Shown here: positions 1-64,000 of the stretch, in pieces | Position numbering within the stretch: the stretch's first letter is position 1 | Layout of the letters: each line of letters opens with the position of its first letter | NCBI GenBank assembly: GCA_000004985.1 | Contig: GG738920.1 | DNA from: Naegleria gruberi | Taxonomy: Eukaryota | Reading direction: 5' to 3' (one strand) | Length of the DNA: 64,000 nucleotides | The notes under the pieces: generated by a model | Database searches by the model: none | What the model was told of the DNA's origin: nothing | Seen by the model: the letters and a program-made list of their open reading frames with translations, nothing else | Position numbers and translations under genes: made by a program

Positions 1-577
1 AATTTGGCGGCAAATCGCGTTTGGACATTTTTTTTTGTAAGGATTTTAAAATTGTAAATTCGTACAGAAATTGTGTGAAATTATCATTGTAAAAATTATT
101 GAAATTTGTCAATATTGAAGTTCAAAGTCTCATTTTGTAACTTGACAAACCAACTTGCTAACGACCAAAACCGAAACCATCATGAACAAGACATTTTACT
201 TTTTAAAGCATTTCAAGACTTTACAATACAAAAAATCACAAACCATGAATTCCGTAAACCCTCAAAAAATCAAGTTAATCTCTCATCTTACCAAATACAT
301 CTTTAATTTTCCCTTAATAGACTTTTACATTCCCGATTCGTTCTTCACAAACCAAATCAATAAGGTGAGAGAATGACCTTTTATGGTGTTTGTTGTAGAC
401 ATTCGATTTTTTGCTGGACCAAAAAAACTACAAAAAATTGAAAAAGGCGCCAACACAAACGTGAACAGTCCAAAAACCAACTTGAAAAAAAAACATCGAC
501 ACCAAGAGTCTTTTTTCGCTTGTACAAAAAATTGAAACTCTTCACTTCGTTGTACCATTACCACTTTAAGCTTAAAA

Positions 578-2101
578 ATGGAAGTTGCAGTTTCGTATTC
601 TAATCAACAACAACAACATCTTGGAGGTGTTGTTGATGATCTGCAGCAAGTTGTCCTTTTGGAAGATATTTCTATTGGGTTGACTTGTGGAAATTCATAC
701 AATACTTCTTTGGAGAGTATTGTGATGGAAGCATTCCGAGAATTTTCATCAGAAAGTATTGATAATTATTCGAAAGGAGTTACATTGATTCCTTTGGATT
801 TATTGCTTGGTAAAGAAGAGATCAAGCAAGGAATTCCTATTGTAAAGTGTAAAACTATTTGTAAATATGTAGATAATTTGTGCCATTCCCTTTCAACTAA
901 TTCAATGTGGAGATTTGTGGCTCCTCAAGCTTTGATGGACACAGTTTCGAATAAGATTATTTTCAAGTATTTGAATAGACAATTTTCACTGCTGCACTTG
1001 GCATGTATTTTCAATAGATTGGATCTGTTGGAATGGTTAGAAGCTTTATGTTGCGAGTTGAATATTTGTGATGAGATTAATCATTGCCCATCATGTCATC
1101 AGAGAAGAGAAAATTTGTGGTCAACTGTCAAAGATTCGAATGACGTGTTTCCTTTATTTTATTCGATAGAATTCGGCTCATTGGAATGTTGTGCCTTCCT
1201 GTGCTCTCAACCGATTGTGAGAGATAGCCAATTGAACTTGAAGAGGGATCACTTGGGTAATCTTCCAATTGCTTTAGCTTTACAAAAGAAGGATTATGTA
1301 ATGTGTGATACCTTGAGATTATTTGGCGCCTCGTTTGATGTTACGAATGGGTTATCATTTGGCCTGGGACTTGCTGAGAGTTTGATGCATCAAATTATGA
1401 GAAAGCAAGACTATGAAGGTTTCAGATATCTAGCTACTCATTCGCCTAAAGTTATTCTGAAAAAGAATCAGAGAGGTGAGTCTCCTCTCTTCTCTTGTCT
1501 AAAGGATAAGAGAAATAATTACAAAGATGATTTGGTACAAACAACTGCTAGTTTTGGAAGCGTGGACGGCAAACCAATCTATGTTCCTTCGTATATTCTC
1601 TTCTTTTCCAAAATATTGGAAAGCTCTGTATCTCTATTGGGTGAAGAACTCTTACAAAAGGCTCTCCTCTCTAGAAATAACTTTGGAAGAAATGTCTTAA
1701 TGGAAAGTGTAATCATGCACGACTTTGAAAGTTCCAAATTGTTGTGTAAATTCCTGATGAGAAATTACTTGTCTGAGGGTAATGCAAGATTTTCTGCTGG
1801 TGTTTCAATGAACAAGTACAACTTTTTGAAGGAATTAGTCTTTGATAAGGACATTACTGGAATGACAATCTTCTTTTATGCCTTTAGCACCACAGTGAGA
1901 TATATTTCTCTAACGAACGAGAGTGCAAATCAAACTTATCAAATGTTGACCAAACTGTACAAACATACCTCTGCCTCTAATCAGACACTAAAGGCCTATC
2001 TCAAAGAAAAGTACTCTACCAAGAATTTGGATGTCAAGACTCGTAATTTAGTATCTTCTTCATTCAAATACTGGCAGAAATTGGAAGATTCAACTGAATA
2101 A
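578..2101 (+). CDS. ankyrin-repeat-like protein (paralog A of the gene at 54115..55962)
   Basis: Single uninterrupted 507-aa ORF from a real ATG at 578 to TAA. LHLA/GNLPIALAL-type ankyrin-like motifs are present. Long collinear similarity to the 54115 protein, e.g. KNQRGESPLFSCLKDKRNNY vs RNQRDENCLFSCLKDFRSNQ, and LSRNNFGRNVLMESVIMHDFESSKLLCKFL vs LKNSFGRNILLESVALNDHESMKVICQFL. Confidence 0.6.
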   Translation: MEVAVSYSNQQQQHLGGVVDDLQQVVLLEDISIGLTCGNSYNTSLESIVMEAFREFSSESIDNYSKGVTLIPLDLLLGKEEIKQGIPIVKCKTICKYVDNLCHSLSTNSMWRFVAPQALMDTVSNKIIFKYLNRQFSLLHLACIFNRLDLLEWLEALCCELNICDEINHCPSCHQRRENLWSTVKDSNDVFPLFYSIEFGSLECCAFLCSQPIVRDSQLNLKRDHLGNLPIALALQKKDYVMCDTLRLFGASFDVTNGLSFGLGLAESLMHQIMRKQDYEGFRYLATHSPKVILKKNQRGESPLFSCLKDKRNNYKDDLVQTTASFGSVDGKPIYVPSYILFFSKILESSVSLLGEELLQKALLSRNNFGRNVLMESVIMHDFESSKLLCKFLMRNYLSEGNARFSAGVSMNKYNFLKELVFDKDITGMTIFFYAFSTTVRYISLTNESANQTYQMLTKLYKHTSASNQTLKAYLKEKYSTKNLDVKTRNLVSSSFKYWQKLEDSTE

Positions 2102-2245
2102 ATACTATTCCATAACCTTTTAATCTTACATGTACTATTATTGTTACTCTTTTATAATAATTTTAAATTGTTTTTATTTTATTTAGGATTTAGTGAGCTT
2201 AGTTGTCTAGGTCAATTTACATAGGTTTCTTTCTTCTAACAATAA

Positions 2246-4560
2246 TTATTTGAGAATAACAACTCTAGAATTGGTATAGTCAGCAAGGTACAAGTCACCA
2301 GTCTTTTCATCAAAGAAGGAACCAACAACACGACCGAATTGATCCTTACCCAATGAACCATTGTAACTGGCAGTGAAAACACCAGAATCCAAATTGAAGA
2401 AAGTGATTCTATTGTTACCACCATCACAGACAACAACATTCTTAAGAGTTTCATCAATGGCAATACCACGTGGGTTGATAAATTCCATACTTCCTTGGCC
2501 TTCCTTTCCGTAGACTCTCAAAGATACAAATTCGTGATTATCCTTATCAATACCAATAATGTGCATTCTGTGACTGCCATATTCCGAGACAATGAGATTA
2601 TTATTGATGGACAAGTAGATACCTTCTGGTTGATTGAAGAGAATACCGTCCTTATCATCCTTCTTTGAACCAAAGACCTTGAGTGGTTTACCATCAGAGG
2701 CCTTCAAAACCTTAACACGATGATTTTCACCATCACAAACAAAGACAGTGTTACCACCAGTTTGAGCCAATTCTGGGAACATTTGATTGATCTTTCTAGA
2801 GGTACAAACGATAACACCAGCAGGTTCATTGAACAAGGAAATATCGCTACCCTTCTTCTTACCTGAGGTCCAGATTGGTTCAACCTTTTCCTTTTCGTGA
2901 GCTGTCAACAATTGCTTCAAATTGTACTTGTAGACACAGTGATTGTCACAAGTGTAAATCAAAGCATCATTATTACCTTCAAAGTTTGGTTCAATGGCCA
3001 AATATCTTGGATTCTTTGGTGTCTTGTGAGTAGCCTTGTATTCCTTAGTTTTGAGATCAAAGAATTGAATTCTATTGTTACGACTGTCAGAGACAATGAT
3101 AACTCCACAATTGTGTGAAACTTTAACATCCCATGGACCCTTGAACAAGTCATTATCACTACCTTCCTTACCAGTCTTTCCAATAACACCAGCATGTTCA
3201 AATCTCATAGAATATTGTTTGAATGGAGTTGAAGCTTCGGTGACAGTTGGAGTGCTAGAAGCAGATGTAACAGTGGCAGTTGAAGAGTTGGCAGGTTGTT
3301 CGGAAACTGGAGTAGTGGCAGGTGACTTTGAAACTGGAGTTGGAGCTTTAGTCTTTGGATCAGTTTTGATGATTTCACCCAATTGTGCAATTTCACGTTG
3401 AACATATTTGAGCATGGTTTCAACATTGGTGAGTTGAACATCGTGAACTTCTTCCAAAAGTAAATACTTGAAGAAGGTCTTCAAATCTTCGAAAGATTGA
3501 AGTGTTTGTGGAAGTTTACCTAATTTTCTATCCATCATTTCAAAGCCAGACATTTCAGCCAATTTATCAAATTCAGCAATGTAATCGACGGAAATCTTCT
3601 TTAAATCAATAACTCTATTGGTATAGGTAATTTGTTTTTGACAAATTTCATCAATATCGGCATTCAATTGATCTTGTCTATCTTGTAAAGATTGTCTTAA
3701 ACCATCGAAAATAACTTGAACTTCTTCCTTCAATCTAGTTCTTTCCTTTTCAATCAATGTACTTTCTTCTTCTAATTCATTATCATGGGTTTTATGTGAT
3801 TCTTCCCATTCTTTCAATGAATCTCTCAAATTTTGCAAAACCTTTTCCAAATTGGCACGTTCTTCTGGTTCAATCTTTGAAATCATGTTGACTTCTCCGT
3901 GACCTTCACGATGTTCTTCAATAGCACAAGCAGAACAAACCAATTTCTTACAACTTCCACAGAAAGTGTTGATAGGAATGTGGTGAATTAAACACAATGG
4001 GGCAGGACCTCCAAAAGTACCTGTTGTGTTAATTGTTGAGGCAACCATTGGACTGGCAGTTGTTGATGAGCTGATACTTTGACGTGGAGTTGGTGGCAAA
4101 TGTCCTTCATGATTGTGCAAGTGTTGTCCCAATAGAATACCACTTCCTGAGAGTGATTGTGAGGAGGCTCCAATAAAATCGATCACTTGATGGGAAGGTT
4201 CTTTCTTTCTGTGGATAGCAGCATCACGAGCACACAAGAAAAGATTACAGTCTGTGTGTAAAATAGATGAAATTTTAACACATCACACAATGATTGACAT
4301 TTCGACCCATCATCATTGACGTTCAACAATAGCCATTGAAAATCAGCAAAAAATAGAAAATATCGTTAAAATCTTGTACAAATAAATTACTACGTACCAA
4401 TACATTGACTTTTTGCTTCTTGGAAAACATCAACTTCTTCCTTACAGACAAAGCAACATGGTGGAGCTACTTGTTGAGCAGAAAGTGAAGAAATAGACGA
4501 GCTTGAATCAGAGTGGGAAAGTGTGGAAATAGCAACTGGTGGAATGGTGGTTTCACTCAT
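2246..4560 (-). CDS. RING-less TRIM-like protein: B-box1 + B-box2 + coiled coil + about 6 NHL repeats (Brat/TRIM-NHL-like), 2 exons
   Basis: Exon 1 is about 4398..4560, with ATG (MSETTIPP...) at 4558-4560. It carries CCFVCKEEVDVFQEAKSQCI, then a GTACGT...CACAG intron at about 4252..4397 (146 nt, phase 1). Exon 2 is 2246..4251 and continues DCNLFLCARDAAIHRKKEPSH, which completes a B-box1 CxxC..CxxC..C..H..H pattern. A second B-box (CGSCKKLVCSACAIEEHREGHGEV) follows, then a heptad-rich coiled coil, then NHL blades (GKEGQGSMEFINPRGIAID..., NHRVKVL, NNRIQFFD). No C3HC4 RING is found upstream. Confidence 0.65.
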
Positions 4561-5221
4561 TTTTTTAAAGTGGTTTTTTAACGGTTGATGTGTGGCATGT
4601 GAAGAGACATTAAGTCTGACGGGGTTCAGAGAATCATCTTCCGCAATCAGAGTGAATGGTTCGATGTAGCTGACCTTGTGGGAAGGTGAATCGTACGCTT
4701 GATGACAAGTGTAAATTTTTGGTATGATGTTTGACGCTTTCAAAATGATTAGGTAAGGGGACAGTCCTTAATATTCTTTTGACCGTTTTTTTTCTAACAA
4801 TGCAACTACAGTTACCTCTTTGGAATTGATTCAGCATATTAGCATCGCCCAACAAAAGCAATTAGGACTTCATATAAAGAAATATTTTGGTGGCTACATT
4901 GTTTTGAAAAATTATATCAAGATAACTATCTTTCATGATCTTTCCGAGGTGTTGATTTACATGTACTTTGCTAATATATAATATTTAATTATGAATTTTA
5001 ATGATAAATATTTAAATATTATTAATGGTGAAGCCTTTGTTGCTTTATATTGGCCTTAAAAAAAATTCTCAAAACCCAAGAAGTGATTTCCCGCTATTTT
5101 TTTTTACGAACTGTACATGACTTGAGTTTGATAATGTAACCCAGCATAGATTGTTTATCGATGAATGTTTCATTGTTGAAGCAACTATTACAAACTTTAC
5201 AAAGTGAATGAACACAAAAAA

Positions 5222-6265
5222 ATGCAAACAGCACAGCCTTCATCATATCATCTCGATGGAATTAATAATTGTTCAAACAGCTACCTATTCATTAAAGGCT
5301 GTGAAATGCCCTTTTCCGATGGTTGGATAAATATTGATGTTGGATTATCATCACTCCGATTATTTGAATTCAAATCAGAGGAAATATTTGGAAAAATTAA
5401 AAGAATTGGTATTAAAAAGATTGTATGTGGAGATTATCATGCCATCTTTTTATTAAATGATGGAACTGCTTTTGGGTATGGGCAACGAACAGAGGGACAA
5501 TTGATGGTTGATAGAAATTCGAAACAACATGTTGTTGAAATACCACTTTCCAATATTGAGGATGTTTATTGTGGAAGCAGTTTTACATATTGTTTGATTA
5601 GAAAATCAAAATGTGAGTTCAAAATGGTTTCTTTTGGGCAAAATATAAACGAATGTTGCTCACAAAGAAAGGAGGAGGGAGATAGGGATGTAATTCATTG
5701 TAATCTAGGAGATGTTTATTATTGGAATGATGGATACAGTCAACCAATGGAATTTCCTCCTCCAAATGAAATTGTTCTTGATGTGAAATGTGGAGCCGGG
5801 AAAGTTGCCATTCTCACAAAACACTACAAGGATAATCAGAGATTTCTATATTCGATTGGGATTTATGAAAAGAATTTTGGAATTCTACGAAACAAGTATC
5901 TCAGTAGAAGAATACTCTGGAGAACCTACGACAATACGGAATATTTAACGTTGTTCCAGAATTACATAGTATTCCACATGAAGGAGGGACTAAACTATAG
6001 TGATGAAGATATTGAAGAGTATTCCAATAGAATGTTTTCGGAAAGATTCCAGTTGGATTATTTTGGGAAATTATTTGAACTCCCGATATATTCATCTCCA
6101 CCAAGATACCAAATATTGCCAAACGTGAAAATAGAAAAGATTGTAAGTGATTTGGCAGCTTTATCCGCAGAAGGTGATGTTTATGATTTAATGAGCAAGA
6201 GAAAGATTGAGTTTCATGAATTACTTACTGATTTAGATCAGAAAACATTTAAAATGGATAAGTAA
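5222..6265 (+). CDS. RCC1-like repeat protein (hypothetical)
   Basis: The tool ORF starts on GTG at 5204; the first in-frame ATG is 5222 (MQTAQPSS). KKIVCGDYHAIFLLNDGTAFGYGQRTEGQL resembles an RCC1 blade (G.H...L...G.V...G.N..GQLG). It ends in TAA. Family assignment is tentative. Confidence 0.45.
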   Translation: MQTAQPSSYHLDGINNCSNSYLFIKGCEMPFSDGWINIDVGLSSLRLFEFKSEEIFGKIKRIGIKKIVCGDYHAIFLLNDGTAFGYGQRTEGQLMVDRNSKQHVVEIPLSNIEDVYCGSSFTYCLIRKSKCEFKMVSFGQNINECCSQRKEEGDRDVIHCNLGDVYYWNDGYSQPMEFPPPNEIVLDVKCGAGKVAILTKHYKDNQRFLYSIGIYEKNFGILRNKYLSRRILWRTYDNTEYLTLFQNYIVFHMKEGLNYSDEDIEEYSNRMFSERFQLDYFGKLFELPIYSSPPRYQILPNVKIEKIVSDLAALSAEGDVYDLMSKRKIEFHELLTDLDQKTFKMDK

Positions 6266-6966
6266 AGTTTCAATGTAGATATTTCAAGCAATGGAAAGGT
6301 ATTATTTATTCTCGTGAAGAGAGGGTTGTACAGAACAAAAGAGGTTATCAGATTTTGGGAATTAATTAGAAAGGAATCATTTCATGATATATTGTTCAAA
6401 CATAATGATGAAATATCTCAAACTGAATATCCTAAACCTTCAGTTGAAAAAGCACTCCAAAACGAATAGTTCTCAATCGAGTGTAGGATCTATTGGAAAT
6501 TTCTTTTCGAATTCCAAACAAAAAGATTTAGGATATCAGTAAGGTGTGGAGATAACTCAACAACTGCTTAGGTCTTATTTTGATGTGGCCTCAAATAAGC
6601 TTTGTTACATAGCAGGTCAATGCCGAATATGCAGATATTATCAAAAAGGAAGTAGGATGCATTGTTTGATTTGATATTCAATCACTATACATCAATTATT
6701 GAGCTGTATTTTACAATTGCTTATCTCTTCATATTTGTATTGTGCCAGGCAAACTTACAACAAGTTGATGCCGGTTGACTTGCTAACATTTTGTTATCAA
6801 ACCCCATCACATAGTCTCGTTATATACAATCAAAGATTGACGAGAATTATACAAAGAAAGTGATTTCCCGTATGAACTTTTCAATGGCAGATGACATTAT
6901 TGTTAGATAATTACAGTTTCATCTCCAAGGAGGATATCAAAAACTAAAAAACAAACTAAAGATACC

Positions 6967-9393
6967 ATGAAGATAGTACCAGAAGAAAGTATCAACGAGA
7001 ATGAAGAAGAAGTTGAATTGCTTCTTCCTTCTCAAAAGAAAGGCATTTTGAAAGGAATTATGCCACTCAACCTGTTCATTGTCTTTACAATATCCATTTT
7101 AATTTTGAGTGGCAGTTTATTGTTGTGGGGAGCTTCCTATGCATTAACCAAACAAGCAATTACAGAACTTTCCAATAGTTTAATCAGAGTTTCAGGTGAG
7201 AAAATTGTTGGTTTTTTGGATGGAATGCTAAAACCCGTGTCTATGGAAACTAGATCAATGGCCAGAGAATACATGCTCTCTACTCTAGATTTTAATATTA
7301 ATCAGCAACGTGGCTATCTGTATCCAAAGGTTTTGGACTTTGGCAACAATGGAGTTGGTTACTTTTTTGAAAAACCTTACAATGCCAGATATACCTATAC
7401 TTATCCAGTTGGGTCTGCATTCATGAATTATGTCTATCAAGCATTTGGAAGTCCACTGTCAATCACTGACAGAATTAATATCACAACAGCATATCCTGTC
7501 AAGTTGAATTATACAGTCAGCTCAACTCCTTATATTAACAATATTCAACCTTTTTATAACTATACAGTTGAGAGGACTAAAACTTTGGGAGTTGATGGAG
7601 TTTTTGGTGATCCATATGTTACAGGAGGTAAGTATCAACACAATTGATGAAATCAAACTCAATTGTTGACAGGTGTCATGACAATTTATTATTCTCATTT
7701 ACTCTTTAACCCAACACTTTATCAAAAGAATAGAACGAGAGACATGGTGGGTGTTGCAAAAATCAATCTTTCCCTCAAAGCTGTTGCTAATTACCTTTCC
7801 ACAATTAGACTTTTAGGAAGTGGCTATGTTGTGTTGGGAGACAACTCTGGAACCTATCTAGGAGCAAGTTTATTTGTCAATTCTACTACCAATACCATCT
7901 TTGATTTGACAGATCGAAATGCTGGTTTATTACTGAGACAATTCTTTAATATGAATGGAAATTCAACTAATTTTGATAATTCCACTTCCTTCATAATGGT
8001 TGGAGAGCTTGATGAAATTTCTTACATTATTACACCACTCAAGTATAGATTAGAGAATGTGGATTGGAATATTTTCTTTATATTGTACGAACAGGAAGTG
8101 ACAGCTACTTTAATGTTGACAACTTATATTTCGATTGGTGTGACAGCTGGTGTTGTGATTATTGGTTTATTGTCAAGTTTGTTTATAGGGTTGGTTGTTT
8201 CTAGACCTATGAAATTCTTGGAGAAGCAATTCAAGCTTATTAAGGTCTTTGATTTGGATAATGTTGTTTCGAATAAGTCAGTTTTCAGAGAAGTCAACTC
8301 AATTTTCAATAATCTGGACGAAACCATTGATTGGTTGAAGGAAATCAAATCGTTCGTTCCTCCATATATCCTTGAACAAATCCAAAACAGTGAACAAGTT
8401 CAAAAATCAAATACCCAGGAAACAGTTGGAGAAACCAACCGAAAGTCAGTCACTTCATTCCATTCCCAACCTCATTCCAAAGGTGAATCTGGAGCTAGTT
8501 TCCACACAGTTGCTCAATCTTCTTACAAGAATTCAAAGTCACTTTTCAAAATGGGATTAATTGAAAATCCTTCAGCTATCATTACTATTAGAACTGAAGC
8601 TGACAGTCCACATATTTTGGAAGAAGCTTTCAAAGAATTGGTGGTTGCTTTGGGACCTGTCGTGAAGGTTTCTCAAGGAAATTTGCAAATTATTTCATAT
8701 AATCATTTCCAATTGTCATTCACTGCCAATCAACTAGATTCTAAATTGGCTGAAAAAGCTTTTGAAACAGCACTCAAAATTTTCAAAGCTTCTCGATCCA
8801 TTAAGAATCCGATTGATGTAAGAATGGGTGTCTGTGTCAACAAGAGCCACTCTGGAAATTTAGGAACAAATACTTCAAGACATTACATGGTGGTGGGTAA
8901 AGCAGTTGAGCTCTCGGACAAATACTGTGAGTTAGCTTCATTGATGAAGGTGAACATAATTTCAGATTTAGCATCCTTCCAAAAATCAGAGAAATTCATT
9001 GCTAGACCTTTGGACAGGATTGGTTTTGATATGGAAAAAGTTATTGTCTGGGAAGTAATTGATAAGAAAAATGAAGAGAATGATGAATGGTTGTATGAAT
9101 TGGAACGCTCAAAGGAGAATAACAAGTTTAAGGAATACTCCAAAGTATTCGAAATGTTGGAAGAAAAGTTCTGGGAGGTAAATAGAGAAACTGATGATGT
9201 AATTGGAGAATTAGGTAAATCCATTTCAGTTCTGGAAAATTGGTTGAATTCTAATAACAAGGATTCAGGCACAGTTGAGAAATTGTTAAACCATCTCAGA
9301 AAAGTCATGAACAATTCATATGATAATATTTCTCAATTGAAAGATTTTGTTATGAGCTATTCGACAGCTTTTGTCTCTAAGAAATTAATGTAA
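6967..9393 (+). CDS. single-pass receptor-like membrane protein: glycosylated ectodomain + HAMP-like linker + degenerate class III nucleotidyl-cyclase homology domain (2 exons, about 800 aa)
   Basis: ORFs 6967..7647 and 7663..9393 are in the same frame and are joined by a 45-nt GTAAGT...GACAG intron at about 7628..7672. That intron contains an in-frame TGA, so it must be spliced out. The N-terminal signal anchor is LNLFIVFTISILILSGSLLLW. The ectodomain of about 330 aa has many NxS/T sites. A second TM follows (LMLTTYISIGVTAGVVIIGLLSSLFIGLVV), then RPMKFLEKQFKLIKVFDLD, which is HAMP-like. The C-terminal domain carries cyclase-fold hallmarks (RMGVCVNKSHSGNLG...RHYMVVGKAVELSDKY...KVNIIS) but lacks the Asn/Arg catalytic pair and a clear metal-binding Asp. 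Confidence 0.55.
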
Positions 9394-9601
9394 AAATAGT
9401 ATTTAATAATTATGATGAATTGTTTTATTCTGTTTCGAGTGCAACAATTCTCATCTAAACAGGTAAGCTTCAACAAAATGGTGATCAACATTTTCGCATG
9501 GTAAACGCTGTTCTCAGAAAGAGAGAATCTGTCAACATGATTGTGTTATTGGTATAAGGAGCTTAGATCGTCCAGAACTCTTCTCAAAAGAGATTTAAAC
9601 C

Positions 9602-10339
9602 TTAGTGAACTCCAAAAATTCCTCTGACAAACATTCTGTTAATAACCATTGGTTCATTCTCCTCTTCATTCTCTTCAACCTCAACTGGAGGAGTTGGTTT
9701 CAACAGCTTTTTCTTTTCTAGTTTTCGTTCCTTTCTTTGTGCGTGATAGAGATGTTTGTGAATGGCATCAGAATTGTTAACAACCAACGGAACACTCTCC
9801 ATCATGAATTCTTCGTGAACTGGTGGATCACTCCTTATTGAAGGAGCTTCCATTGAGGCATAATGTTTCCTCAGAGAAGTATAATCCACACTCTGAGCAA
9901 CCATTCGCTTCTTCTTTTTAAGCTTTTCTTCCATTCTTTCATAGATTGCTCTGTCAGTGAGTGGAGGTTGAACATTTGGTGGAAGAACTTGCTGCTGTTG
10001 CTGTACTATATCTTCTTCTTCCTTAATGTTATAGATATTTAAATAGGGCACTATTCTTCTTCGATGATGAATATCGGGTAAGACCATTCTCGATTCTTGT
10101 TGATTGTCTAAGATTGAAGGTGCTTTGGTTGCCTCATTATTATTACGATGATGGCGATGATGATGCTTTCTATGATGCTTCTTATGATTTGTTAAGGCCT
10201 TTTGCTGAGGATGATTCCCAGTAGGAGTAGGAACAATATATCTTCTTATTCCTTGATGACATGTTGTTGAGGGAGTACTAGAGTGAAGTTGTTGTTCTTG
10301 TTTGTTAGTAACACTACTCGAAACGGCCATGTCTTTCAT
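9602..10339 (-). CDS. hypothetical low-complexity protein (poly-His/Arg and poly-Gln tracts, Lys/Glu-rich C-terminus)
   Basis: 245-aa ORF with a real ATG at 10337-10339 and a TAA stop. It contains HHRKHHHRHHRNNNE and QQQQQ runs. I recognise no domain. Confidence 0.4.
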   Translation of the reverse strand: MKDMAVSSSVTNKQEQQLHSSTPSTTCHQGIRRYIVPTPTGNHPQQKALTNHKKHHRKHHHRHHRNNNEATKAPSILDNQQESRMVLPDIHHRRRIVPYLNIYNIKEEEDIVQQQQQVLPPNVQPPLTDRAIYERMEEKLKKKKRMVAQSVDYTSLRKHYASMEAPSIRSDPPVHEEFMMESVPLVVNNSDAIHKHLYHAQRKERKLEKKKLLKPTPPVEVEENEEENEPMVINRMFVRGIFGVH

Positions 10340-10906
10340 TCAAAATTTATCAATTTCTCTCTTCTAAATATTATAATGCCTCTTGATGTGTTTGTTGTTA
10401 ATTGAGGGCGATGGTTTTCTTCAAAATCAAACGTTCAGTTTTGCTTTGGTGTTGGCTGGCGAGTTTTACTTCTTTTTTTTTGTTGTTTTAATTTGCTTAA
10501 TAGAACCAAAAGGAGAGGACTTTTTCCTCATTGGTCGTTGTGGCAGTTATTAAGATTTCAAACCACCTGCAGGAAAAGACCTTTTATCTCCAAGCATCTT
10601 TTTCATTAAGGATTCTCGCAGTGTTTGTTGGTGACTGTTCACGAATCCATTAAATTGCAACTTTTGGAAAGGTCCAAACTTTTTCTAATTATATTTATTA
10701 ATTGTTCTTTCTTCATCATCGTGGGATTGTTGACAGTAGTGAATGCTCATTCACTCACAAAATTGAAAACTAATCCATCTAAAAATCATATTGTTCATCT
10801 AATGTACATTGTCTACAGAAAATTTCACATGTCTGAAGGTACTTCTTTCATCTTCGAATACTTCATAATATTTTCTAATATTTCGAATATCTTCGGTGAA
10901 AATCAA

Positions 10907-11719
10907 TTAACTTTGATCAATTTTGAAATCAAACAAGTTAATTCTCAAAAAGACATATAGAAATATTGAAAATCCTGCCATGAAAATCATCACCCCTCCA
11001 AAGGTCAATACAACAAACACTGAAAACATTGAAATCAAAAGGGATGAGAATGATCCCTCTCCAAAATATGAAATTCTAATGCTTCCATTTGAATCCTTTC
11101 CTCCTTTCCAACATGAATCCATATCATTGTGAATGTCTACGGTAAAAAGGCCTTTCTCTCTTAAAATGACACATGCCAAATTGTCATTTCCTTCCTTTTT
11201 CAAATTTGAGGTCACATAGCAGACATGTCTCGAAGTCAAACTGTCGTCACCATTCACCCGATCGATATTTTTGCATTCAGACAAGATCAACCTCTCATAA
11301 CCATTCATCATGGGCACAAATGATGAAATCACAATCGAATCCGATCCACCATCATTTTCCTTCCTCTCGTGCTCTGAATCTGAATGACTACCACTCTGAT
11401 ATCTCACAAATGTATTATAAATCGAACGATCCAACACATGTGCTGATAAATCACCTCTCTCAATAATTTTCTTCTTGAATTGTGAGGACGGAAGTGAATT
11501 TAATCTCGACTTGATCTCTCTGCTCTCATCAACTGTTGATTGTTTTACCGAAAAAGCAGCAGAAGGAATGTTTCCATTCAAAAGATTAGCTCTCCTACTC
11601 CAACTGTCAAGAACATGTCGTGGTAAAAGGGAGCCAGTGGTGATGGTAGAGTAGAAGGCATAGAAACCAACACAGAATAACAAAATGATTATCATAATTA
11701 TTGATACTGTTCCTCTCAT
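10907..11719 (-). CDS. hypothetical membrane protein (N-terminal signal anchor, C-terminal TM)
   Basis: The first in-frame ATG is at 11717-11719, giving MRGTVSIIMIIILLFCVGFYAF. The C-terminal hydrophobic stretch is SLLISMFSVFVVLTFGGVMIFMAGFSIFLYVF. It ends in TAA and no domain is recognised. Confidence 0.35.
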   Translation of the reverse strand: MRGTVSIIMIIILLFCVGFYAFYSTITTGSLLPRHVLDSWSRRANLLNGNIPSAAFSVKQSTVDESREIKSRLNSLPSSQFKKKIIERGDLSAHVLDRSIYNTFVRYQSGSHSDSEHERKENDGGSDSIVISSFVPMMNGYERLILSECKNIDRVNGDDSLTSRHVCYVTSNLKKEGNDNLACVILREKGLFTVDIHNDMDSCWKGGKDSNGSIRISYFGEGSFSSLLISMFSVFVVLTFGGVMIFMAGFSIFLYVFLRINLFDFKIDQS

Positions 11720-11993
11720 TTTTTTTGTGATAAAAAGCACTTTGAATAGTGTGATGTTTGAATACAGTTGACAGGTTTGGCAAGTCAGAGTTGCAGAAAA
11801 GTACATCCGTACAAACAGAGCTTGAAATTTACAAGGTGCGGCTTCACTAGTTACAAAAATGAATTATCTTTGCTCCTTTTGTGAAAAAAACTGAAGCATT
11901 TTAATCTTCATGATTAGTTTCCAATAAAACTTTTAACACATTATATCATTGAACCTTCTCACCATCTATTGAGGTTTCTTGCCTCATCTTCAT

Positions 11994-12443
11994 TCATCTA
12001 ATACTTCCTTGCAACAACTTTCTTCTCCTAATGAAACAACAATAACATCCAAACACACAAACTGCCACACAACAACAACAAGCCACAATAAGAACCAACA
12101 TTCCAGCAGCAAAGACATTTCTCAAAAAGATTGATCTCTCACCTGGGCTTTCATAAACGAAAATTACATTGCCAGTCAAAATGTCACAATCTGGTTCAAT
12201 ATCAAAGTCTTCATCGACGAGACAATCATAAAAGTTGGTGTTCAAGCCAATTCTGAGTTTGTCATCCTTTTCTTCTATTTTGATACTGAACGGGACAACG
12301 AGAGTTGTTAATTCACTCACTGATGAGCAATTTATATTATTCAGGACAATCATCATTATCGTTGTGATCAGTATTAAGGCAACATTAAATGTGAACAAGG
12401 CACGCAGCGATTTTATTCTGTTCATTTTTTTAAAGTGTTTCAT
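11994..12443 (-). CDS. small hypothetical membrane protein with a C-terminal poly-Cys TM segment
   Basis: In-frame ATGs lie at 12441-12443 and 12423-12425. The N-terminal hydrophobic stretch is LRALFTFNVALILITTIMMIVL. The C-terminal stretch LVLIVACCCCVAVCVFGCYCCF could be a palmitoylation-type Cys cluster, which is inference. Confidence 0.3.
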   Translation of the reverse strand: MKHFKKMNRIKSLRALFTFNVALILITTIMMIVLNNINCSSVSELTTLVVPFSIKIEEKDDKLRIGLNTNFYDCLVDEDFDIEPDCDILTGNVIFVYESPGERSIFLRNVFAAGMLVLIVACCCCVAVCVFGCYCCFIRRRKLLQGSIR

Positions 12444-12546
12444 TGAAAAAAGAGAAATCAGAAATGAAACCAACATTAATCTTTAATATTTACAGAAGGC
12501 ACGACTTGTTGGAATCAACCACCATTTTCTCCTTTTTTGGGTTTTC

Positions 12547-13287
12547 TTATTGTCTTAAAATCTTTTTGGCTCTCTTTTTTTGTTGTTTGGTAATTCCAAT
12601 TGGAACAATTCTTTCTCCTGAGGGTCTAATCTTTGTTGCTTTGGTACAATTTCTGTGAGCAACCATTCTAAATCCTGGATCACCTAATTCAGGAATATGG
12701 TTTGGTTTCTTTTTCATGGAAATGATAGGTGCCTCCACATGATTAACACTTGGCAGAATGGAGAGAGTCTCATCTACATTACTTGACTCTGGTTCCTTGG
12801 CAACATTATTGTTTTGTGATTGCTTATCCGACAGAGAAGTGGATGTTGAATTTTTATTGAAAAGATCATTCACCAACTCTTGGTTCAACATAATTGGTTT
12901 GTGTTCTTCATTGTGGTGGTGAATATCTGCATCAACTTGTTGATTTAAAACTGAACTGTCTTCAATTTCAACAACAGAAATAACAACCTTGTCTTCCACA
13001 CTTTCATCATCACTAATTTCAATATTTTCTTGATTAGAACATTGTGGCATTGATCCATTAGTAAGATTATCATTATCATCTTCGATAAGAATTGGTTTAC
13101 CCAGAGTGCTTCCTTCTCGTTGTTCAGCTTTAACCGATGGAATGTGAAAAAGTATTGCAGACGTGTTTGGAATATTCTGTTCTTCTGCTTCTGTTAAACA
13201 CTTAATCTGAATGGAGATGAAGCTTCTCCCGAGAGATGGATCATTACTGGTAATACTAAAATAAGTATCACAATTAAACATTGGCAT
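12547..13287 (-). CDS. hypothetical acidic Ser/Asn-rich protein with a basic C-terminal tail
   Basis: 246-aa ORF with a real ATG at 13285-13287 and a TAA stop. The C-terminus KQQKKRAKKILRQ looks NLS-like. No domain is recognised. Confidence 0.4.
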   Translation of the reverse strand: MPMFNCDTYFSITSNDPSLGRSFISIQIKCLTEAEEQNIPNTSAILFHIPSVKAEQREGSTLGKPILIEDDNDNLTNGSMPQCSNQENIEISDDESVEDKVVISVVEIEDSSVLNQQVDADIHHHNEEHKPIMLNQELVNDLFNKNSTSTSLSDKQSQNNNVAKEPESSNVDETLSILPSVNHVEAPIISMKKKPNHIPELGDPGFRMVAHRNCTKATKIRPSGERIVPIGITKQQKKRAKKILRQ

Positions 13288-13620
13288 TTTGATGATATTG
13301 CAAAAGACGATGTGGTTACTAGAGTTTAATTAAAACAAGAATTAAAATTCCTGTATGATGAGTTTGTAAACTAAGAAAGCTTGAGAAATTTGGTGGCTTG
13401 AATGATGGCAATTTTTTGGAGAGCGATTTTTGAGAATTTGGCGGATTGGAGAAATTTAACTGGTCAAAATTTTCATTTTTTACAATCAACAAATTTTGAC
13501 GTCTTTTTCAAATTCTATTTTAAAAAGAAATGATTATTGGTTGAATGGTAGTTCTTAATAAGAAAACAGGAATTATGAACAATCATCTATATGATAGAAA
13601 TATTTTATTTAAACATGTAA

Positions 13621-13691
13621 TCGGGTGTGGTATAGTGGTAGCATTCCAGACTGTCACTCTGGCGACCCGGGTTCAATTCCCGGCACTCGAG
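13621..13691 (+). tRNA. tRNA-Asp (anticodon GTC)
   Basis: It folds by eye into a cloverleaf. The acceptor stem is TCGGGTG/CACTCGA, with one G-U pair. The D-arm is GTATAGTGGTAGCAT. The anticodon stem-loop is CCAGA-CTGTCAC-TCTGG, giving anticodon GTC. The T-arm is CCGGG-TTCAATT-CCCGG and the discriminator is G. It is identical to the copy at 49293..49363 and very similar to canonical eukaryotic tRNA-Asp. No intron is present. Confidence 0.85.
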
Positions 13692-13697
13692 TAATAA

Positions 13698-13701
13698 TTT
13701 T
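13698..13701 (+). terminator. Pol III T-run downstream of tRNA-Asp
   Basis: TTTT lies 7 nt after the discriminator (cgag taataatttt). Confidence 0.35.
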
Positions 13702-15319
13702 ACATTTTATGCTTTGTTTCGCATTATTTTATATTGATTTTTCATATTTATGTAGTATACATTGATGTCTTTTAAATTACTAATTTTCAATATTTAATTA
13801 TTTGTATTTCCAATTTTAGAAGCCTCGCCTTGTAGGTCATTTTTCACTAAAAAAATATCTAGTTGAAGAACTGTGCCATATCAGAATTTGACCTTATTGT
13901 CAGTTCTGAGTTTCAATCCATTATCTAGATATTTGGAAAGCATTGGACAAGGTGCATTTGGATCTGTTTTTAAATGTGTAATTATATCCACACCTCAATG
14001 CCCTCATTAATAATATTTTAAGAGTTTGGAAATGGACGAAATTTATATCAAATTACTGCTGATTTTGGTTCTATTCAAAAGTCCAATAATTCATGTGAAT
14101 GTAGTCAATCCAAAAGTATTTCATATCTCAATGTTAAATTGCAATCCAATCACAAAGAAAGGGAGAAGTTTCTCTGTCGTTTTGTTCTCCACTTGCATTC
14201 AGATAATAAAAATAAATTACAATTATATTCTCTTATTAATAGAACAAACTCTATCTACTGCGTGAGAAATCTCGTTGTTTTGGTCGACTTGACGTAGTGG
14301 AAAGTATTGTTATTGAAATTGTCAATCTTGTTTTAATTTAGCCATTGTAAAGAGAGCAGATATTTACCAGTGCCTCCAAATCGTGCACCTCTCGTGAGCT
14401 GAACGTAACCATCATTCATTGCATAGCTTGAGAATTGGGCGAGAATTCGAATATGTTTTCTATTATTCAACAATATCATGCTATTCACAAACTCGAATCC
14501 TTCCATAATTGTCCATTGATGTTGTGATAAGTGGTTTGCCTCATCCCTTCAAGCACTATGAGTAGTTTGCCTATCATGGAGAATGTAACACAATTTATCT
14601 TGGTCGATGATAATGAGTTCTTCCTCTGAATGTTATTCAACACACAATGATAAAAAGAATAGGAAGATGAAGAGGATGGGAGTAGCAAAGTACTAATAAT
14701 TAATTATTATAATATATAATATGTATTTAGTTCCAATGTGTGATGTAGAAGGTAGATGTTCCTCCTGTGCTAACTAATTGCTGTAGTTCGTAGATGATGA
14801 AGACAAAAAGAAGGCTTGACTTGGTTTATGATATGAAAACAAGAGATGAGGACGAACCAGCATATTAATGATCATTTGGGACTAGACGTGAAGATAATAA
14901 TACACAGCAATTCATGAAGTGAATACAACCATGGCCGTACAAGATGCTGGTTGGTTCTTTGATGATTTTTGTCATTCAAATTATTGAAAATTCATCAAGC
15001 CTCGAACATGAAACTCTTCATGATGACGGAACAAAAGATATGAAAGATAATAATGAAGAACAAAGACAATATTGATAATTTAAAGAGAATTTAATTTGAA
15101 TTGAGCAATGGATTGAGAAAGGCCGCAAAGGAAAAGCAAAATTGTTTTGATAATTAATTATATAATTATAGATACACACATGTGTGCATGCAGAGGAGAA
15201 AGGGAAATGGAGAAAAACTTAAGTAGGAGGAGAATCTGTACAAGTGGGAAGTGAAAGTTATAAACCTAGCAAGAGCATAATGAGTTGCCGAACAATTAGC
15301 CAAACGAATAATCATTAGA

Positions 15320-15910
15320 TTAATACCAAGACCACCAGGTAAAGCCATCTTCTAAACCAATTTCATACTTGGTATCATCATTGGCATGGAGAGAGGCTAT
15401 TTCCTCCTTGACTACAACACACTGCACACCATTCTTTGCCTTGCTCTTTCTCTTCTCAATTTTAACCTTATTACTTGTTGGATGATGAATGAATGGATTT
15501 TCATTCTTAATTAATGATGAAGATGAGGAACCACCAGTTTGAGCTGATTTATCAGCAGCTTGATAGTGATGATGATGGAAAATGGTAACACCACTTGGAT
15601 TGGATGAGTGAACACTCTTCTTCTTTCTCTTTGGATTGGATTGTTTGTATTGATTTGACATTTTGTCTTCAACAAAGACAAATGTTTGCTTATCTAATGG
15701 TGTTGCAGTTTGAGTATGATTTGGAATCGATTGATTATATCTGATATGATTACTTTTTACAAGATCAGTGGTTGGGGATGTTGCACCATTTGATGAGATG
15801 GTTCCCATCATGGAGATTATTCGGTTGTGATTTGTGGAAGAAACAGTATTATTATTGGAGGATGATGACATTAAATTGTTGGTGTTGTGGAAATTTGTTA
15901 AGAGAGTCAT
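15320..15910 (-). CDS. hypothetical Ser/Asn/Thr-rich low-complexity protein
   Basis: 196-aa ORF with a real ATG at 15908-15910. It has poly-S/N stretches and HHHH, and ends ...GFTWWSWY. More 3' exons cannot be excluded, because the 1.6 kb downstream carries no long ORF. Confidence 0.35.
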   Translation of the reverse strand: MTLLTNFHNTNNLMSSSSNNNTVSSTNHNRIISMMGTISSNGATSPTTDLVKSNHIRYNQSIPNHTQTATPLDKQTFVFVEDKMSNQYKQSNPKRKKKSVHSSNPSGVTIFHHHHYQAADKSAQTGGSSSSSLIKNENPFIHHPTSNKVKIEKRKSKAKNGVQCVVVKEEIASLHANDDTKYEIGLEDGFTWWSWY

Positions 15911-17559
15911 TCTTTCAATGAGTTAATATGGATTGAAACAGTTAGGAAAGAGTTTGTTATTATTCGAAAGTAATCAATTACTATTAGTTGTTTGTTTTTT
16001 CTGTGTCGTGACGAGAAGAAATTGCACACACCATCATCTCTTCACACAATAATTGAGGTTTTAATGCTTCAACACAACAACTCATAAAACTCTCTAATGT
16101 CCCGAACATAATGAAGTCAATTGTACAAATTTAATTATTGAGGAATAACTTTTTATCACACCCAAGTTGGGCCAATAGCTTTCTCATATCATGCTCGTCT
16201 ACTTTTGGACAAGATTTAGTGTGTTTCGAATTGTTGTCAGACATGTCATGATTTGGTTTTGTGGGTCATGATTCAGTTCTGCTAGTAAAAATGCAATTAT
16301 CAGACCCCGTGATATACCTCGAGATATCTAAACGACAAGTTTAGTCTTGGAATTCTAAAAAAGTAAACGAAAGAGCGGGCTAAACTTATCGCAATGGTAA
16401 AAAATACGGTATTATTAGTGAATGGTCCCTTTTAATTTCACATTACAACATTAATTTTGAACTGGAGAATTGGCCAACCAATGAAATTGTTGTTTATTGG
16501 TGTTTCTTGAGGAGAATGATAAAATACTATTCGGGCGAAAGTGTATTGAATTTGAGTTAACACAAGATTGTCAGATTGTGAGAGGTGGGTACATTTTGCA
16601 TTTACAGAAACAGTTGTGTTAAACAACAACTGTAGATAACAGTTGAAAGATTTTCGTTTGTGAAGTTTCACTTTGTTGATAAGCATCGTTTGGGTTGAAG
16701 ATAACCAAACGTTGAAAAATCTCGTGTGGGTGGCTAATGTTTAATTGCAATAATTTACAAAAAAGAGTTAAGATTGCTTGCACGATTGTTTGGCATGGAA
16801 CGAAATCGTTCATTACATTTAGCCTGTTGTTTGCCTTTTCGAATGGTTTCGACTCATTGTTAAAAGGTCAAGAAAATCTTTAGGATTTAAATTTATGGCT
16901 TGTGATCTATTTAATGGCTGTTTTGAATTCGTCCACTAATTTTAATACAACTACAGTTTTTGCTGCCTAACCAACTACTGCATTTATTTAACAAAACGAA
17001 ATGCAAAGAAAACCAACTGTGGATAATCCATCATTCATATCTTTACAATCCTCCAATTCCAAATATTGCACAATAATTGTCAGCCATCACAATAGTAACT
17101 TTCAGTCTGATAGTACTATCAAACATTCTTCCATTTCTCTTCTCTTTCCAAAGTCATATTCTCCCATGAGAACTCTTAATATTAGAACCTCTCAGTATTT
17201 TGCAATATTGTTATTAACAATGTTACCTCAACTTGTATGTTCAAACACCTGAAAATGAAACTCTGTCGCGCTTATCGTTGCCAATTAAATATCGCAATAA
17301 GCGCGAAGCACATTCTCTGAATTGCTTCATAAGAAGACGCTCGGACGTTACACATCATCAAAAAAAATCAGACAAAATATCTCACAGCTTTTTCATCGTT
17401 TTTTGGCCGTACAGCAGCAACGAACTTTTGTGGAAGGAATTTTAAAAGAAAAATTGAGTATTGTGAATATTCACAGTGTTGGAATTTATTGGTTAGGAAA
17501 TAATAATAATTTAACGGAATTAGTGTATATATTAAATTGTAAGATAGAAGAAGAAGAGA

Positions 17560-18243
17560 ATGGTTAATTTAAAAATTTTGGATTATATTTGTTGTTGTTT
17601 TGTTAGTCATGCTGATGAGAGGAGTGAGGTACCTTTCAGCCAATTGTCAAATCCTTCTCCCAATACAGAGAGATCCTCTGATTTGAATGATACAACTGAT
17701 GACTTTTGTGAGTCTTCCGAAATGATTATTGGTCTGTCAGCAGAACAATATGAAGTACTGTTGAACCAGGTACAACATGAAATTGATTTTGATGATGAGA
17801 AAATGAATCACATTACAGCATATCTGACGGAGAAGAATGTCTGTATTGATACAGAACAAGCATTGGCTTTTATTGGAACAATACACTTCTCAAATACTAG
17901 AATTGTATTCATTGAACGTTTGCTTCCTTTCATTATTGACTTGAAAGTGGGCAAGAAGAAAATTATCGAAACAATTGGATTTTATAACGACAAGATTAAA
18001 ATCAAGAAATTGATTAGTGAACATTTAAAGAAGAGAAAGATTGGAGATAATTTCATGAAGCCACCACCAGTCTCACCATCTCAAGCCAGAATGAATGCAC
18101 TCGGTGGATATAAGGGAACTACAAGTGACTATCTGGTTGGAGGAACAGAATTGGAATCATTTGGAAGTAAACAAATCAAACAATCTTCATCCACCAGTCG
18201 AAGTGCATCCCCATCTCCAAACTATCAAGCCAACAATAAATAA
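17560..18243 (+). CDS. hypothetical protein
   Basis: 227-aa ORF with a real ATG and a TAA stop. The N-terminal half is acidic and the C-terminus is Ser-rich. No domain is recognised. Confidence 0.4.
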   Translation: MVNLKILDYICCCFVSHADERSEVPFSQLSNPSPNTERSSDLNDTTDDFCESSEMIIGLSAEQYEVLLNQVQHEIDFDDEKMNHITAYLTEKNVCIDTEQALAFIGTIHFSNTRIVFIERLLPFIIDLKVGKKKIIETIGFYNDKIKIKKLISEHLKKRKIGDNFMKPPPVSPSQARMNALGGYKGTTSDYLVGGTELESFGSKQIKQSSSTSRSASPSPNYQANNK

Positions 18244-18465
18244 GATAATGTAAATAAATCAGATGCATGAAAAACATGCACCTACCACCAATTTAATAAT
18301 ATTAATTCTATATTTAATTTATTTTCAATTATTTAAATATTCTTTGAAATGCATGTAGCTAGAATTATTAAATTAATTAAATAATATTGTACAATGAGAA
18401 TCATTCAACTCCGTTTCATGGATTTGATTTAAAGAATCCAAAAATCAAAAAATTAGAACATCACC

Positions 18466-19308
18466 ATGTTGTATTCTCTTGCCAGAAAACAATTCAAACC
18501 ATCAAGTTCTCTTATTGTCAACTCTGCCATCATTAAATTCACTCATTCATCATCTCCACTATTCACTCTCCACAGTAATAATAACAAAGAATATAAATCC
18601 TGCTCATCATTCCACACCTGCATCAATTCATCCTTCTACTGGCAAACACCTTCCGATATTAAAGATGGCAAAGTGAGTCGTGTTGCATCGTCATCATCAT
18701 CAAACAATCAAAAGAGAAAGACAAAATCAAAGGATCATCACCATGCATTGTTTTTGGAGGCCAATTTAATTCCTCTCAAGAAGAAACAATACAAGGAATG
18801 GAGCTCTCGGGAAGTTTCTCTCACTTTATTGAATAATGATCATGATGAATATGTGTTGGAAAGTTTGGAGAGGGAAATTCATTGTTTGTTACTTTCACCA
18901 AATGCCAAATCAATGATTTTACACTATCAAAATATTGAGGCTTTATTTAGAGAGAATAAGGAAAATAGACAAGTATTACAATACTTGTTGGAACAGTTTA
19001 CAAAAAAGAGTTTGGATGTTTCACAATCAATTGTTGGATATATTGGACGTGGATTAAGCTTACTCTATTTGCATGAGTTTGAAAAATCAAAAACTGTCTT
19101 TCTCACTCTCAATCTCATTGACAATCAAATGGGAGTTGAGAAGGGAGGAGTTGGAGAAACTGATTATCCAGCTCTGTACATGTCATTTGTTTATCTTTCT
19201 CGAGTTTATTCCAAATTGAACCAACAAGATCAATTAAAATCATGTCAAAAAGCCATCAAGGATATTGAGGGTCTCGACAATCCAATCCTCTCTAAATTTG
19301 AGTTGTAA
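18466..19308 (+). CDS. hypothetical protein
   Basis: 280-aa ORF with a real ATG at 18466 and a TAA stop. The N-terminus is Ser-rich and could be a targeting peptide. No domain is recognised. Confidence 0.4.
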   Translation: MLYSLARKQFKPSSSLIVNSAIIKFTHSSSPLFTLHSNNNKEYKSCSSFHTCINSSFYWQTPSDIKDGKVSRVASSSSSNNQKRKTKSKDHHHALFLEANLIPLKKKQYKEWSSREVSLTLLNNDHDEYVLESLEREIHCLLLSPNAKSMILHYQNIEALFRENKENRQVLQYLLEQFTKKSLDVSQSIVGYIGRGLSLLYLHEFEKSKTVFLTLNLIDNQMGVEKGGVGETDYPALYMSFVYLSRVYSKLNQQDQLKSCQKAIKDIEGLDNPILSKFEL

Positions 19309-19744
19309 ATCAAATTCAGAAAATTGTCAATAAAAAATCAAATAGAAACTGAGACATTCTAATTCCTTTTACTAAAACACCTGTTCGCACTTATTATTCA
19401 CAACTAGTTGTTGAATTTTTACAACAGAAATCAAGTGCACTGCAGATGATTAAGGATTCATTGAAAATCAAATGTGTTTCTTTTGAAAGCACTGTAAAGC
19501 TCGAGTTCCAACTTCCAAAACCTCAACGTTTGTATGAAGTATTGGCTGTGGCTGAGAATTGTGAAGTTGGAATTTATTGCTTGTGTGGTTGTGTTGTATA
19601 ATTTGTGAAAACATTTGTTTCATAAGGCAATTCTTCACAAAGAACATCAAGCATTTTCTTATTTTGTCCTCCAGTCCGACAAAGATTGACAGTGAGGAAA
19701 TTTTTGACAAATCTTCATCCAAATAAAACCACAAATTTTTTAAA

Positions 19745-21493
19745 ATGAACCAACGCGAGTATGAAGGCGATAAACAACCGTACAGCTGTATGCGGTGCAG
19801 GAAACATCATCGAAAGGTAGGTTGAAAGGGATTTTGTGTGATCTTAGGAACAAACGTAATATTATTATTTGTTTATTTGCATGTGGATGTGCTTTGAAAA
19901 TTTTTAAATATCATGTGGCGGTTATTTGTTGCATGTAATATAATAATAATTGATAATGATATTATAGTGTGATAGGAATCCTAAGGGATGTTCTAATTGT
20001 GGAAATTCTGGAGTAAAGTGTATTGTAGGTTTTTGTTTTTTGGAAGGCTAGTAATTAATCACACATTTGAAATAGTATGCCGATCAACTTCAAAACTCAC
20101 AACATCAAGAAAAGAAGGATGAACAATCACAACAGCAGAATACTCAGCAACAACAACAAACAATGACACCACAGACTTTGGTAGATGTCTACTTTTCGAT
20201 ACTTTGTGGAACACATCCTTTAATTGAGAAGGAAAAGTTTAAATATTTTGTAAATAATTGCTTGAACCAGTATAATGATATCAAAGCTAACGAATGGATT
20301 TCTTCGGTTGGTGAACTGAGATGTATTCACTGTTTCTACATGTCTAACATGTCTTTGGCGCTACAGTTAACTTCAGATATTAATCACACAAAAACTATTG
20401 GAATAACAGAGGCTCTTATTTCATCATTGGAAAAGGAACAATCTCACGAGTTTTATTGGGTTGCTTCTTGTTTTACATTGGTCATGTACTTTATTGGAGA
20501 GGGAGACTTTACAAAGGTCAATCACTACAACTCTAAAGTTTTTGAATATTTGAAAGGAGGTTATCAACACAAATTCACTTTTCACTTGTTGAGATATCAA
20601 TCATTTGTTAATTCTGGATTTGTTCATCATATTACAACCATGCAAAGTTTAATCAAGGATATGTGTGAACAATTCTTTTATAGTACTGGGAAAAGGCTTG
20701 AGGATTGTGTACTTCCAGGTACTATTGAACACATGAGAAGTAATTCAATAACAATGGAAAATAACCAAATGTACAGACAGGTCCATAACTTTGTCTCTGA
20801 TACTGTTGTAAATCTTGAAGGTGAAATGGTTAAACAATTAATAGATTGCCATTCAACTACATTTTTCAAACATCAAAGAATAGTAACATCAATGATACGG
20901 TTAGGATGTTCTCTCATGTTATTCAAACAGTCAGATTACTTCCTCAATGATACATCAATTGAGGAAACAGCCCTAATGATAACATTACTAACTGAAGATG
21001 AACTCTTCCCGTAAGTAGTAGTAATATTTTTACAATATATTAATTAACAATGATTTTTTACAGTTTCTGCATGTGCTATACAATATCTCCTATTGTTGAG
21101 ACATGTATCTATCACAAACAGTTGGTTGAAAATTGTATTGAACGCGGTACCAAACCAATGACCTCAACAATCATGACCTCCTCTGGAAATACTGTGACTG
21201 TCGACTATTTATCAATCCTTAAGAAGGATTTGAAAGCACTGATATCACTTGCCAAGAGATTTAAACGAGTAACACTCCTCTACCAAAACCTTATTGAAGA
21301 AATGACTCAAACCATTATGAGAAATACTTCACGAAGTGCAAGTAGTGATACCCGTTCTACCACCAGCTCAACCACAAACCGAACACAAATCGAGGCCTTT
21401 GCTGATGACACTATGAGAGAAGTATCGTCATTCAACGATTCTGCTGTCAAGATGGCTGAATCAGTTGACAATTTCTTTTCTTTTCTGTTTTAA
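19745..21493 (+). CDS. Zn2Cys6 (GAL4-type binuclear cluster) transcription factor, 4 exons, about 497 aa (Z1)
   Basis: Exon 1 is 19745..19816 (MNQREYEGDKQPYSCMRCRKHHRK). Intron 1 is GTAGGT...TTATAG at 19817..19967. Exon 2 is 19968..20024 (CDRNPKGCSNCGNSGVKCI), which completes C-x2-C-x6-C-x6-C-x2-C-x6-C. Intron 2 is GTAGGT...AAATAG at 20025..20075. Exon 3 is 20076..21010 and runs in frame into tool ORF 20163..21014. Intron 3 is GTAAGT...TTACAG at 21011..21063. Exon 4 is 21064..21493, which is tool ORF 21050.., and ends in TAA. All phases are consistent. Confidence 0.6.
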
Positions 21494-21580
21494 TTATTAA
21501 ACTATTAATAAATAGTTTAATTTCTATTCGATGGACTATTGCAACATATACCGCGGACATGAATAATTATTTTAAAAAAA

Positions 21581-22870
21581 ATGAAAACAACACTCATCCA
21601 CAACTGCAACACTCAACCTTCCCTTGAGGAACTGATTGAATTCTCTCCGGTTGCCTGTCTTGATTGTAGAACCAACCATAGAAAATGTGACAGGAAGAAA
21701 CCAACATGTGCTGCATGTCAAATAAGAGGCTTCGATTGCACATACTCAAAAACTATGAAAAGAAAGCTCAAGAAACAAATCATCCACAACCAACTGGAAC
21801 AAGATTATAACATGATTGATTTTTATTTTAATTTGGCAAGTTATGGTCTTCCGATGGTTGGACGAGATGAGCTGAAAAGTTTTTTGACGTTGCTAGTTGA
21901 AAATGGTGGTGAAATTCCTAATAATGAGGATAAACAAGTACTAGAAATGGCTGCTCTTTTCTATTCAATTAAAGCCATTTGTGAATGCTTCACTGGAACA
22001 ATGGAAGATGCAGAGAAGGCAGCCACCAAATCAAAAAACTATCTGTCTCATGTATTTGATAGACATTGGAGTGTACTGGTTGTTGCCTGCTATTATTACT
22101 TGTGTTGGTTTGATTTTATGGTTGGAAAAGTGGAATCATCCCAATTCTATAGACAAATCTTAAAGTTTGCAAAGGAAAAGTTTGAGAAATCAACAAGACA
22201 ATTGAGTAATTTTGAGAGGAATGCCTACGAATGTATTTGTCATGTGGACGAATTCATGTTCAACGAAGAGGGAGAAGTCAGAGTGATGAATTTCGAATTA
22301 TTCATCCAATCTATTCCAAGAATGTACATTTTCGACAAGAGTAGTCTTCCTAATGGATGGAATTACTATATGAAAAATCCACACCTTATCGATTCCACAA
22401 ATTGTTTCGAAGTTTGGACCATGTTGGAGATGATTTTACATGAATCAAGGGAGAATGATCTCGAATTGATTCCAAACTTTGCTGAACTTATTAACTTGTT
22501 TTACAATATAACAGAGAATGGCACACGATTGGGCATACTATCAAAGGCCTCTAATGCATCTAGCTCACTATTGATAGAGCATGCAATGGAGAAGAGTGCA
22601 TCAGAAATAGCTTTCGCAACAACAAGTATCCACTTTAAAACCCTTCCAATAGAAATCATGATACATGTTTCAATTGCTACCAATTACCATCTCGAGAAGG
22701 TGAAGAGTGGTGTTCTCTTTCCTAAGAGAGGAGGGATAAGCTACTTGGATCTGCTATCTAAGGAGCTTCAGGCCTACAATTATTTTAAGCAAAAATTTTT
22801 GATTACTTCTCGTCATTTCTCAACCCTATTTTCACAAGTTGAACAGGTGGCAGGATTATTGAATGTTTAG
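21581..22870 (+). CDS. Zn2Cys6 (GAL4-type) transcription factor, single exon, 429 aa (Z2)
   Basis: Real ATG at 21581. ACLDCRTNHRKCDRKKPTCAACQIRGFDC gives C-x2-C-x6-C-x6-C-x2-C-x6-C. A basic stretch (KRKLKKQ) follows the cluster. The region after the zinc finger resembles the corresponding part of Z1 (IDFYFNLASYGLP... vs VDVYFSILCGTHP...). Confidence 0.65.
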   Translation: MKTTLIHNCNTQPSLEELIEFSPVACLDCRTNHRKCDRKKPTCAACQIRGFDCTYSKTMKRKLKKQIIHNQLEQDYNMIDFYFNLASYGLPMVGRDELKSFLTLLVENGGEIPNNEDKQVLEMAALFYSIKAICECFTGTMEDAEKAATKSKNYLSHVFDRHWSVLVVACYYYLCWFDFMVGKVESSQFYRQILKFAKEKFEKSTRQLSNFERNAYECICHVDEFMFNEEGEVRVMNFELFIQSIPRMYIFDKSSLPNGWNYYMKNPHLIDSTNCFEVWTMLEMILHESRENDLELIPNFAELINLFYNITENGTRLGILSKASNASSSLLIEHAMEKSASEIAFATTSIHFKTLPIEIMIHVSIATNYHLEKVKSGVLFPKRGGISYLDLLSKELQAYNYFKQKFLITSRHFSTLFSQVEQVAGLLNV

Positions 22871-23608
22871 CAATATACTTTCGAAAATTATTATTTGGCG
22901 TTGAACGGAAAATCAGTACATCTTTTCGCCTACTCATGCATGAGTTCATTAGATGAATAAGTTGCACTGAGTTGGGTATTTCACTCAATGATTTCCTCAA
23001 TTGAATATGCCAAAACCTCAAAATTAATCGAATCCATGTTTGAATAGTTTGCATGTGTGGACGTGCTATTTTTTAAACTGAAAATCAATAACAATGTTCA
23101 AAGAGATTCCACACTTTGCATGCAACCTGTTCAACAAAGTACATTGAATTTCATGTAACACACTGATTAATAAGAATTGAGAGATAGCTCCTTCTTGGAT
23201 ATATTATTGAAGGGGCTGGCACATACAATTACTTCACAGTAATCATTCCTCTTGTTGAACAAACTACCATTCCATCAATCAGTTGTGGGGATTGAAATCA
23301 TGAAGCTTCATGCCTGTAAAACCTGTTGAGTTATTGGCTTGTCTTCAGGTATTCATGGAAGTGTGAACATAATTAATTTTCTTCCTTTTCATTACACCTT
23401 GTTACAATGCATTTGTACGTTTTTCCTTAGACGTTGCGCATCATCCTACTCAACACTCGGAAGAGGAGAAAACCTTTACAAAAACTTTAAGGAACTTTCA
23501 CCACCTCCAGAAGGAAAGCTTCCAACCTTAAATAGTACACAAACGAGGTTTAGAATTGGAATATAAAAGCATTCTTGCAGATTTTCATAAGTTTTTGAAA
23601 GAAAAAAA

Positions 23609-26600
23609 ATGAAAATTCCTTCAGGAATAATTCTCCTCCTTCTACTCGGTTTTGCAGCAGCATGGTTGTTAGCAGAACATAAAGTAGAGTGCACTATCGA
23701 TCACAAAATAGTGGCAGGTGGTCTAGTCGATCCAATCACTGGTATCGATGCATCTGGTTTCAAATTCAAAAATCCTGCTTCTGCATGTGTAAATCCTAAA
23801 ACTGGTGATGTATTCTTGACTGATGCTGATACCATCAACAAACCAAGTTTAGGTTTTAATAGAATATTCAGGGTAAATAGACAAACTAACATCATTACTA
23901 CCTATGCTGGTAATGGTTACTCTTCTGTAACAAGGTAAGTTAATGAATGAGCATCATGTGATGCATACATGCATGAATGTTAATTTAACATGCTTAATCA
24001 TAATCAACACATCCAAACGTGAATTTATATAGTGGAGATGGTGAATTAGCAATTGATGCTGGCATGACTCCATCAGTTTGCACTGTGGACATGGCTGGTG
24101 ATTTGTATTTTTATGATATATCCAGTTCTGCCATTAGGGTTGTCAATGGAACAACTGGAAAGATTTCCACCTTTGCATCCGTTTCTAAACCATTTTCTCT
24201 TGCAAGTGATGATAATTTCATTTACTACTCTGCAACTTTTTCTGTTGGTAAATTCAATAAGGTTACTAAGGTTAAGACTGTTTATGATAGCAGTGTTGGT
24301 ACATCATATGTTGTGTTGGGTCTGGATGGATCATTATATTACAGTGCAACCAGTGAGAAGACCATTAAGAAGGTTGACAAACAAGGTGCAATTTCGATCA
24401 TTGCTGGTCAAACCAGTGTTGGTTGTGGAAACGGCAATAAGGATGTGTGCGGTGATGGTGGATTGGCTTCCAGTGCTCTATTTTATGTAAGTATTCACAG
24501 AGGACTAGATCCATATTTAACAACATGTATTTCCTTATTAACAATTAACAGCAACCAAGTAGTCTTCATGTACAAGAAAATGGAAACCTCGTCATTGCAG
24601 ACCAATACAGAGTAAGAATGATTTCTCCAAATGGAACCGTGTCAACTCTTGCTGGTACTGGCACTTTCAATTCTTACTTTGGTGGTGCAAACGGTGATGG
24701 CAGCTCGGCAATCACTGCTGTTCTTAAAGATGTTGGTGTTATATTTGGATACAACAATACTGTTTATATTCAAGACGCGTAAGTATTCATATTCAACTTG
24801 GTTCGTCTAATCATTTCAATAGAAGAAATCTTAGATACAGAAAGGTTGAGAATAGCATTATCAATCATGCATTTGGAACTTGTGACAAGGGAGTTGCTTT
24901 TGGAGAAGGTAACAGATTGATTAATACCAATTTGAATAGTGGTTTAGCTTCTCTTGCATTCGACTCTCAAGATAACATGTATTTGGCTTGGCAAAATATT
25001 GTTTACAAGGTCTACAATGGAATTGTTAAAAGAATTGCTGGAACTGAAATTGGTGATTATGGTACTAATGGTAATGCATTGAATGCATTACTTTCTGTTG
25101 GAAAGATTATTGTGAATTCCAACAATGATGTTATTTTCCCAGCAGTAAGTTGATACTTAATTCAATTTAACCAATTTTTGATATAGGTCAACAAAGTTAA
25201 AAAGATTGAAACCTCAACTGGTTTAGTCAGAGAATTCAATATTACTGGTCTCAATAGTCCTAAAGCAATTTGCTTGGATGCAAATGACAATTTGATCATT
25301 ATGGACACCAGTAACTGTGTCATCAAATATTTCGATGTAACAACTCAACAAGTTTCGCAACTTTCCAAGACAAATGCTGGATGCGATCCTGGAGCAAGTG
25401 GTTTTTGTAAGTTTGCACATTTTCATTGTTGATTTAATCTATATAATAGTTGTCAATTCAACATTATTTAGCTCACCTTCTGATTGTGCCGTTGATAAGA
25501 AGAATGGGGATATTTACATTTCTGAGAATAACAAGATTAGAGTTATTAGAAAATCAGATAGTAAGGTGTATACCATTGCAGGTAATGGAAACTATTGTTT
25601 GAAAACAACTTACAATACGAACAAATGTGGAGATGGAGGCTTGGCAACAAGTGCTGCTATTTCAAGTAATGGTTTGGCCCTCAATTCTGCAACTTCTGAA
25701 TTGTTCTTTTCTGGTAAGTATTTAAAATATTCTATTTCGACTAATTTCAAGATAGATCTTGCTTGGGATGGTGCTAATAATAATTATTATTCAACTATTA
25801 GAAAGGTAAATTTAACATCTGGTGTCATTTCAACTGTGGCAGGAACAGGTTCTTCACCACCAAAAACTGGTACTTACATTTATGGAGAATGGTCAGATCC
25901 ATTGGCTACTCCAATTTTAGTTTCCACAGTTTCTGTTTCAAATGGTGGAAAACTCTATTTCCCAGACGGTTCCGATCAAGGGTATATCAGAACTATTAAC
26001 TCCAATAATAGAATAGTTTCAATTACAGGTCACTATTATTCGGATTCCATTTATTACAATGGTGAAAACTTGACAGCTACCGAAAGTTATCTATGTAACC
26101 CAACAAGTATTGCCAAACATAAGAATGGCGACTTGTTCTTTGGTTTGACATGTAAAACAATTGTTCAGCAAGGTGCAGTTTGGACAACTTTTTCCAGAAT
26201 TGTAAAGTTGGATTCGAATACTGGAAGAATTAATACTATAATTGGTAATTTTAAGGAAACAACTTCTCCAGATGGATTGAGTGGATTACAAACAAGTATT
26301 AGTCCATATAGAGATGCTTCTAGCTATTTCCCATTGGGAGTTGTTGTTACTGATGCAGGTGAAGTAATTTACTCAGATTCTCAATCAAATATTATTAGAA
26401 AAGTAAGTTTCTTATAAGAATTTGTGAAATTAAGCAAATATTTAGTTGAATTTAAATGGAGTGATTGAAACTATTGTTGGAACCAATACCAGTTGTCCAA
26501 ATTCCACATACACTTGTGGAGACAATGGTGATGCCAAATTAGCAAGTAAGTTTCTTCCTAAATCTTTCCAATATTAAAAACTAATCATTCCTCACGTATT

Positions 26601-29600
26601 GGAAATATATAGATTTGAAACAACCAACTGGTCTCTTCTTGACAGAAAGTGGTGTTTTATATATTGCTGACTCTGGTAATCATAGAATTAGAAAAGTTGA
26701 AAATGGAACAATCTCAACAGTGATTGGTTCTGGATATTCTTGTTCATCTGCTGGAGCTGCTTCTTGTGATAGCACTGATCCTCTTTTGGTCAAGTTGTTG
26801 GTAAGTTATTCGACACTAGTTCGTATGATAATTTTGGTTAATAGACTCCTGCTGCTGTTTATATCACTAAATCAGGAGATGTCTATGTTGCTGATACAGG
26901 AGTAAGTTATTTGATTGATATATTTCAAAGTAATCCTATCAAATTAACTATTTAGAATAACAAAGTAAGAAAGTTGAGTAATGGAATTTTGAGCACTGTT
27001 GTTGGCACCTCGTTGGATCTTCCAACTGGTTTATTCGTCGATGAGAGCAACAATGATGTTTACATTTCTGATCGTGTAAGTTTTTCAATCTTCCTTTCAA
27101 AAATGTTTACATTTTCAATAATCTTTCAAATTATTTTAATAGACTCGTACTGTTAGAAAAGTTTCTAAAGGATTTTTATCAATCTATGCTGGTACGCTTA
27201 ACAATGCAGTATATTCAATCTCTGGAAATGTTTCTTTCTGCTATCCAACTTCAATTCTTCAAACTAATGATGGAATTCTTGTTGCTGACACTGAAAGTGG
27301 CTTGATCAGATCTGTCAAACTTTCCTGTCCAACTGGATACTATGGATTGAACTGTGAATATTACAACTGTTTTGGAATTAGCAGCTTAAACTCAAATACC
27401 TGCAATGGATTTGGTAATTGTTCAGCACCTGACGTTTGTAGTTGTGACAGCAGTCATGAAGGAAGTCAATGTGAAATTGGAAAGTGTTTTGGAATTTCAA
27501 AAAATAACTCAATGGTTTGCACTGGACATGGGTTATGTCTTTCACTTGATACTTGTTCGTGTAATGGTGATTATTACGGTGAAAAATGTAATTTACCTTA
27601 TTGTTTCTCAATCAGATCAAACGAAACTTCTGTTTGTTCTGGACAAGGCAACTGTGTTGAAAAGGATCAATGCTCATGTAGAAATAATTATTTGGGAGCA
27701 ATGTGTGAAAATGCACCATGTTTTGGAGTTTCTTACAACGCATCTAATGTTTGTTCTGGAAATGGAGAATGTGTTTCTCTCAATAACTGTACTTGCGATG
27801 AAGGTTATTATGGAGATTTATGTAATTTACCAATTTGTTTCTCTATCAAATCCAATGACTCATCAGTTTGTTCTGGACAAGGTGATTGTATTGGAAAGGA
27901 TCAATGCTCATGTAGAAATAACTATTTAGGAGCAATGTGTGAAAATGCACCATGTTTTGGAATTGTTTACAATGCAACAAATGTTTGCAGTGGACATGGA
28001 TTGTGTGTTTCAGGAAGTTGTCAATGTTCAGATAATTATTTTGGATCTAACTGTAGTGTCACCACTTGTTTTGGAACGGCCAGTAATGACAGCTCAGTAT
28101 GTAGTGGTAATGGTATTTGTTCTTCTTTTGATGAATGCAAATGCTCAACTGGATACACTGGAGTTAATTGCAATGTTTCAACTTGTTATGGATTACCTGC
28201 CACTAATGCAAGTGTATGTAGCGGACATGGATTGTGTACTTCTCCGAACCAATGTTCTTGTAATCAAGGTTGGAATGGAACTTATTGTAATGTTACTTCC
28301 TGTTTTGGTATTGTTTCTACAAGTGTTTCCAATGTTTGTAATGGACATGGTTCATGTATAGCTCCAAATGAATGTTCATGCAAACAAGGATATCTTGGTT
28401 CTTCATGTAATGTTACTTTCTGTTATGGAGTTTCTTCCAATGAGTCCAATGTTTGTTCTGGTCACGGAACTTGTGGAGATTTAAATTCTTGTTCCTGCTC
28501 TTCCGATTGGTACGGATCCAAGTGTAACATTACCACTTGTTTCGGTATTAAGGGAGACCAAAATACTGTCTGCAGTGGCCATGGCTCATGTCCATCAACC
28601 AATCAATGTAACTGTCAAGAGAATTATTATGGCACATCATGTTCTGTTCGTTGTGACTCTAATACCTGCAATGGACATGGTAACTGCTCATCAACAGGTC
28701 AGTGTCAATGTTTCTCAGATGTAGAACATGGTTTCTGGACCTCTTCTAATTGTTCGAAATGTGATTCGAATAGGTATGGTGAAAATTGTTGGGTCACTAT
28801 TGGAAATAGTTCAATGGTTACTCCAGATGGAATTGGTCTTTTATTGCAACTTGTTAATCCTAATGCAAATATTAAGAATTTGCAAGTCGATTGTAATATT
28901 TTACTTTCTTCTGAGACTATTAGAAAGTTGGATTCACCAATTTGTAGATGGACTAATTTATCAACAAGTGAATTGACCATTCAAATGGGTCTTGAAAATA
29001 GTATTCAATTAGGAGATTCTTTATATGTCAATACTAATTATTTCAACACAGCCAACTTGAAACCTTCTTACATTCCAATAACTGTCATGAAAAATTCGAA
29101 TCCAACTGTTTTACCAGAAGCTGTCATTTCCACAACTTCCAAATCTTTCAGTAATTGTGATTCAATTGTTATTCAAGGATCTGAAAGTAGAGACAAGAAT
29201 TATAGAGATTTGACTTTCGAATGGCGTTTCGTCAACTCTCCTCTTTCTCCTTCTGCCTTATCTCTCATTACGCTAACCAAACCAACACTTATTTTGGCAG
29301 ATAGTCAACCATCTGGAAATTATATTGTTGAACTCGTTGTCATTTCCAAATTTGGAGCAAGAAGTTTGCCAGTTTCTTATTCATTCAAGAAACTTTCTGC
29401 CAGTATGCCACAAATCAATGCTGAAAGCAATAGTATGGATGTATTTGTCGATAGACTTCCAATAATTGTCAAGAAATATGTTTCGTACAAGTCATGCTTG
29501 GGAGAAATTTTAAAGTCGAATGAATATACAGTGAATTGGACTCAAACCAGTGGACCAACCAATGCCAAATTCGAAACTTTACCTAACGGAGACTTGGCAA

Positions 29601-31942
29601 TTTATTCATTCCAATCTCAATTGTCCAATACTTTCACATTTGTTGCAACTTTGAATTATTCAATGGAAATTGCAAGCACAAAGGTAACAATCAATACTCA
29701 TGAACCTAATTTTGCAGTTTTGGTTTATCAAACTGATTTGAATTCAACTCATGTGACTGTCAATGTTGAAAGTGATCCAGTTGAAAGTTTGGCTCAATAC
29801 AAGGATAATATTCAGTTTACTTGGAATTGTAAGAATGTGGACGAAACTAATTGTGATTCTTCCATTTTGAATACTCTTGCTTATCACGGCAATGTTAAAT
29901 CGACCAAATTCATGTTGGCTCGTAAATCTTCATTGTCAATTCGTCTCGGATTGGATGTTACCTTATCAGGAAATAATCACAGCAATGAAATGGTTGTCAC
30001 TTTCCCTAAGGACGAAACTGTTCCAGTTGTTGAATTGGTTTCAGTTTCTCCAGCTGGTTCTCAACTCACCACTGAAGACATTTTAACCATTCAATTATTA
30101 GTTCGTGTCAGTGGTCAAATTGAAAATATCGATTCTTTAATTACAAGAAATTGGAATCTCAATGGTCAACCAATTAGTAACGATTTGGTTTTATCCCCAT
30201 CTCCATCTAAATCCAATTACATTTCTCTAGATTTATCCAAACTCAGTGCTGGTTCATCAAACACTTTGCTATTCAACGTTTCAAGTGTTTCGTCTAAGTT
30301 ATTCTCAACATTTACCTATTCCTTCTCACTTGCTCCAAATCCATTGCCATGTTCATGTTCTGTTAGTCCATCAACTGGTTTCGCTCTTGAAACTCTTTTC
30401 ACAATCAGTTGTCCTAATTGTTTGACTTCCAACACTGCTCTTCAAGTTTTATTCACAGATGTCAAGACTGGAGTCAGAGTTCCACTCATGGATGCAACTG
30501 TGTCTGAGTTGACCACTCAATTACCATATACAGGTGATGAACAACTTCCATTACATTTTGTTGTTAGAAATACCAAGACAGGAGCCAAGACTGAAACCTC
30601 AGTTTTACAATCGGCTAAAGTTCCATCCGCTATCTCATTGTCAGAAGTCAAGACAAAGAAGATGGCTTGGAATGCTTTTTATAGATCTCTCTATGCTAAT
30701 GATCCAAGAAAGGTTGTTTTCAATTATATTTCAACTGTTGTCAAAGAAATGACTAGAAGAAACTCTGTCACCAGAAGAAACTTGAAGGTAACAAACTGTT
30801 TAAATGGTGGAGTGTATAATTCATTCACCAAGATGTGTGCTTGTAAGAGTGGATTCAAGAAGATTGACTGTAGCATGACTCTTTCTGATTGGAATGCAAT
30901 TGTTTTGGATAATTACGAAACTGCCAAATCAGTCATTGAAGAATTGAATTCCAGAAATAGTTTAGAAGCCCCACAAGAATCCAAGATTGCCAGCCAAATT
31001 TCATCTCTCTATCACTTGCTGGAAACTGTCGACGAGAATAGTCCAGAATTGCTCGATCAAGTTCTTTCCATTTTCAACAATACCATTCAAGATGCCACCA
31101 AATTCTCTTACATTACAATTTCGAATTCATTGGCAAGTACAATGTCTGAAATTTTGGGATTACTTTACAAGAGTCAACTCTATAATGCTGGTAATGTGAG
31201 TGTTGAATATTTTGCAAAGATTAGAGAATTGCTCAACTCGGTTGCATCTATCAAGTACAGAAATCAATTGATTGGAAGTTCTATTGATTTTGATGCTGAT
31301 ATGTTCAAGTTGACTGGAACTAAACTCTATCCTATGGATTTATCTGGAAAGAATCTTGATACAATGATTCAACTTCCAACATTAATGACCAAATATTTGA
31401 AGAATGGAGACATGAGAAAGTCAATTAGTCCAAGAATTTTCAAGAATTCAATTATTCAATCCAAACAAACTTCTGAAATTATCAATAATCAAACAGTTGT
31501 AACATACGAAACCACTCCAGGTTACTCTCTTTCCTTAGAATTCATTAATCAAAATGTTGACATTCAAGAAAAAGTTGTTAATTATTACTTTAACCTTACT
31601 AAGACAAATATTTCTGCATACAGCAATATTAAGAACTTGGTCTCTGAAGTTGTTTGTGAAAGTGATCAACCATGTGAATTACAAACCTTAGAAACAAACT
31701 TTTATGCATGTAAATGTGCCCTTCCATCCCATGTAACAGTTAGAGAGAGAACTACGTTCACTATTGTGCCAATAGTTCCACAAAATTCTATTCCAACTCC
31801 TCAAAAATCAATTGTTCCAAAAGTTTCTCCAAAAGTTTCCAAGATTGCCACTGTTTCTGATGCTTTGCAATATTCTGGAATTAATGGATGTATTGTTGGT
31901 TTGTTAATTGTTTTATGGACCTCTGTTGCTGTCTTCTTTTAA
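23609..31942 (+). CDS. giant secreted/surface protein: signal peptide + about 10 NHL blades + about 11 EGF-like repeats + about 1100-aa Ser/Thr/Asn-rich glycosylated region + C-terminal hydrophobic anchor (12 exons, about 2570 aa)
   Basis: Exons, +/-3 nt: 23609..23934, 24033..24486, 24552..24778, 24823..25144, 25187..25406, 25450..25713, 25756..26402, 26446..26545, 26613..26800, 26845..26901, 26956..27075, 27143..31942. Introns are 42-98 nt, all GTAAGT...YAG, and all phases close. The signal peptide is MKIPSGIILLLLLGFAAAWLLA. NHL blades include CGDGGLASSA..., ADSGNHRIRKVENGTISTV and DNNVRKLSNGILSTVVG. EGF-like repeats of about 32 aa follow the pattern CFG..(10)..C.G.G.C....C.C..(8)..C. The protein ends GCIVGLLIVLWTSVAVFF, a TM or GPI signal. 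Near 23879 the ORF-track frame was used where it disagreed with the printed text by 2 nt. Confidence 0.65.
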
Positions 31943-31982
31943 ATAAACAATTTTAATATTGCTAGACTTTGAAAAATGTTAT

Positions 31983-34900
31983 TTATTCAAAAACTTCAGC
32001 AAATTCAGTAGCACTTCTTCCAAATATTTCAGGAGTGTACATTTCTTCTGCCTTCACACCTGGGATAACAAATGAACCGATTGAGGTAGCTCTAGCAATG
32101 TAGGTAAATTCGTGAGTGCCTTCCCATAACAATGAGCTAAATGCCTCAACTCTCTCATCTCTAATGTTGTGGTGTTCATACCAAATTGGATTAAACCACC
32201 AACACCACCAACCGTTTGATCTACTATTGGTTCCACTTCCACTTACAGTAGCAATATCTGGAGTTCCTTTCAATTCTGGATTGATTGGTTCAAGACCAGC
32301 AGGTAAAAAGTCAACTAATGCAACGTGATATCTACGACTGGTATTGGTCATGGTCAACTTGATACGAACCAATTCTCCAGCCTTAAATCTCCAAGTGTTT
32401 CTTTCTCTATCAAATGTAACATGAGAAGAATCAGTCACGTGTTCATAAGTTCTTTGAACTTCAAATCCATAATCCAATGCATCAACAAGCAAGTTCTTTG
32501 GAGCATATTCCATTCCAATTCTGTAATATAATCTTCCAGGTCCATGCTTGGAAATAGCAAGTGTCTTTTGACCATTCTCTAATAAACTCATTGGAATGCT
32601 CAATTGGTTTTCATCCTTGGATCTTCCCTTGAAAACTTGCTCTCCACAATAATCTTCACCTAGCCACATGTTGGCAACAAAATCTGGTGTCACACCTTCG
32701 AATACGTTAAAGTATGTATTAAGGGAAAGAAGGATGAAAACATTTTCTTGAGTATTTTCCCATCTACCTTTCTTTCTATGAGCCAGTAAGCCCTTGACAA
32801 TCTTTGGAATAATATAATTTTGAGGAGTAATATTAATAAGAGCTTCTAAGCAAATACCATCAGTTCTACGATTGCTGTGCAACATGACATGTTTAGTGGC
32901 CATTGCATCACCATAGCTTGTGATAAAGTTTGCTGTTTGAGCAGTTTCATTCACATGCTTATTCAAATGTTCAATGATTTGATTAACAGAAGTAGTGGCT
33001 CTCTTATTATTTGATAAATATATGGCAGTAGCCAACCAAGCTAAATGTTCAAAATTACCTGAAAGTTTGTAAGTTTGATAAAGTTTTTCAGCTAAATTCT
33101 TTGCCTCAGAATCATCTAACAATGCCAAAGCATAGTAGGCATATGCCTTGAGTGATTTGATAGTCTCCTCAGAGTAGTTCTCACAATAACTTTCAATACT
33201 TCTCAATACTGGAACCAATTTTGAGAGAGTGGATTCATTCACTGAATATCCTGCAAGCCTGGCTCTAGCAAGGGAATGACCGACGTGGCATGTAACGTAT
33301 GGACTGATACGATGATCCACTCCATTAAATGACCAGTAGCTGAATCCACCATTTGGATATTGTCTTGTTGATAATTGTCTGAGTCCTTGATTAATATTTT
33401 CATCAAGGTTTTCCTTTGTTGGAAGCTCTTGTAATTTGAAAGCAAGAAGAATATCTTTAAGAGCTAAAATTGATAATAATCTACTAGAAATTTGTTCAGA
33501 GCATGCGAAAGGATAATTGTACAAATAAAGGAAACTGTCAGTGAGTGAAGACAATGCAGTAGAGCTGGTTGAAATCTTGAGACCTCCAAATTGTGTGAAA
33601 ACATCTTGAGGAGCCTTTACAGGTTGGAACACTGAGCTATCACCATCCATTTCACCATAAGTTGCAAATGCTTCAGTTGTGGCTGGAGTAAATACTCTGA
33701 TTTCTTTTTCAACAGCATCAGAGAAGTTTACACCAGAAGTGGCGATAGAGACACCAACTTGGAATCTGGCCACACCCACCCTATCAGTAGTCATGGGGAA
33801 TCTCAATTCAGCCCTTCCTAAAGCTGGTATTCTAATCTTGAGTCCTTTCTTTGAGGTATCCAACAAGTTCAAATTGGTAAAGTTAATAGCAGCATGTACC
33901 TCCAAACTTAATTGGGTTTGATTTTGTAAAACACATGTAAATTCTGCTCTATCGCCAAAGTTCAAGAAACGAGGTAGGGATGGTCTGATTGACAATGGAA
34001 GTTGAGCAATCATAGATGATTCATGAATTCCAAAATTCCAATCTCCCTTAACAGCCACAGCTGTGATTCTGTACTTGGTAAGATTATCAGGAAGTTTAAA
34101 TTTAACAGAGGCCACTCCTTCAGAGTTTGTCTTGTTGGTTGGGCTAAAGATGGCAAGAGGATTGAAATTAGATCTCACTACAATCTTTGGTTGTTTGGAT
34201 AGTTTAGCTCCTCCTCCACCAAATCCACCTACACAACCATCACCACAACATGCACATTGGCAACAAAGGTCGTCACAACAACAGCATTCATTCATACAAT
34301 CTTCAAAACAACAATTAGCGCAAGAACTGCATGCTCTAGCAAAGCGACAACAGTTAGTAGGACTTCGCATTAACGGTAGTTCCTCTTGGAAAACAATACC
34401 ATCATAGCTCTTAACAAAAACATTATTTCTGATGGAATAAGTTTGATAATAGCTGCTGTATTCTCTAACAAATGTATCTAGAGGATTAGCAATGGTGTGG
34501 CCAGTTAATGACAATACAGCTTCATCCACAGCAATGATACAAACTTCACATCCTTCTAAAGGTTTACCAGTTATTGGATCCTTAACAATGACATCAATGC
34601 TAGTTTCGCTTCCAGGTGTCAAATATTCCCTTTCAGGCTTGGATTCAACAGATAAGGTTCTGGAAATCTTTGAAACCTTAATCATACATTCACCACTTGC
34701 AAAAGCAGGTTGTTTTGGTAAATCCTCAAGAACATTACCTATAGCATCAACCCTTGATTCGCAACCAGTAACTTCAGCACTGACGAAAATATTTGGAATA
34801 TGGTCAGAAGTAATGTCAAGTTCAAATTCAATATAGCCAGGCTCACCATCAATTTGAATAGGATGTTGGCTATGTATTCCATGAAGTCTTGTGAATAAAA

Positions 34901-37900
34901 CACCTTCACACCTTGTTTCAAAAGGAGATTGAATTAAAATCTTAGCCTTTTCTCCAATTTGATATTCAGTCTTGTCTGGAAGTAGAGTGAGTTGTTTCTT
35001 TGTAATATTCTTTCCAAGTTTTTGCTCCCTCACAGAAGCACCTGTAATGTACAAGCTTGTTGAAGAGTTATTAGTTTGGCCTGTTTCAGAATCAACAATA
35101 TCAACAGAGAAATAATAGATACCACCATTTCCAAACTTTAAAGGAACGTCAACAGCTTCCTTTCCTGAAGTGAAAACTTCATCAACAATTTCAATAGTTT
35201 CCGAAACAAATTTGTATCCCTTCTTTACCTGTACATTGGTGGTTACTTTCAATTTCATTGGAATACCAGAAACCAATTTTCCATCAATGTCAGAAACAAT
35301 TAGAGAAGCAGTTATTGGAATGTTTGGTTTGGCGAATTGTTTGCTCAACTTGATTCCACAATAATATTTACAAGGGTGAACAAGGAAGGAAGTAGATGAA
35401 GAAATGGTTTGTCTATTGATATCTTGTACAGTTGCCTCCACTGAGATGGTAACTGGTGTCTTTACCAAACGATCACTTTCATCAAAGGCAATAGCAACTT
35501 GATGCTCACCATTAACATCTGTAGTACCTTCAAAGCTTGTAACATCAAGAGCTGATCCACTTGGGAATAAATAATTTGCTACAGAGGAACCTCCAAAATT
35601 GTATGAGGATTGGTTTGGAGGAACATAACTACTACTGGTTTGTTTGATAGAATAAGAGCATTTAGCTCCTGAGATTCCTCCTCCACTATAGTAAGTAGCA
35701 TTAGTGGTACAAAGAGCAGAACCACCAACAATGTAGTTTCCAGCAGGTACTGAAGATTTAGATTTGAACTCTGGTGTTCTAAATTCTTGAACTTGGAATT
35801 GATGGAAGGCAGAGAACCCATCTAATGAGATGGAGTGACTTCCCAAGTTGGCATTATCAGGAACTTTGAATTGAATATCAAAAGTACCATCTTCACTCAG
35901 AGTTACATTACCAGAATGATACTTTTGACCTCTCGCATCCAAGACTGTGAAAGTAGAACTAGTTTTTGGTATTTCAATCTTTTCAACATTGTCAATCAAA
36001 TTGAAGTTTCTTACATAACCCTTGATGGAAACTGTTTCATTAGGCTTGTAAAGTCCTCTATCGTTGAACATGCAAGCAACAGTTTGTGGTTGATATGGAT
36101 TGTAATAGTGATAAATATCTGGAATGAAGCATGTATCTTGACCTTGAGTGGCAATAGCCTTCACATATGCTCCATATTGTTGTTCATGACCAATATTACG
36201 TATACAACCAATACCAGTTGATGAGTTAGGTGTATTTGGGGAATGATTGTTGAATTTGAAGGTTACATTATCCTTAATAATACTTCCATCCAACAATGAG
36301 TTAACCCAATAGTATACACTTGATGAACTTGTGTCAAAAACACAATCAACAGAAATTTTGGTTGCTTGAATCCAAGATGTGAAACCAGGTCTTTGATTCC
36401 ACTCACCCTTCCAGCTACTTTTTTCTGGCTCAACAATAACAAGCAATTGACCAATATTTTCAGATGGATACTGAAGATAGGAATGAAGATTGATTTCAGT
36501 CTCCACTGGTTCGTCAATTTCTCCCTTTGTTGAAATGACACTATCACAAACCAATTTACCAGGATATTGAATAGTTGAATAGGTGTTATGATGAAGAATA
36601 GATGAAGAATACATATTTGGTTGGACTTGATAAACACTCAAATGTACAGAATCCAAATTTACAGTAACAATTGGGTAGGTTGGAGTTGGATTCAAAGTTG
36701 GATCTAAAACAATCACACCAGTCTTGAATGCTTGGAGTGATTGACGTGCACTTTTAACAGTAAATTCTACAGTGGTGTCTGGAAGGATTTGACCCCAAAC
36801 ATCAACCAAATTCTTCAAGAAAACCTTATAAGTAGTTCTTCCTTTGATTTTACCAGAAACACTGATAGTGCATCCGTATGGATTTAATTCCATTCTTTCT
36901 ACTGGTGGTGAAACAGTTACCATACTTTCTGTTAATTTTTCCAAATCAATATTTGTTGTAAAATTCAATCCAAAAGCCTGCATTGGTAGCTCACCACCGT
37001 GTTTTCTTTCAAACTTGAAAGCTGGATAATTCTTGACTTGATTGCTTACATCCTTTTGTGTTGGTAATGGACCTTCTGACCCAGTAACTCCACTCTTGAC
37101 AACTACTTGAGAGGAGAGACCAAGTTTGTGACTAGTGGTAAACCACAAATGTCTTCCATCTGGAGCATGTTTGAGTTTTTGTTCGTAAAACGAATGAATG
37201 CTCCTATCTCTCTTCTCCAATTCATAATCTTTCAAAACTTTAACAATGTGCTCCTCAACGAGAGGATTCGAAGACTTTCCATCATGAATCAAATTGGCAC
37301 TTTGATTATCGATAGTAATAAATTTGATCACTTCACTTGGATTAATTTCTTGATCAAACTCACAATAGTAAATTGGTACTTCGTTGAGAGGATGAGCTTG
37401 TTGGTTTGGGAAAAATTGCTTTACATATAATCTTGGAGTTTCAAAACTAAATGTCAAATCTTCCTTCAAAGTTCCTCCAATTTCTGATTTGGTACCCTTC
37501 TTGACAGTAACTGTATACTTGGTAGACATGTCAAATCTGTAATTAGCTTCATAAATTAAAGTTTTTGTTCCCAACCACTTGAATTTTCCTCCCTTCTTTG
37601 GGAGTGGTGAAATTTCTACTGGAATATTATGACTTTCTACTTCTGCAACACCACTCACAGGAACCATTGGTTGAGAGAAGGTAATAGTCACAGATGGAAC
37701 TGATCTATCCAAAACACCTTCTGGTGAATAACGAAGCACACTCAAATCAGATCCTAACAACTTTGCCTCCTCTTCAATCAATTCCTTTGGTTTTTCCAAA
37801 CTTATTTCAGGTGGAAATGGAACACTATTAATCTCGGCAGTAATTGGTGCCTTCAATGATTTTTCTCTAATGAGAACAATAATTAGATAGAATTTTCCGA

Positions 37901-37913
37901 TTATTATTATCAT
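31983..37913 (-). CDS. alpha-2-macroglobulin / thioester-containing protein (A2M/TEP/CD109 family), about 1976 aa
   Basis: One uninterrupted ORF. The first in-frame ATG is at 37911-37913 (MIIIIGKFYLIIVLIREKSLKA, signal-peptide-like). The thioester-domain signature LYLYNYPFACSEQISSRLLSILAL (codons at + 33492..33503) aligns with A2M PYGCGEQNM. RQYPNGGFSYWS lies downstream, as does TCHVGHSLARARLAGY, which matches LTAFV...A. VRSNFNPLAIFSP matches the FPETWLW segment that follows the bait region. The C-terminal MG8/RBD-like region contains GRLYYRIGMEY. A poly-Cys low-complexity insert NCCRFARACSSCANCCFEDCMNECCCCDDLCCQCACCGDGCVGGFGGGG sits at about + 34205..34370, at the bait-region position. Confidence 0.75.
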   Translation of the reverse strand: MIIIIGKFYLIIVLIREKSLKAPITAEINSVPFPPEISLEKPKELIEEEAKLLGSDLSVLRYSPEGVLDRSVPSVTITFSQPMVPVSGVAEVESHNIPVEISPLPKKGGKFKWLGTKTLIYEANYRFDMSTKYTVTVKKGTKSEIGGTLKEDLTFSFETPRLYVKQFFPNQQAHPLNEVPIYYCEFDQEINPSEVIKFITIDNQSANLIHDGKSSNPLVEEHIVKVLKDYELEKRDRSIHSFYEQKLKHAPDGRHLWFTTSHKLGLSSQVVVKSGVTGSEGPLPTQKDVSNQVKNYPAFKFERKHGGELPMQAFGLNFTTNIDLEKLTESMVTVSPPVERMELNPYGCTISVSGKIKGRTTYKVFLKNLVDVWGQILPDTTVEFTVKSARQSLQAFKTGVIVLDPTLNPTPTYPIVTVNLDSVHLSVYQVQPNMYSSSILHHNTYSTIQYPGKLVCDSVISTKGEIDEPVETEINLHSYLQYPSENIGQLLVIVEPEKSSWKGEWNQRPGFTSWIQATKISVDCVFDTSSSSVYYWVNSLLDGSIIKDNVTFKFNNHSPNTPNSSTGIGCIRNIGHEQQYGAYVKAIATQGQDTCFIPDIYHYYNPYQPQTVACMFNDRGLYKPNETVSIKGYVRNFNLIDNVEKIEIPKTSSTFTVLDARGQKYHSGNVTLSEDGTFDIQFKVPDNANLGSHSISLDGFSAFHQFQVQEFRTPEFKSKSSVPAGNYIVGGSALCTTNATYYSGGGISGAKCSYSIKQTSSSYVPPNQSSYNFGGSSVANYLFPSGSALDVTSFEGTTDVNGEHQVAIAFDESDRLVKTPVTISVEATVQDINRQTISSSTSFLVHPCKYYCGIKLSKQFAKPNIPITASLIVSDIDGKLVSGIPMKLKVTTNVQVKKGYKFVSETIEIVDEVFTSGKEAVDVPLKFGNGGIYYFSVDIVDSETGQTNNSSTSLYITGASVREQKLGKNITKKQLTLLPDKTEYQIGEKAKILIQSPFETRCEGVLFTRLHGIHSQHPIQIDGEPGYIEFELDITSDHIPNIFVSAEVTGCESRVDAIGNVLEDLPKQPAFASGECMIKVSKISRTLSVESKPEREYLTPGSETSIDVIVKDPITGKPLEGCEVCIIAVDEAVLSLTGHTIANPLDTFVREYSSYYQTYSIRNNVFVKSYDGIVFQEELPLMRSPTNCCRFARACSSCANCCFEDCMNECCCCDDLCCQCACCGDGCVGGFGGGGAKLSKQPKIVVRSNFNPLAIFSPTNKTNSEGVASVKFKLPDNLTKYRITAVAVKGDWNFGIHESSMIAQLPLSIRPSLPRFLNFGDRAEFTCVLQNQTQLSLEVHAAINFTNLNLLDTSKKGLKIRIPALGRAELRFPMTTDRVGVARFQVGVSIATSGVNFSDAVEKEIRVFTPATTEAFATYGEMDGDSSVFQPVKAPQDVFTQFGGLKISTSSTALSSLTDSFLYLYNYPFACSEQISSRLLSILALKDILLAFKLQELPTKENLDENINQGLRQLSTRQYPNGGFSYWSFNGVDHRISPYVTCHVGHSLARARLAGYSVNESTLSKLVPVLRSIESYCENYSEETIKSLKAYAYYALALLDDSEAKNLAEKLYQTYKLSGNFEHLAWLATAIYLSNNKRATTSVNQIIEHLNKHVNETAQTANFITSYGDAMATKHVMLHSNRRTDGICLEALINITPQNYIIPKIVKGLLAHRKKGRWENTQENVFILLSLNTYFNVFEGVTPDFVANMWLGEDYCGEQVFKGRSKDENQLSIPMSLLENGQKTLAISKHGPGRLYYRIGMEYAPKNLLVDALDYGFEVQRTYEHVTDSSHVTFDRERNTWRFKAGELVRIKLTMTNTSRRYHVALVDFLPAGLEPINPELKGTPDIATVSGSGTNSRSNGWWCWWFNPIWYEHHNIRDERVEAFSSLLWEGTHEFTYIARATSIGSFVIPGVKAEEMYTPEIFGRSATEFAEVFE

Positions 37914-37924
37914 GATGTTAATCG

Positions 37925-38218
37925 TCACACAAAATTTAAAAACACAAACCTCATGAAGAAATCCTTTTGATCACCACCTTCTGATTTTACATTCGGAAGT
38001 CTACTCAGTAATCTCTGAGTTTCCTCCTCTGACAAACCCTCAATGGTTGCCGATAAATTGCTACTTGATTCATTGCTACAACTCTTTCCTTCCATCATGA
38101 TCAATGATCGGGTTGTATCCTCTGCAGTAGGCTCTCTAACACTCAACTTTAATGCACCACCCAATGATGCACTTTCAAGTTCATTGTCAAGCAATTGCTC
38201 GAGATCATATCTAACCAT
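37925..38218 (-). CDS. small acidic Ser-rich ORF (97 aa); either a separate gene or a 5' exon of the A2M/TEP gene
   Basis: Real ATG at 38216-38218. The ORF stops 1 nt before the tool start of the A2M ORF. ...DQKDFFM|R is followed by GTTTGT, and a TAG acceptor at about 37846 (cattag|AGAAAAATCATTGAAGGCACCA) would join it in frame to ...EKSLKAPITAEIN of the A2M ORF, giving an intron of about 85 nt. Confidence 0.25.
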   Translation of the reverse strand: MVRYDLEQLLDNELESASLGGALKLSVREPTAEDTTRSLIMMEGKSCSNESSSNLSATIEGLSEEETQRLLSRLPNVKSEGGDQKDFFMRFVFLNFV

Positions 38219-38439
38219 TTTTTTCTGATGATTTTTGTTTAAAAAATTAAGCTAGCAGCTTTTTAACAATTTTCTTGCAAGATCTCTGAACTCATTGTTA
38301 CCAGAACTGTTGAGGGGTTCAACGAAAAGGAAGTGACGAAGCGTTGGCCAATATGATTGGATATTCCGATAATTTTGAGAGGTTACCTTTGGATACATGC
38401 TATGGTTGAAGGAAACACTGTTAAAAAAGTATGAATCAT

Positions 38440-39861
38440 CTATTTAATTGAGATATATAGGAGTGTGGTGAATGACAGCAAGATGAAAGCTAATCCAATT
38501 AATTTTCTCAATCCTTTTGTATTATCAAGAGAAGGTGTTGACAACTTGGTATTAGTTTCGGCTAATGGAGTAGTGGATACTTCTTTGATTTCCTTTGGAT
38601 GCTCCTCTTGTTCAATAATATTATTATCCCAAATTAGAAGATCCGTTAATTGTTTCATTTCTTTGATATATTTGGCTCCTTGGTTGCCAATAATATTAAC
38701 ACTAATATCAAGTGCGTTTAATTGTGACATTTCACTTATGTATTTGGCTCCTTTCTCATCAATGTGATTTTCACTTATATCGAGCTCAGTTAATTTCTCG
38801 AGTTTGGATATATATTTGGCTCCCTCTCCCCTAATATTATTTTTCCATAAAGTGAGAATTGTTAATTGTTTCATATTACCAATGTATTTGGCTCCTTCCT
38901 CTCCAATATTATTGTCACTAACATCAAGATTAGTTAATTGTTTCATCTCAGAAATGTATTTTGCTCCATTGTCACCAATATTATTGCTACTGATATCGAT
39001 TTCAGTTAGTTTATCAAGGCCAGTTAAGAATTTGACTCCTTCTGCTGTTAATTCATTCCTCCAAATGTTAATACCAGTCAATTGTTTCATTTTTCCTAAG
39101 AATTTGGCCCCCTCATCTCCTATATTATTGTCATGAATTCGTAGATAGGTTAATTGATTCATACCACTAATATATTTGGTACTATCATCATATAGCATAT
39201 TACTACTGATATTAAGATCAGTCAATTTATCCAGTTTGGAAATGTGTTTGATACCTTCTGAGCTAATACCACAATAAAAGATACAAAGATCTAACAATTG
39301 TGTCATTTCTCCTATGAGTTTGGCTCCCTCATCTCCAATACTATTTTGCCCAATATTAAGATGGGTCAATTGCTTCATTTCAACAATGTACTTTACCCCA
39401 TCCAATCCAATATTATTTTCACTAACATTAAGATGAGTCAATTGTTTCATTCCACTAATATATTTTACTCCTTCATTTCCAATATTATTACCCAACATAT
39501 TGAGAATAGCCAAATACTGCATTTCACTTATGTATTTAGCTCCCTCCTCATCGATATTATTTCCATCAATATCCAATTGAGTTAATTGTTTCAGCAAACC
39601 AAGTTTTTTACAATCAAAAAGAGGATCACTTTGCTCTACTTGTAGAGTTGTAACACGTTCCAATAATTGGCCTTGTATTTTCTGGTAACTTTTAATGGAT
39701 AGTGAAAGTTTTGATCTTTCCGATATGACCTTGAACCACTGTTTCGAAACCAATACACAATTGAGTACTATGGACATGTTTACAAATGTTAAATCTTCGT
39801 GAAGGAAAGAAAATATTTCCTCTAGAATGTCATCAGGAAAGTAGACTTGCAGTTTATTCAT
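38440..39861 (-). CDS. F-box / leucine-rich-repeat protein (RNI-like LRRs) with a C-terminal hydrophobic tail anchor
   Basis: ATG at 39859-39861 (MNKLQVYFPDDILEEIFSFLHEDLTFVNMSIVLNCVLVSKQWFKVI, an F-box consensus LPDEIL..IF..L...CK.W). About 13 tandem 24-25-aa repeats of the form MKQLT.L.IS.NNIG..GAKYISE follow. The protein ends GLRKLIGLAFILLSFTTLLYISIK and the stop is TAA. Confidence 0.6.
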   Translation of the reverse strand: MNKLQVYFPDDILEEIFSFLHEDLTFVNMSIVLNCVLVSKQWFKVISERSKLSLSIKSYQKIQGQLLERVTTLQVEQSDPLFDCKKLGLLKQLTQLDIDGNNIDEEGAKYISEMQYLAILNMLGNNIGNEGVKYISGMKQLTHLNVSENNIGLDGVKYIVEMKQLTHLNIGQNSIGDEGAKLIGEMTQLLDLCIFYCGISSEGIKHISKLDKLTDLNISSNMLYDDSTKYISGMNQLTYLRIHDNNIGDEGAKFLGKMKQLTGINIWRNELTAEGVKFLTGLDKLTEIDISSNNIGDNGAKYISEMKQLTNLDVSDNNIGEEGAKYIGNMKQLTILTLWKNNIRGEGAKYISKLEKLTELDISENHIDEKGAKYISEMSQLNALDISVNIIGNQGAKYIKEMKQLTDLLIWDNNIIEQEEHPKEIKEVSTTPLAETNTKLSTPSLDNTKGLRKLIGLAFILLSFTTLLYISIK

Positions 39862-40000
39862 TTTTTTAATAATAAAATTAATAGTTTCTGTTAAATATAT
39901 AATCAAATTAGAATATGCACCGTTGTAATATATTGTTCTGCCAAATTCCACCAATGTTAAATAATTAATGAGTCAATTTCGATGGAATTGTTCTTAATTA

Positions 40001-40327
40001 CTAATCAAAAACTTGTCTAGAATTATAAAATCCATCTTTTGGATGATTTCTATGCCATTTCTTATGATTCGTATCCGTTGAGTTTCTCTTTCTAATATCC
40101 TTCATTTGATTCTTTAGTAGGGTTTCGTATTTAAGAGCAGAAATTAGCTCCAATCTTTGATATCGATCAGCATTATTGTAATTATCAAATTGTGACACTT
40201 TGGATTGTTCATTGGTGATTAGAAATTTGTGCTTTCCTCCCTTGTATTTGTGTTCAGTGTTGATTTTTTCAACTTTTGGAGTTGTGTGGTATCTGACCTT
40301 TCCTGTTCTAAAGTGTCTTTTTGGCAT
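40001..40327 (-). CDS. small basic hypothetical protein (108 aa)
   Basis: Real ATG at 40325-40327. It is Lys/Arg/His-rich. No domain is recognised. Confidence 0.35.
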   Translation of the reverse strand: MPKRHFRTGKVRYHTTPKVEKINTEHKYKGGKHKFLITNEQSKVSQFDNYNNADRYQRLELISALKYETLLKNQMKDIRKRNSTDTNHKKWHRNHPKDGFYNSRQVFD

Positions 40328-40733
40328 TTTTTGAGTTTTAAAACAACAGTATTCGATAGTTCACTAAAATATTATTATAATAATATTTTAATAATAAGAG
40401 CAAGGAACTTGGAACTAGCTTTAATTTTATCAAAATCTAAATTAATTGTTGTTACTATTATGCTTCCATTTATTATTGTATCAACGTAGTTTTACTGACC
40501 TTTTTTGCAAGTTTCGTCTCACTAGAATCACGAGTAAGGACATTTTTCCATTCCCCAGTGATCATATGAATGGAATGTTATGACCTCTAAACTACCTTTA
40601 CATTATTGTAAAGAATATTAAGGCCATTTGACAAAGCTCCTTTTAGACAAAAGAAACTTCATTTTCCCTCCAAAAGTCTACAAATATTTGGCGCCAAAAT
40701 CAAAAAATTCAATCACAAAAAAATACATGAACT

Positions 40734-43127
40734 ATGAATGAGACACTTGATAGTAGCAGCAACAATCTCCTCTTTAATCGTGAATATACTTCGAGGTCAA
40801 ATGTTGGGAGGCCAACATTTAGTTTAAGGGACTCTATGAATAGGGAATGTCTAGGATCATCCAATGTTGTGCCAACAACTCAAAAACAAACATCTTCTTC
40901 CGAGAGAGTTTATGGAGCAACATTTACTCCCTTCCCAACAAGAGAAAATATTCCTCCACGTTCCGATGATGCTGTCCTTAGAAAGAGTTATACATTTGAT
41001 GACAAGATGAGTGGCTTCCGAGAAAAAATCGACAATAGTCACTATAGCACATCTTTGGGGTGGAAGAGAAGAGCCGAGAAGGATGCAGAATGTTGCAAGA
41101 ACTGTCATTTATGTACTCAAACTCTTACAACAGATAAATGGGCCTTAACCAAACAAGAACGACAACTAAGGCCAGACTCATCAACAAGAGAACCAATGGA
41201 AGGTTATTATCCAAGTAATGATGGAAAGCAATATAGACCATATTCTCCAGACACAAAGTCAATGATGCAGAAATTAGTTGGCTACAAGGAGAATCCACAA
41301 GATCCTTCATTACCAATGTATAAATCAGCTCATTCACATCAAACTCCATCTGTGGATTATTATATGAATCAACCAAAGATTGAAACAAACTCTAGGCAAT
41401 CACAACCTAACACATACCCTAAGAATCCAAGTAAGATGCAGCCTTATAATACAAATACGATCTATCTAAGTAACAACCCCATCTCAGTCAAAAGTGTGAC
41501 ACTAAATACCAGATACGATCCAGCCTCAAGGTATAATCAAAATCCAGATGAGCCAAATAATTTCTTTCAAAGAGTTAGAATGGGTAGAATGTATTCTGAT
41601 TCTACTCCTTGGGAATACTATTTACATTATAATGAAGACGATGATGAAAAGAAGGACATGTATGATATGATTAGACAAAGATGTGCAGAATATGCCAAAA
41701 ATCAAACCAAAAAGGAAGATAGAAAAAGTAGAATATGTATGGAAACTTCAGAATTTAAAAATATTGTGGAAAAGCTCACAAGAAAGGAAACTAGCTCAGT
41801 GGAGACACAGACAGCAATCGATGAAAATAATAAGGAAAATGAAAACGATTATTCTAGAAATGCAATACAATCGAATAATACATCTGATTCTACAAGAACT
41901 AAAAAGTCAGACAAACAATCAGTCAATCAACAATCAAACAATCAATCAAATGGTAATGAAGAAGCAAATATTTATCTTCAAAATTCATCTGAGCAAAAGA
42001 AAACAAAATCTAAGCCAACTAAAAAGAAAGTATCCAATAATTCTACGACTCTCTCAACAACCTCAACAACTTCATCCAAATCCTCTAATAGTAGTGGCAG
42101 TTCAACATCCAATAGAGTACTCTCCATAACAAATGGTCCTCCTAGCACCAACAATAGAGTTATTGACGGTCTACCTGTTAACAGTCCTGCCAAAAAGCAA
42201 GATACACCAAAAGGTGTACCTGGTTTTACGCCACCTAAAAAGTCAGAAGTTTTTAATAAGATTGTCACAAATATGACCTCCAATAATAAGAAAAAGGTGA
42301 ACTCAAAGAAGAAAAAGAAGTCTCTAAATATTGAACCAAGGAAGAGTGTCTCTCAAAATACTACCTCAACTTCATCCTTCATAATATCAGACAAGACCAA
42401 ATCAACAACAACCTCTCCCTCCATAATCAACAAACCTGACAAGAAATTTAAAAAGACAATGAAAAGAATGGAAGATACAAAGAAAAAGGCAGAGTGGCTG
42501 GATAAGTACATTGCCCTGCTTTCTAGTCCAGAAAAATCAAGTGTTAAGAAGCGATTGGAAAGCTCCAGCAGACACACCTCTCCAAAGAAATCTGAAAGCT
42601 CACAAATCACCTTGCAAACCTCTTCTGATTGTGAAGATAATTCTACTCCATACTCCATTGACTTTGATGATGTTTACACTGGGTTGCCATCAACAGTGTC
42701 AACAGCGATAGCAACCTCAAAGTCTGTGCAAAAATGCTTTGATTCTGTTCTGAATTACTTTGAAAAGTCTAAATACAAATCAGACTCGTCCACGGAAGAG
42801 GACAATTTGGATGAAGAATTGGATGATAATGTAAGCCTTTCATCAATGACATCTGAATTGGAAATATCTGTAAAATATAACATTGGCAGCTACTCGAGTG
42901 ATGAAGAGGATGAAGAACAACTTTCAAGTGACGATGAGGAATGTAGTTTATTGAATGAGTTTACTCCAAATACTTCTTACCTTGTTGATAATATGAACGA
43001 AACTTCAGCAAGCATTTCAATGGATACCTCGCTGAACACTGTTTCGATCGGTTCAGAACAAGAGTTTGAGTGTAGCTCTTTGGATGATATTTCACGAGAT
43101 TTTAACATTTCAAATATGTCAATATAA
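40734..43127 (+). CDS. hypothetical 797-aa Ser/Thr/Asn/Lys-rich low-complexity protein with an acidic C-terminus
   Basis: Real ATG at 40734 and a TAA stop. Long S/T/N tracts, K-rich blocks and an acidic DEE-rich C-terminus are present. No domain is recognised. Confidence 0.45.
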   Translation: MNETLDSSSNNLLFNREYTSRSNVGRPTFSLRDSMNRECLGSSNVVPTTQKQTSSSERVYGATFTPFPTRENIPPRSDDAVLRKSYTFDDKMSGFREKIDNSHYSTSLGWKRRAEKDAECCKNCHLCTQTLTTDKWALTKQERQLRPDSSTREPMEGYYPSNDGKQYRPYSPDTKSMMQKLVGYKENPQDPSLPMYKSAHSHQTPSVDYYMNQPKIETNSRQSQPNTYPKNPSKMQPYNTNTIYLSNNPISVKSVTLNTRYDPASRYNQNPDEPNNFFQRVRMGRMYSDSTPWEYYLHYNEDDDEKKDMYDMIRQRCAEYAKNQTKKEDRKSRICMETSEFKNIVEKLTRKETSSVETQTAIDENNKENENDYSRNAIQSNNTSDSTRTKKSDKQSVNQQSNNQSNGNEEANIYLQNSSEQKKTKSKPTKKKVSNNSTTLSTTSTTSSKSSNSSGSSTSNRVLSITNGPPSTNNRVIDGLPVNSPAKKQDTPKGVPGFTPPKKSEVFNKIVTNMTSNNKKKVNSKKKKKSLNIEPRKSVSQNTTSTSSFIISDKTKSTTTSPSIINKPDKKFKKTMKRMEDTKKKAEWLDKYIALLSSPEKSSVKKRLESSSRHTSPKKSESSQITLQTSSDCEDNSTPYSIDFDDVYTGLPSTVSTAIATSKSVQKCFDSVLNYFEKSKYKSDSSTEEDNLDEELDDNVSLSSMTSELEISVKYNIGSYSSDEEDEEQLSSDDEECSLLNEFTPNTSYLVDNMNETSASISMDTSLNTVSIGSEQEFECSSLDDISRDFNISNMSI

Positions 43128-43139
43128 ACATGATTATTT

Positions 43140-45911
43140 TTATTCTAAAATTTCAGAAGGAAGATTGTCTCCAACTCTAATTGAGAAGTTTTCAGAGCCA
43201 TGTTTAACACGATTTTCTTTTGCGCCATAGCTACTATCAGTTGCACTAAAGCTTGATGAAGCTGGTTGTTTGAATTCTACAATGAAATGGAAATCTCTTA
43301 CTTGGATATGGACATACTCAATAACATTTTGGTGAATATATTCTCGCATTGATATCTTAGTTTCATCACTCTTATTATTAATGTAGAGATAAACTTTTGG
43401 TGGAGTTCCTGCACTAAAAGCAAGATAAATGAGTATCTTGGTGAAAATCTTAAAATTGATATCACTAGAAAGTAAAGTACCAAAATCAGGCTTTGACAAC
43501 AGATACTTGAAGGTAGTGAAAATAATAAACTTGTAAAGTTCTTGTGATGACATTTGCTTTCCATGAATATTTTCATTATTATCATAGAATGGTTTCCACA
43601 ATTTTACACTAAATAACTCTTCATATCTGGCCATTTCTGAATCATACCATTCACGTGAGCAGAAAGGCATAGGTGTATGAATTAAAGATGAATCCTTATT
43701 TTCTGGGCTATAGATAGATGATGGGAAGACTGTTGTTTGCTTGAGATCTGTCAACTCACGCTTTGTTATAAGACAGTAATTAAGCACTTTAGGAGCATTA
43801 TGTAACAAGTAGTGGAATGACCTGATTAATTTCACATCATTCAATTCGACCTCCTTCTTTCTGATGACTGTTGCGTAATCACCAAGAATACCAACCTTTT
43901 GGAAATAGCTTTGCATATCCTTCAAACAGAGGTAATGTAATTTGACTTCCAATGATTCATCCTTAACAATGGTATTTGCAACAAGAGAGTTGATAAAGTT
44001 GGTCATTTCGTCATTAGGTGTCAAATTCTTTACAAGCTCAGAGGCAGCATGAGCTCTTCTATGTAATACCTTATCGAGTAATGTTGATTCGTTCTTGTCT
44101 GCAATGACAGTTGACAAATCATTAAAAGCTTGATAAAAATTACCAAGTTTGATTAAACAAAGAGCTCTATTTGATAACACTCTTGAATCATTTGGATAAC
44201 GTTTGGTTGCAGTATTGTAGCATTCGCGAGCTTCCTCGAATTTCTTTTCTCTGAAAAGGTCATTACCAGCTTCTGTGTACATATGGCCATAGTCCAATTC
44301 AACAAATTCATTACCATTAATGAAGAGGGTTACTGGTTTTTGGAGAGTAATTTTTTCAAAGATTGAAAGTTTTGTTGAAAGTGGAATAATTTTTTGTCTT
44401 TCTCCGAGTGTCTTTTTGAAACAGACTGTTGTGATAGGCATGGTGGAATGATCGGAAATTAATTCAATCAATCTCTTGAGGTCATATTTGGCTCCAACCT
44501 TGAATAGGCATTGCTTTGATGGTGGTTCTGTCTTACTTGTGTAGGAACTATTTTCATCGAAAGTCAGTGCTATTTGATAACTAGATACCTCACCAACATT
44601 CTTTGGGTTGATGCAAATCAAGTGTCTAAAGGCAATCTCTTCAGAAAAGAGTCTTGTTGTTTTGGTATTTACATGAGAGGAAGTGTTTTGTTCTGCTACT
44701 GATGCAACAGAATTACCAGTGTTGGTAGGGGAGGTTGGTTCACTAGTTGTTGTTGGTGCAGAATTTACACCTGGAACTTGTTGGAGTCTTTTGGAATTTT
44801 GGGAAGTAAGTGTTGGATGATCGGATGATTCACTTCCTTCAGTTGCACTTTGGATTGGCATTGTGTTCAATAAATTATTTTCTGATGATGTTTTTTGTTG
44901 TACTTGTTGCTGATCAAAAGCAGTAATATTATTATTATTAGATGATTGATCTGATAAATCAACAATGTCTTCTTCTTCGATAGAGATGGATCTCTTTTGT
45001 TTCCTTGAATCGTTAACAATTGGTGTCGAATTGCTTCTATCAAGCCAGTCAGTACTATTCGAGTCGCGACTATTTGTTATATCTTGCTGCTGCTCTGTTA
45101 GTGGTCGTTGTTCTTCTTCTCTACGAGTCTCTTTAGCTGCGTGGAGGTTATTCTTTTTGTTGGAATTATTTTTAAAATTATTTTTCTTCTTCTCATGTTC
45201 TTCATCACCAAAACAACTTGATGAATAATCATTCGAGTTCTTGGTTTCACTTTTGGGATAGAGAAGGGTCGAGTAACCTTCGGGATAGAGTTTGGTCGAT
45301 AAACCAGTTGGATAGTCATCGCGCATGGTGTGGGATGAAGAAGGTGTAATTTGAGAAGCAAGCTGGGCTGAAAATTCTTCCAAAGTGATTGTTGGTTGAT
45401 GAACTTCAGCTTGGAAGGCTCGTGGTACATCAGAGTTTAAATCATAATTTGTGCACATAACACTATCACCATCATTGAGAGAGTTTTGAAGGGCTCTTGC
45501 GTATTGTTCATCGAAATCATCCTGATTATTATATGCAAAAGTATGTTCTACTGAGACGAAAGGAGTATGCCAATCATGATCACGATCTTCTGGGCCAAAT
45601 ATGCTTGGAGAGAGAGGTCGCTTGTAGCGATTATTACCATTAATCCTGTCAGTATTATTGCTTGATGATGTTGATCCGTTATTATTGTGATGTTGATCAT
45701 CATTTGCATTGGTAAACTTTAACATTTCGGATGTGTAATTGATGTTCTGCTGTGATGATTCTGTTGTTGATAACAATTCATTGGATGTTTTAGCCTTTTT
45801 ACTAGCAGTACTATTATCATGATCCTCTTCGCAATCACTAATTCGTTCAGCGAGTTCACCTTCACAATAATCATATTTGCTTATGAAATCATATAGACTT
45901 CTCTTTGACAT
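43140..45911 (-). CDS. TPR-repeat-containing protein (923 aa)
   Basis: Real ATG at 45909-45911 (MSKRSLYDF). TPR-like repeats lie in the C-terminal third (AGNDLFREKKFEEARECYNTATKRYPNDSRVLSNRALCLIKLGNFYQAFNDL). The N-terminal half is low-complexity Ser/Asn/Gln-rich. The stop lies 12 nt from the stop of the convergent gene at 40734..43127. Confidence 0.55.
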   Translation of the reverse strand: MSKRSLYDFISKYDYCEGELAERISDCEEDHDNSTASKKAKTSNELLSTTESSQQNINYTSEMLKFTNANDDQHHNNNGSTSSSNNTDRINGNNRYKRPLSPSIFGPEDRDHDWHTPFVSVEHTFAYNNQDDFDEQYARALQNSLNDGDSVMCTNYDLNSDVPRAFQAEVHQPTITLEEFSAQLASQITPSSSHTMRDDYPTGLSTKLYPEGYSTLLYPKSETKNSNDYSSSCFGDEEHEKKKNNFKNNSNKKNNLHAAKETRREEEQRPLTEQQQDITNSRDSNSTDWLDRSNSTPIVNDSRKQKRSISIEEEDIVDLSDQSSNNNNITAFDQQQVQQKTSSENNLLNTMPIQSATEGSESSDHPTLTSQNSKRLQQVPGVNSAPTTTSEPTSPTNTGNSVASVAEQNTSSHVNTKTTRLFSEEIAFRHLICINPKNVGEVSSYQIALTFDENSSYTSKTEPPSKQCLFKVGAKYDLKRLIELISDHSTMPITTVCFKKTLGERQKIIPLSTKLSIFEKITLQKPVTLFINGNEFVELDYGHMYTEAGNDLFREKKFEEARECYNTATKRYPNDSRVLSNRALCLIKLGNFYQAFNDLSTVIADKNESTLLDKVLHRRAHAASELVKNLTPNDEMTNFINSLVANTIVKDESLEVKLHYLCLKDMQSYFQKVGILGDYATVIRKKEVELNDVKLIRSFHYLLHNAPKVLNYCLITKRELTDLKQTTVFPSSIYSPENKDSSLIHTPMPFCSREWYDSEMARYEELFSVKLWKPFYDNNENIHGKQMSSQELYKFIIFTTFKYLLSKPDFGTLLSSDINFKIFTKILIYLAFSAGTPPKVYLYINNKSDETKISMREYIHQNVIEYVHIQVRDFHFIVEFKQPASSSFSATDSSYGAKENRVKHGSENFSIRVGDNLPSEILE

Positions 45912-46155
45912 TGTTCTCGAGATAATACTTGATAATGATGATGTTGATGAGGTTGATCACAAAAGTTGTCTTCTATTTAGCTTGTTACTTCCAAGAGTTG
46001 TAACACATCCAAAGGCTTTGAGAATGGCTTTCTACAAAATCGTTCCGAAATTTAATTTTCTTCTCTGACGTTGTGGTTGGGAAGCAGAGGTGTAGTTAAT
46101 TTTTTTAAGATTGAAAAAGAAGTTTATTTTTACAATTCAAATAATTTACAGAATT

Positions 46156-49028
46156 TTAAAGCTCATTGTTTTCCTGTGGGTTGACTTCGTAAACTTCAGA
46201 TTGATTGGATATATTATTTGGTTGGGAAATAATGGGATATTGTACTGGGTTGTCATTATTTGTTACAGTTGAGGAGAGGGGAGGAAATGATGATTCACTC
46301 TCTGTCATTTCAACTGAAGGAGTAATTGGATCTTGCATATTTGTTGATGAATTATCAGTTCGAGTATTCAAGTAATAGCTTGGTATGGAAAAGTAGTCCT
46401 TTGGACAACGTTGGTTGAATTCTTCCTCAGCAACAATCTTTCTCACATTTTCCTTCAAATCGAATACATCAATCACACCATTCAATTGTTCACAAACTAC
46501 AATTGCTTCCAATCCCCATTTAAGGTATTGTCTAATTCTGTGGATGGTATGGTTTGGAACTTCTGAAAGTCCTAGAACAGATAAATCATCTACAGAAGAA
46601 CCAAATAAAGATTCTTGAGAGCCATACAATCCAAAAACTCCAGTCATTAGGGCAGTTGATTGTAAAGTTTCCAATTCTTCGAGCTGAATTTCTACAGCTT
46701 TAACAATGCACGGAAGGACCACTGGACCACTGAAATAGAAAGCATCATTTCTTGTTGCTTCAATGACAGAATAAGATGCTAATATTGAGGTTGGTGTGTT
46801 AATGTTTGGAAGTGTAGAATAATTTTCACTCGTTTTTGAGGAACACATATCATCTCCAACAATGGATAACTTTGATACAATAATACTGATAGTGTCAGCA
46901 ATCATCTGGGAGGTCAAGAGAGAAATATTAGCAGAGAGTGGAGGGATAAAATTTTTGAGTACTTGATTTCCATAATTGAGGAACTCTTTGGAAAGTTTCA
47001 TTCTTTCTAAACATTCATCGAAGGAGATTCCTTTCTGAGTGTTAGAGCAAGATATACTTGCACTTGGATGGGCACGAACCGATTTGCAAGGTATGGTCAG
47101 GTAGTTCTCAACCCAGAATGAAGTTTCATTTTCAATTTCTCTTATTCTTTGTTCATCTTCTTCATGAATGTGAAGGTAAGAGTATTCATAAAGAAGCTCA
47201 TCTGCTTGTGGGGATGGAGGTAATAATCTCTCGTTATTCTTCTTTTGTTTCAAAGTTTTGATTAAAAATTCGGTAGTTGTTGCCGATTCTTTTAAATTTT
47301 GAAGTTTTGAGAGAGTATTAAATTGAGAAACTATTGTAGATGAGTGTAATTCATTCAAGCAGACGAGAAATTCTTGAACTTGGGATGATGTTAACTTGTT
47401 CTTAATCTTTTTCGAGAAGAGTATAACTTGAACATGAGAGAGTAATAGATGAAGTAAATGATCTTCAATATCCAAGTCTTTGATAGTATTCCTATATTCT
47501 TTCCATCCATGTTGTGAGTGAATACTACTAGTGGTTGTATCATGTTTGGCTACTCTTGATTCCAAATACGATGATACCTTAGTTATGTACTTGGATGCTT
47601 CCTCTGGATGTCTATTAGCAACTAGAAGTGAAATGTAGGAAAAACATATTAATACTCGTATTAACGTTTCGTGATCGTGGGATTTAACATGCTTTTTAGC
47701 TTTTAAATGTAAATAGAAAGGTTCCAGATATGACTTTGCCTTATTGAGGAGAAATTCCGAGACTTGAGGGAGGCCTACTCTATCAAATGCTAAAGACTGG
47801 ATACATAGAAAGAGTGAATAGTCAACATGATCGATATCTGAGAGTTTTTGCTCTTTGGATCTTATGGCAATGTGATGAAAATTTGAAGAGTCGTGTCCTA
47901 TAAGATGAGCAAGTTCTGGGGTTGGAGTTGATAAAGAAAGAGGTGTCAAATCTATAGAGAAATCAAGGGATGATGGCAAATTTGTTGAAATGTGAAGAGA
48001 GCTAGGTTTTTTGTGATGATAGTAATGTTGATCGTGATGATTTTTGTGCTGTTCAGTAATATTATTATGATTAGGTTCATGAGTTTCCTCACAAAGACGG
48101 TACAGAATGGAGATGATGTATGTTTTCAAAATATTTTCACTTGTTGGTTCGTCATCCACTGTTCCTAATTCGTTTGTCATAAAGTGGAAAGATACTAATG
48201 AATCATACAAGCATAAATCTCTAACGAGCTCCAATTTCCGTTTTGCAATTGATGAAGGTTGAATTTGTGGTAGAACTTGCTCCACAAACATACTCAAAAT
48301 ATTCTCATAGGTTTCATATTTTGGATCATCAAATGGTGACTTGTCTATTTGTTGTAATAATTCAATCCTTTTGTGTGCAGGTTGATGTTCATCCCGATGT
48401 GGATGTAAAGTTGGAACACCAGAAACAATCACTGGCTCAGCTCCATCTTCCTCCTCACTTTTAGATATTTCCTCATCATGTACATGTTTTACACCATGTT
48501 TTTCCTTCTTGTTCTCCTTTTTGTGACTTTTTTCAGTTTTTTCCACAATGCTATCTCCTTCGTTTGTTGCAGTTGAAGGAGCGTTAGAGAGTGGCACCAA
48601 AGTCTTGGTTGGTGATTTTGCTTTTCTATTACGTTTAGCCTGTGGATAAACACAAACTTTGTCTTTCCTACGACAATTAGAACAAATTGGCAATGCTTTA
48701 TCACACTAGTAGCAGATGTGGTAAATAAAGAAATTAATCCATCCAATAATTAATTTTACAAAGATGATCAAAAAAACAATGATAAAAAGCATAGTAAACA
48801 AACCTTTCTATGTCCCTTTCTACATTCTCTACAGGCAATTGGAGAATAGGTTTGAAGTACTTCCACAAGAGGTTGATCGGAGGAGGTTGAATTTTGAAGA
48901 TCAACATTGTCTGTTGTTGCCCCATGATCAAATAATTCTTCTTCATCACTTTCATCTTCTAAATCTTCATCACTATTCACAATGACTTTGTTTTTCGTCG
49001 ATGATGATGTATTTCCTGTTGCAAACAT
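46156..49028 (-). CDS. Zn2Cys6 (GAL4-type) transcription factor, 2 exons, about 924 aa (Z3)
   Basis: Exon 1 is 48804..49028 (ATG at 49026-49028; ...YSPIACRECRKGHRK). A GTTTGT...CTACTAG intron lies at about 48706..48803. Exon 2 is 46156..48705 (CDKALPICSNCRRKDKVCVYPQ...), which completes C-x2-C-x6-C-x6-C-x2-C-x6-C. The tool ORF 46156..48693 begins on TTG inside exon 2. Confidence 0.65.
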
Positions 49029-49292
49029 TTTTTTTTTGATTTTTAAAATTCCCCAAAAAAGGAACAGAAATTATTTTGAATTAATTGAGACAAGATGCGA
49101 AGAGTCATCTTGAAAAATTGAGATTTAAGCACATGATATTCCAAATATGAAACATGGGTTAGAGTTGATCAAATGGAAGAGCAAAATTTGAGACAGCATA
49201 GTGCACTAAATGAATTCACGTTTTTAGAAAAAAACACAATACCAGAAAGAAAAAAGTAAGCAGATTTGGGGAATTTTTTATGTTGAATGTAA

Positions 49293-49363
49293 TCGGGTGT
49301 GGTATAGTGGTAGCATTCCAGACTGTCACTCTGGCGACCCGGGTTCAATTCCCGGCACTCGAG
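49293..49363 (+). tRNA. tRNA-Asp (anticodon GTC), identical second copy
   Basis: The 71-nt sequence is identical to 13621..13691. The 5' flank shares atgtaa, and a TTTT run follows 7 nt downstream. Confidence 0.85.
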
Positions 49364-49369
49364 ATGAAG

Positions 49370-49373
49370 TTTT
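49370..49373 (+). terminator. Pol III T-run downstream of tRNA-Asp copy 2
   Basis: cgag atgaagtttt: TTTT lies 7 nt after the tRNA 3' end. Confidence 0.35.
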
Positions 49374-49693
49374 GACTTTATCTGATATGTTTGAGTTTTT
49401 ATTTTTCTATCACATGAGAAATGATATATAACCTACCCAACTTTCAATTTTTAAGGGTTCACCTTAAAACCATTTAGAAAATAATCAAAGATTAAACTAT
49501 TTCATTTTCTTAAAAATATTCCAAGATCGAACTAACTGCCTCTGTTAAACGATATGGTGCACCATATGAAGAAGGTCTGAATTGTCTTAAAAGATCTTTG
49601 ATTCAATGAGAAAAGACTGGTAAGAAATCACCTCTGAATAACATAAGAAAAACGTGAAAGGAAGAAGCAGAAAGATACCACAAGTTTTAATTA

Positions 49694-51047
49694 TTAAATT
49701 TTTGGTGGAATATAACCTGATGATTGATAATATTGAACTGGTTCAGGATCATTTTGGAATGGTTGTCTTGATTGTTCTTGTTGGACAAAGTTTGGATTGT
49801 AAGCAATTCCTGGTTGGTTTACGAATCCTATTTGTGGTTGTTGGTACATATTTGGTTGATAGTATGGTTGAGTTTGTTGAATTGGCACGAATTGATTTTG
49901 ACCTGGTTGTTGTCCGTATTGTGGTGGAACCTGTCCTGGTTGTACCATTGGTTGTTGACCGTAAATGTTTGGTTGAACTGGTTGAGTAAACATATTGGCT
50001 GGCATGTCCAATTGTTGCTCCGTAGTGTTAAAAGTCCTCCTGAAAGCATTAGATCCACTTGAACTGAATCCATAACCACTATTGAGATACATAGTTGGAT
50101 CCGTATTGTTATCAGTTTGCCCATCATTGAATGGCTGATATGACAATTGTTTGATGAATGTATAGTCCTGTGCGTCACATCTCTTATTGAACCAAATTGT
50201 ATAAATCCACCCAACGAAAAACAAGCAAAATGTCAAATACCAAAAAGGTGTGGCAATTCTAGGTGTTCTCAGATTTGGATTACAAGTCAGGTATTGACCT
50301 TGGAAGTTTGGAGTACCCCAATTTTCGAAATAATCCATATGTGTATCACGTCCTCTATTTGCAATATAGATGGCAATTCTCTCCTGATCCAAAATCTTTT
50401 TCGATTCGCCATCATTCACAAACACTTGTTGGGTCATGTCTAATTTGATGAAAATCTTGTTGGTATTTTTGAATCTATAGTTCAGTAAAAATTTTTAAAC
50501 TTGATTCAACACTGAAAAGTAAAGAAACATACGAAAATTGAGGTGAAAAATCTCTGTGAAATTCAAAAGGTAAAGTTCTCGATTCAGTGTGAGTCACCAC
50601 TCTCACTGTAGTAGTATGAGTTCTTGTATGTCCGTTGGCATCTCTGGTGGTATGAGTTCTTGTTTCATAGTGAAAACATTCAACAGTAAGCACAATTTCT
50701 GGTTTCTCCTTTTTAGTTTCTTCCACAATTTCCAATACTCTATTATTCATTTGAAAATTAATCAAATAGTGATAAGTAGGAGAAGCATAAATCCCAATAA
50801 TATAGAAAATCAACAAGGTCAACAGGATTGGATAAATAAAAGCTCTTGGAAATATCTTTCCAAACAAATCAGCTCCAGGATAAACAAACAATTCACAAAT
50901 AATTTGAGAGATTACAATGAGCATGCAAATAATACTCAAAATTGCTTGAACAACAATATTTCCAAAGGTTTTTTGAAGTATGAGCCGAGGAGATGACTTT
51001 TTAGTCCCAGAATATCCTTCACCACCACCACTGGATGTTTGTCCCAT
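49694..51047 (-). CDS. hypothetical multi-pass membrane protein with a Gln/Pro/Asn/Tyr-rich (prion-like) C-terminal tail; 2 exons (possibly 3)
   Basis: Tool ORFs 50475..51050 and 49694..50437 join in frame through a 58-nt GTATGT...TATAG intron at about 50475..50532. Exon 1 is 50533..51047 (ATG at 51045-51047, MGQTSSGGG...). Exon 2 is 49694..50474. Three predicted TMs are present (IVVQAILSIICMLIVISQIIC, AFIYPILLTLLIFYIIGIYA, ATPFWYLTFCLFFVGWIYTIWF). A tail of about 120 aa is dominated by QP..Q..Y. A possible extra 5' exon at about 51111..51348 has GTAAGT straight after GGPP and an in-frame acceptor at about 51062; this is less certain. Confidence 0.45.
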
Positions 51048-51451
51048 CAAATTTCTGCTTAACCATCACGTGATGATGATCAACTTTAAATATCAAACAA
51101 AATACTTACGGTGGTCCACCTGCATTATTCCTCAACATATCATACCCATTCACTCTAAAAGTAGGTCCTGTAAAAGCCACCCGAAACATTCTCCAATAAT
51201 AATAAATTTCAAAATTGATGAAGATGATTTTCCCGCGCTTTTCTGAAATCCTGCAATTGAAACAAGCAAATGAATGGTTCACAGAGAATCTGAAAAAATC
51301 AGCGAAGGCTTGTCGCGTTTTTTTTTCGTGTTGCTGGAATTTTTCCATCAATCCTTTGAAGAGATATTGATTGTAAAATATTGTTGAAAAACGCAATGTT
51401 TATCCAATCAAAATTGATTTTTTGGTGGTGGAATGTGTGATCCAAAAGGAT

Positions 51452-53201
51452 TTATCTGAGGGATAATTTCAATTTAAAACCTTCAACTGGAGCAAGGTTT
51501 GGCAAATGTTTGTTGAATTGCATTTCTTGATTTGGATGAGCTAGGTCAATTCTAAACTTTTGGAGAATGGAAATGATGAATGCTTTTTGTTCGAGTTTGG
51601 AAAAGTCGATTCCTGAACAAATTCTTGGTCCATTTCCGAAAGGAACAAAAGAATTTGGAACAATTGACTGCATGAATCTTTCTGGTTTGAATTCTTCTGC
51701 ATCTTGACCCCAGGCATCTCTATTTCTATGAAGTGCATAAATATTGAGAATGAGAAGGAAACCTTTTGGAATCTTGTATCCATCAATGACTTGTGGAGTG
51801 GCCAAACGACGAGGTGGAAGTTGTGGAATTGGTGGATAAATTCTCAAATTTTCCTTAATGACACAATCCAAATATTTCATACTTTGAATCTTTTCATAGT
51901 TTGATAAATCTTCATTACTTCCAAATGTTTCATTAATTTCATTAAGTAATTTTTCTTGAACGTGTGGATGTTTGGCTAGTGAATAAAAGAGGAAAGCTGA
52001 AATAGTTCAATAAGATGATGAACAATAGAAAATTCTATAACAACTTACCTAAAGCCACTGCCGTAGTTTCGTGTCCCGCAAGGAAAAACACAGCGGTGTT
52101 GTTCTTGATATCTTCATTGCTGAGTCCATTCCCTTCTTCATCCACAGAGTCTACCATCATTTTCAAAAGGGTATCTTCCATGGCAGGATCTTTAGATTTT
52201 CTACAATCTTCAATCATTTCACCAATGAACTTGTTAAATTCCTCAATGGACATGTCCATCTTTCTATTTTGTTCTAATGGCAACTTGGTAAAGGCCTTTC
52301 CCAAGAAGAGTCTAGCTGCATTTCCCATATTATTCATCACATAGTGATAGGCTGCAAGGGCTTTCAAATTCTTTTCCGAATCCTTATTTCCACGATTTGG
52401 TATTATTTGATTGAGATAGTCAAAATCAACTCCCAACATGCATAAACCCAAAACATCAAGAGCCATTCTAGTAGTCAAATCAGATGGTGAAATTTCAAAT
52501 TGACTCTTTCCACCAGATAATTCTTTCAATAAATCAACTGCCTTTTGAGAATTTCTCACAAAACAATCAGTAAATCTCTCAATCTTAAAGAAGGCAGGAT
52601 TAATAATTGTTCTATGCTTTCTCCAGACATCTCCATTTGCAAACACAACATTCACACCAAAAAACTTTTGCATATCCTCAGAGAATATCAATGAATCATC
52701 CTTCTCCACATCCTTCCACTTTAAAAAGATTGTTTTTGCAGCAGATGGCGTACTCACCATCATCACTGGAATATTCCCAATAAATCCAAAATGTGGTCTG
52801 AAATTATCAGATCTAATAGCCCTCTCATACGATTGCACCGTTCCATGATTTTGCTTGAACAAATTCACCCACAAACAATAAAAAGTATTAAAATGTTGCA
52901 ATTGATTCACTGGAATTGGCACTGGAGGTTTATAACTCTTCTTTGAATATTGTGGATGCTGTTGATCATGAGGAAGAACATCATCGGAATCATCAGAGGC
53001 TTGTTGCTTGACAATTTTAATCTTTTTCAAGATTGATTTTTCATTGAGGGTGACGAGAAGGTAGGGTATCCCGATTGAAGCTACTGCTATTGAGGAGTAG
53101 ACAGCCCACGGAGGTAAATTTGGTAAATTGTCGAGTTGTAATTGTTCTAACATTTTTTTTTGAATTTTTTTTGCATTTTTAGCTTTTGATGAAATTTTCA
53201 T
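51452..53201 (-). CDS. cytochrome P450 monooxygenase, 2 exons, about 565 aa
   Basis: Exon 1 is 52049..53201 (ATG at 53199-53201). It has a membrane anchor (WAVYSSIAVASIGIPYLLV) and the I-helix motif FLAGHETTAVAL. A 52-nt GTAAGT...TTTCAG intron lies at about 51997..52048, phase 1. Exon 2 is 51452..51996 (AFLFYSLAKHPHVQEKLLNEI..., K-helix ENLRIYPP, PERF, and heme-binding FGNGPRICSG). The stop is TAA. Confidence 0.8.
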
Positions 53202-54114
53202 TAAATTGAAATTTTTGATTGGTTAGCGCTCAATTTCCTATTTGGGAAAAAGTGCAATAGCAGTGCTTTCTTTTGATTTAAATCAGCGTATCATCTAATG
53301 GTTCGTTTGTATCTAAGGAAAATGTGCTAAAGATTTTTAAAAATCTGATTGAAAATTTACCATTTTCTCATTGGACCTTTGTATTCTTTAGTAGGAAAAC
53401 AAGAAAAGTTTGTGGTAGGGATCGAATAAGCAACACGATAAAATTTGTAAATTTGCTCCTAGCCAAATTGGATTATCAATGCATTGATAAATATTCTGTG
53501 AAATAATGGGTCTTGACCATTGTTCGAAAGGGAAACATATTATTTCAATATTCTCATTGATTATGTGTTGGCACTTGATAAAGTTGTGTTTGGATTGTTT
53601 TTCAATTAATATTTCTTCTTACAATAACAATTTTCTATTTCGAAAGAAGAAACTTGAGGCCAAATAAGGCATTCAAAAAGGACAACCATCCATGTAATGA
53701 TGTTACTTATTTTAAATATATGTTTATTGATTATCATCATGTTCAAATGACAACAATCATCCAAACTAATATCATTAACATTACATAAATCTATTCTAAA
53801 CTCATTTCTAGCTCGATTAAAGACATTACTTTACCAAATCCCAATCCTATACAACCCAACTTCTTCACATGTATTATCAAAGTACTTTTTAATACCTCAA
53901 TTGTTTATTGTAAAGTTGAACCAAAGAAAGTTTTTAGGCCTAATTTGGAGTTTGCGATCCTAGTAAGGAAAAACATGATTTTCACACCAAGAAAGAAGTT
54001 TGACAGTGGTGCGAGTTGGGATACTTTCAGTGAGAAGGTGATTGTTAATGTTCCTCTTTAAATTGTTACAAAAAATTCTAACTAAAGCTAACGAAACTGA
54101 TCTCAACAGACGAA

Positions 54115-55962
54115 ATGGAGCTAGAGGATGAAGTTGTGTGTTTGGAAGCTAAGAATCCATTATCGGTCGCGTCTACTAACAAAATGTGGTATGATAAACT
54201 ACAACTGTTTACACACTTTACAGCACTTTCGAATGAAGATTCGGATTTATTTCTTCAAGCAAGTGTTGAACAATTAGGAAGAATTTTAAGAAAATACTAT
54301 CGTATAGGAATGGAATCATCAAATTCCTTTCCATCTACACCTTCAAATCCAGTCGATGGTCCATCAATCATCGAGCATGTCGTAAATCATTTACAATTCA
54401 AAAATAATTGCACTCTTGTACATTTGGCAGCTCGATATAACAATGTATTCGTTCTGAATTGGATGTTAACATGTTGCTGTGATGATAACTGTAAGCATGG
54501 AGAACATTCCTTAGAATGTCATGCCAGACAAGAGAAATTATGGTCGGCATGTGACAAGAATTTGTCAACACCCTTATTTTATGCAATTTCTACATCAAAA
54601 ACAAGCTCAGAACAAGCAAATACTGATTCAGATGAAAATTCAACACATCCTTCCCATGAATCAATTGTATTTTTACTAAGTCAACCAAGTGTTAAAACCA
54701 AACAGTTAAATCATCACACAGACACTCATGGAAACCTTCCAATTGTGGTAGCACTTCGAAGAAGAGACTATTCTCTAGCAGATTTACTAATCCTCTTTGG
54801 TGCAAAACTCAATATTACTGTTGGATTGGGACTCGGCACATCAGAGTCCATTCTTCACAGTGCATGCAGAGAACGAGATATGAAATTGCTGAAATTCATT
54901 GGACCTCGTTGTAATAAGGTCCTGTTGAAGAGGAATCAGAGAGATGAGAATTGCCTCTTTTCATGTTTGAAAGATTTCAGGTCGAATCAATTCCAGTCAA
55001 GTGCTAGAGCACATTCGAGCATTTCAATGCATTCGGATTTTTTAAGAGAATTTCTTAATATGGCAAGTTCATTGTTTGGAAGTGATACATTTGAGAAAGC
55101 ATTGATTTTGAAGAATTCATTTGGTAGAAATATTCTGTTGGAATCAGTTGCTTTGAATGATCACGAATCGATGAAAGTCATTTGTCAATTTTTATCAAAT
55201 TATCAGCAGCAACCAGATCGATTGAATGTCAGTGCTAGTAATTTATTATCAAACTCAGAATCAAGCTCGTCAGATTCTGATTTTTCACCTTCTACTTTGA
55301 CTAGTTCATTTTCTTCACCAATTTCTAGATCTAAATCTGCAAAAAGCTCAAATTCTTTATTGGAAACTATTGTATTCGATACTGACAAGCAAGGAAATAG
55401 TATTCTTCATATTATAGCAGGTGCAGTTATCAAGTCAATTGAAAATCTTGAGGATTTCATGTGGTTGTTCGATGGAATGAAATGGCTAATGATATGGATG
55501 GAAAATAATTTTAAACCTAGTTCAGGATTGGATTCTCCTCTTTCTCCTTTGATGCATTCGAATGCGCCAATTCAGTTATCTGTATTTACAAAAGCACACA
55601 AGAATTCTGAAGGATTGACAGTTTCAGATTTGATTTCTAATGCAAGGAGAAGTGACAAGACAGAATGGGCAGTCTCAGTAGTTTCAGAAAAGATGAAAGA
55701 AACCATTCGAAAGTGGAAAAAGCTCGACAATCATGACATTATCGGTGAAGATCACAATGATGATGCAGCAAGCGATTCAAGTTTGGTAATTGGAAGAAAA
55801 TCCAATGCTAGATTTTCCAAGTCTTTTCCAGCTGGTGCCTTAACCATGCTTTCTTCTAATCATACTGTTCAGATAACAATTAACAAGTCAGAAAATCAAC
55901 AACCAACTAGAAACAAACTTGGATTCTTGGCCAAGTTAAAACTTGGAAGAAAAAAGAAATAA
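54115..55962 (+). CDS. ankyrin-repeat-like protein (paralog B of 578..2101)
   Basis: 615-aa single-exon ORF with a real ATG at 54115 and a TAA stop. It has LVHLAARYNN and GNLPIVVALRRRDYSLADLLILFGAKLN ankyrin-like motifs. It is collinear with the 578..2101 protein and carries extra Ser-rich insertions. Confidence 0.6.
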   Translation: MELEDEVVCLEAKNPLSVASTNKMWYDKLQLFTHFTALSNEDSDLFLQASVEQLGRILRKYYRIGMESSNSFPSTPSNPVDGPSIIEHVVNHLQFKNNCTLVHLAARYNNVFVLNWMLTCCCDDNCKHGEHSLECHARQEKLWSACDKNLSTPLFYAISTSKTSSEQANTDSDENSTHPSHESIVFLLSQPSVKTKQLNHHTDTHGNLPIVVALRRRDYSLADLLILFGAKLNITVGLGLGTSESILHSACRERDMKLLKFIGPRCNKVLLKRNQRDENCLFSCLKDFRSNQFQSSARAHSSISMHSDFLREFLNMASSLFGSDTFEKALILKNSFGRNILLESVALNDHESMKVICQFLSNYQQQPDRLNVSASNLLSNSESSSSDSDFSPSTLTSSFSSPISRSKSAKSSNSLLETIVFDTDKQGNSILHIIAGAVIKSIENLEDFMWLFDGMKWLMIWMENNFKPSSGLDSPLSPLMHSNAPIQLSVFTKAHKNSEGLTVSDLISNARRSDKTEWAVSVVSEKMKETIRKWKKLDNHDIIGEDHNDDAASDSSLVIGRKSNARFSKSFPAGALTMLSSNHTVQITINKSENQQPTRNKLGFLAKLKLGRKKK

Positions 55963-55994
55963 AGTATTAGTGAGATACAAATAATATATAGTAT

Positions 55995-57721
55995 TTATTG
56001 GAAGAGAGAAGAGTGGATCTTTTCATTATTGAGATACCAAACTTGATCTGGAATGTTGGAAGCCATTTCTGCCTTCTTGAGTTCCATATATTTTCTTCCT
56101 TGTTCGGTAGATAATAATTCAATCATGCCCTTCATGTATGATAATTCAATTTGAGCATCTGTTGATTTGATATAATTTTGAACTTCAATGTTAGCTTTGG
56201 TTGTTTCATAAGTGACTTGAGAATCAATCTTGGCTTCTTCAACCTTTTCAACTTGCAAGTTTTCATTTTCAATACCGATGAGTTCTTCACGTAATTTTTG
56301 AATTTCAGCTTCTGCCTTAAGTTGTTCCTTTTGAGCTTCTCTGGAGGCTTCAGTTTCCATCTTGTTACAGACAATTCGCATATTAGATTTGATAGATTGG
56401 TTCAAGAGATCATTGATTTGGTTATTAACAGGTGAGATTGATTTAACGTCGATTTCAGAGACTAATAATTTGATTTCATCAAAATAAATACCAAGAACGG
56501 ACTTTTCTTCGTTTCCAACATTGACTTTGGATTCATTGAAAAGGTGCTTTCGAATTAATGATACAGTTCCGCTGTGGAATTCTTCGAATGTGAAAAGAGC
56601 AGCAAGTTCTCTAACTCTTGACATGAGGGTAGCACAAATATATCCAATAAAGTCAAGCATTCTGAACATGACATGTGAATCTGATTCATCAACCAAAAAT
56701 TCCCACTTGTAAGTTAACAAAATGCTGAGTTCAGCATTGTCCTTTGTACTGACACGGAAAGAATCAGAAACGAAATCTGGACCTCTCATAATTTTGGCGG
56801 CCTTAATTTGTTTGATTTGTTTTGGCTTACCAGCAGACAACCAGAGACACTTAACGTGTTCCTCAGGTGAGAGAATGTATGAGGTTGGTCCATTGATAAT
56901 TCTTTCATTTCTTTCAGCATCCAAAACACAAACTACTTGTTTCTTTTCAAGACGAATAACAGTAGCCATATAATCCGAGCTAGTAGGTAATCCAAGAGCA
57001 GTCTTTTCCATATCAGTGTATTGCTTATAGTACAATTCTTCAGTTGCTTTCAAAATATAACATGCAGGTCCCTTAACTAACTTCTTTTCGGAAGTTTCAG
57101 TATCTTGAACATAAATACCTTCATTTTCATTGATCATGATGGCATTAACAGTTTTCATAACTTCAGTATCCTTATCTGGAATAAATCTGGCTGGTCCTTT
57201 AATTTGATAAACATCACCGGCCTAATTTAACAATAAAATAAATTGCTCAAATGATTACTAAGAATACAAACCTTCAAATCAACTTCCTTTCCATCAATTT
57301 CTATCTTCTTATCAACCAAACATCTCAATCTCAAAGCTTGGTTTGGTTTCAAAATATGAACATCAGTAATAGCTTCAATGACTTCATTTCTATGCAATGC
57401 CAAAGCCTTTGGTCCTTCAATAACACGACGTTCACCCATCAAGTTTCTTTCTTCCTCATAATCATATGGATTTTTAATAATAACATATTGTCCTTCCTAT
57501 TATCAGTGTAATTATTTAACAACAGCGATGATAATACAATGATGATGATCAACATGTTGTATTGTTGTGTGGTCACTTACCTTGATGATTGACAAATTTT
57601 GTGTATTAATGATGGCTTCATTGGCTCTCAAAGCAATACGTTTTGGACCAATTTCAATCTTGACAACACCCGAATCATTATCAAGAATGTGTACATAAGT
57701 ATTTGGATTTAGAACGTTCAT
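55995..57721 (-). CDS. MVP: major vault protein (MVP) homologue, short form, 3 exons, about 530 aa
   Basis: Exon 1 is 57581..57721 (ATG at 57719-57721). MNVLNPNTYVHILDNDSGVVKIEIGPKRIALRANEAIIN matches the MVP N-terminus [24 protein letters not shown]. Intron 1 is GTAAGT...AATAG at 57497..57580. Exon 2 is 57272..57496 and carries an MVP-repeat-like ERRVIEGPKALAL...NQALRLR. Intron 2 is GTTTGT...AATTAG at 57222..57271. Exon 3 is 55995..57221. ENEGIYVQD and the shoulder segment KCLWLSAGKPKQIKQIKAAKIMRGPDFVSDSFRVSTKDNAELSILLTYKWEF match human MVP ENEGIYVQD...[35 protein letters not shown]. The C-terminal coiled coil is short. Confidence 0.75.
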
Positions 57722-58155
57722 GATGATGATAATAGTACTTTGTTGTATGATACAAATTTAAAAAAGAATATATAACTGTGTTAGTGGCTATTGTCTTCCT
57801 GTTTTTTTCTCTAATGAAAAAACATTAATACTTGCAAGTGGCTTTTGATCAAAAAAAGTTCATAACAAGAAGAGATGTTCCGTGTGTTGGTTGTGTGGCA
57901 CAAATCTTCTTCACAGAGATGAACATATGAAAATATTTTTTTGGTCGGTACCTTTTTAGTACCTTACACAAAGATACAACAATGAACTTGTAAAGTTTTG
58001 CAAAACATGAAAGAGATCAAAATCATTTTGTTTTGGTTGAACAACATAGTAAGGTACCTACCAACACATTGAACTCTGTAAATTGATTGAATAATTGGGT
58101 GAGTATTACAATATGAGTTTACAAAGAGATATTTACTAATAATAACAAAAATAAA

Positions 58156-59242
58156 TTAAAGGGTGTCAAGAGCAACTCGTTCTTGTGTGAAACAGTCAAC
58201 TGGAGTGATAATGATTGGAGGAAGAAGTGATTTGATGGAAGAGTTAGAGCCTGCTTGGAAATCTTGTTGAGCAAGGTCTAATTGTTTGAGTTCTCGAAGA
58301 GAAGAACCTCTAATGAGATAGTCCTCTTTAGTGAGAGGTAGGGAATTTTGTTTTCTATAGTTGATGTAAGAGGTGAGAGCTTCCACTGATTTTACAAGTA
58401 ATTCCCTTCTCGAATCATACAAGACATATTCGTAATAATAACTAATTCCAAGAAGTTTGAGAGTATTTGGATCATTTGGTACATGTTTCAAATACGTTTC
58501 CAAATCCTTAATGCATCTATCGAGTCTCTTCAATTGATAATAGCACAATCCTCTATTGAAATAGCACTCGTAAAAATCTGGATGATTGGCTATTGCTTTA
58601 GAATAATCCTTGATAGCACTTGAATAATTGCTATCAAAGTAAAATAAATTTCCTCTCCTATAGAAAACCTCTGGATGGAATGGATTAATTTCCTTAGCTT
58701 TTTGCAAATCCTGATATGAATTGGTAATCACTCCTCTATAGATGAAGGACCATAGAATTTGCTTATCAATGGTAAATTCCTTGGTTGGTGGTTTTTTAGA
58801 AATTGCAATCACTTCCTTTCCCTTCTCTATAACTTTTGTGAAAAATTCTGTAGCTTCCTTGTACTTTTTCTGGTTGTATCCATCCACAGCAACATGAAAT
58901 ATCTTGGTTGTGTACAAGTGTTGATTGGAAAATACCTTCTCATGAATATCCGATAACAATCCATCCACCTTTTGTCCGTATCTCCGATATTGATTGCTAT
59001 TAATCCAACAATGATTAATAGTATTTACATTACATTTTACACTTTCTAATTGTGATAGACTATTCCGATGTTGTTGAATGGTGGAGTAATGATATGTACA
59101 ATGTAAATGATGATGATGATGAAGATTTTCCTTCAGGTTGTTGTTGTCCTATCAGTGTCCTATTATTATTCTTGTTGATGATAAAAGAACCAATGAAGTC
59201 TTTTATCCGAGGAGTAACAGCCGAAGAACAATGTTTTTGCAT
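58156..59242 (-). CDS. TPR-repeat protein; the tool ORF 58156..58968 lacks an ATG, and a probable 5' exon lies at 59100..59242
   Basis: TPR motifs are present, e.g. AIKDYSKAIANHPDFYECYFNRGLCYYQLKRLDRCIKDLETYLKHVPNDPN. The tool start at 58968 is GTG. The frame stays open upstream to about 59150 without an ATG. A candidate exon 1 is MQKHCSS...SSSSFT, with ATG at 59240-59242. It would join through a GTACAT...TTAATAG intron at about 58997..59099 (103 nt, phase 2) to NQYRRYGQKVDGLLSDIHEK... The 5' model is low confidence. Confidence 0.45.
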
Positions 59243-59868
59243 TTTTTTTTAATAATATTAAATTTTAGATTGTCATTTACAAACTTGGTCAACTCAACCA
59301 ATTATGATTATGGTCAAGGCTGAAAATTGAAAGTATACTCTGTGTCTATGATCTCCAGTTCGAATCTGTCCTATTAATCCAAAGTAAAAATTGGTATTTT
59401 TGAAGTAATTGAGCTTTTGAGTCAAATTCTGAGAATCAAAAGAAAGAAATTGGTTTCAAGTCAGATATAGAGTTATATATCTGTTTTTCTCAATCTATTT
59501 TGTCTGTTTTAGAATGTTGAAAAGGAATTTCTAACCAATTTTCTTGCACCAATTTTGAATTCTTAATAAAAGCTTCCAAGATGGAACTCATTTGAAGCCA
59601 ACAAATAACAATACATGGAACGTTCATACAGGTCACTATCCAGTATCCAACAACAGGTCCACAAATTAGAAAAACAATTCCACAGCAGCCCCTAAATCTT
59701 TCTTCCACTTTCCTTCCAATTAGAGTTGAAATCGAAGCTCAAACAAAGAAAAATTGTAAAAAAACTCCAAAAAATTTAAAAACAAAAAAAATTACATCGC
59801 GAAAATTCAAAATTTTTCTTCTTTTTTTGCTTCTAGTTGAGAATTGATCGGTCCGAGGCTTTTTTATA

Positions 59869-62800
59869 ATGTCGATGAATTATAATTCCTCCACTCCAAT
59901 GACGATTGGTAATGGTGAAGATCTTCAATTGTATCAATCAACATCGCCTATCGGTGCTGGTACAATGATGGCAAGTAATAGAAATTCCTATGTTGATGAT
60001 ACTTCGAGTCAAATTGCTATCAATGCCAATTTGCAACAAGATGTGCTTGCTGATAGAGTGAAAGTTAATATTCTTGTTAAAAGTAGAGCTATTGTACGTA
60101 TTTCATTACAAAAACCAATATTTACACTATTTAATAATACTATTTTACAATAATCTATTCCATCACAGTTATTGAAAACTCTTGCAGAAGAAAGACAAAG
60201 ATACTGTATTTGGATATTGATCATTGTCATGTCCATATTATTAACATTTGTTCCAAGTATTATTTCATTAATAATTACCTTGGTAACCATGGATCCAGAT
60301 GCAGGTCCAAAACTAATCAGAGTTGGACTTATTAATACTTATTCAAGAGATTCTATGTATGAAACAGCTTATACCAGTTTTTACAGTTCTTTACGTAAAG
60401 ACGGTTGCTGTAATAAGCGTGATGATTGGTCTGGTTATACTATAGAATGTCCAATTGCTGATTTTAATTTTCTATTGAGTTATCAACAGGGTACAAATGA
60501 AAATGTGTTGGGTTATGTTAATTTATATAATGAATCTGCAGGTTTACTTGATAGCGTTTATCATCCTTGTAAGTTTTTTAATTTTGAAAATTATTCAAGT
60601 ATTGATTGATTTACATTTTATTGATTTGATGTGATTAAATAGGTAATAGAGAAACACCTACTAGTTTATGTAAAACATCACCTACATTTATTAAGGATAA
60701 ATCAATTGATCCAAGTGAAATTTTAAAATCTAATTTCAAGTATAATGAAACTATTAAGAAATTTAATTCAATTATTAATGTAAAAAAGAGTGAAAATGTG
60801 AATTCTAATTTACAATTAAATTTAGAAATAACATCCTATTATAAGCAAGTTTATAATCAATTGATTTCATTAATTCTTAAAACAGTTATAGAATCATTGC
60901 CTGATAGTAATATAAATCCCATTACTCATACTACTTTAAGATTTAATAACGATCCTTCAACTAGTTCTCTTATGGCACTTGGTACTACTGACTTTATTCC
61001 ATTAATTACATTAGCCATTATTCCTATTTGCTTATCTTTATTATTCCCTGTTTTTATTGATAGTTTTGCACAGGATAGATCAGGTGGTATGATGGAAATT
61101 ATCGAATTGGTATGTTTACACATTCAAATTGTTATTTAATATTTAATTGTAAATTTAGTATGGTATTACAAGTACTTTACATGCAGTTGTTAAAACATGT
61201 TTCTTTTATGGTATTTATGTAATTTATGTTGTTGCTCAAATTGTAGTTGGTTTGGCATTCCAAAATCCCTTCTTTTTAAAGAATAAGTAAGTTGTTATTT
61301 CAATAATTTAAATTAATTGTTTTAATAATTAAATAGTGCAGGCATTTATATCACCGCATTACTAATTTGGGGTATTACCATCATTTCTATTGCTAATGTA
61401 ATCTCTGTATTTAAGGTTAAATCAGGATATTTTATTGGTTTTTGTTTGTTAATCTTTGGATTTTTAGGATCCATTGTTGCTATATTTGTATTCTCTAATG
61501 GAATAATGCCATATTATTTGTTATTAATTCCAAGTATTGCCTTTTTGAGAATCTTACTCTTGATGATTTTGCCAAGTATGTTAGTTCCTATTGAAGGAAA
61601 TTATGGTGAACAAGTGGTAATTGCCTATGCCTTCTTAATTGGAGTTACATTAATTATTGCATTGGCTGTACCAGTTGCAAATTTAGTAATCTTGTTATTT
61701 AAAAAATTATACAAATTATTGAAAGCTAAAAAATTATCACAAGAAACAATGAAATTGAAGGATAATTTCAATAAGAATTATTCCACAGATGCAGTAGCTA
61801 CACCACACGATGTTGATAAGGTTGCTGATGATACTGTTGAAAGAGAAGTTCAATACGTTTTAAACAATACAAATATGGAAAACAATGTCATTGAAGTTAG
61901 ACAATTGACTAAAAGATATGGATCAAAGGTTGCTGTCAACAATGTTACATTTTGTATCCCTAGAGGTATTTGCTTTGGTTTGTTGGGTAACAATGGTGCT
62001 GGTAAAACTACAACTGTTAATTGTATTCTTGGTTTGGAATTTCCATATGAAGGAATTTGTACTTGTATGTATATTTAATTATTTCCTAATTAATATTTAA
62101 TTTATAATAGTGTCTGGTAAAGATATTAACAGTACAGATAGCAATATTTTAGCTACCAGAATTGGGTGTGTTCATCAATTTGATAGATTTTTCGGTATTA
62201 CAGTTTTAGATCAATTGAAATTCTTTGCTGCTATTAAGGGAATTCCTAGAAAATTAATTGAAAAACATATTGATGAAATTTTGCAAGATGTTGGTTTGAC
62301 AGAAGCTAGAAGAAGAAATTGTAAAGATTTATCAGGTGGTATGCAAAGAAGATTATCTTTAGCTATTGCCATGATTGGTAAACCTGAATTATTAATTTTG
62401 GACGAAGTTACTGGTGGTATGTATTGAATAATATTATTGGAATATTTAACAATTTAAATTTAACTAATATAGGATTGGATCCATTGAGTGCACATGGTAT
62501 TCATATGATTTTAAAGAAATATATGGAAGATAAGAATAGAGCTATTTTGACATTGACTCACTCTATGGAAGAAACTGAAATTTTGTGTGATAAAGTTGGT
62601 ATTCTCGTTAATGGTGAAATGAAAACTATTGGAACACTTCACGAGTTAAAGACCAAGTATGGTAAAGGTTACAAGTTATACGTCCAAACATCAAGTACAG
62701 AATATAATGAAGTTGCTAGAAATTATGTTCAAACCTCATTGGTTGAAAATGGAATTCCACCTAATTTAATTTCACACAATGAAACTTTTGCAAACAGATT

Positions 62801-62987
62801 GGAATTTAGAATTGGTAATCATCAAAACGATAGCAAACAATTATTAGAAACTCTATTCAAAGTAATGACTAGAAAGGAAGCTAAGCATGCATTCATTGTC
62901 GATTGGACTTGTACAATGGCATCATTGGAAGAAGTTTTTATTAGAAAAGTTAAATGGCAATATGAAAATGATACTGTTCAACAATAA
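59869..62987 (+). CDS. ABC transporter, ABCA-like half transporter (TMD then NBD), 7 exons, about 922 aa
   Basis: Exons, +/-2 nt: 59869..60093, 60169..60568, 60643..61109, 61159..61286, 61337..62064, 62111..62416, 62473..62987. Introns are 46-75 nt (GTACGT/GTAAGT/GTATGT...YAG) and all phases close. Hydrophobic TM helices span exons 2-5. Walker A is [12 protein letters not shown]. The signature/C-loop is [17 protein letters not shown]. Walker B is [10 protein letters not shown], and splicing gives a D-loop reading GGLDPLS. The H-loop is [17 protein letters not shown] plus [10 protein letters not shown](L/V)AIA is ABCA-type. Confidence 0.8.
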
Positions 62988-63042
62988 ATTATTAAAATTA
63001 ATTGAACTCCACAAATCCAATATTATTTCTCAATTCAAAAGA

Positions 63043-63708
63043 TTATTCTGATTTTAATGATACAGTTTCTGGTTTCTTCAATAGTTTAATCAACAAGTAG
63101 ATTAAATAATGCAAAATTGATGCCAAAATGACAGCAAAAACACAGAAAATTCCAAATTCCAAGAATGACCAAGAAGCCATGAATGGATAAGGCCAATATC
63201 CCTTCATGTGTTTTGAAAGTCCAGTAAAACTGAGATAGGCCACTGGAATACACAATACCATATAGAATTTTCTCTTCCAAATTCCATGTAAAACATCACT
63301 TGTTGATCTAACAAGAATCAACTCTATCAACACCAAAATTCCAGGCACAGTATGATGTAAATGATTCAATCCATCAGGATAGTACATTCCCTTCGGAACC
63401 ATATTCTCAGGATCAAGCCAATAAATACTCCAAAACAAGGAAACTGTAGCGAGAGCCATCAATAAAGTCAAATGGAATAAATCATTTAATATACTATTTG
63501 ATGATCGTTGATTTTTTGTATTGCCACCAAACAAGCCTTCCAACAATGATAATCCGAAATAAATAACTTGAACACAACCAGTCCACAAGGTGAACATTTT
63601 CAAAATCATTGATAATGATAAAATTCCAATAAGATGCATCCAATAGAAGGCAGCTAATTGAGAGGAAATAGCCACGAAATGAAAAAGCAGGGTGAGTCCT
63701 TTAGCCAT
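63043..63708 (-). CDS. AIG1 / FAR-17a-family multi-pass membrane protein (221 aa)
   Basis: Real ATG at 63706-63708 and a TAA stop. DGLNHLHHTVPGILVLIELIL...YWPYPFM aligns with human AIG1 GWLNHGMHTTVLPFILIEM...MWVYPFL. Five to six predicted TMs. Confidence 0.6.
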   Translation of the reverse strand: MAKGLTLLFHFVAISSQLAAFYWMHLIGILSLSMILKMFTLWTGCVQVIYFGLSLLEGLFGGNTKNQRSSNSILNDLFHLTLLMALATVSLFWSIYWLDPENMVPKGMYYPDGLNHLHHTVPGILVLIELILVRSTSDVLHGIWKRKFYMVLCIPVAYLSFTGLSKHMKGYWPYPFMASWSFLEFGIFCVFAVILASILHYLIYLLIKLLKKPETVSLKSE

Positions 63709-63854
63709 TTTTTTATATTTGTTTTTCCGATCTCTTCCGACAAGAATTAGTGCGATTAATGCGATTCAAACTCCTTAATCAATATTCCCTTATTTATTGA
63801 TATGATGGATTAGTAGAGAATGGATGGTTTGCAGTATTTGAGTTATTAGAGGAA

Positions 63855-64000
63855 TTATTCTTCCTTCTTATCAGAAATTTCAGTAATTTCACTTGATGGA
63901 TTTACAGTTGAGTGTGGAAGCCAATCTGGAATTTTAACACCACCTTGTAATTGGATTCCTTCAAGCATTGGAGCAAAGGATTGAACCATCTTGATAATTG
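63855..64000 (-). CDS. 3' end of a gene whose 5' part lies beyond the window (partial)
   Basis: On the minus strand the frame is open from the window edge to TAA at about 63855-63857, reading ...IIKMVQSFAPMLEGIQLQGGVKIPDWLPHSTVNPSSEITEISDKKEE*. No family is assigned. Confidence 0.3.
   Translation of the reverse strand, partial: IIKMVQSFAPMLEGIQLQGGVKIPDWLPHSTVNPSSEITEISDKKEE

What the first reader, a model, noticed from the sequence alone, without database searches (positions are those of the whole stretch)
2246..4560. RING-less B-box1/B-box2/coiled-coil/NHL protein (Brat/TRIM-NHL-like) in a protist-like genome
The B-box-CC-NHL combination is best known from metazoan TRIM-NHL translational repressors. 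Here B-box1 is split by a 146-nt intron and there is no RING. This is either an ancestral-type TRIM-NHL relative or convergent domain shuffling, and it is useful for lineage placement of this genome. It also gives a second NHL-propeller gene in the window, alongside the giant surface protein.
Basis: partly seen in the sequence, partly recalled or inferred. Interest (0 to 1): 0.5.

Follow-up and report, generated by a model that had tools for sequence, protein, structure and literature searches.

The report
RING-less TRIM-NHL-like gene in Naegleria
This is a real, already catalogued but unstudied gene of the amoeba Naegleria gruberi whose protein has the zinc-finger, coiled-coil and propeller layout of animal TRIM-NHL regulators but lacks their ubiquitin-ligase RING domain, so this layout is not confined to animals.

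Summary
A two-exon gene lies on the minus strand at 2246..4560, with a 146-nt GT..AG intron at 4252..4397. It encodes a 722-aa protein laid out as B-box1-like finger, B-box2, about 170 aa of coiled coil, a disordered Ser/Thr/Pro linker and a six-bladed NHL propeller. No RING exists anywhere in the window.

The window is Naegleria gruberi NEG-M. The exact spliced protein is already public as NAEGRDRAFT_59795 / XP_002670002 / D2W0Y0, named only "predicted protein".

- **Domains:** B-box2 and NHL pass Pfam cut-offs. B-box1 does not, but a family profile matches metazoan B-box1 type-specifically (hhalign 95%, far above shuffles).
- **Closest relatives:** the B-box2/coiled-coil profile hits only TRIM proteins in the PDB, TRIM3 best. 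In the PDB the propeller is closest to TRIM71, TRIM32 and TRIM2/3. Bacterial multi-NHL proteins are equally similar, so the NHL evidence is not exclusive.
- **Family:** Naegleria carries at least four or five RING-less paralogues.
- **Likely role:** a non-catalytic, dimeric TRIM-like adaptor. Its ligand, RNA or protein, is unknown.

Ancient origin, gene transfer and independent fusion remain unresolved. This is a new member of a known kind and moderately interesting.

The parts
2246..4560 (-). Whole gene NAEGRDRAFT_59795, from ATG to TAA: two exons encoding a 722-aa protein
   Evidence: The spliced protein is identical to XP_002670002 / D2W0Y0.
4398..4560 (-). Exon 1: residues 1-54 plus the first base of codon 55. 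It holds a disordered Ser-rich N-terminus and the first half of the B-box1-like finger.
   Evidence: The AlphaFold2 pLDDT is below 50 for residues 1-31.
4252..4397 (-). Spliceosomal intron: 146 nt, GTACGT...ACACAG, phase 1. It splits the C53-x2-C56 pair of the first finger.
   Evidence: The intron is absent from the intronless orthologues L001 6001-8121 and L002 499-2565. The same splice is used in the public model.
4190..4455 (-). B-box1-like zinc finger, residues 36-75 (the span includes the intron). Pattern: C-x2-C-x13-C-x2-C-x4-C-x2-D-x3-H-x6-H.
   Evidence: The pattern was found. Pfam zf-B_box_Trim66 is sub-threshold at 18.7 bits against a cut-off of 27. hhalign against metazoan B-box1 gives 95.4% and score 38.9, while shuffles reach at most 23.4. 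The match is type-specific. AlphaFold2 pLDDT is 76-90. All ligands are invariant in the orthologues.
4004..4174 (-). Disordered low-complexity linker between the two fingers, residues 81-137
   Evidence: pLDDT is below 50 for residues 82-136. The length varies among homologues.
3899..3994 (-). B-box2 zinc finger, residues 141-172. Pattern: C-x2-H-x7-C-x2-C-x4-C-x2-C-x4-H-x3-H.
   Evidence: Pfam zf-B_box scores 29.3 bits against a cut-off of 24.1. The pattern was found. hhalign against metazoan B-box2 gives 98%.
3368..3889 (-). Coiled-coil region, residues 176-349: a long helix H1 (178-280) followed by shorter helices that include the family-specific motif EFDxLxEMSGxE
   Evidence: AlphaFold2 helices are at 178-207, 211-280, 290-314 and 331-349. 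The family profile aligns with the TRIM3 B-box/coiled-coil structure 8amr at 8.7e-12, and every PDB hit is a TRIM protein.
3203..3367 (-). Disordered, basic Ser/Thr/Pro-rich linker, residues 350-404. It occupies the position of the filamin domain in TRIM2/3/71.
   Evidence: pLDDT is below 50 for residues 345-403. The S+T+P fraction is 0.55 and the pI is 9.7.
2249..3202 (-). Six-bladed NHL beta-propeller, residues 405-722
   Evidence: Pfam NHL scores 74.8 bits. AlphaFold2 pLDDT is about 90. Foldseek top 23 PDB hits were 22 chains of TRIM-NHL propellers plus one designed Pizza6S propeller, with target TM-scores of 0.81-0.86 for the single-domain NHL structures among the top hits and about 0.61 for the two-domain zebrafish Lin41 filamin-NHL entries. 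phmmer against TRIM71 gives 7.6e-21. The family profile against TRIM71 gives 1.1e-69.

Best explanation
The locus is the Naegleria gruberi gene NAEGRDRAFT_59795. It encodes a RING-less TRIM-like protein with the layout B-box1, B-box2, coiled coil, disordered linker, NHL propeller. It is one member of a Naegleria family of such proteins.

**Proposed mechanism.**
- The B-box2 plus long coiled coil forms an elongated antiparallel homodimer. This is inferred from homology to TRIM3, TRIM5, TRIM28 and TRIM72 B-box/coiled-coil structures.
- The dimer presents two NHL propellers on flexible Ser/Thr/Pro linkers.
- The propellers bind the ligand on their top face. This step is inferred.
- Because there is no RING, the protein has no intrinsic E3 ligase activity (shown by absence). 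It acts as a non-catalytic adaptor or regulator.

**Ligand.** By analogy with the RING-less Brat/NCL-1 proteins and with TRIM71, the ligand I favour is mRNA, giving post-transcriptional repression. This is the weakest step, at about 0.3, and a protein ligand is about as likely.

**Origin.** The B-box1/B-box2/coiled-coil module shares ancestry with the metazoan TRIM module. The fusion to NHL is more likely shared with TRIM-NHL proteins than independent.
For: **Gene and splice:**

**Domains:** Pfam NHL and zf-B_box are above their cut-offs.

**Zinc fingers:** both match their metazoan counterparts type for type in hhalign.
- Finger 1 against B-box1 scores 38.9. Against B-box2 it scores 13.8.
- Finger 2 against B-box2 scores 55.1. 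Against B-box1 it scores 30.6.

**B-box2 plus coiled coil:** all 24 PDB hits of the family profile are TRIM proteins.
- The best is the TRIM-NHL member TRIM3, at 8.7e-12 over 133 positions.
- TRIM-NHL-type proteins with filamin score 47-55 bits, against 39 bits or less for TRIM5, TRIM28 and TRIM72.

**Model:** the AlphaFold2 model shows about 100 residues of helix H1, plus return helices and a confident propeller.

**Propeller:**
- Foldseek top 23 PDB hits were 22 chains of TRIM-NHL propellers plus one designed Pizza6S propeller.
- The family NHL profile gives TRIM71 1e-69, Thin/TRIM32 3e-61 and TRIM2/3 1e-39.
- The same profile gives PknD 7e-20, NHLRC2 1e-18 and PAL 9e-16.

**No RING:** none in the window or in any of the 10 family members scanned.

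**Purifying selection:** all zinc ligands and many propeller positions are invariant across orthologues that are 55-59% identical.
Against: - **B-box1:** it does not reach any curated Pfam cut-off. Neither the orthologue-level nor the family-level profile finds a solved B-box1 at a significant E-value.
- **NHL similarity is not exclusive.** By BLAST the Naegleria propellers hit giant multi-NHL proteins as well as, or better than, metazoan TRIM-NHL proteins (74-157 bits against 57-139 bits). Those giants carry bacterial domains (Dockerin, Big_7, Big_9). The NHL could therefore have been joined independently.
- **RNA binding:** the TRIM71 RNA-pocket arginines R608 and R796 align with G426 and N647 (alignment). 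The propeller is near neutral, with pI 7.7. Nothing here points positively to RNA binding.
- **Untested:** dimerisation, ligand and expression.
Confidence: 0.6

Rival explanations
1. Independent (convergent) fusion. A TRIM-type B-box/coiled-coil module that was already present in the Naegleria lineage was joined to an NHL propeller of other origin, for example bacterial. On this view the protein resembles TRIM-NHL proteins in layout but does not descend from a common B-box/coiled-coil/NHL ancestor.
For: - NHL-level similarity to bacterial-type multi-NHL proteins equals or exceeds that to metazoan TRIM-NHL proteins.
- Naegleria has other NHL genes, including NHL-only relatives of this family (P0109 = NAEGRDRAFT_81824) and a teneurin-NHL gene in the same window.
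- Published surveys place TRIM subfamily C in animals only and TRIM37 in eukaryotes generally (PMC3503706).
Against: - Both halves independently rank class VII TRIM proteins first among solved structures. TRIM3 is best for the B-box/coiled-coil part. TRIM71, TRIM32 and TRIM2/3 are best for the NHL part.
- The order and spacing of the modules are the same as in Brat and TRIM71.
- A differentiated B-box1 plus B-box2 pair is present. To my knowledge TRIM37 lacks B-box1; this was not tested here.
Confidence: 0.25
2. Horizontal transfer. The family entered the Naegleria/heterolobosean lineage from an animal or other holozoan, possibly through a giant virus, rather than being inherited from an early eukaryotic ancestor.
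For: - All named family members are Naegleria species. No other named non-metazoan lineage was found.
- The top viral structural match is a Sylvanvirus (giant virus) protein aligned over 451 columns at E 1.3e-18.
- A RING-less B-box/coiled-coil/NHL protein (P0170) sits on a metagenomic contig of short ORFs with no Pfam hits.
- Sardiello et al. raised horizontal transfer as a possibility for protist B-boxes (PMC2533329).
Against: - Identity to metazoan proteins is only about 22-30%.
- The family has diversified into at least four or five deep paralogue groups that are 25-35% identical to one another.
- The gene has native base composition and a spliceosomal intron.
- Any transfer would therefore be ancient. 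The absence of other protist hits is weak evidence, because the searches were capped.
Confidence: 0.25
3. The architecture is the same but the ligand is different. The NHL propeller binds a protein, such as a cytoskeletal or motor component or a substrate handed to another E3 ligase, as TRIM32/Thin and TRIM2/3 do. The protein would then be a scaffold rather than an RNA regulator.
For: - The TRIM71 RNA-pocket residues are not conserved.
- The propeller is near neutral.
- Thin/TRIM32 is the top structural match and the second-best sequence match.
- NHL RNA-binding surfaces evolve fast and cannot be transferred by homology (PMC5908797).
Against: - The best-studied RING-less relative, Brat, binds RNA directly through its NHL domain (PMC4015489, title and abstract; PMC5908797).
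- No partner is predicted here.
- An Arg in the x-P-R-G loop of blade 5 is kept in 8 of the 10 family members I compared by eye (sequences). Its role is unknown.
Confidence: 0.4
4. The locus is not a functional gene. It would be a pseudogene or a chance ORF with generic Cys/His spacing.
For: There are no expression data in hand, and B-box1 is below the Pfam cut-offs.
Against: - The 2169-nt CDS is intact after splicing.
- Full-length orthologues in N. fowleri, N. lovaniensis and metagenomes are 55-59% identical, with every zinc ligand invariant.
- Two Pfam families are above their cut-offs.
- The propeller is modelled confidently.
Confidence: 0.02

Closest known systems
Brat (Drosophila) / NCL-1 (C. 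elegans): RING-less TRIM-NHL proteins
   Same: The domain content and order are identical: B-box1, B-box2, coiled coil, NHL propeller, with no RING and no filamin domain. This implies a non-catalytic mode of action.
   Different: By sequence this is not the closest relative. The single-sequence E-value against the Brat NHL domain is 0.32, against 7.6e-21 for TRIM71. The family profile gives 2e-28 against 1e-69. Brat lost its RING within animals. Here the whole family lacks one. Brat's RNA-binding surface cannot be assumed.
TRIM71/LIN-41, TRIM32/Thin and TRIM2/TRIM3 (class VII TRIM, subfamily C of Marin 2012)
   Same: These are the best sequence and structure matches for the propeller and for the B-box2/coiled-coil part (TRIM3). 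TRIM71 also has a B-box1 plus B-box2 pair.
   Different: They have an N-terminal RING and are E3 ligases. TRIM2/3/71 have a filamin domain where this protein has a disordered Ser/Thr/Pro linker. The TRIM71 RNA-pocket arginines are not conserved. Published range is animals only (PMC3503706), whereas this gene is in a heterolobosean.
Naegleria paralogues and orthologues: N. fowleri FDP41_008087, FDP41_007119 and FDP41_005424; N. lovaniensis C9374_007802 and C9374_004479; N. gruberi NAEGRDRAFT_62828 and XP_002678374
   Same: They share the same RING-less B1-B2-CC-NHL layout and the motif EFDxLxEMSGxE after the long helix. FDP41_008087 and C9374_007802 are full-length orthologues at 55-59% identity.
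   Different: The paralogues have His instead of Asp at zinc ligand 6 of finger 1. Some have long insertions inside finger 1. FDP41_007119 and P0194 have an extra, apparently beta-rich insert between the coiled coil and the NHL domain. The N. fowleri orthologue has no intron.
Bacterial multi-propeller NHL surface proteins (for example P0082, P0123, P0140)
   Same: Their NHL repeats are as similar to the Naegleria propeller as those of metazoan TRIM-NHL proteins.
   Different: They have no B-box or coiled coil. They are giant secreted or surface proteins with Dockerin, Big_7 or Big_9 domains.

Membership tests
TRIM / RBCC (tripartite motif) family | N-terminal RING finger (C3HC4) providing E3 ligase activity | tested here: not met
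   No RING Pfam hit was found at E up to 10. No stop-free C3HC4 pattern exists in any frame of the 64-kb window. ATG 4560 is the first in-frame ATG. None of the 10 family members has a RING. The protein is therefore TRIM-like, not a canonical TRIM.
TRIM / RBCC (tripartite motif) family | B-box type 2 zinc finger | tested here: met
   Pfam zf-B_box at residues 139-173 scores 29.3 bits against a cut-off of 24.1. The consensus ligand spacing is present. hhalign against metazoan B-box2 gives 98% and score 55.1.
TRIM / RBCC (tripartite motif) family | B-box type 1 zinc finger upstream of B-box2 (present in only some TRIM proteins) | tested here: met
   This is met at the profile level only. The 8-ligand B-box1 spacing is present with Asp (His in the paralogues) at ligand 6. 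hhalign against metazoan B-box1 gives 95.4% and score 38.9, while 150 shuffles reach at most 23.4 and the score against B-box2 is 13.8. Caveats: the Pfam match is below its cut-off (18.7 against 27), and no solved B-box1 was hit at a significant E-value.
TRIM / RBCC (tripartite motif) family | Long coiled coil directly after B-box2 that mediates antiparallel dimerisation | tested here: met
   The helical region is present and homologous. AlphaFold2 helices span 178-349. The family profile aligns through 133 positions of the TRIM3 B-box/coiled-coil structure at 8.7e-12, and also with TRIM5, TRIM28 and TRIM72. Dimerisation itself cannot be tested with these tools.
TRIM-NHL (class VII; subfamily C of Marin 2012) | C-terminal six-bladed NHL beta-propeller | tested here: met
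   Pfam NHL scores 74.8 bits in 5 stretches. The AlphaFold2 propeller has pLDDT of about 90. Foldseek target TM-scores are 0.81-0.86 for Thin, TRIM71 and TRIM2/3.
TRIM-NHL (class VII; subfamily C of Marin 2012) | Filamin/Ig domain between coiled coil and NHL (TRIM2/3/71 only; absent from TRIM32 and Brat) | tested here: not met
   In the window protein, residues 345-403 are a disordered Ser/Thr/Pro linker. For the inserts in the paralogues P0050 and P0194 the test is inconclusive. hhalign against filamin gives 25%. There is no Pfam hit. The AlphaFold2 model is beta-rich but has pLDDT of only 36-60.
TRIM-NHL (class VII; subfamily C of Marin 2012) | Phylogenetic grouping of both the B-box/coiled-coil part and the NHL part with metazoan subfamily C | not tested
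   No tree was built, because reference sequences and ML software were not available. Proxies in favour: class VII members rank first for both halves among solved structures. Proxy against: bacterial NHL proteins are equally similar to the NHL half.
TRIM-NHL (class VII; subfamily C of Marin 2012) | RNA binding through the top surface of the NHL domain | not testable with these tools
   Only indirect evidence exists. The TRIM71 residues R608 and R796 align with G426 and N647. The propeller has pI 7.7. RNA-binding surfaces are known to diverge quickly (PMC5908797).
Brat / NCL-1 subgroup | Orthology to Brat, that is, the NHL domain being closest to Brat/NCL-1 | tested here: not met
   The Brat NHL domain gives E 0.32, against 7.6e-21 for TRIM71, with the single sequence. 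The family profile gives 2e-28 against 1e-69. The layout is shared, but this is not a Brat orthologue.

The most novel reading that the evidence does not exclude
The complete B-box1/B-box2/coiled-coil/NHL module predates animals. On this reading the Naegleria family is a vertically inherited, RING-less relic of an early eukaryotic TRIM-NHL-like protein that most other lineages lost. The differentiation of B-box1 and B-box2, their union with a coiled coil, and the link to NHL would then not be metazoan inventions as published (PMC2533329, PMC3503706). Naegleria would offer a unicellular system for finding the ancestral, ligase-independent job of this module.
Probability: 0.3. Interest if true: 0.6.

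Novelty: new member of a known kind. Interest (0 to 1): 0.4.

Why it matters
TRIM-NHL proteins (Brat, LIN-41/TRIM71, TRIM2/3/32) are regulators of animal development and stem-cell fate. Published surveys describe the tripartite module as metazoan-specific, and the NHL-bearing subfamily as restricted to animals (PMC2533329, PMC3503706).

A conserved, expanded family in a heterolobosean amoeba carries type-matched B-box1 and B-box2, a TRIM-type coiled coil and an NHL propeller. It shows that at least the B-box/coiled-coil core, and probably the whole layout, exists far outside animals.

If the family was inherited vertically, this changes where the origin of the family is placed. It would also provide a RING-free natural version in which to ask what the module does without ubiquitin ligase activity.

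On the practical side, D2W0Y0 and its paralogues could be given an informative name in place of "predicted protein".

Tried and rejected
1. **Parabasalid origin.** I first suspected a Trichomonas-like genome from the ACACACAG intron end. This was rejected: window ORFs are exact matches to N. gruberi proteins.
2. **Unannotated gene.** The gene appeared to be missing from the N. gruberi annotation because one search gave no 100% hit. This was rejected. The exact 722-aa protein is XP_002670002. It was hidden because its 90% cluster is represented by a 44-aa fragment.
3. **Failed protein searches.** The B-box2/coiled-coil region, searched as a family alignment and as a single sequence, returned nothing, not even the known orthologues.
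4. **B-box1 against solved structures.** There were no significant hits. TIF1-beta and PML B-box1 appeared only at E 0.2-0.6, among other zinc fingers.
5. **Filamin domain in paralogue inserts.** hhalign gave 25%, Pfam gave nothing, and the AlphaFold2 model was low-confidence. The idea is left inconclusive.
6. **NHL closest only to TRIM-NHL.** This holds within the PDB. It does not hold against the wider collection, where bacterial multi-NHL proteins score as well.
7. **NHL tree.** I abandoned a neighbour-joining tree. Blade-register ambiguity in the outgroups and the lack of Brat, TRIM2/3 and TRIM32 sequences would have made it unreliable.
8. **AFDB50 structure search.** This would have given organism names, but the library was unavailable.
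9. **Literature.** Searches for the gene identifiers, and for Naegleria together with B-box, NHL or TRIM-NHL, found nothing relevant.
Full report
**1. What is in the sequence**

The minus strand between 2246 and 4560 carries a two-exon gene.
- The start codon ATG is at 4560..4558.
- Exon 1 is 4560..4398.
- The intron is 4397..4252: 146 nt, GTACGT...ACACAG, phase 1.
- Exon 2 is 4251..2246 and ends in TAA.
- Splicing restores a 2169-nt CDS of 722 codons.
- Without splicing, exon 1 runs into a TAG two codons after the donor site.
- ATG 4560 is the first in-frame ATG. The upstream extension of the frame contains none.

**2. Source organism and annotation status**

Six single-exon ORFs of the window are exact matches to Naegleria gruberi NEG-M proteins on one 218,836-bp scaffold. 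Four of them are NAEGRDRAFT_59797, 53845, 53848 and 53853.

The exact spliced 722-aa protein is itself public as EFC37258.1 / XP_002670002.1 / UniProt D2W0Y0 / NAEGRDRAFT_59795. It is named only "predicted protein" or "uncharacterized protein". My first homology search missed it because its 90% cluster is represented by a 44-aa fragment. I had briefly, and wrongly, concluded that the gene was unannotated.

The public model uses the same splice. The N. fowleri orthologue FDP41_008087 (L001 6001-8121) and an ENA metagenome orthologue (L002 499-2565) are intronless. Both read continuously across the junction, for example ...SHCVDCNMYLCARD.... Two independent lines therefore support the intron.

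No paper in the searchable library mentions the gene, or a B-box/NHL protein in Naegleria.

**3. Domains**

- NHL scores 74.8 bits against a cut-off of 20, in five stretches.
- zf-B_box at residues 139-173 scores 29.3 bits against a cut-off of 24.1.

The first finger (residues 36-75) gets only sub-threshold matches: zf-B_box_Trim66 at 18.7 bits against 27, and FYVE_2 at E 0.011. Orthologue-level and family-level profiles of it find no solved B-box1 at a significant E-value. It is nevertheless more than generic Cys/His spacing.
- It has the full eight-ligand B-box1 pattern C-x2-C-x13-C-x2-C-x4-C-x2-D-x3-H-x6-H.
- Every ligand is invariant in the orthologues.
- Ligand 6 is His in the paralogues.
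- A seven-sequence family profile aligns with a profile of metazoan TRIM-NHL B-box1 domains at hhalign probability 95.4%, score 38.9.
- 150 column-shuffled versions gave 9.6 +/- 2.6, with a maximum of 23.4.

The match is type-specific.

| Query profile | Against metazoan B-box1 | Against metazoan B-box2 |
|---|---|---|
| Naegleria finger 1 | 38.9 | 13.8 |
| Naegleria B-box2 | 30.6 | 55.1 |

The AlphaFold2 model has mean pLDDT 74.
- Finger 1 folds at pLDDT 76-90 and B-box2 at 66-79.
- Helices lie at 178-207, 211-280, 290-314 and 331-349.
- The six-bladed propeller at 405-722 has pLDDT of about 90.
- Residues 1-31, 82-136 and 345-403 are disordered.

No RING is present.
- There is no RING Pfam hit.
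- There is no stop-free C3HC4 pattern in any frame of the 64-kb window.
- The next gene upstream, an RCC1-like gene starting near 5204, is on the other strand.

**4. Relatives**

The exhaustive HMMER search of 1.84 billion representatives and the name look-ups show a Naegleria multigene family.
- Orthologues occur in N. fowleri and N. lovaniensis, at 55-59% identity over the full length.
- Paralogues are FDP41_007119 and FDP41_005424 (N. fowleri), C9374_004479 (N. lovaniensis), and NAEGRDRAFT_62828 and XP_002678374 (N. gruberi).
- NHL-only relatives are NAEGRDRAFT_81824 and C9374_012935.
- Several unnamed metagenomic members exist: P0003, P0037, P0042 and P0172/P0194.
- All ten members scanned have a B-box2 match, above the Pfam cut-off in eight. 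P0172 and P0194 reach only 21.8 and 18.6 bits against 24.1. All have NHL hits and none has a RING.
- The family shares a conserved motif, EFDxLxEMSGxE, after the long helix.

Against solved structures, the B-box2/coiled-coil family profile hits 24 distinct sequences, and all are TRIM proteins.
- TRIM3, a TRIM-NHL protein, is best at 8.7e-12 over 133 positions that run well into the coiled coil.
- It is followed by TRIM5, TRIM28, TRIM72, MID1/2 and TRIM63.
- TRIM-NHL-type proteins with filamin domains score 47-55 bits on the same profile. The other TRIM classes score 39 bits or less.

For the propeller:
- phmmer gives TRIM71 7.6e-21, Thin/TRIM32 1.1e-18 and TRIM2 2.8e-10. It gives NHLRC2 0.005 and Brat 0.3.
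- The family profile gives TRIM71 1e-69, Thin 3e-61, TRIM2/3 1e-39, Brat 2e-28 and Mei-P26 4e-23.
- The same profile gives PknD 7e-20, NHLRC2 1e-18, PAL 9e-16 and teneurin-like 5e-9.
- Foldseek's 23 best PDB hits are 22 chains of TRIM-NHL propellers plus one designed Pizza6S propeller.

**5. A control that limits the conclusion**

Within the PDB the propeller looks specifically TRIM-NHL-like.
- Their best hits among giant multi-NHL proteins (74-157 bits) equal or exceed those among metazoan TRIM-NHL-type proteins (57-139 bits).
- Those giants carry bacterial domains such as Dockerin, Big_7, Big_9 and DUF285.

The propeller therefore belongs to the canonical NHL class that TRIM-NHL proteins share with many bacterial proteins. 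It does not by itself prove descent from a TRIM-NHL ancestor.

The case for homology with the animal family rests mainly on the B-box1/B-box2/coiled-coil part. That part is TRIM-specific, type-matched and collinear, and class VII members rank first for both halves.

I put a shared origin of the whole fusion at roughly 0.6 and an independent fusion at about 0.25. Whether the family was inherited vertically or transferred long ago is open.
- All named members are Naegleria.
- The best viral structural match is a Sylvanvirus protein.
- Identity to animal proteins is only 22-30%.
- The family has deep internal divergence.
- The gene has native composition and an intron.

**6. Likely mechanism**

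Shown here:
- two zinc fingers of B-box types 1 and 2;
- a TRIM-type helical region;
- a confident NHL propeller;
- no RING.

Inferred from the solved TRIM B-box/coiled-coil structures that the profile matches: an antiparallel coiled-coil homodimer displaying two propellers on flexible linkers.

Inferred from the absence of a RING: no intrinsic E3 activity, so a non-catalytic adaptor role like that of Brat/NCL-1.

The ligand is unknown.
- RNA is the ligand of the best-studied relatives Brat and LIN-41 (PMC4015489, PMC5908797).
- The TRIM71 pocket arginines R608 and R796 align with G426 and N647 here.
- The propeller is near neutral, with pI 7.7.
- NHL RNA-binding surfaces are known to change quickly.
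- I give RNA binding about 0.3. A protein ligand, as for TRIM32/Thin and TRIM2/3, is at least as likely.

**7. Comparison with what is known**

In layout the protein equals Brat/NCL-1 (RING-less B1-B2-CC-NHL). By sequence it is nearer to TRIM71, TRIM32 and TRIM2/3, and it is not a Brat orthologue. It fails the RING criterion of the TRIM family, so it is TRIM-like rather than a TRIM. It has no filamin domain.

The inserts of two paralogues at the filamin position could not be assigned. hhalign gave 25%, there was no Pfam hit, and the AlphaFold2 model was low-confidence and beta-rich.

Published surveys state the following.
[quoted passage not shown] Protist B-boxes are mentioned only as an unpublished observation (PMC2533329).
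- The NHL-bearing subfamily C is restricted to animals, while TRIM37 is pan-eukaryotic (PMC3503706).

The Naegleria family lies outside that published range.

**8. Verdict**

The thing itself is a public but uncharacterised gene model, and a new member of a known kind rather than a new kind. Interest is moderate at 0.4. It would surprise a TRIM evolution specialist somewhat and it gives a testable question about the pre-animal role of the module. Its origin and function remain unresolved.

Noticed in passing
window 25374..26417 (+) and 27302..31942 (+): ORF 25374..26417 hits the teneurin NHL model (TEN_NHL, 35.8 bits). The adjacent 1546-aa ORF hits teneurin-type EGF models (EGF_TEN 126.7 bits, EGF_Teneurin 138.5 bits) and REJ. 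These are probably exons of one giant teneurin-like EGF+NHL+REJ surface protein in N. gruberi. That is notable because teneurins are usually discussed as an animal/choanoflagellate feature.
   Followed up: partly
window 31983..37928 (-): A 1981-aa ORF has the full set of bacterial-type alpha-2-macroglobulin domains: Big_5, MG2, A2M_BRD, A2M and bMG10. It is a possible bacterial-origin gene in the amoeba genome.
   Followed up: no
window 4252..4397 compared with L001 6001-8121 and L002 499-2565: The 146-nt intron is present in N. gruberi but absent from the N. fowleri orthologue and from a metagenomic orthologue. This means intron gain or loss within the genus.
   Followed up: partly
window 3521..3574 (-), residues 281-298: A motif EFDxLxEMSGxExxxxKL lies just after the long coiled-coil helix. 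It is nearly invariant across all paralogue groups of the family, although the surrounding coiled coil is only 25-35% identical. It is a candidate interaction site of unknown function.
   Followed up: no
protein collection (not the window): cluster of P0195/P0196: The 722-aa N. gruberi protein sits in a 90%-identity cluster whose representative is a 44-aa fragment. The neighbouring gene NAEGRDRAFT_59794 is likewise represented by a 50-aa fragment. Full-length proteins can therefore be invisible to representative-based searches.
   Followed up: yes
BFVD A0A3G5AIV5 (Sylvanvirus sp.); L006 921-2483 (P0170): A giant-virus protein annotated as TRAF6-like is the best viral structural match, over 451 columns at E 1.3e-18. 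A RING-less B-box/coiled-coil/NHL protein (P0170) lies on a metagenomic contig packed with short ORFs that have no Pfam hits. Giant viruses may carry this architecture.
   Followed up: no
L005 100-1971 (P0161, Logan SRR26424591): Another RING-less B-box1/B-box2/coiled-coil/NHL protein of unknown organism. Its first finger has the same C-x2-H ligand as the Naegleria paralogues. Its propeller is closer to the metazoan type than to the Naegleria type.
   Followed up: partly
window 21581..22870 (+) and 38440..39954 (-): There is a fungal-type Zn2Cys6 binuclear-cluster protein (37.5 bits) and an LRR protein with a sub-threshold F-box-like match (20.4 bits against a cut-off of 24.3). Both look like ordinary neighbours and neither is linked to the finding.
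   Followed up: no

What the first reader, a model, noticed from the sequence alone, without database searches (positions are those of the whole stretch)
6967..9393. Receptor-type protein with a nucleotidyl-cyclase-like but probably inactive catalytic domain (pseudo-cyclase receptor)
The architecture is a signal anchor, then a heavily N-glycosylated ectodomain of about 330 aa (possibly Cache/CHASE-like), then a TM, then a HAMP-like helix, then a Ser-rich linker, then a class III cyclase-homology domain at about 8575..8960. This is the layout of receptor adenylyl/guanylyl cyclases. However, the positions that normally carry the transition-state Asn and Arg (N...R in ..GDTVNxASRMES) read ELSDKYCE, and the first metal-binding Asp motif is not recognisable (AIITIRTEADSPH). 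Either this is a regulatory pseudo-enzyme or receptor decoy, or it needs a partner subunit to form an active site, as heterodimeric cyclases do.
Basis: partly seen in the sequence, partly recalled or inferred. Interest (0 to 1): 0.6.

Follow-up and report, generated by a model that had tools for sequence, protein, structure and literature searches.

The report
Naegleria dCache receptor with dead cyclase domain
This Naegleria gruberi gene encodes a membrane receptor with a bacterial-type extracellular sensor whose intracellular cyclase domain keeps the enzyme's fold but has lost every residue needed to make cAMP or cGMP. It belongs to a large, unannotated family of such "dead-enzyme" receptors in Naegleria and its relatives.

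Summary
Window 6967-9393 (+) is a two-exon gene of Naegleria gruberi (45-nt GT-AG intron at 7628-7672) that encodes 793 aa.

The layout is TM1, extracellular dCache, TM2, a conserved two-helix module, a disordered Ser-rich linker, a class III cyclase-homology domain (CHD) and a family-specific helical tail starting with DEWLYEL.

- **Ectodomain:** the AF2 model has pLDDT 92 and matches bacterial dCache sensors.
- **HAMP:** the two-helix module is HAMP-like in position only. Sequence searches do not support it.

All six canonical catalytic positions are substituted: metal Asp to R527 and N564, substrate Lys to I560, Thr/Asp to M626, Asn to E633, Arg to K637. The phosphate-binding KGK loop is missing. 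Because both half-sites are dead, a heterodimeric partner cannot rescue activity in the canonical way.

The gene is not an oddity. About 135 of the 150 best cluster representatives carry similarly degenerate CHDs. They come from Naegleria, Willaertia, Percolomonas, Pharyngomonas, Entosiphon and metagenomes. The CHD is as conserved as the rest of the protein.

The public gene model NAEGRDRAFT_59796 is a chimera with the upstream RCC1-like gene.

Best reading: a ligand-sensing receptor pseudo-cyclase with a non-catalytic output. What that output is remains unknown.

The parts
6967..7627 (+). Exon 1 (aa 1-220 plus the first base of codon 221). It encodes the short cytoplasmic N-terminus, TM1 and the first half of the dCache ectodomain.
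   Evidence: ATG at 6967. BLASTP to the N-terminus of paralogue P0003 gives 39% identity, E=6e-45, collinear from Met1. Relatives share the MK(V/I)xP start and TM1.
7628..7672 (+). Intron, 45 nt, GTAAGT...ACAG, phase 1. It contains an in-frame stop, so a retained intron would truncate the protein.
   Evidence: Sequence read. Splicing restores one frame of 2382 nt. The junction ...PYVTGG|VMTIYY matches the paralogues' continuous sequence.
7673..9393 (+). Exon 2 (aa 221-793 plus the stop codon).
   Evidence: It is 100% identical to the C-terminal 72% of public protein P0001, NAEGRDRAFT_59796.
7063..7134 (+). TM1 / signal anchor (aa 33-56).
   Evidence: Kyte-Doolittle 19-residue windows score above 1.6. 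The segment is conserved in relatives.
7135..8127 (+). Extracellular double-Cache (dCache) sensor domain, aa 57-372. The intron lies inside it. It carries 8 N-x-S/T sequons.
8128..8205 (+). TM2 (aa 373-398).
   Evidence: Hydropathy analysis.
8206..8397 (+). Juxtamembrane two-helix module plus the 'EIKSFVPxxxxxQ' helix (aa 399-462). It is HAMP-like in position and is the most conserved part of the family.
   Evidence: AF2 predicts helices at model residues 3-17, 32-52 and 57-76 with pLDDT 84-96. Mean pairwise identity is 41%. P399 and E427 are invariant. There is no sequence match to HAMP.
8398..8541 (+). Low-complexity Ser/Thr/His-rich linker (aa 463-510), predicted disordered. It is inserted where canonical relatives go directly from the 'YVP' helix to strand beta1.
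   Evidence: pLDDT is 42-44. Mean pairwise identity is 13%. The alignment to canonical relatives shows the insertion.
8542..9081 (+). Degenerate class III cyclase-homology domain (aa 511-690). Substituted catalytic positions are R527 (8590-8592, metal Asp 1), I560 (8689-8691, substrate Lys), N564 (8701-8703, metal Asp 2), M626 (8887-8889, substrate Thr/Asp), E633 (8908-8910, Asn) and K637 (8920-8922, Arg). The KGK loop is absent and the beta1-alpha1 loop is shortened.
9082..9390 (+). Family-specific C-terminal helical bundle that starts with the near-invariant motif DEW(L/M)YEL (aa 691-793).
   Evidence: AF2 predicts helices at model residues 299-387 with pLDDT above 90. W693 is invariant, and D, E, Y, E, L are at least 90% conserved. 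The motif is absent from canonical relatives. There is no meaningful PDB sequence homologue.

Best explanation
The gene encodes a 793-aa, two-pass membrane receptor of Naegleria gruberi. It descends from bacterial-type dCache-linker-class IIIb adenylyl cyclases, but its cyclase-homology domain is now a pseudo-enzyme.

**Shown**
- The ectodomain has a double-Cache small-molecule sensor fold.
- The cytoplasmic domain has the class III cyclase fold.
- All six canonical catalytic positions and the KGK phosphate loop are substituted or deleted.
- The same degeneration runs through a large family in Heterolobosea and other Discoba.
- The dead domain is as conserved as the sensor domain.

**Inferred**
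- The protein cannot make cAMP or cGMP by the two-metal mechanism, either as a homodimer or by contributing a half-site to a heterodimer.
- It still works as a receptor. Ligand binding to the dCache domain is passed through TM2 and the highly conserved juxtamembrane helices.
- The dead CHD, together with the family-specific DEWLYEL helical bundle, acts as a non-catalytic output module. It could be a dimerisation or partner-binding platform, or a subunit that pairs with and silences active cyclase paralogues.
- The exact output is not established.
For: - **Organism and gene model:**
- **dCache fold:**
- **Catalytic positions:** three independent alignments agree on R527, I560, N564, M626, E633 and K637 and on loss of KGK.
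- **Family-wide degeneration:** of 121 scoreable non-canonical representatives, 112 lack both Asp-Asp and Asn..Arg, 3 keep Asp-Asp and none keeps Asn+Arg. The Asp-1 position is Lys or Arg in 52 of 127.
- **Constraint on the dead domain:** mean pairwise identity is 30% for the CHD, 29% for the tail and 26% for the ectodomain, against 13% for the linker. GNxG, R/K, RP and DEWxYEL are near-invariant.
- **Ancestry:** canonical relatives with the same TM-dCache-TM-linker-CHD layout exist (P0068, P0151, P0140).
- **Established knowledge:** the two Asp residues coordinate the two catalytic metal ions in class III cyclases, and Asn/Arg stabilise the transition state. This is the standard mechanism from the mammalian AC C1-C2 structures and mycobacterial Rv1625c mutagenesis, and rests on my own knowledge.
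Against: - There are no biochemical data.
- Residue equivalence rests on sequence alignments, because model coordinates could not be inspected. E529 and D531 lie just after R527 and could in principle sit near the metal site.
- N to E and R to K are chemically conservative changes.
- A family this large and this conserved could hide a non-canonical chemistry.
- The disordered linker between the juxtamembrane helices and the CHD argues against rigid helical signal transmission, so how the sensor couples to the output is unclear.
- Nothing here identifies a downstream partner.
Confidence: 0.7

Rival explanations
1. Half-site donor. The protein is inactive alone but forms a heterodimer with a paralogue that supplies the complementary catalytic residues, as in mammalian AC C1/C2, soluble guanylyl cyclase alpha/beta or chytrid NeoR/RGC pairs. 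The heterodimer would have one working active site.
For: Class III cyclases are obligate dimers with active sites at the interface (established knowledge). Relatives in Percolomonas, Pharyngomonas and Entosiphon keep the Asp-Asp pair but not Asn/Arg, so they look C1-like (P0149, P0145, P0138). N. gruberi has at least 12 paralogues.
Against: A half-site donor must keep either Asp-Asp or Lys/Thr(Asp)/Asn/Arg. The query keeps neither: it has R527 and N564, and I560, M626, E633 and K637, with no KGK loop. None of 121 representatives keeps the canonical Asn+Arg set, so no complementary C2-like partner was seen inside the family. No paralogue lies in the 64-kb window.
Confidence: 0.07
2. Dominant-negative or regulatory subunit. 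The dead CHD pairs with catalytically competent cyclase paralogues and lowers or gates their cAMP/cGMP output in response to its own extracellular ligand.
For: The CHD fold is intact and conserved, which implies the dimerisation scaffold may be too. A heterodimer of a fully dead subunit with an active subunit has no complete active site (inference from the mechanism). The literature reports 81 or more cyclases in Naegleria (PMC9928731), so partners are plentiful.
Against: No evidence of heterodimerisation exists. The family-specific DEWLYEL bundle, which canonical relatives lack, and the sheer size of the dead family suggest an output of their own rather than pure interference. Interface residues were not analysed.
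Confidence: 0.2
3. Non-canonical enzyme. The domain still catalyses a nucleotide reaction, either cyclisation with a remodelled site or another nucleotidyl transfer, using residues other than the canonical six.
For: The CHD shows strong purifying conservation, including GNxG, R/K623 and G at the start of helix alpha4. About half of the family keeps an acidic residue at the Asp-2 position, often followed by Glu. Close paralogues have K/R-x-D/E at the end of beta1.
Against: The query itself has N564-H565 at the Asp-2 site, a shortened beta1-alpha1 phosphate loop and no KGK loop. The Asp-1 position is a cation (K/R) in 41% of members, which is incompatible with metal binding. No position offers a conserved replacement acidic pair across the family.
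Confidence: 0.08
4. Decaying gene. A recent duplicate of a cyclase receptor is drifting toward a pseudogene, and the substitutions are neutral wear.
For: The query is more degenerate than its nearest paralogues. It has N564-H565 where they have D/E-E, and it has a shortened beta1-alpha1 loop. No close orthologue was found outside N. gruberi; the best non-gruberi hit is 29% identical.
Against: The 2382-nt reading frame is intact and has a canonical intron. All family-invariant residues are retained: F512, K513, G515, GNLG, R623, RP, DEWLYEL. The query's identity to relatives is typical for the family in every domain. AF2 models are confident.
Confidence: 0.04

Closest known systems
Bacterial-type dCache-(HAMP)-class IIIb adenylyl cyclases. 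Examples here are metagenomic P0140 and the protist-like P0068 and P0151. Solved class IIIb catalytic domains include P. aeruginosa CyaB (3r5g) and human soluble AC (4clf).
   Same: They share the order of parts: TM1, dCache, TM2, juxtamembrane helices with the 'YVP/FVP' motif, then the CHD. They share the CHD fold. The GNxG hairpin is typical of CyaB-like enzymes. The best sequence and fold matches are to this group.
   Different: Canonical members carry FTDI...KYIGDA...YTALGDxVNxxSRxE...KGK. The query has none of these residues. It has a 40-50 aa disordered insertion before beta1 and a DEWLYEL helical bundle that the canonical proteins lack.
Pseudo-symmetric or heterodimeric cyclases with one degenerate site: mammalian membrane AC C1/C2, soluble AC C1/C2, soluble guanylyl cyclase alpha/beta, and chytrid NeoR/RGC heterodimers (PMC12264004).
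   Same: A CHD that has lost catalytic residues is kept because it is needed as a dimer partner. The best PDB sequence hit is the C2 half of soluble AC.
   Different: In those systems each half keeps a complementary subset, so one site works. Here both subsets are lost in the same polypeptide.
Trypanosomatid receptor-type adenylate cyclases (ESAG4/GRESAG4; structure 1fx4).
   Different: As far as I know, those are catalytically active homodimers with canonical residues, a single TM and a periplasmic-binding-protein-like ectodomain rather than dCache.
Non-catalytic relatives of the same fold that are used as signalling modules: the P. aeruginosa 'class III adenylyl cyclase-like ATP-binding protein' (6yii), and degenerate GGDEF/EAL receptors such as LapD (3pjx, 6pwj) and FimX (3hva).
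   Different: There is no detectable specific sequence relationship. Those proteins are bacterial. LapD senses c-di-GMP through its EAL domain and signals inside-out. Whether the Naegleria domain binds any nucleotide is untested.

Membership tests
Class III nucleotidyl cyclase catalytic domain (CHD, Pfam PF00211) | Significant sequence homology to the family | tested here: met
   Pfam HMM on the query alone finds no hit at E<=10. The family profile hits solved cyclases at E=2.3e-10. hhalign to canonical relatives gives Prob 99.8%, E=1e-29. 11 of 50 scanned relatives hit PF00211.
Class III nucleotidyl cyclase catalytic domain (CHD, Pfam PF00211) | [quoted passage not shown] | tested here: met
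Class III nucleotidyl cyclase catalytic domain (CHD, Pfam PF00211) | Two metal-binding aspartates (FxD on beta1, GD on the beta2-beta3 turn) | tested here: not met
   R527 and N564 occupy these positions in hmmalign, MAFFT and hhalign alignments.
Class III nucleotidyl cyclase catalytic domain (CHD, Pfam PF00211) | Substrate-specifying Lys and Asp/Thr (AC), or Glu/Cys (GC) | tested here: not met
   I560 and M626 occupy these positions.
Class III nucleotidyl cyclase catalytic domain (CHD, Pfam PF00211) | Transition-state Asn and Arg on helix alpha4, and the KGK phosphate loop | tested here: not met
   E633 and K637 occupy the Asn and Arg positions, and the KGK loop is deleted. In most relatives the Lys sits one residue earlier.
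Class III nucleotidyl cyclase catalytic domain (CHD, Pfam PF00211) | Dimerisation and cyclase activity | not testable with these tools
   This needs a multimer prediction or biochemistry.
dCache_1 extracellular sensor (Pfam PF02743) | Two tandem PAS-like modules on a long N-terminal helix, located between two TM helices | tested here: met
   AF2 pLDDT is 92. The top 50 Foldseek hits are all dCache sensors, at prob 1.00 and target-normalised TM-score up to 0.74. The domain is flanked by TM1 and TM2.
dCache_1 extracellular sensor (Pfam PF02743) | Match to the Pfam model | tested here: not met
   The query does not hit the model. 11 of 50 scanned relatives do. phmmer gives only weak hits to 6d8v and 3li8.
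dCache_1 amino-acid-sensing subclass (R-x-W-Y ... D motif, recalled from the literature on PctA-type sensors) | Conserved Arg/Trp/Tyr and Asp that hold the ligand's carboxyl and amino groups | tested here: inconclusive
   In a MAFFT alignment with canonical relatives, 'TRPWY' aligns to query 'IQPFY' and 'GLDI' aligns to 'KINL'. The motif appears lost, but its definition is from memory and no reference sensor sequence was in the alignment.
HAMP domain (Pfam PF00672) | Sequence match to HAMP | tested here: not met
   A profile of 30 family segments against the PDB gives nothing below E=0.45 and no HAMP protein. Pfam HAMP matches 1 of 30 segments at E=0.14. Canonical relatives do not hit HAMP either.
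HAMP domain (Pfam PF00672) | About 50-aa helix-connector-helix directly after TM2, with a conserved Pro in helix 1 and Glu at the start of helix 2 | tested here: inconclusive
   AF2 predicts helices at model residues 3-17 and 32-52. P399 and E427 are invariant. This is compatible with HAMP, but the four-helix dimer cannot be tested on a monomer model.

The most novel reading that the evidence does not exclude
Heterolobosea and some other Discoba carry a radiation of well over a hundred receptor pseudo-cyclases. In these proteins a dead class III cyclase domain fused to a new DEWLYEL helical bundle has become a signalling output in its own right, independent of cAMP/cGMP synthesis. It might act as a cytosolic nucleotide sensor or a partner-recruiting platform, possibly with LapD-like inside-out control of the dCache ectodomain. 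That would be a eukaryotic receptor class with a new transduction logic, and it is present in the pathogen N. fowleri.
Probability: 0.3. Interest if true: 0.75.

Novelty: new variant of a known kind. Interest (0 to 1): 0.55.

Why it matters
- **Cyclase counts may be inflated.** Naegleria is cited for an unusually large cyclase repertoire, 81 to more than 100 (PMC9928731). If a large share of those CHD proteins cannot make cyclic nucleotides, the picture of cAMP/cGMP signalling in these amoebae changes.
- **Cache receptors have been undercounted.** The Cache survey of 2016 found a Cache domain in only one Naegleria protein (PMC4822843). This family shows dozens of divergent dCache receptors that Pfam models miss.
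- **A rare kind of pseudoenzyme.** Receptor pseudoenzymes built on the cyclase fold with both half-sites dead are, as far as my literature searches show, not described. They offer a natural experiment on how a dimeric enzyme domain is repurposed.
- **Possible markers or targets.** Members occur in N. fowleri, so as lineage-specific surface receptors they could serve as markers or drug targets.
- **Annotation error.** The public gene model for this locus is wrong.

Tried and rejected
- **Pfam on the query.** It returned no cyclase, Cache or HAMP hit. This was a sensitivity problem, not evidence of absence.
- **Partner in the window.** An HMM scan of all six-frame ORFs found no paralogue.
- **HAMP.** A profile against the PDB and Pfam scans of 30 family segments gave nothing. 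Canonical relatives also lack a Pfam HAMP hit. I therefore describe the module only as HAMP-like in position.
- **C-terminal tail.** A profile against the PDB gave only designed helical repeats and calmodulin-type low-complexity helices. I treat this as no homologue.
- **Two profile searches of the 5.8-billion-protein index**. They returned almost nothing, apparently because of the word-index limit, so no full named census of the family was possible. Taxonomy rests on 30 cluster look-ups.
- **Genomic loci of paralogues P0002 and P0003.** They are not on record, so intron conservation and tandem arrangement could not be checked.
- **AFDB fold library.** It was unavailable.
- **Literature searches.** Searches for pseudo-cyclase or degenerate cyclase receptors and for Naegleria cyclase catalytic residues found nothing relevant.
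- **Heavy N-glycosylation as a strong signal.** Rejected: 8 sequons against 4.4 expected (P about 0.05).
- **Alternative register placing E529 at the metal-Asp position.** Considered and rejected as the primary alignment, because MAFFT, hmmalign and hhalign all place R527 there. Without coordinates it cannot be excluded.
Full report
**1. What is at the locus**

The window is AT-rich (about 35% G+C). The translated finding is 100% identical to part of Naegleria gruberi protein NAEGRDRAFT_59796 (P0001), so this is nuclear DNA of N. gruberi.

The stated interval holds two ORFs in different frames, 6967-7647 and 7663-9393. Between them lies a 45-nt GTAAGT...ACAG element at 7628-7672. Removing it yields one continuous 2382-nt frame of 793 codons.

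Exon 1 is genuine. Its product aligns collinearly from Met1 to the exon boundary with the N-terminus of N. gruberi paralogue P0003 (39% identity, E=6e-45). Relatives from N. lovaniensis and Willaertia share the same start, TM1 and ectodomain N-terminal half.

The public model is 890 aa. It joins the upstream RCC1-like ORF (5204-6265; Pfam RCC1) to exon 2 and skips exon 1. That would remove TM1 and half of the sensor domain, so I regard it as a chimera of two genes.

**2. Anatomy**

- **Transmembrane segments.** Hydropathy gives two TM segments, aa 33-56 and aa 373-398.
- **Sequons.** The ectodomain has 8 N-x-S/T sequons against 4.4 +/- 1.8 expected from its composition (P about 0.05). Only N171 and N252 recur in about half of the relatives. 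Glycosylation is plausible but is not a strong signal.
- **Ligand motif.** In an alignment with canonical relatives, the 'TRPWY' and 'GxD' elements that I recall as the amino-acid-binding signature of PctA-type dCache sensors read 'IQPFY' and 'KIN'. The ligand is probably not an amino acid. That is a lead, not a test.
- **Cytoplasmic region.** Residues 395-793 were modelled with a 100-sequence alignment (pLDDT 88). The model shows two helices directly after TM2 (model residues 3-17 and 32-52), a third helix (57-76), a disordered stretch (79-113, pLDDT 42-44), a compact alpha/beta domain (120-291) and a five-helix C-terminal bundle (299-387).
- **Juxtamembrane helices.** These are the most conserved part of the family (41% mean pairwise identity), and P399 and E427 are invariant. 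HAMP could not be confirmed by sequence: there is no HAMP protein in a profile search of the PDB, and Pfam HAMP matches only 1 of 30 segments at E=0.14.

**3. The cyclase-homology domain**

The query alone does not hit Pfam PF00211 and gives only E=0.016 to CyaB by phmmer. Profile and fold methods are decisive.

- A six-member family profile hits human soluble AC (C2 half) at E=2.3e-10, OaPAC at 6e-6, CyaB at 2.6e-5, and also RhGC, Cya2 and sGC alpha.
- Foldseek on the model gives prob 1.00 and target-normalised TM-scores of 0.7-0.79 to CyaB, Cya2, RhGC, Rv1625c and CyaC.
- hhalign of a 101-sequence family profile against three canonical relatives gives Prob 99.8%, E=1e-29 over 183 columns.

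The domain is therefore a true class III CHD. It is most like the class IIIb branch: the substrate position is Thr in the canonical relatives, there is a GNxG hairpin as in CyaB, and the best hits are sAC, PAC and CyaB.

**4. Catalytic residues**

Three relatives found by the exhaustive profile search have the same TM-dCache-TM-linker-CHD layout and canonical motifs, MFTDIxxFT...DKYIGDA...YTALGDxVNxxSRxE...VKGKSK. They are P0068 and P0151 (metagenomic, with eukaryote-like low-complexity sequence) and P0140 (bacteria-like). All three hit PF00211 at 1e-20 to 4e-27.

hmmalign, MAFFT L-INS-i and hhalign agree on the mapping below.

| Canonical role | Query residue |
|---|---|
| Metal Asp 1 | R527 |
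| Substrate Lys | I560 |
| Metal Asp 2 | N564 |
| Substrate Thr/Asp | M626 |
| Transition-state Asn | E633 |
| Transition-state Arg | K637 |

In addition, the beta1-alpha1 loop that cradles the phosphates is shortened by about six residues, and the KGK loop is deleted.

One caveat applies. E529 and D531 follow R527, and I could not inspect coordinates. Even so, the second Asp, the Lys, the Thr, the Asn and the KGK loop are lost regardless of how that strand is aligned.

Class III active sites are built from Asp-Asp of one subunit and Lys/Thr/Asn/Arg of the other (established mechanism). A subunit lacking both sets cannot complete a site in a homodimer or in any heterodimer.

**5. It is one member of a large family**

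An exhaustive HMMER search of 1.84 billion cluster representatives with the full-length profile gave 144 proteins at E<=1e-30 and 1339 at E<=1e-10.

- **Degeneration is general.** Of the best 150, 142 contain the CHD-like domain, and only three of those (P0068, P0151, P0140) are canonical. Among 121 scoreable others, 112 lack both Asp-Asp and Asn..Arg, 3 keep Asp-Asp only and none keeps Asn+Arg. The Asp-1 position is Lys or Arg in 52 of 127.
- **Conserved positions.** GNxG (G 132/133, N 116/133), R/K at the next basic position (131/133), the Gly that starts alpha4, 'RP', and the motif DEW(L/M)YEL that opens the C-terminal bundle. That motif is absent from canonical relatives.
- **Constraint by region.** Mean pairwise identity among 27 full-length members is 30% for the CHD, 29% for the tail, 26% for the ectodomain and 13% for the linker. 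The dead domain is under constraint.
- **Taxonomy.** Cluster look-ups assign members to N. gruberi (at least 12 paralogues, all labelled 'predicted protein'), N. lovaniensis, N. fowleri and Willaertia magna. The three Asp-Asp-retaining forms belong to Percolomonas, Pharyngomonas and the euglenid Entosiphon. Unnamed metagenome contigs make up the rest.
- **Variant architectures.** Some relatives swap the ectodomain or add modules, such as a solute-binding protein domain plus SAM in Pharyngomonas and ankyrin repeats in metagenomic members.
- **Pfam coverage.** Pfam recognises the cyclase or dCache domain in only 11 of 50 scanned relatives, 3 of which are the canonical cyclases.

**6. Mechanism**

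- **Shown:** sensor fold, topology, dead CHD, constraint on the dead CHD, and family-specific additions (linker insertion, DEWLYEL bundle).
- **Inferred:** the protein is a ligand-binding receptor whose output is not cyclic-nucleotide synthesis.

The most economical model is that the CHD plus tail is a dimeric, non-catalytic platform. Its conformation or accessibility changes with ligand occupancy, and it binds a downstream partner.

A variant I consider less likely (0.2) is that it pairs with active cyclase paralogues and silences or gates them.

The disordered Ser-rich insertion sits between the conserved 'FVPxxxxxQ' helix and beta1. It breaks the rigid helical connection used by canonical HAMP/S-helix cyclases. 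That fits a changed coupling mode, but the mode is unexplained.

Non-canonical catalysis (0.08), half-site donation (0.07) and gene decay (0.04) are the remaining rivals. Evidence for and against each is listed in the report sections.

**7. Comparison with known systems and novelty**

It passes the fold and homology tests for the CHD family but fails every catalytic-residue test. I therefore file it as a CHD-fold pseudo-enzyme, not as a cyclase.

Literature searches found no description of such a receptor family. The 2016 Cache survey reports a Cache domain in a single Naegleria protein (PMC4822843). The Naegleria pangenome paper simply counts at least 81 cyclases (PMC9928731).

I rate it a new variant of a known kind, with interest 0.55. 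The individual gene is a solid but unsurprising pseudo-enzyme call. The size, conservation and lineage restriction of the family, and the unknown output, are what make it worth following.

Noticed in passing
window 5204-9393 (+): The public gene model NAEGRDRAFT_59796 (P0001, 890 aa) fuses the upstream RCC1-like ORF (5204-6265, which has its own stop codon) to exon 2 of the receptor and skips the real exon 1 (6967-7627). It looks like a chimera of two genes.
   Followed up: yes
P0003 (N. gruberi paralogue, 755 aa), CHD region: Its public model lacks about 65 residues of the CHD core, from after 'ALKI' to before 'ASKYDVKI', which includes the GNxG hairpin and alpha4. This is either a mis-called intron or a real internal deletion. 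The genomic locus was not retrievable.
   Followed up: partly
family-wide, CHD position equivalent to query R527: The first metal-binding Asp is replaced by Lys or Arg in 52 of 127 representatives. In the query's closest paralogues an acidic residue follows two positions later (K/R-x-D/E). It is unexplained and might be a salt bridge filling the former metal site.
   Followed up: partly
P0149 (Percolomonas), P0145 (Pharyngomonas), P0138 (Entosiphon): These relatives from other Discoba genera (two heteroloboseans and one euglenid) keep both metal Asp residues (D...GD) but not Asn/Arg. P0149 and P0138 already carry the EWMY motif; it was not seen in P0145. This suggests stepwise loss of catalysis within the family.
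   Followed up: partly
P0145; P0049 and P0098: The same dead-CHD module is combined with other parts. P0145 has a bacterial solute-binding-protein ectodomain and a C-terminal SAM domain. P0049 and P0098 are metagenomic proteins of 1150-1175 aa on 29-45 kb contigs; P0049 has ankyrin repeats by its source label and a single Pfam ankyrin match in the alignment that contains it, P0098 by its source label only.
   Followed up: no
P0059 (ENA contig of 2042 nt): An independent public assembly carries a 226-aa gene call identical to the unspliced exon-1 ORF (6967-7647). The locus therefore exists in a second data set, but it was called without splicing.
   Followed up: no
window 9602-10339 (-): The 245-aa ORF immediately downstream on the opposite strand has a His/Arg/Lys-rich run (HKKHHRKHHHRHHRNNN), Glu/Lys-rich stretches and no Pfam match.
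   Followed up: no
window 578-2101 (+), 2246-4237 (-), 43140-45911 (-), 40734-43127 (+), 46156-48693 (-): Neighbouring long ORFs are unrelated eukaryotic genes: ankyrin repeats, a B-box plus NHL-repeat (TRIM-like) protein, a TPR protein, and two ORFs of about 800 aa with no Pfam hit. No second cyclase-like gene lies in the 64 kb.
   Followed up: partly
window 8206-8397 (aa 399-462): The juxtamembrane two-helix module with 'WLKEIKSFVP' is the most conserved segment of the family (41% identity), yet it matches no Pfam or PDB family, including HAMP. It may be a very divergent HAMP or a distinct transducer element.
   Followed up: partly

What the first reader, a model, noticed from the sequence alone, without database searches (positions are those of the whole stretch)
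23609..31942. 12-exon gene for a roughly 2570-aa surface protein combining a signal peptide, about 10 NHL blades, about 11 EGF-like repeats, a mucin-like glycosylated stalk and a C-terminal anchor
Eleven short introns of 42-98 nt interrupt only the NHL-propeller part. The EGF repeats and the roughly 1100-residue S/T/N-rich region, which is dense in N-x-S/T sites, are in one 4.8-kb exon. NHL plus EGF with a membrane anchor recalls teneurin- or tenascin-like adhesion and recognition molecules, but the domain order here is different (N-terminal NHL propellers, then EGF, then stalk, then anchor). I know of no described family with this layout. It looks like a lineage-specific cell-surface receptor or adhesin. 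It is convergent with the TEP/A2M gene, with the two stops 40 nt apart.
Basis: partly seen in the sequence, partly recalled or inferred. Interest (0 to 1): 0.65.

Follow-up and report, generated by a model that had tools for sequence, protein, structure and literature searches.

The report
Naegleria NHL–EGF–REJ–GAIN surface receptor gene
This is a real 12-exon gene of the amoeba Naegleria gruberi for a giant cell-surface protein, but its supposed "mucin stalk" is a folded PKD/REJ plus GAIN module like the outer part of polycystin-1 and sea-urchin egg-jelly receptors, which extends that module to a distant branch of eukaryotes.

Summary
The gene is real. It runs from ATG 23609 to the stop at 31940-31942 and has 11 GTAAGT...AG introns of 42-98 nt, all in the NHL-coding part. 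The last exon is 4,800 nt. It lies in Naegleria gruberi and encodes about 2,574 aa.

- **Confirmed:** signal peptide, NHL repeats, EGF array (12 modules plus one isolated), a hydrophobic C-terminal anchor, and the convergent A2M gene with stops 40 nt apart.
- **Corrected:** there are about 18 NHL blades, not 10, enough for three six-bladed propellers.

The protein belongs to a vahlkampfiid family of EGF-REJ-GAIN single-pass proteins, with at least 17 N. gruberi paralogues and relatives in N. lovaniensis, N. fowleri and Willaertia. These are all annotated only as predicted or hypothetical proteins. This copy has no cytoplasmic tail, so its end reads as a GPI signal or a tail-less anchor.

The most likely role is adhesion or recognition. 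That role is inferred, not shown.

The parts
23609..31942 (+). Whole gene: 12 exons, 11 introns, 7,725-nt CDS, about 2,574 aa
   Evidence: The only intron combination that gives an open frame from ATG 23609 to TAA 31940-31942. CDS GC is 0.36 against 0.19-0.30 in the introns.
23609..23934 (+). Exon 1 (start codon, signal peptide, first NHL blade)
24033..24486 (+). Exon 2
   Evidence: Intron 1 is 23935-24032 (98 nt, GTAAGT..TAG).
24552..24778 (+). Exon 3
   Evidence: Intron 2 is 24487-24551 (65 nt, GTAAGT..CAG).
24823..25144 (+). Exon 4. Its acceptor is ambiguous: 24822, 24834 or 24840 all keep the frame.
   Evidence: The 44-nt intron gives D-ARNLRYRKV, the best fit to the NHL motif D-xxNxRIRKV.
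25187..25406 (+). Exon 5
   Evidence: Intron 4 is 25145-25186 (42 nt).
25450..25713 (+). Exon 6
   Evidence: Intron 5 is 25407-25449 (43 nt).
25756..26402 (+). Exon 7
   Evidence: Intron 6 is 25714-25755 (42 nt). It is in frame and free of stops, so stop codons cannot show that it is spliced.
26446..26545 (+). Exon 8
   Evidence: Intron 7 is 26403-26445 (43 nt).
26613..26800 (+). Exon 9
   Evidence: Intron 8 is 26546-26612 (67 nt).
26845..26901 (+). Exon 10
   Evidence: Intron 9 is 26801-26844 (44 nt).
26956..27075 (+). Exon 11
   Evidence: Intron 10 is 26902-26955 (54 nt).
27143..31942 (+). Exon 12 (4,800 nt): last two NHL blades, the EGF array, PKD/REJ, the EGF-like module, GAIN, the linker, the anchor and the stop
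   Evidence: Intron 11 is 27076-27142 (67 nt). The frame is uninterrupted to the stop.
23609..23674 (+). Signal peptide MKIPSGIILLLLLGFAAAWLLA
   Evidence: Hydrophobicity peak at aa 1-8 in 19-aa windows. No dedicated predictor was run.
23765..27331 (+). NHL region, aa about 53-1038: 18 NHL-like blades, inferred to form three six-bladed propellers
   Evidence: Pfam TEN_NHL 4e-37 and NHL 4e-30. Self-profile finds 18 blades. The closest solved relatives are a teneurin-like protein at 4e-30, PknD-derived six-bladed propellers and teneurins 2-4.
27323..28795 (+). Array of 12 teneurin/tenascin-type EGF modules with a 39-aa period
   Evidence: Pfam EGF_2 5e-53 (12 stretches) and EGF_Teneurin 1e-48. 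There are 12 C-x-C motifs about 39 aa apart.
27586..28011 (+). 234-bp tandem duplication (two EGF modules, 1.8 copies, 83% identical) inside the array
   Evidence: Tandem Repeats Finder.
28802..30619 (+). String of PKD-type/Ig-like β-sandwich domains (PKD-like plus REJ module), about 606 aa.
29054..29431 (+). PKD-like domain
   Evidence: Many multi-PKD proteins match this segment repeatedly. They score K319L-like_PKD/PKD_4 up to 1e-118.
29792..30415 (+). Segment matched by Pfam REJ (PF02010), including the family-invariant P-x-C-x-C...G...T-F...C core
   Evidence: REJ 2.4e-11, 43.4 bits against a cut-off of 25. Invariant columns are listed.
30791..30877 (+). Isolated EGF-like module before the GAIN domain
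   Evidence: Matches teneurin and Notch EGF modules in the profile search. Modelled as short β-hairpins.
30881..31765 (+). GAIN domain: five-helix subdomain A plus β-sandwich subdomain B
31655..31744 (+). GPS-like motif CESDQPC-x11-CKCALPSHVTVR: four conserved Cys, the two Trp missing, L-P-S in place of H-L-T/S
   Evidence: Aligned in register with the Pfam-scoring GPS of family member P0194 (30 bits against a cut-off of 22.5) and of Willaertia P0199. The four Cys are the only invariant columns.
31766..31885 (+). Pro/Lys/Ser-rich juxtamembrane linker, including the candidate GPI ω site S-D-A
   Evidence: pLDDT below 50. Sequence read directly.
31886..31939 (+). C-terminal hydrophobic anchor GCIVGLLIVLWTSVAVFF, with no residue after it
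   Evidence: Hydrophobicity peak and modelled helix. The stop follows directly and no downstream frame encodes a tail.

Best explanation
This is an intact Naegleria gruberi gene for a secreted surface protein of about 2,574 aa that is held in the membrane by its C-terminus.

**Order of parts, from the membrane outward**
1. A hydrophobic C-terminal segment with no cytoplasmic residue. It is most simply read as a GPI-attachment signal (ω candidate S-D-A, an 8-residue spacer, a 17-18-residue hydrophobic end). Otherwise it is a tail-less transmembrane anchor.
2. A flexible Pro-rich linker of about 40 residues.
3. A GAIN domain whose GPS motif has lost the H-L-T/S triad. It is therefore probably an uncleaved structural or mechanical module.
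4. One EGF-like module and a short helical connector.
5. A stalk of about 600 residues made of PKD/REJ β-sandwich domains.
6. A rod of 12 EGF modules.
7. About 18 NHL blades at the far end, probably three six-bladed propellers. These are the likely ligand-binding heads.

**Family.** It belongs to a vahlkampfiid-specific, expanded family of EGF-PKD/REJ-GAIN single-pass proteins. Most paralogues have a transmembrane helix and a short basic tail.

**Shown here:** the gene structure, the domain identities, the GAIN fold and the family membership.

**Inferred:** the propeller count, GPI anchoring, absence of autoproteolysis, and the role. The proposed role is adhesion to, or recognition of, substrate, prey or other cells. 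Any signalling would have to pass through a partner in cis, because the protein has no cytoplasmic part.
For: - **Gene model:**
- **Organism:** 7 of 10 neighbouring ORF products are exact N. gruberi entries.
- **Domains:** NHL, EGF and REJ by Pfam; 18 blades; 12 EGF modules.
- **Family:** 226 hits. The long colinear ones I looked up (20) are N. gruberi (17), N. lovaniensis, N. fowleri and Willaertia, plus two unnamed environmental proteins. The same NHL, EGF, REJ order occurs in P0131, P0134 and P0136.
- **No tail:** the stop directly follows the hydrophobic segment, and the A2M gene ends 40 nt further on.
Against: - No transcript or protein evidence was available, and intron 6 cannot be verified from stop codons.
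- No GPI, signal-peptide or transmembrane predictor could be run. The hydrophobic end is modelled as a helix, and nearly all paralogues are true type I membrane proteins with tails. A tail-less transmembrane anchor, or a recently truncated copy, is therefore a live alternative.
- Pfam GPS does not score on the target itself.
- The propeller count is inferred from a repeat count, not from a model.
- No ligand, localisation or phenotype is known for any family member.
- The closest homologue, in N. lovaniensis, is only 33-37% identical, is not syntenic and has different intron positions. Orthology is therefore unproven.
Confidence: 0.7

Rival explanations
1. Same protein and same domains, but it is a type I membrane protein with a tail-less transmembrane helix rather than a GPI-anchored one. 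It works in cis with tailed paralogues.
For: The last 25 residues are modelled as a helix. All paralogues with a complete C-terminus have a transmembrane helix at the aligned position.
Against: There is no stop-transfer basic residue and no cytoplasmic residue at all. A small-residue S-D-A site, an 8-residue spacer and a 17-18-residue hydrophobic end fit the usual GPI signal. This was judged by reading the sequence; no predictor was run.
Confidence: 0.3
2. One reading: a teneurin- or tenascin-like adhesin whose membrane-proximal half is a mucin-like, heavily glycosylated, unstructured stalk.
For: Teneurin-type NHL and EGF Pfam matches. Overall S/T/N content is about 30%.
Against: - S/T/N and sequon density in the "stalk" equal those of the NHL propeller part, and there is no PTS low-complexity run.
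- The region carries a Pfam REJ domain.
- It is modelled with confidence as β-sandwiches plus a GAIN domain.
- No YD/RHS shell, fibrinogen globe or type II topology is present.
Confidence: 0.04
3. A polycystin-1/REJ-type sensory receptor. The REJ-GAIN ectodomain regulates a partner TRPP-like channel or another receptor, as SpREJ1 and PC1 do, possibly on the flagellate stage.
For: REJ plus GAIN next to the membrane is the signature ectodomain of the PKD1 family. Single-pass members exist (SpREJ1, 8 and 9; PMC1934368). A related multi-pass protein with REJ, EGF and a canonical GPS exists in an unnamed environmental eukaryote (P0194).
Against: The target has no PLAT/LH2 domain, no 11-TM bundle, no channel domain, no cytoplasmic residue and a degenerate GPS. 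I did not look for a partner channel.
Confidence: 0.12
4. A decaying, C-terminally truncated paralogue that lost its cytoplasmic tail and no longer functions, or a chimeric gene model that joins two genes.
For: The tail with the family [IV]-E-[LM] motif is missing. The neighbouring A2M gene abuts the 3' end. No expression data are available.
Against: The 7,725-nt spliced frame has no stop. All 11 splice sites are consensus. NHL motifs are continuous across the junctions. All four GPS cysteines and the invariant REJ core residues are retained. The NHL to EGF junction lies inside one exon.
Confidence: 0.05

Closest known systems
Sea-urchin receptor-for-egg-jelly proteins with one transmembrane segment (SpREJ1, 8, 9) and, more broadly, the polycystin-1 (PKD1) family ectodomain
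   Same: A large secreted ectodomain in which ligand-binding modules and EGF are followed by PKD-type repeats, a REJ module of about 500-600 residues and a juxtamembrane GPS/GAIN domain, then a single membrane anchor (PMC1934368).
   Different: The target has NHL propellers and a 12-EGF rod instead of C-type lectin, LRR or WSC modules. It has no PLAT/LH2 domain, no 11-TM or channel part and no cytoplasmic tail at all. Its GPS lacks His-Leu-Thr/Ser and the two Trp. It comes from a heterolobosean amoeba, not an animal.
Teneurins
   Same: The NHL region scores best on the teneurin NHL model (TEN_NHL 4e-37). The closest solved relatives are teneurin-like proteins and teneurins. The EGF modules score on the teneurin EGF models.
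   Different: - The order is reversed (NHL, then EGF, then membrane), and so is the topology: signal peptide plus C-terminal anchor, against type II.
- There are about 18 blades instead of 6 and 12 EGF modules instead of 8.
- There is no YD/RHS shell, no FN-plug and no Tox-GHH domain.
- The nearest NHL sequences overall are bacterial.
Adhesion GPCRs (latrophilin, BAI, CELSR, ADGRG6)
   Different: There is no 7TM domain, the cleavage triad is not conserved, and the anchor is single or a lipid.
Uncharacterised Naegleria/Willaertia EGF-REJ proteins (e.g. N. lovaniensis C9374_005657; N. gruberi D2W4B5, D2VAZ1, D2VYF3; N. fowleri FDP41_007388; W. magna ABK040_014254)
   Same: They are true homologues. 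C9374_005657 is colinear from aa 55 to 2515, with NHL, EGF and REJ in the same order. The EGF-like plus GAIN module, the four GPS cysteines and the REJ core are shared.
   Different: Identity is only 33-39% or less. The paralogues vary in NHL and EGF content. Nearly all have a transmembrane helix plus a basic tail with an [IV]-E-[LM] motif, which the target lacks. None has been studied.

Membership tests
NHL-repeat β-propeller proteins | Repeated NHL motif of about 40-50 aa that scores on the NHL models | tested here: met
   Pfam NHL 4.4e-30 (102.6 bits against a cut-off of 20) and TEN_NHL 4.3e-37. Self-profile finds 18 blades. PDB relatives are six-bladed propellers.
Teneurin | Type II topology: N-terminal cytoplasmic domain, transmembrane helix, then ectodomain | tested here: not met
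   N-terminal signal peptide and a hydrophobic segment at the extreme C-terminus.
Teneurin | YD/RHS-repeat shell with a Tox-GHH-like C-terminal domain | tested here: not met
   No RHS, YD or Tox-GHH Pfam match at E up to 0.1 anywhere in the protein.
Teneurin | EGF repeats that precede a single six-bladed NHL propeller | tested here: not met
   The modules are of the teneurin type, but the order is reversed and there are about 18 blades.
PKD1/REJ family (PMC1934368: defined by the REJ domain; SpREJ members share REJ, GPS and PLAT) | REJ domain | tested here: met
   PF02010 at 2.4e-11, 43.4 bits against a cut-off of 25. Paralogues score up to 3.6e-39.
PKD1/REJ family | Juxtamembrane GPS motif within a GAIN domain | tested here: inconclusive
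PKD1/REJ family | Cytoplasmic PLAT/LH2 domain and multi-pass (11-TM) membrane part | tested here: not met
   There is only one hydrophobic segment after the signal peptide, and nothing follows it.
Adhesion GPCR | GAIN domain followed by a 7TM domain | tested here: not met
   GAIN is present. There is no 7TM domain.
Autoproteolytic GAIN domains | His-Leu|Thr/Ser at the GPS cleavage site (PMC3321182) | tested here: not met
   The target reads C-K-C-A-L-P-S. The closest homologue has Q-S-T. Only P0194 (H-T-T) and Willaertia P0199 (H-A-T) keep the His. Cleavage itself was not tested.
Mucin-like stalk | Long Pro/Thr/Ser-rich low-complexity, unstructured region | tested here: not met
   S+T is 0.22 and Pro 0.05. 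The highest S+T in any 50-aa window is 0.36, reached by a single window. The region is modelled as folded.
GPI-anchored proteins | N-terminal signal peptide plus a C-terminal signal: small ω/ω+2 residues, a polar spacer, and a hydrophobic end with no cytoplasmic residues | not testable with these tools
   The pattern is present by eye: S-D-A, then LQYSGING, then CIVGLLIVLWTSVAVFF. No GPI predictor or experiment was available.
Vahlkampfiid EGF-PKD/REJ-GAIN single-pass family (defined here) | Colinear homology over PKD/REJ, the EGF-like module and GAIN, with the four GPS Cys and the P-x-C-x-C REJ core | tested here: met
   E 2e-186 to P0131 and 3e-151 to P0132 over about 980 aa. Invariant columns are listed.

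The most novel reading that the evidence does not exclude
The REJ-GAIN tandem, known as the hallmark of animal polycystin-1/REJ proteins, is an old eukaryotic juxtamembrane cassette that predates its attachment to 7TM or 11TM bundles. In Heterolobosea it survives in its simplest form, on single-pass or lipid-anchored proteins. It was independently fused to a bacterial-type NHL propeller array and teneurin-type EGF modules, giving a convergent, inverted "teneurin". In that setting the GAIN domain would act without any receptor core, for example as a force-bearing or shedding module. This would make its ancestral, GPCR-independent function testable in a free-living amoeba.
Probability: 0.2. Interest if true: 0.7.

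Novelty: new variant of a known kind. Interest (0 to 1): 0.45.

Why it matters
GAIN and REJ domains are studied almost only in animal adhesion GPCRs and polycystins, where mutations cause polycystic kidney disease and other disorders. What the GAIN domain did before it was joined to a 7TM or 11TM core is an open question.

Here a clear GAIN fold sits behind a REJ module in a protein with no receptor core and no cytoplasmic part. It belongs to an expanded family in Heterolobosea, a lineage very distant from animals. Relatives occur in the pathogen N. fowleri and may be surface antigens or adhesins.

The finding also shows that teneurin-type NHL and EGF modules were combined in a second, inverted way outside the animal and choanoflagellate lineage.

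On the practical side, I could not retrieve any protein for this locus from the public protein collection. The spliced model given here is therefore a usable annotation.

Tried and rejected
- **Word-index homology searches.** The whole-protein search was swamped by bacterial NHL proteins. The search with the C-terminal 1,046 aa found nothing. Only the exhaustive HMMER search found the family.
- **First splice-path search.** My first exhaustive script timed out. I replaced it with a curated combination test.
- **Paralogues in the window.** tblastn found none.
- **Fetching the N. gruberi locus annotation.** Look-ups through neighbouring proteins failed because those genes are not in the contig index. 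I therefore could not see whether a public model exists. Accession bookkeeping runs from EFC37225 at 18.5 kb to EFC37229 at 40.7 kb. It suggests that one plus-strand model should lie in between, but no protein more than 39% identical is in the collection.
- **PDB searches on the stalk.** A single-sequence search found nothing. Foldseek on the 1,046-residue model returned only generic tandem-Ig proteins. The GAIN question needed a separate model of the last 329 residues.
- **AlphaFold database.** It was not available.
- **Synteny and shared introns with the N. lovaniensis homologue.** Neither was found, so I do not call it an orthologue.
- **Literature.** Searches for Naegleria with NHL/EGF, REJ or GAIN found nothing relevant. 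A search on GPI anchoring in Naegleria was uninformative.
- **Rejected readings.** Mucin stalk, teneurin membership (no YD shell, wrong topology) and adhesion GPCR or polycystin membership (no multi-pass part).

Full report
**Where the window comes from.** GC content is about 35% throughout, and genes carry short GTAAGT...AG introns. Seven of ten neighbouring ATG-to-stop ORF products are exact matches to Naegleria gruberi proteins on a 218,836-bp scaffold.

**Gene model.**
- Starting at ATG 23609, the reading frame stays open to TAA 31940-31942 only with the following eleven introns removed:
  - 23935-24032, 24487-24551, 24779-24822, 25145-25186
  - 25407-25449, 25714-25755, 26403-26445, 26546-26612
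  - 26801-26844, 26902-26955, 27076-27142
- All donors are GTAAGT. Ten acceptors are TAG and one is CAG. Intron GC is 0.19-0.30 against 0.36 for the CDS. Retaining any intron except number 6 creates a premature stop.
- Intron 3 has three further in-frame acceptors (intron lengths of 44, 47, 56 or 62 nt, giving 2,574/2,573/2,570/2,568 aa). The 44-nt version restores the NHL motif best (D-ARNLRYRKV).
- NHL motifs run continuously across the junctions, for example VYVADTG|NNKVRKL and YISDR|TRTVRKV. The spliced product aligns to a homologue without junction artefacts.
- Exon 12 (27143-31942, 4,800 nt) holds the last two NHL blades and everything downstream. The link between NHL and EGF therefore does not depend on splicing.

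**Domains confirmed.**
- Pfam gives TEN_NHL 4.3e-37, NHL 4.4e-30, EGF_2 5.2e-53 in 12 stretches, and EGF_Teneurin 9.8e-49.
- A profile built from the protein's own blades finds 18 NHL-like blades between aa 53 and 1038, not about 10. This is enough for three six-bladed propellers. The closest solved relatives are six-bladed propellers: a teneurin-like protein at 4e-30, PknD-derived designs, and teneurins 2-4.
- Twelve C-x-C motifs about 39 residues apart define 12 EGF modules. A 234-bp, two-module tandem duplication at 27586-28011 shows that the array expanded recently.
- The only strongly hydrophobic stretches are the N-terminal signal peptide and the last 18 residues.

**The "mucin-like stalk" is not there.**
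- In the 1,048 residues after the EGF array, S+T+N is 0.30, against 0.28 in the NHL part.
- N-x-S/T sequons are 1.1 per 100 residues, equal to the NHL part and well below the 3.7 of the EGF array.
- Pro is 5%, and only one 50-residue window (starting at aa 2001) reaches even 36% S+T.
- Pfam finds a REJ domain (PF02010, 2.4e-11, 43.4 bits, cut-off 25).

**Relatives.**
- The two word-index searches failed.
- The exhaustive HMMER search with the last 1,046 residues found 226 proteins.
- The best is N. lovaniensis C9374_005657: 2,537 aa, E 2e-186, colinear with the target from aa 55 to 2515 at 33-37% identity, with NHL, EGF and REJ in the same order.
- Next come many N. gruberi paralogues (17 of those I looked up), an N. 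fowleri "PKD/REJ-like domain-containing protein" and Willaertia magna proteins.
- Their Pfam content is a variable number of NHL and EGF modules followed by REJ. Nearly all end in a transmembrane helix and a short basic tail that carries an [IV]-E-[LM] motif.
- Shorter repeated matches to residues 85-210 of the query come from multi-PKD-domain proteins. That segment is therefore a PKD-type domain.
- No protein more than 39% identical to the target is in the collection, although its neighbours are. Either this locus has no retrievable public model, or its record is missing. Accession bookkeeping suggests that a model may exist, but this is an inference.
- The N. lovaniensis locus is not syntenic. 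Its four introns, also confined to the NHL part, lie at other positions. I therefore call it the closest homologue, not an orthologue.

**Structure of the C-terminal half.**
- With a 21-row family alignment, AlphaFold2 modelled the last 1,046 residues at mean pLDDT 74.5:

| Residues of the 1,046-aa model | Modelled as |
|---|---|
| 1-606 | β-sandwich domains |
| 613-660 | helices |
| 671-680 | two short β-strands of the small EGF-like module |
| 694-819 | helical bundle |
| 827-988 | β-sandwich |
| 984-1022 | disordered linker |
| 1020-1045 | terminal helix |

- A separate model of the last folded 329 residues (window 30791-31777) reached pLDDT 89.1 and pTM 0.81.
- Independently, a sequence profile of this module from 20 family members hit the ADGRL3 GAIN domain at E 5.9e-7 over 228 positions, ending on its CSCNHLTNFAVL motif.
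- Family member P0194 scores on Pfam GPS (30 bits, cut-off 22.5) at the position aligned with the target's C-x5-C-x11-C-x-C.
- The fold description in the GAIN paper, a helical subdomain A (six helices there, five modelled here) plus a β-sandwich subdomain B with the GPS strands integrated, matches the model (PMC3321182).

**State of the cleavage site.**
- The four GPS cysteines are the only invariant columns of the module.
- Canonical GAIN domains have C-x-C-x-H-L|T/S. The target has C-K-C-A-L-P-S and lacks both GPS tryptophans.
- The N. lovaniensis protein has Q-S-T. N. gruberi paralogues have Q/K/R-L/F-T. Only P0194 (H-T-T) and Willaertia (H-A-T) keep the histidine.
- I infer that the target's GAIN domain is not autoproteolytic. 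This was not tested.

**The anchor.**
- The protein ends ...KIATVSDALQYSGING-CIVGLLIVLWTSVAVFF-stop.
- No downstream frame encodes a tail, and the minus-strand A2M gene ends 40 nt further on.
- A small S-D-A site, an eight-residue polar spacer and a 17-18-residue hydrophobic end with nothing after it fit a GPI-attachment signal.
- The alignment with paralogues' transmembrane helices keeps a tail-less transmembrane anchor as a serious alternative. No predictor was available.

**How it most likely works.**
- Shown: a secreted, membrane-tethered protein whose ectodomain, from the membrane outward, is linker, GAIN, EGF-like module, PKD/REJ stalk, 12-EGF rod and NHL blades.
- Inferred:
  - The NHL propellers at the tip bind a ligand, as NHL propellers do in teneurins (my own knowledge of that family, not tested here).
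  - The EGF rod and the PKD/REJ string act as a long spacer.
  - The GAIN domain acts as an uncleaved juxtamembrane module.
  - With no cytoplasmic residue, the protein can only adhere, or signal through a partner in cis. Tailed paralogues are obvious candidates.
- I put about 0.9 on the architecture and family assignment, and about 0.4 on the adhesion or recognition role.

**Comparison with known families.**
- The membrane-proximal half has the ectodomain plan of the PKD1/REJ family. [quoted passage not shown] SpREJ1, 8 and 9 have a single transmembrane segment, and SpREJ1 has an EGF module. The target meets the REJ criterion and has the GAIN fold. It has no PLAT domain, no multi-pass part and a degenerate GPS, so I file it as REJ-family-like rather than as a polycystin.
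- It is not a teneurin: the topology and order are wrong, and there is no YD shell or toxin domain.
- It is not an adhesion GPCR: there is no 7TM domain.
- It is not a mucin.
- GAIN domains in protists were already reported for Dictyostelium and Tetrahymena (PMC3321182). REJ+GPS proteins have been reported in brown algae (PMC4700764).
- I found nothing on Naegleria.

**Verdict.** It also places the protein inside a recognisable, if unstudied, family that has deposited homologues. It is a new variant of a known kind, of moderate interest.

Noticed in passing
window 31983-37928 (- strand): The convergent "TEP/A2M" neighbour is a single 1,981-codon ORF of the bacterial α2-macroglobulin type (Pfam bMG10 2e-32, A2M_BRD, MG2, Big_5). 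It has CSEQ and CGEQ motifs. An intron-less bacterial-type A2M in Naegleria may have arrived by horizontal transfer.
   Followed up: partly
window 27586-28011: A 234-bp tandem duplication (two EGF modules, 1.8 copies, 83% identical) lies inside the EGF array. It indicates recent expansion of the array.
   Followed up: yes
window 25714-25755: Intron 6 (42 nt) is in frame and contains no stop. Retaining it would add 14 residues without breaking the protein. It is the only junction that frame logic cannot settle.
   Followed up: partly
window 24779-24840: Intron 3 has four in-frame acceptor AGs (intron lengths 44, 47, 56 and 62 nt). The 44-nt choice fits the NHL motif best, but alternative acceptor use is possible.
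   Followed up: partly
paralogues P0131-P0150 (C-termini): The short cytoplasmic tails of the family share an [IV]-E-[LM] motif, and many end in -TV or -SV (e.g. QIELRTFSTV, QIELITV, EVELMTV, VELQWSV). This may be a sorting or PDZ-type signal. The target has no tail at all.
   Followed up: no
P0194 (unnamed environmental eukaryote, 1,495 aa) and P0199 (Willaertia magna): These relatives keep a near-canonical GPS (CICNHTTDFSVF, CQCSHATIFAIT). P0194 continues into several hydrophobic segments, so multi-pass REJ-EGF-GAIN proteins exist beside the single-pass ones.
   Followed up: partly
L001 10001-17866 (N. lovaniensis PYSW02000025.1): The closest homologue has only four introns. They are also confined to the NHL part, followed by a 5.5-kb last exon, but their positions differ from the target's, and the neighbourhood is not syntenic. 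Its deposited model starts without a signal peptide, so its 5' end may be incomplete.
   Followed up: partly
window 21581-22870 (+) and 38440-39954 (-): The flanking ORFs encode a fungal-type Zn(2)-Cys(6) binuclear cluster protein (2.6e-9) and an F-box-like plus leucine-rich-repeat protein.
   Followed up: no
whole locus 23609-31942: No protein more than 39% identical to this gene's product is in the 15-billion-protein collection, although most neighbouring N. gruberi proteins are. Accession numbering of the neighbours (EFC37225 to EFC37229) suggests that a public model may nevertheless exist.
   Followed up: partly

Follow-up and report, generated by a model that had tools for sequence, protein, structure and literature searches.

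A bacterial-type alpha-2-macroglobulin of Naegleria gruberi with a cysteine-string bait region

A two-exon gene on the minus strand

The window, a 64,000-nucleotide stretch of Naegleria gruberi contig GG738920.1, carries the gene NAEGRDRAFT_59800, which encodes a bacterial-type (type I, thioester-bearing) alpha-2-macroglobulin (A2M). The raw open reading frame on the minus strand spans 31983..37928 and had been described in the first-pass annotation as a single-exon gene with a signal peptide, neither of which holds. The coding sequence is join(38218..37950, 37866..31983), with an additional 5' exon set off by an intron of 83 nt, and the spliced protein is 2050 aa long. The first 15 residues of the raw frame (MIIIIGKFYLIIVLI) are intron read-through, which explains its apparently hydrophobic N-terminus; once the intron is removed, the protein begins with a hydrophilic sequence. 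The ATG at 38218 is preceded, 36 nt upstream, by an in-frame stop, and the next gene is just ~220 bp away. The exon 1 product agrees with the N-terminal sequences of both annotated P0001 and N. fowleri P0003, and it also matches the region that follows the signal peptide in bacterial homologues (GLxFxLSEG...LLxRLP...DFxxR). Exon 2 is collinear with bacterial homologues of about 2000 aa across 97-99% of its length. The spliceosomal intron, the flanking EGF/REJ and F-box-LRR genes of eukaryotic type and a GC content in line with the surroundings mark the gene as eukaryotic and speak against contamination.

Table 1. Features of NAEGRDRAFT_59800 in window coordinates
Feature	Residues (aa)	Position	Strand	Remarks
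Exon 1		37950..38218	-	89 codons + 2 nt; MVRYDLEQLL...ALKLSVREPTAEDT...EETQRLLSRLPNVKSEGGDQKDFFM; no hydrophobic signal sequence
Spliceosomal intron		37867..37949	-	83 nt, GT..AG; splicing gives DFFM|REKSLK, identical to annotated P0001
Exon 2		31983..37866	-	rest of the 2050-aa protein, stop codon at its end
Big_5 bacterial Ig-like domain	147-233	37437..37697	-	Pfam E 6e-8
MG2 macroglobulin domain	689-771	35823..36071	-	Pfam E 3e-15
A2M_BRD (bait-region domain)	1049-1210	34506..34991	-	Pfam E 5e-18; C-terminal end is the conserved AVDEAVLSL
Bait loop	1245-1317	34185..34403	-	73 residues; hypervariable, predicted disordered, at the ECAM bait position
Cysteine string NCCRFARACSSCANCCFEDCMNECCCCDDLCCQCACCGDGC	1261-1301	34233..34355	-	17 Cys in 41 residues (41%)
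Post-bait segment GFGGGGAKLSKQPKIVVRSN	1304-1323	34167..34226	-	aligns with ECAM Phe947-Asn963
A2M domain (PF00207)	1328-1414	33894..34154	-	Pfam E 1.6e-15
Helical thioester domain	~1531-1812	32700..33545	-	AlphaFold2 helices (model residues 681-962), mostly pLDDT >85
Thioester motif C-S-E-Q, in YPFACSEQ	1545-1548	33492..33503	-	aligns with ECAM YPYGCLEQ (Cys1187/Gln1190)
bMG10 (C-terminal MG domain)	1890-2036	32028..32468	-	Pfam E 2e-32; RDER 32151..32162, EEMY 32037..32048

Architecture, relatives and the thioester site

Pfam detects Big_5, MG2, A2M_BRD, A2M and bMG10 domains in the protein. ECAM was the top phmmer match in the PDB (1e-17), and Foldseek matched the AlphaFold2 model (pLDDT 79.5) to ECAM 5a42 at 2.6e-52 and to SaA2M 4u48 at 2.7e-51. 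Membership of the A2M superfamily, as first proposed, is thereby borne out, as is the remark that the size of the protein is nearer to that of bacterial A2Ms. A TEP/CD109-like placement is not: the protein carries bMG10 and Big_5, ECAM and SaA2M are the PDB entries that it matches best, and Pfam reported nothing for the animal A2M_recep and A2M_comp/TED profiles at E <= 0.01. Foldseek matches to the thioester domain region comprise ECAM, SaA2M, A2ML1, CD109, C5 and TEP1.

Type I bacterial A2Ms (E. coli ECAM/YfhM and Salmonella SaA2M; PDB 5a42, 4u48, 4rtd) are thus the best matches in sequence and fold. They share with the Naegleria protein the MG chain, the bait-region domain, a helical CxEQ thioester domain and a bMG10 domain with ExMY and an RDDR-like lock, at about 15-17% identity in the structural alignment. 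Unlike them, the Naegleria protein, which exceeds them by about 400 aa, has an N-terminal Big_5 region, lacks lipobox, signal peptide and a pbpC neighbour, is encoded by an intron-bearing eukaryotic gene and has 17 cysteines in its bait. The animal TEP, A2M, CD109 and complement C3-C5 proteins share the fold of the superfamily with it (Foldseek E 1e-38 to 1e-45), likewise have a thioester and are triggered through a bait or linker, but are secreted and differ in their GCGEQ motif, A2M_recep C-terminal domain and CUB arrangement, where the Naegleria protein matches bMG10.

The closest non-protist relatives, at 35-41% identity, form a clade of Big_5-bearing A2Ms of about 2000 aa from Acidobacteria, Chloroflexi and Myxococcota, which are collinear with the Naegleria protein over 97-99% and show the same N-terminal motifs after their signal peptide, baits of 40-94 aa and CSEQ as the majority motif. 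In contrast to Naegleria, the full-length members carry a signal peptide, lipobox or TM anchor, and they have only 3-8 cysteines per protein with none in the bait. Members of this clade are annotated as 'Ig-like domain-containing alpha-2-macroglobulin family protein' (COG2373/YfaS); to our knowledge, none has been characterised experimentally. A protist ancestor probably took up the gene from bacteria, and no secretion signal is present today. In our neighbour-joining trees with midpoint rooting, which do not fix eukaryotic monophyly or a single transfer, the deep lineages with cysteine strings are about equally distant from Naegleria and from bacteria.

The CSEQ motif lies exactly where the first-pass annotation had put it, and its alignment with the ECAM CLEQ thioester confirms it as the thioester site. 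The exchange of Gly for Ser that had seemed unusual was judged against the wrong consensus: among 394 relatives the x of CxEQ is S in 172, A in 74, N in 39, T in 23, C in 16, V in 7, I in 2, G in 2 and L in 1, and CSEQ is therefore ordinary here because Ser is the commonest residue. C, E and Q are each at least 90% conserved (alignment A1), and the E-E-M-Y and the Arg of RDER in bMG10 are invariant in 69 sequences; these correspond to ExMY and RDDR, the thioester-locking and -shielding motifs of SaA2M and ECAM. With all catalytic and lock residues intact, the Naegleria protein is predicted to carry a live thioester. A second motif that had been overlooked, a conserved YCGEQ at 32637..32651, is located on a beta strand and does not belong to the thioester domain.

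The bait loop and its cysteine string

In the AlphaFold2 model, the bait loop is the one place where pLDDT stays below 50 over a long segment (model residues 395-468, pLDDT ~30, no secondary structure). Compared to the 74%-identical paralogue P0002, only 16 of 64 bait residues are identical, as against 78-90% in the flanks. The post-bait segment GFGGGGAKLSKQPKIVVRSN aligns with ECAM Phe947-Asn963, and the cysteine string therefore falls at the disordered ECAM bait Arg923-Leu942, as had been claimed for the cysteine-rich stretch. Once the ECAM bait has been cleaved, Phe947-Asn963 attaches to the C-terminal MG domain and drives the thioester domain from its place (PMC4498604). Since the baits of 99 bacterial relatives measure 40-94 aa (mean 63) and that of N. 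gruberi 73 aa, a length normal for the family, the cysteine stretch is the bait itself and not an insert, as it had been called. The statement that a cysteine-rich bait is not known from described A2M/TEP proteins still stands, in that a literature search found no such description.

Within the string the cysteines are spaced as CC seven times, CxC twice, CxxC twice and CxxxC four times, and are encoded by 13 TGT and four TGC codons. Outside it, about 2000 residues of protein contain 24 cysteines. At the protein's own background frequency of 1.2%, the probability of at least 17 cysteines in 39 residues is 8e-23.

Cysteine-string baits were observed in at least nine proteins, from three Naegleria species and three divergent protist sequences, one of them a transcript (Table 2). 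They are present in all three Naegleria paralogue clades as well as in deep branches of the tree, and the DNA encoding them has a GC content of 35%, 48% or 64%. Cysteine positions do not align among these proteins and their spacing is unconserved even among orthologues. Zero cysteines were found in the baits of 99 of 99 bacterial relatives measured. The string is missing in the close paralogues P0002 and P0005 and in all three Willaertia proteins, so the fold can do without it. It is a specialisation of the bait specific to eukaryotes, and what selection apparently maintains is its composition rather than its sequence.

Table 2. Cysteines in the bait and bait length of string-bearing proteins
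Protein	Cys/bait length (aa)
N. gruberi NAEGRDRAFT_59800	17/73
N. fowleri P0003	12/62
N. fowleri P0121	9/62
N. fowleri P0007	13/88
N. lovaniensis P0006	12/80
N. lovaniensis P0272	11/58
P0274, EukProt Trinity transcript	15/61
P0157, contig of 64% GC	19/134
P0203, 48%-GC locus, apparently intron-bearing gene	13/66

Cellular location and possible roles of the string

Maximal N-terminal hydrophobicity was at most 1.6 in each of the 12 eukaryotic homologues that an initial search had returned, and above ~1.6, mostly above 2, in bacterial homologues with complete N-termini, which possess a signal peptide, lipobox or TM anchor. The signal peptide is missing in every eukaryotic homologue examined that has a complete N-terminus, including the transcript-derived P0274 and P0149 as well as P0157, where a TAG directly precedes the ATG; the N-terminal anchor of the bacterial relatives has been lost in the eukaryotic ones. 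The location most likely to follow from this for the Naegleria protein is cytosolic or otherwise intracellular, and, given a protein without signal peptide, trapping would take place inside the cell and not outside; unconventional secretion may still be compatible with the missing signal peptide.

One protist relative, on a eukaryotic contig, contains a complete ubiquitin with the C-terminus LRLRGG inside its bait. Dictyostelium discoideum CPRas2 (EAL60755.1; Elias & Novotny 2008) has COG2373/A2M-like blocks at 2140-2771 and 3158-3933, for which bacterial transfer was proposed, with a Ras-like GTPase (cpRAS, 2844-3013) between them (PMC2430557). As its C-terminal block of ~775 aa resembles in length the ~737 aa that follow the bait in the Naegleria protein, the GTPase probably occupies the bait position, as judged from lengths and the published coordinates. 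CPRas2 differs in its 3933 aa, its large N-terminal region and the GTPase in place of the cysteine string. Ubiquitin and the Ras-like GTPase are cytosolic modules and favour a cytosolic context.

We lean towards an explanation in which the gene product is a bacterial-derived, two-exon, 2050-aa intracellular trap with the cysteine-string bait as a eukaryotic specialisation. In a rival picture that builds on the signal peptide of the first-pass annotation, the protein would be an A2M/TEP-like inhibitor or opsonin, either secreted or displayed at the cell surface, with an extracellular disulfide knot as bait. Characterised A2M/TEP proteins do all work outside the cytosol, in periplasm, haemolymph or plasma, and the raw frame does start with a hydrophobic stretch; with that stretch assigned to the intron, the upstream stop and short intergenic distance, the N-termini of the eukaryotic homologues and the cytosolic modules (ubiquitin and the Ras-like GTPase), we regard secretion as improbable. 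With the signal peptide and the single-exon model gone, the disulfide knot and other extracellular readings are likewise weakened. It also seems quite improbable that the cysteines are a functionless compositional accident of neutral low-complexity drift in an unconstrained loop. Many members do have hypervariable baits of low complexity: those of P0002 and P0010 are rich in Q/M, P0011 and P0126 have acidic ones, and bacterial baits are rich in Ala/Pro/Gly. Two Naegleria paralogues moreover have no string. Even so, the recurrence of the string in three paralogue clades and three deep lineages over such different GC contents, the cysteine-free bacterial baits and the departure from the protein's own composition all speak against drift, as does the lack of any DNA tandem repeat at the string. 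We give almost no credence to an artefact, whether an unspliced intron, a bacterial contaminant or a pseudogene. The bacterial ancestry is obvious, yet the stretch is in frame within a 5.9-kb ORF with stops in both remaining frames of the minus strand, its removal by splicing would take away most of a bait of normal length, strings are retained in the Trinity transcript P0274 and in 6.7-kb transcript-sized contigs (P0157), and both the gene's eukaryotic setting and its intact catalytic and lock residues tell against it.

For the string itself, a metal- or redox-gated bait is conceivable, if rather unlikely. In the reducing cytosol the string would bind Zn, Cu, Cd or an Fe-S cluster, or form disulfides under oxidative stress, and the compacted loop would make bait access or lock tension depend on metal or redox state besides protease. 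The strings resemble metallothioneins in their 22-41% Cys, their CC, CxC and CxxC spacings and their few aromatic and His residues (His only in P0121); the strings of P0006, P0007 and N. gruberi contain 12, 17 and 6 acidic residues, are all net acidic and have strongly acidic flanks, and the missing signal peptide implies free thiols. On the other hand, no Pfam match to a known Cys-rich family, metallothionein included, was obtained even at E = 10, cysteine spacing differs among orthologues, and several strings are basic and hydrophobic, unlike metallothionein. The putatively metal-binding string of the Naegleria protein moreover is a loop within 2050 aa, and it contains Phe, Leu and Met. Non-proteolytic triggering of this kind would be without precedent in A2Ms, for which we know of no trigger other than proteolysis and attack directed at the thioester itself.

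The mechanism of the trap can be outlined from ECAM and SaA2M. The C-terminal MG domain, with EEMY and RDER, would clamp the thioester domain and shield the Cys1545-Gln1548 thioester, with the 73-residue disordered bait loop as the trigger. By analogy, a protease would be expected to set it off: once the bait is cut, the freed GFGGGGAKLSKQPKIVVRSN would displace the thioester domain, and the exposed thioester could couple covalently to the attacking protein.

Multiple S-acylation of the string is the reading we tentatively prefer. An S-acylated string could hold the trap at membranes, on their cytosolic face, and so substitute for the N-terminal lipid or TM anchor of the bacterial relatives. 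This would fit the loss of that anchor in eukaryotes and the runs of CC, CCC and CCCC beside basic or hydrophobic residues (e.g. RLRCCCC, KRCCCKK, RCCRKCCCNCC). The cysteine-string protein DNAJC5/CSP, likewise cytosolic, has dense cysteine runs (CC, CCC, CCCC) with similar neighbours, and its string is palmitoylated and anchors CSP to membranes; the likeness is compositional, with no J domain or homology, and several Naegleria strings are acidic. Against S-acylation, the net acidic strings of P0006, P0007 and N. gruberi appear better suited to metal binding, an anchor within the bait could impede protease access, and we know of no precedent in the A2M family. If the string is S-acylated, the trap would guard the cytosol behind food-vacuole or plasma membranes.

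Gene structure and family assignment

The minus-strand ORF at 31983..37928 is present as described in the first-pass annotation and is 100% identical to XP_002670008 (NAEGRDRAFT_59800, "predicted protein", 2010 aa). A Pfam search identified the domains Big_5, MG2 (3e-15), A2M_BRD (5e-18), A2M (1.6e-15) and bMG10 (2e-32), the last of which is a bacterial C-terminal macroglobulin domain, and reported no match to A2M_recep, while a search of NCBIfam matched no family. The closest solved relatives by sequence (phmmer) are E. coli YfhM/ECAM (E ~1e-17) and then Salmonella SaA2M. An AlphaFold2 model covering residues of the C-terminal 1200-aa part, built on a 69-sequence family alignment (mean pLDDT 79.5), has ECAM (5a42, 2.6e-52) and SaA2M (4u48, 2.7e-51) as its top PDB fold matches, followed by human A2ML1, A2M, CD109, C5 and mosquito TEP1. 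The protein combines a chain of MG domains with a bait-region domain and an A2M domain, and its helical thioester domain (model residues 681-962) carries a CxEQ motif. As both sequence and fold matches are led by ECAM and SaA2M, the protein is an A2M-superfamily member of the bacterial type; the earlier description as a TEP-like protein thus holds for the superfamily and not for the animal type. Animal TEP, A2M and CD109 proteins have GCGEQ, a C-terminal A2M_recep domain and a signal peptide, whereas the Naegleria protein has CSEQ, bMG10 and no signal peptide, and its nearest relatives are all of the bacterial type. All testable sequence and structural features of the superfamily and of the bacterial type I architecture were found; an export signal and a bacterial gene context were not.

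The ORF had been read as a single exon opening with a signal peptide, but a 5' exon and a short intron were found, and the hydrophobic ORF start (MIIIIGKFYLIIVLI) proved to be non-coding and is replaced by the exon 1 sequence. The exon join is the junction used in the annotated protein, and it also brings back motifs common to N. fowleri and to the part of the bacterial homologues that directly follows their signal peptide (the N. fowleri ENA contig, L003, is genomic and not RNA-derived). Since the conserved LKLSVREPT motif, present as ALKLSVREPT in N. gruberi, N. fowleri and bacterial homologues, lies upstream of the database start, the database model more likely begins 41 residues late, at an internal Met (MMEGK...), with the true start at ATG 38218. 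This ATG has an in-frame stop 36 nt upstream, with the end of the next gene about 220 bp beyond, and the corrected N. gruberi protein comprises 2050 aa.

Features of the A2M gene and its surroundings (window coordinates)
Feature	Position	Strand	Remark
Exon 1	38218..37950	minus	encodes MVRYDLEQLL...ALKLSVREPTAEDT...EETQRLLSRLPNVKSEGGDQKDFFM
Probable coding segment upstream of the database start	38096-38218	minus
Intron	37949..37867	minus	83 nt, GT..AG, between exon 1 and exon 2
Exon 2	37866 down to 31983	minus	opens with REKSLKAPITAE
Bait loop	34185..34403	minus	aa 1245-1317
Cys string	34233..34355	minus
Thioester motif CSEQ	33492..33503	minus	Cys1545-Gln1548; YPFACSEQ aligned to ECAM YPYGCLEQ (Cys1187/Gln1190)
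Second motif YCGEQ	32637-32651	minus	aa 1829-1833
Convergent neighbour	27302-31942	plus	1546 aa
Teneurin NHL-like match	25374-26417
Upstream same-strand gene	38440-39954	minus

Bacterial type I A2M genes often share an operon with pbpC. The A2M gene here is a eukaryotic nuclear, intron-bearing gene between EGF/REJ and F-box-LRR genes, and the GC content stays at 33-38% throughout the window, unbroken at the A2M gene. The convergent neighbour stops 40 bp short of the A2M stop codon. Its product has numerous EGF repeats of teneurin-like type along with a REJ domain, is hydrophobic at the C-terminus and is thus probably a surface receptor; a further ORF has a match to teneurin NHL-like sequence. 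Directly upstream, on the same strand, lies a gene for a protein with an F-box-like domain, RNI-type leucine-rich repeats and a hydrophobic C-terminal tail.

Thioester site, export signal and proposed working

The CSEQ motif, previously proposed as the thioester site, does align with the CLEQ of ECAM. Residues that shield and lock the thioester have been described for ECAM and SaA2M (PMC4498604), and all of them have counterparts in the Naegleria protein. The aromatic residues before the Cys read Y-P-F-A-C (Y1183-P-Y1185-G-C1187 in ECAM), the ExMY motif of the C-terminal MG domain is EEMY, and the counterpart of the RDDR motif is RDER. E-E-M-Y and the Arg of RDER are invariant across the 69-sequence alignment, in which C, E and Q of CxEQ are conserved to at least 90%. 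The sequence is therefore that of a competent, if putative, thioester. The replacement of Gly by Ser had seemed unusual by comparison with the animal consensus; the literature definition of the motif is, however, CXEQ (PMC5764988), and among 394 family sequences Ser is the commonest residue at x (S 172, A 74, N 39, T 23, C 16, V 7, I 2, G 2, L 1), which makes CSEQ the majority form in the clade. A second, canonical-looking motif, YCGEQ (WLGEDYCGEQVFKGRS), occurs in 10 of the 10 Naegleria and Willaertia homologues listed and is missing from the homologues P0011-P0014. It was rejected as a thioester site, being part of a beta strand that follows the helical thioester domain and being aligned with SAEQ in ECAM.

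To our knowledge, every A2M or thioester protein characterised so far has its site of action outside the cytosol, be it periplasm, haemolymph or plasma. Bacterial homologues with complete N-termini have a maximum hydrophobicity above ~1.6, mostly above 2 (maximum KD over a 12-residue window in the first 70 residues), and display classic signal peptides, lipoboxes or N-terminal TM anchors. By the same measure the 12 eukaryotic homologues that the first search returned all stay at or below 1.6, and the spliced N. gruberi N-terminus reaches 1.0 and has no hydrophobic segment. A clear signal sequence is also missing from the transcript-derived ORFs P0274, P0149 and P0132 (Percolomonas), and from P0157, encoded on a transcript-sized contig with a TAG immediately upstream of its ATG. 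As eukaryotic homologues and transcript-derived ORFs agree, loss of the export signal is clade-wide and not one mis-annotation. Type I bacterial A2Ms such as ECAM and SaA2M are periplasmic, with an export signal comprising a lipobox or membrane anchor, in which the Naegleria protein differs; from the missing export signal we infer that the Naegleria A2M resides in the cytosol, and the trap should then act inside the cell.

The thioester of ECAM and SaA2M is covered by the C-terminal MG domain, and the thioester domain is released when the bait is cut (PMC4498604). The residues involved are conserved in the Naegleria protein (69-sequence alignment). By analogy, its C-terminal MG domain would shield the thioester until a cut in the bait freed the post-bait segment; the freed segment would compete for the C-terminal MG domain, the thioester domain would be released, and the thioester could couple to the attacker. 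ECAM protects the periplasm, which an attacker reaches once the barrier in front of it is breached, and amoebal A2Ms could by analogy guard the cytosol against proteases leaked from food vacuoles or delivered by intracellular microbes. A protein clade from free-living and pathogenic amoebae that combines intact thioester machinery with the lack of a secretion signal would extend the bait-and-thioester principle into the eukaryotic cell.

The case also documents the probable transfer of an immune-type protein from a bacterium to a protist. Elias and Novotny (2008, PMC2430557) had already noted that an amoeba has an A2M-like protein of bacterial origin, and the N. fowleri and N. lovaniensis homologues already carry the database label "alpha-2-macroglobulin domain-containing". 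A literature search on Naegleria A2Ms, signal-peptide-less or cytosolic A2Ms, Cys-rich or ubiquitin baits, and the locus tags and accessions found only this 2008 cpRAS paper.

Cysteine strings and other modules in the bait loop

The phmmer alignment sets Naegleria GFGGGGAKLSKQPKIVVRSN opposite ECAM RFGGDGDELKRGGKPPVN. With Arg956, Gly958 and Asn963, all three named in PMC4498604, as reference points, the latter is Phe947-Asn963, a part of the bait-region domain that binds the C-terminal MG domain once the bait is cleaved (PMC4498604). The Cys-rich stretch lies directly N-terminal of GFGGGGAKLSKQPKIVVRSN, opposite the disordered, cleaved Arg923-Leu942 of ECAM, and so occupies the bait position assigned to it before. 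It lies within the sole long low-confidence stretch of the AlphaFold2 model (residues 395-468, aa 1245-1318; pLDDT ~30, no secondary structure). It had also been called an insert; the variable segment between the anchors AVDEAVLSLTG...R..VFVK and I.VRSNFNPLA is, however, 73 aa long, within the 40-94 aa (mean 63) of 99 bacterial relatives. The Cys string is therefore not an insertion; the bait is of normal length and extreme only in composition. Of the 41 residues of the string, 17 are Cys (P = 8e-23, given how frequent Cys is in the protein itself). Both other frames of the minus strand are closed across the string. In the N. gruberi paralogue P0002 (74% identical), the 100-residue flanks are 78% and 90% identical, but only 16 of 64 bait positions are, and the P0002 bait has no Cys. 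A microsatellite origin was rejected, as Tandem Repeats Finder detected no repeat within the bait, and so was the idea that Cys-free baits are frameshifted Cys strings, as the bait DNA of the N. lovaniensis paralogue P0005 offers no Cys-rich alternative in any of three frames.

Cys content of Cys-string baits in N. gruberi and related proteins
Protein	Source	Cys/bait length
This gene	N. gruberi	17/73
P0003	N. fowleri	12/62
P0121	N. fowleri	9/62
P0007	N. fowleri	13/88
P0006	N. lovaniensis	12/80
P0272	N. lovaniensis	11/58
P0274	EukProt Trinity transcript (ARCCRKCCCNCCNCCCKCC...)	15/61
P0157	five near-identical 6.7-kb contigs, 64% GC	19/134
P0203	435-kb contig, locus 48% GC, gene in pieces as expected for introns	13/66

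Such strings recur in relatives, among the eukaryotic members only, and Cys positions do not align between the proteins that have them. In 99 of 99 bacterial baits measured Cys is absent, and those proteins have about 5-6 Cys in total. Neighbour-joining trees place the signal-peptide-less sequences apart from bacteria, except for P0240, which groups with bacteria, and show Cys-string members in all three Naegleria paralogue clades and on the deepest branches. P0002, P0005, three Willaertia proteins, P0011, P0126 and P0128 have no Cys string. A profile search with the deep Cys-string sequences returned almost only bacterial proteins, and these lineages are about equidistant from Naegleria and bacteria; because of this, and because the trees are simple distance trees, a single origin is not proven. 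Recurrence at 35-64% GC without positional conservation argues for Cys strings being kept by selection on composition. CCEQ, found in 16 of 394 family sequences overall, occurs in most Cys-string members (P0003, P0121, P0272/P0124, P0274, P0157, P0203) and also in P0005, a co-occurrence that may reflect shared ancestry or a functional link.

Other modules occupy the same loop. P0012 (L001:10001-16096), an A2M homologue without signal peptide, is encoded on a metagenomic contig of 146 kb that also bears eukaryotic genes (RGS, Tudor-SN and an RdRP of eukaryotic type) and contains a complete ubiquitin (aa 1234-1305, Pfam 7.6e-25) between A2M_BRD (aa 1026-1187) and A2M (aa 1335-1415). Its identity to canonical ubiquitin is 76%, with K48 and I44 retained. 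The ubiquitin ends in LRLRGG, after which the conserved post-bait segment APIEEDTSKNAIKIRSNFNPLA begins at once, and it looks like a built-in deubiquitinase substrate. Bait-domain insertion is not confined to eukaryotes, given that bacterial P0222 has a CarboxypepD_reg-like domain (aa 1240-1315) in the bait loop, with its position in the A2M_BRD-A2M interval confirmed by Pfam, and bacterial P0243 and P0103 appear to have one likewise. Dictyostelium CPRas2 has a circularly permuted Ras GTPase (aa 2844-3013) flanked by two COG2373/A2M-like blocks, at 2140-2771 and 3158-3933 (PMC2430557). As the C-terminal block of 775 aa agrees with the post-bait length of the Naegleria protein (~737 aa), this GTPase, judged by published coordinates and lengths only, probably sits at the bait position. 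Foreign modules thus appear to be accepted in the bait loop and may even be put to use there.

Readings of the bait modules

For the Cys string we slightly prefer multiple S-acylation, which would provide a membrane tether replacing the lost N-terminal anchor. Cys-string and other S-acylated membrane anchors are dense Cys clusters on cytosolic proteins; the Naegleria protein has a dense cluster and lacks a signal peptide, its acylation and membrane binding being putative. The runs RLRCCCC, KRCCCKK and RCCRKCCC with hydrophobic neighbours count in favour of this reading. That the string might instead form a metal or redox gate is a live alternative, to which the CC, CxC and CxxC spacings and the strongly acidic flanks in P0006 and P0007 point; the metallothionein family profile was not matched by the five Cys strings searched against Pfam, which had no match to any known Cys-rich family even at E <= 10.

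As baits, Cys strings, a full ubiquitin and probably the CPRas2 Ras GTPase differ from the protease-substrate loops characterised so far, and suggest that the bait can be adapted to sense particular enzymes or conditions. A bolder proposal, which we regard as unlikely, is that amoeboid protists possess a whole family of thioester traps that derive from bacteria, lack signal peptides and work inside the cell, with the bait loop as a modular "decoy" socket. Depending on the member, a Cys string, a ubiquitin ending in LRLRGG or the Ras-like GTPase of CPRas2 would each lure one enzyme class, which the thioester would then capture covalently. The Cys string might here mimic lipidated or metal-bound host targets, and the enzymes could be lysosomal proteases that have leaked, or else effector proteases or deubiquitinases that giant viruses or intracellular bacteria bring in. 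If true, this would be a cell-autonomous, complement-like immune layer with a logic comparable to the integrated decoys of plant NLRs. Engineered A2M baits are in use for protease capture (PMC9918453), an application that protist baits could inform.

N. fowleri has three copies of the gene. In N. lovaniensis, two A2M copies at least 90% identical lie on one 778-kb contig (P0124, C9374_013412; P0271, C9374_013413; P0272, C9374_013396). The annotation divides one of them into two proteins (891 and 1190 aa), probably because the gene model is split, and the arrangement suggests that a Cys-string A2M was duplicated locally and recently.
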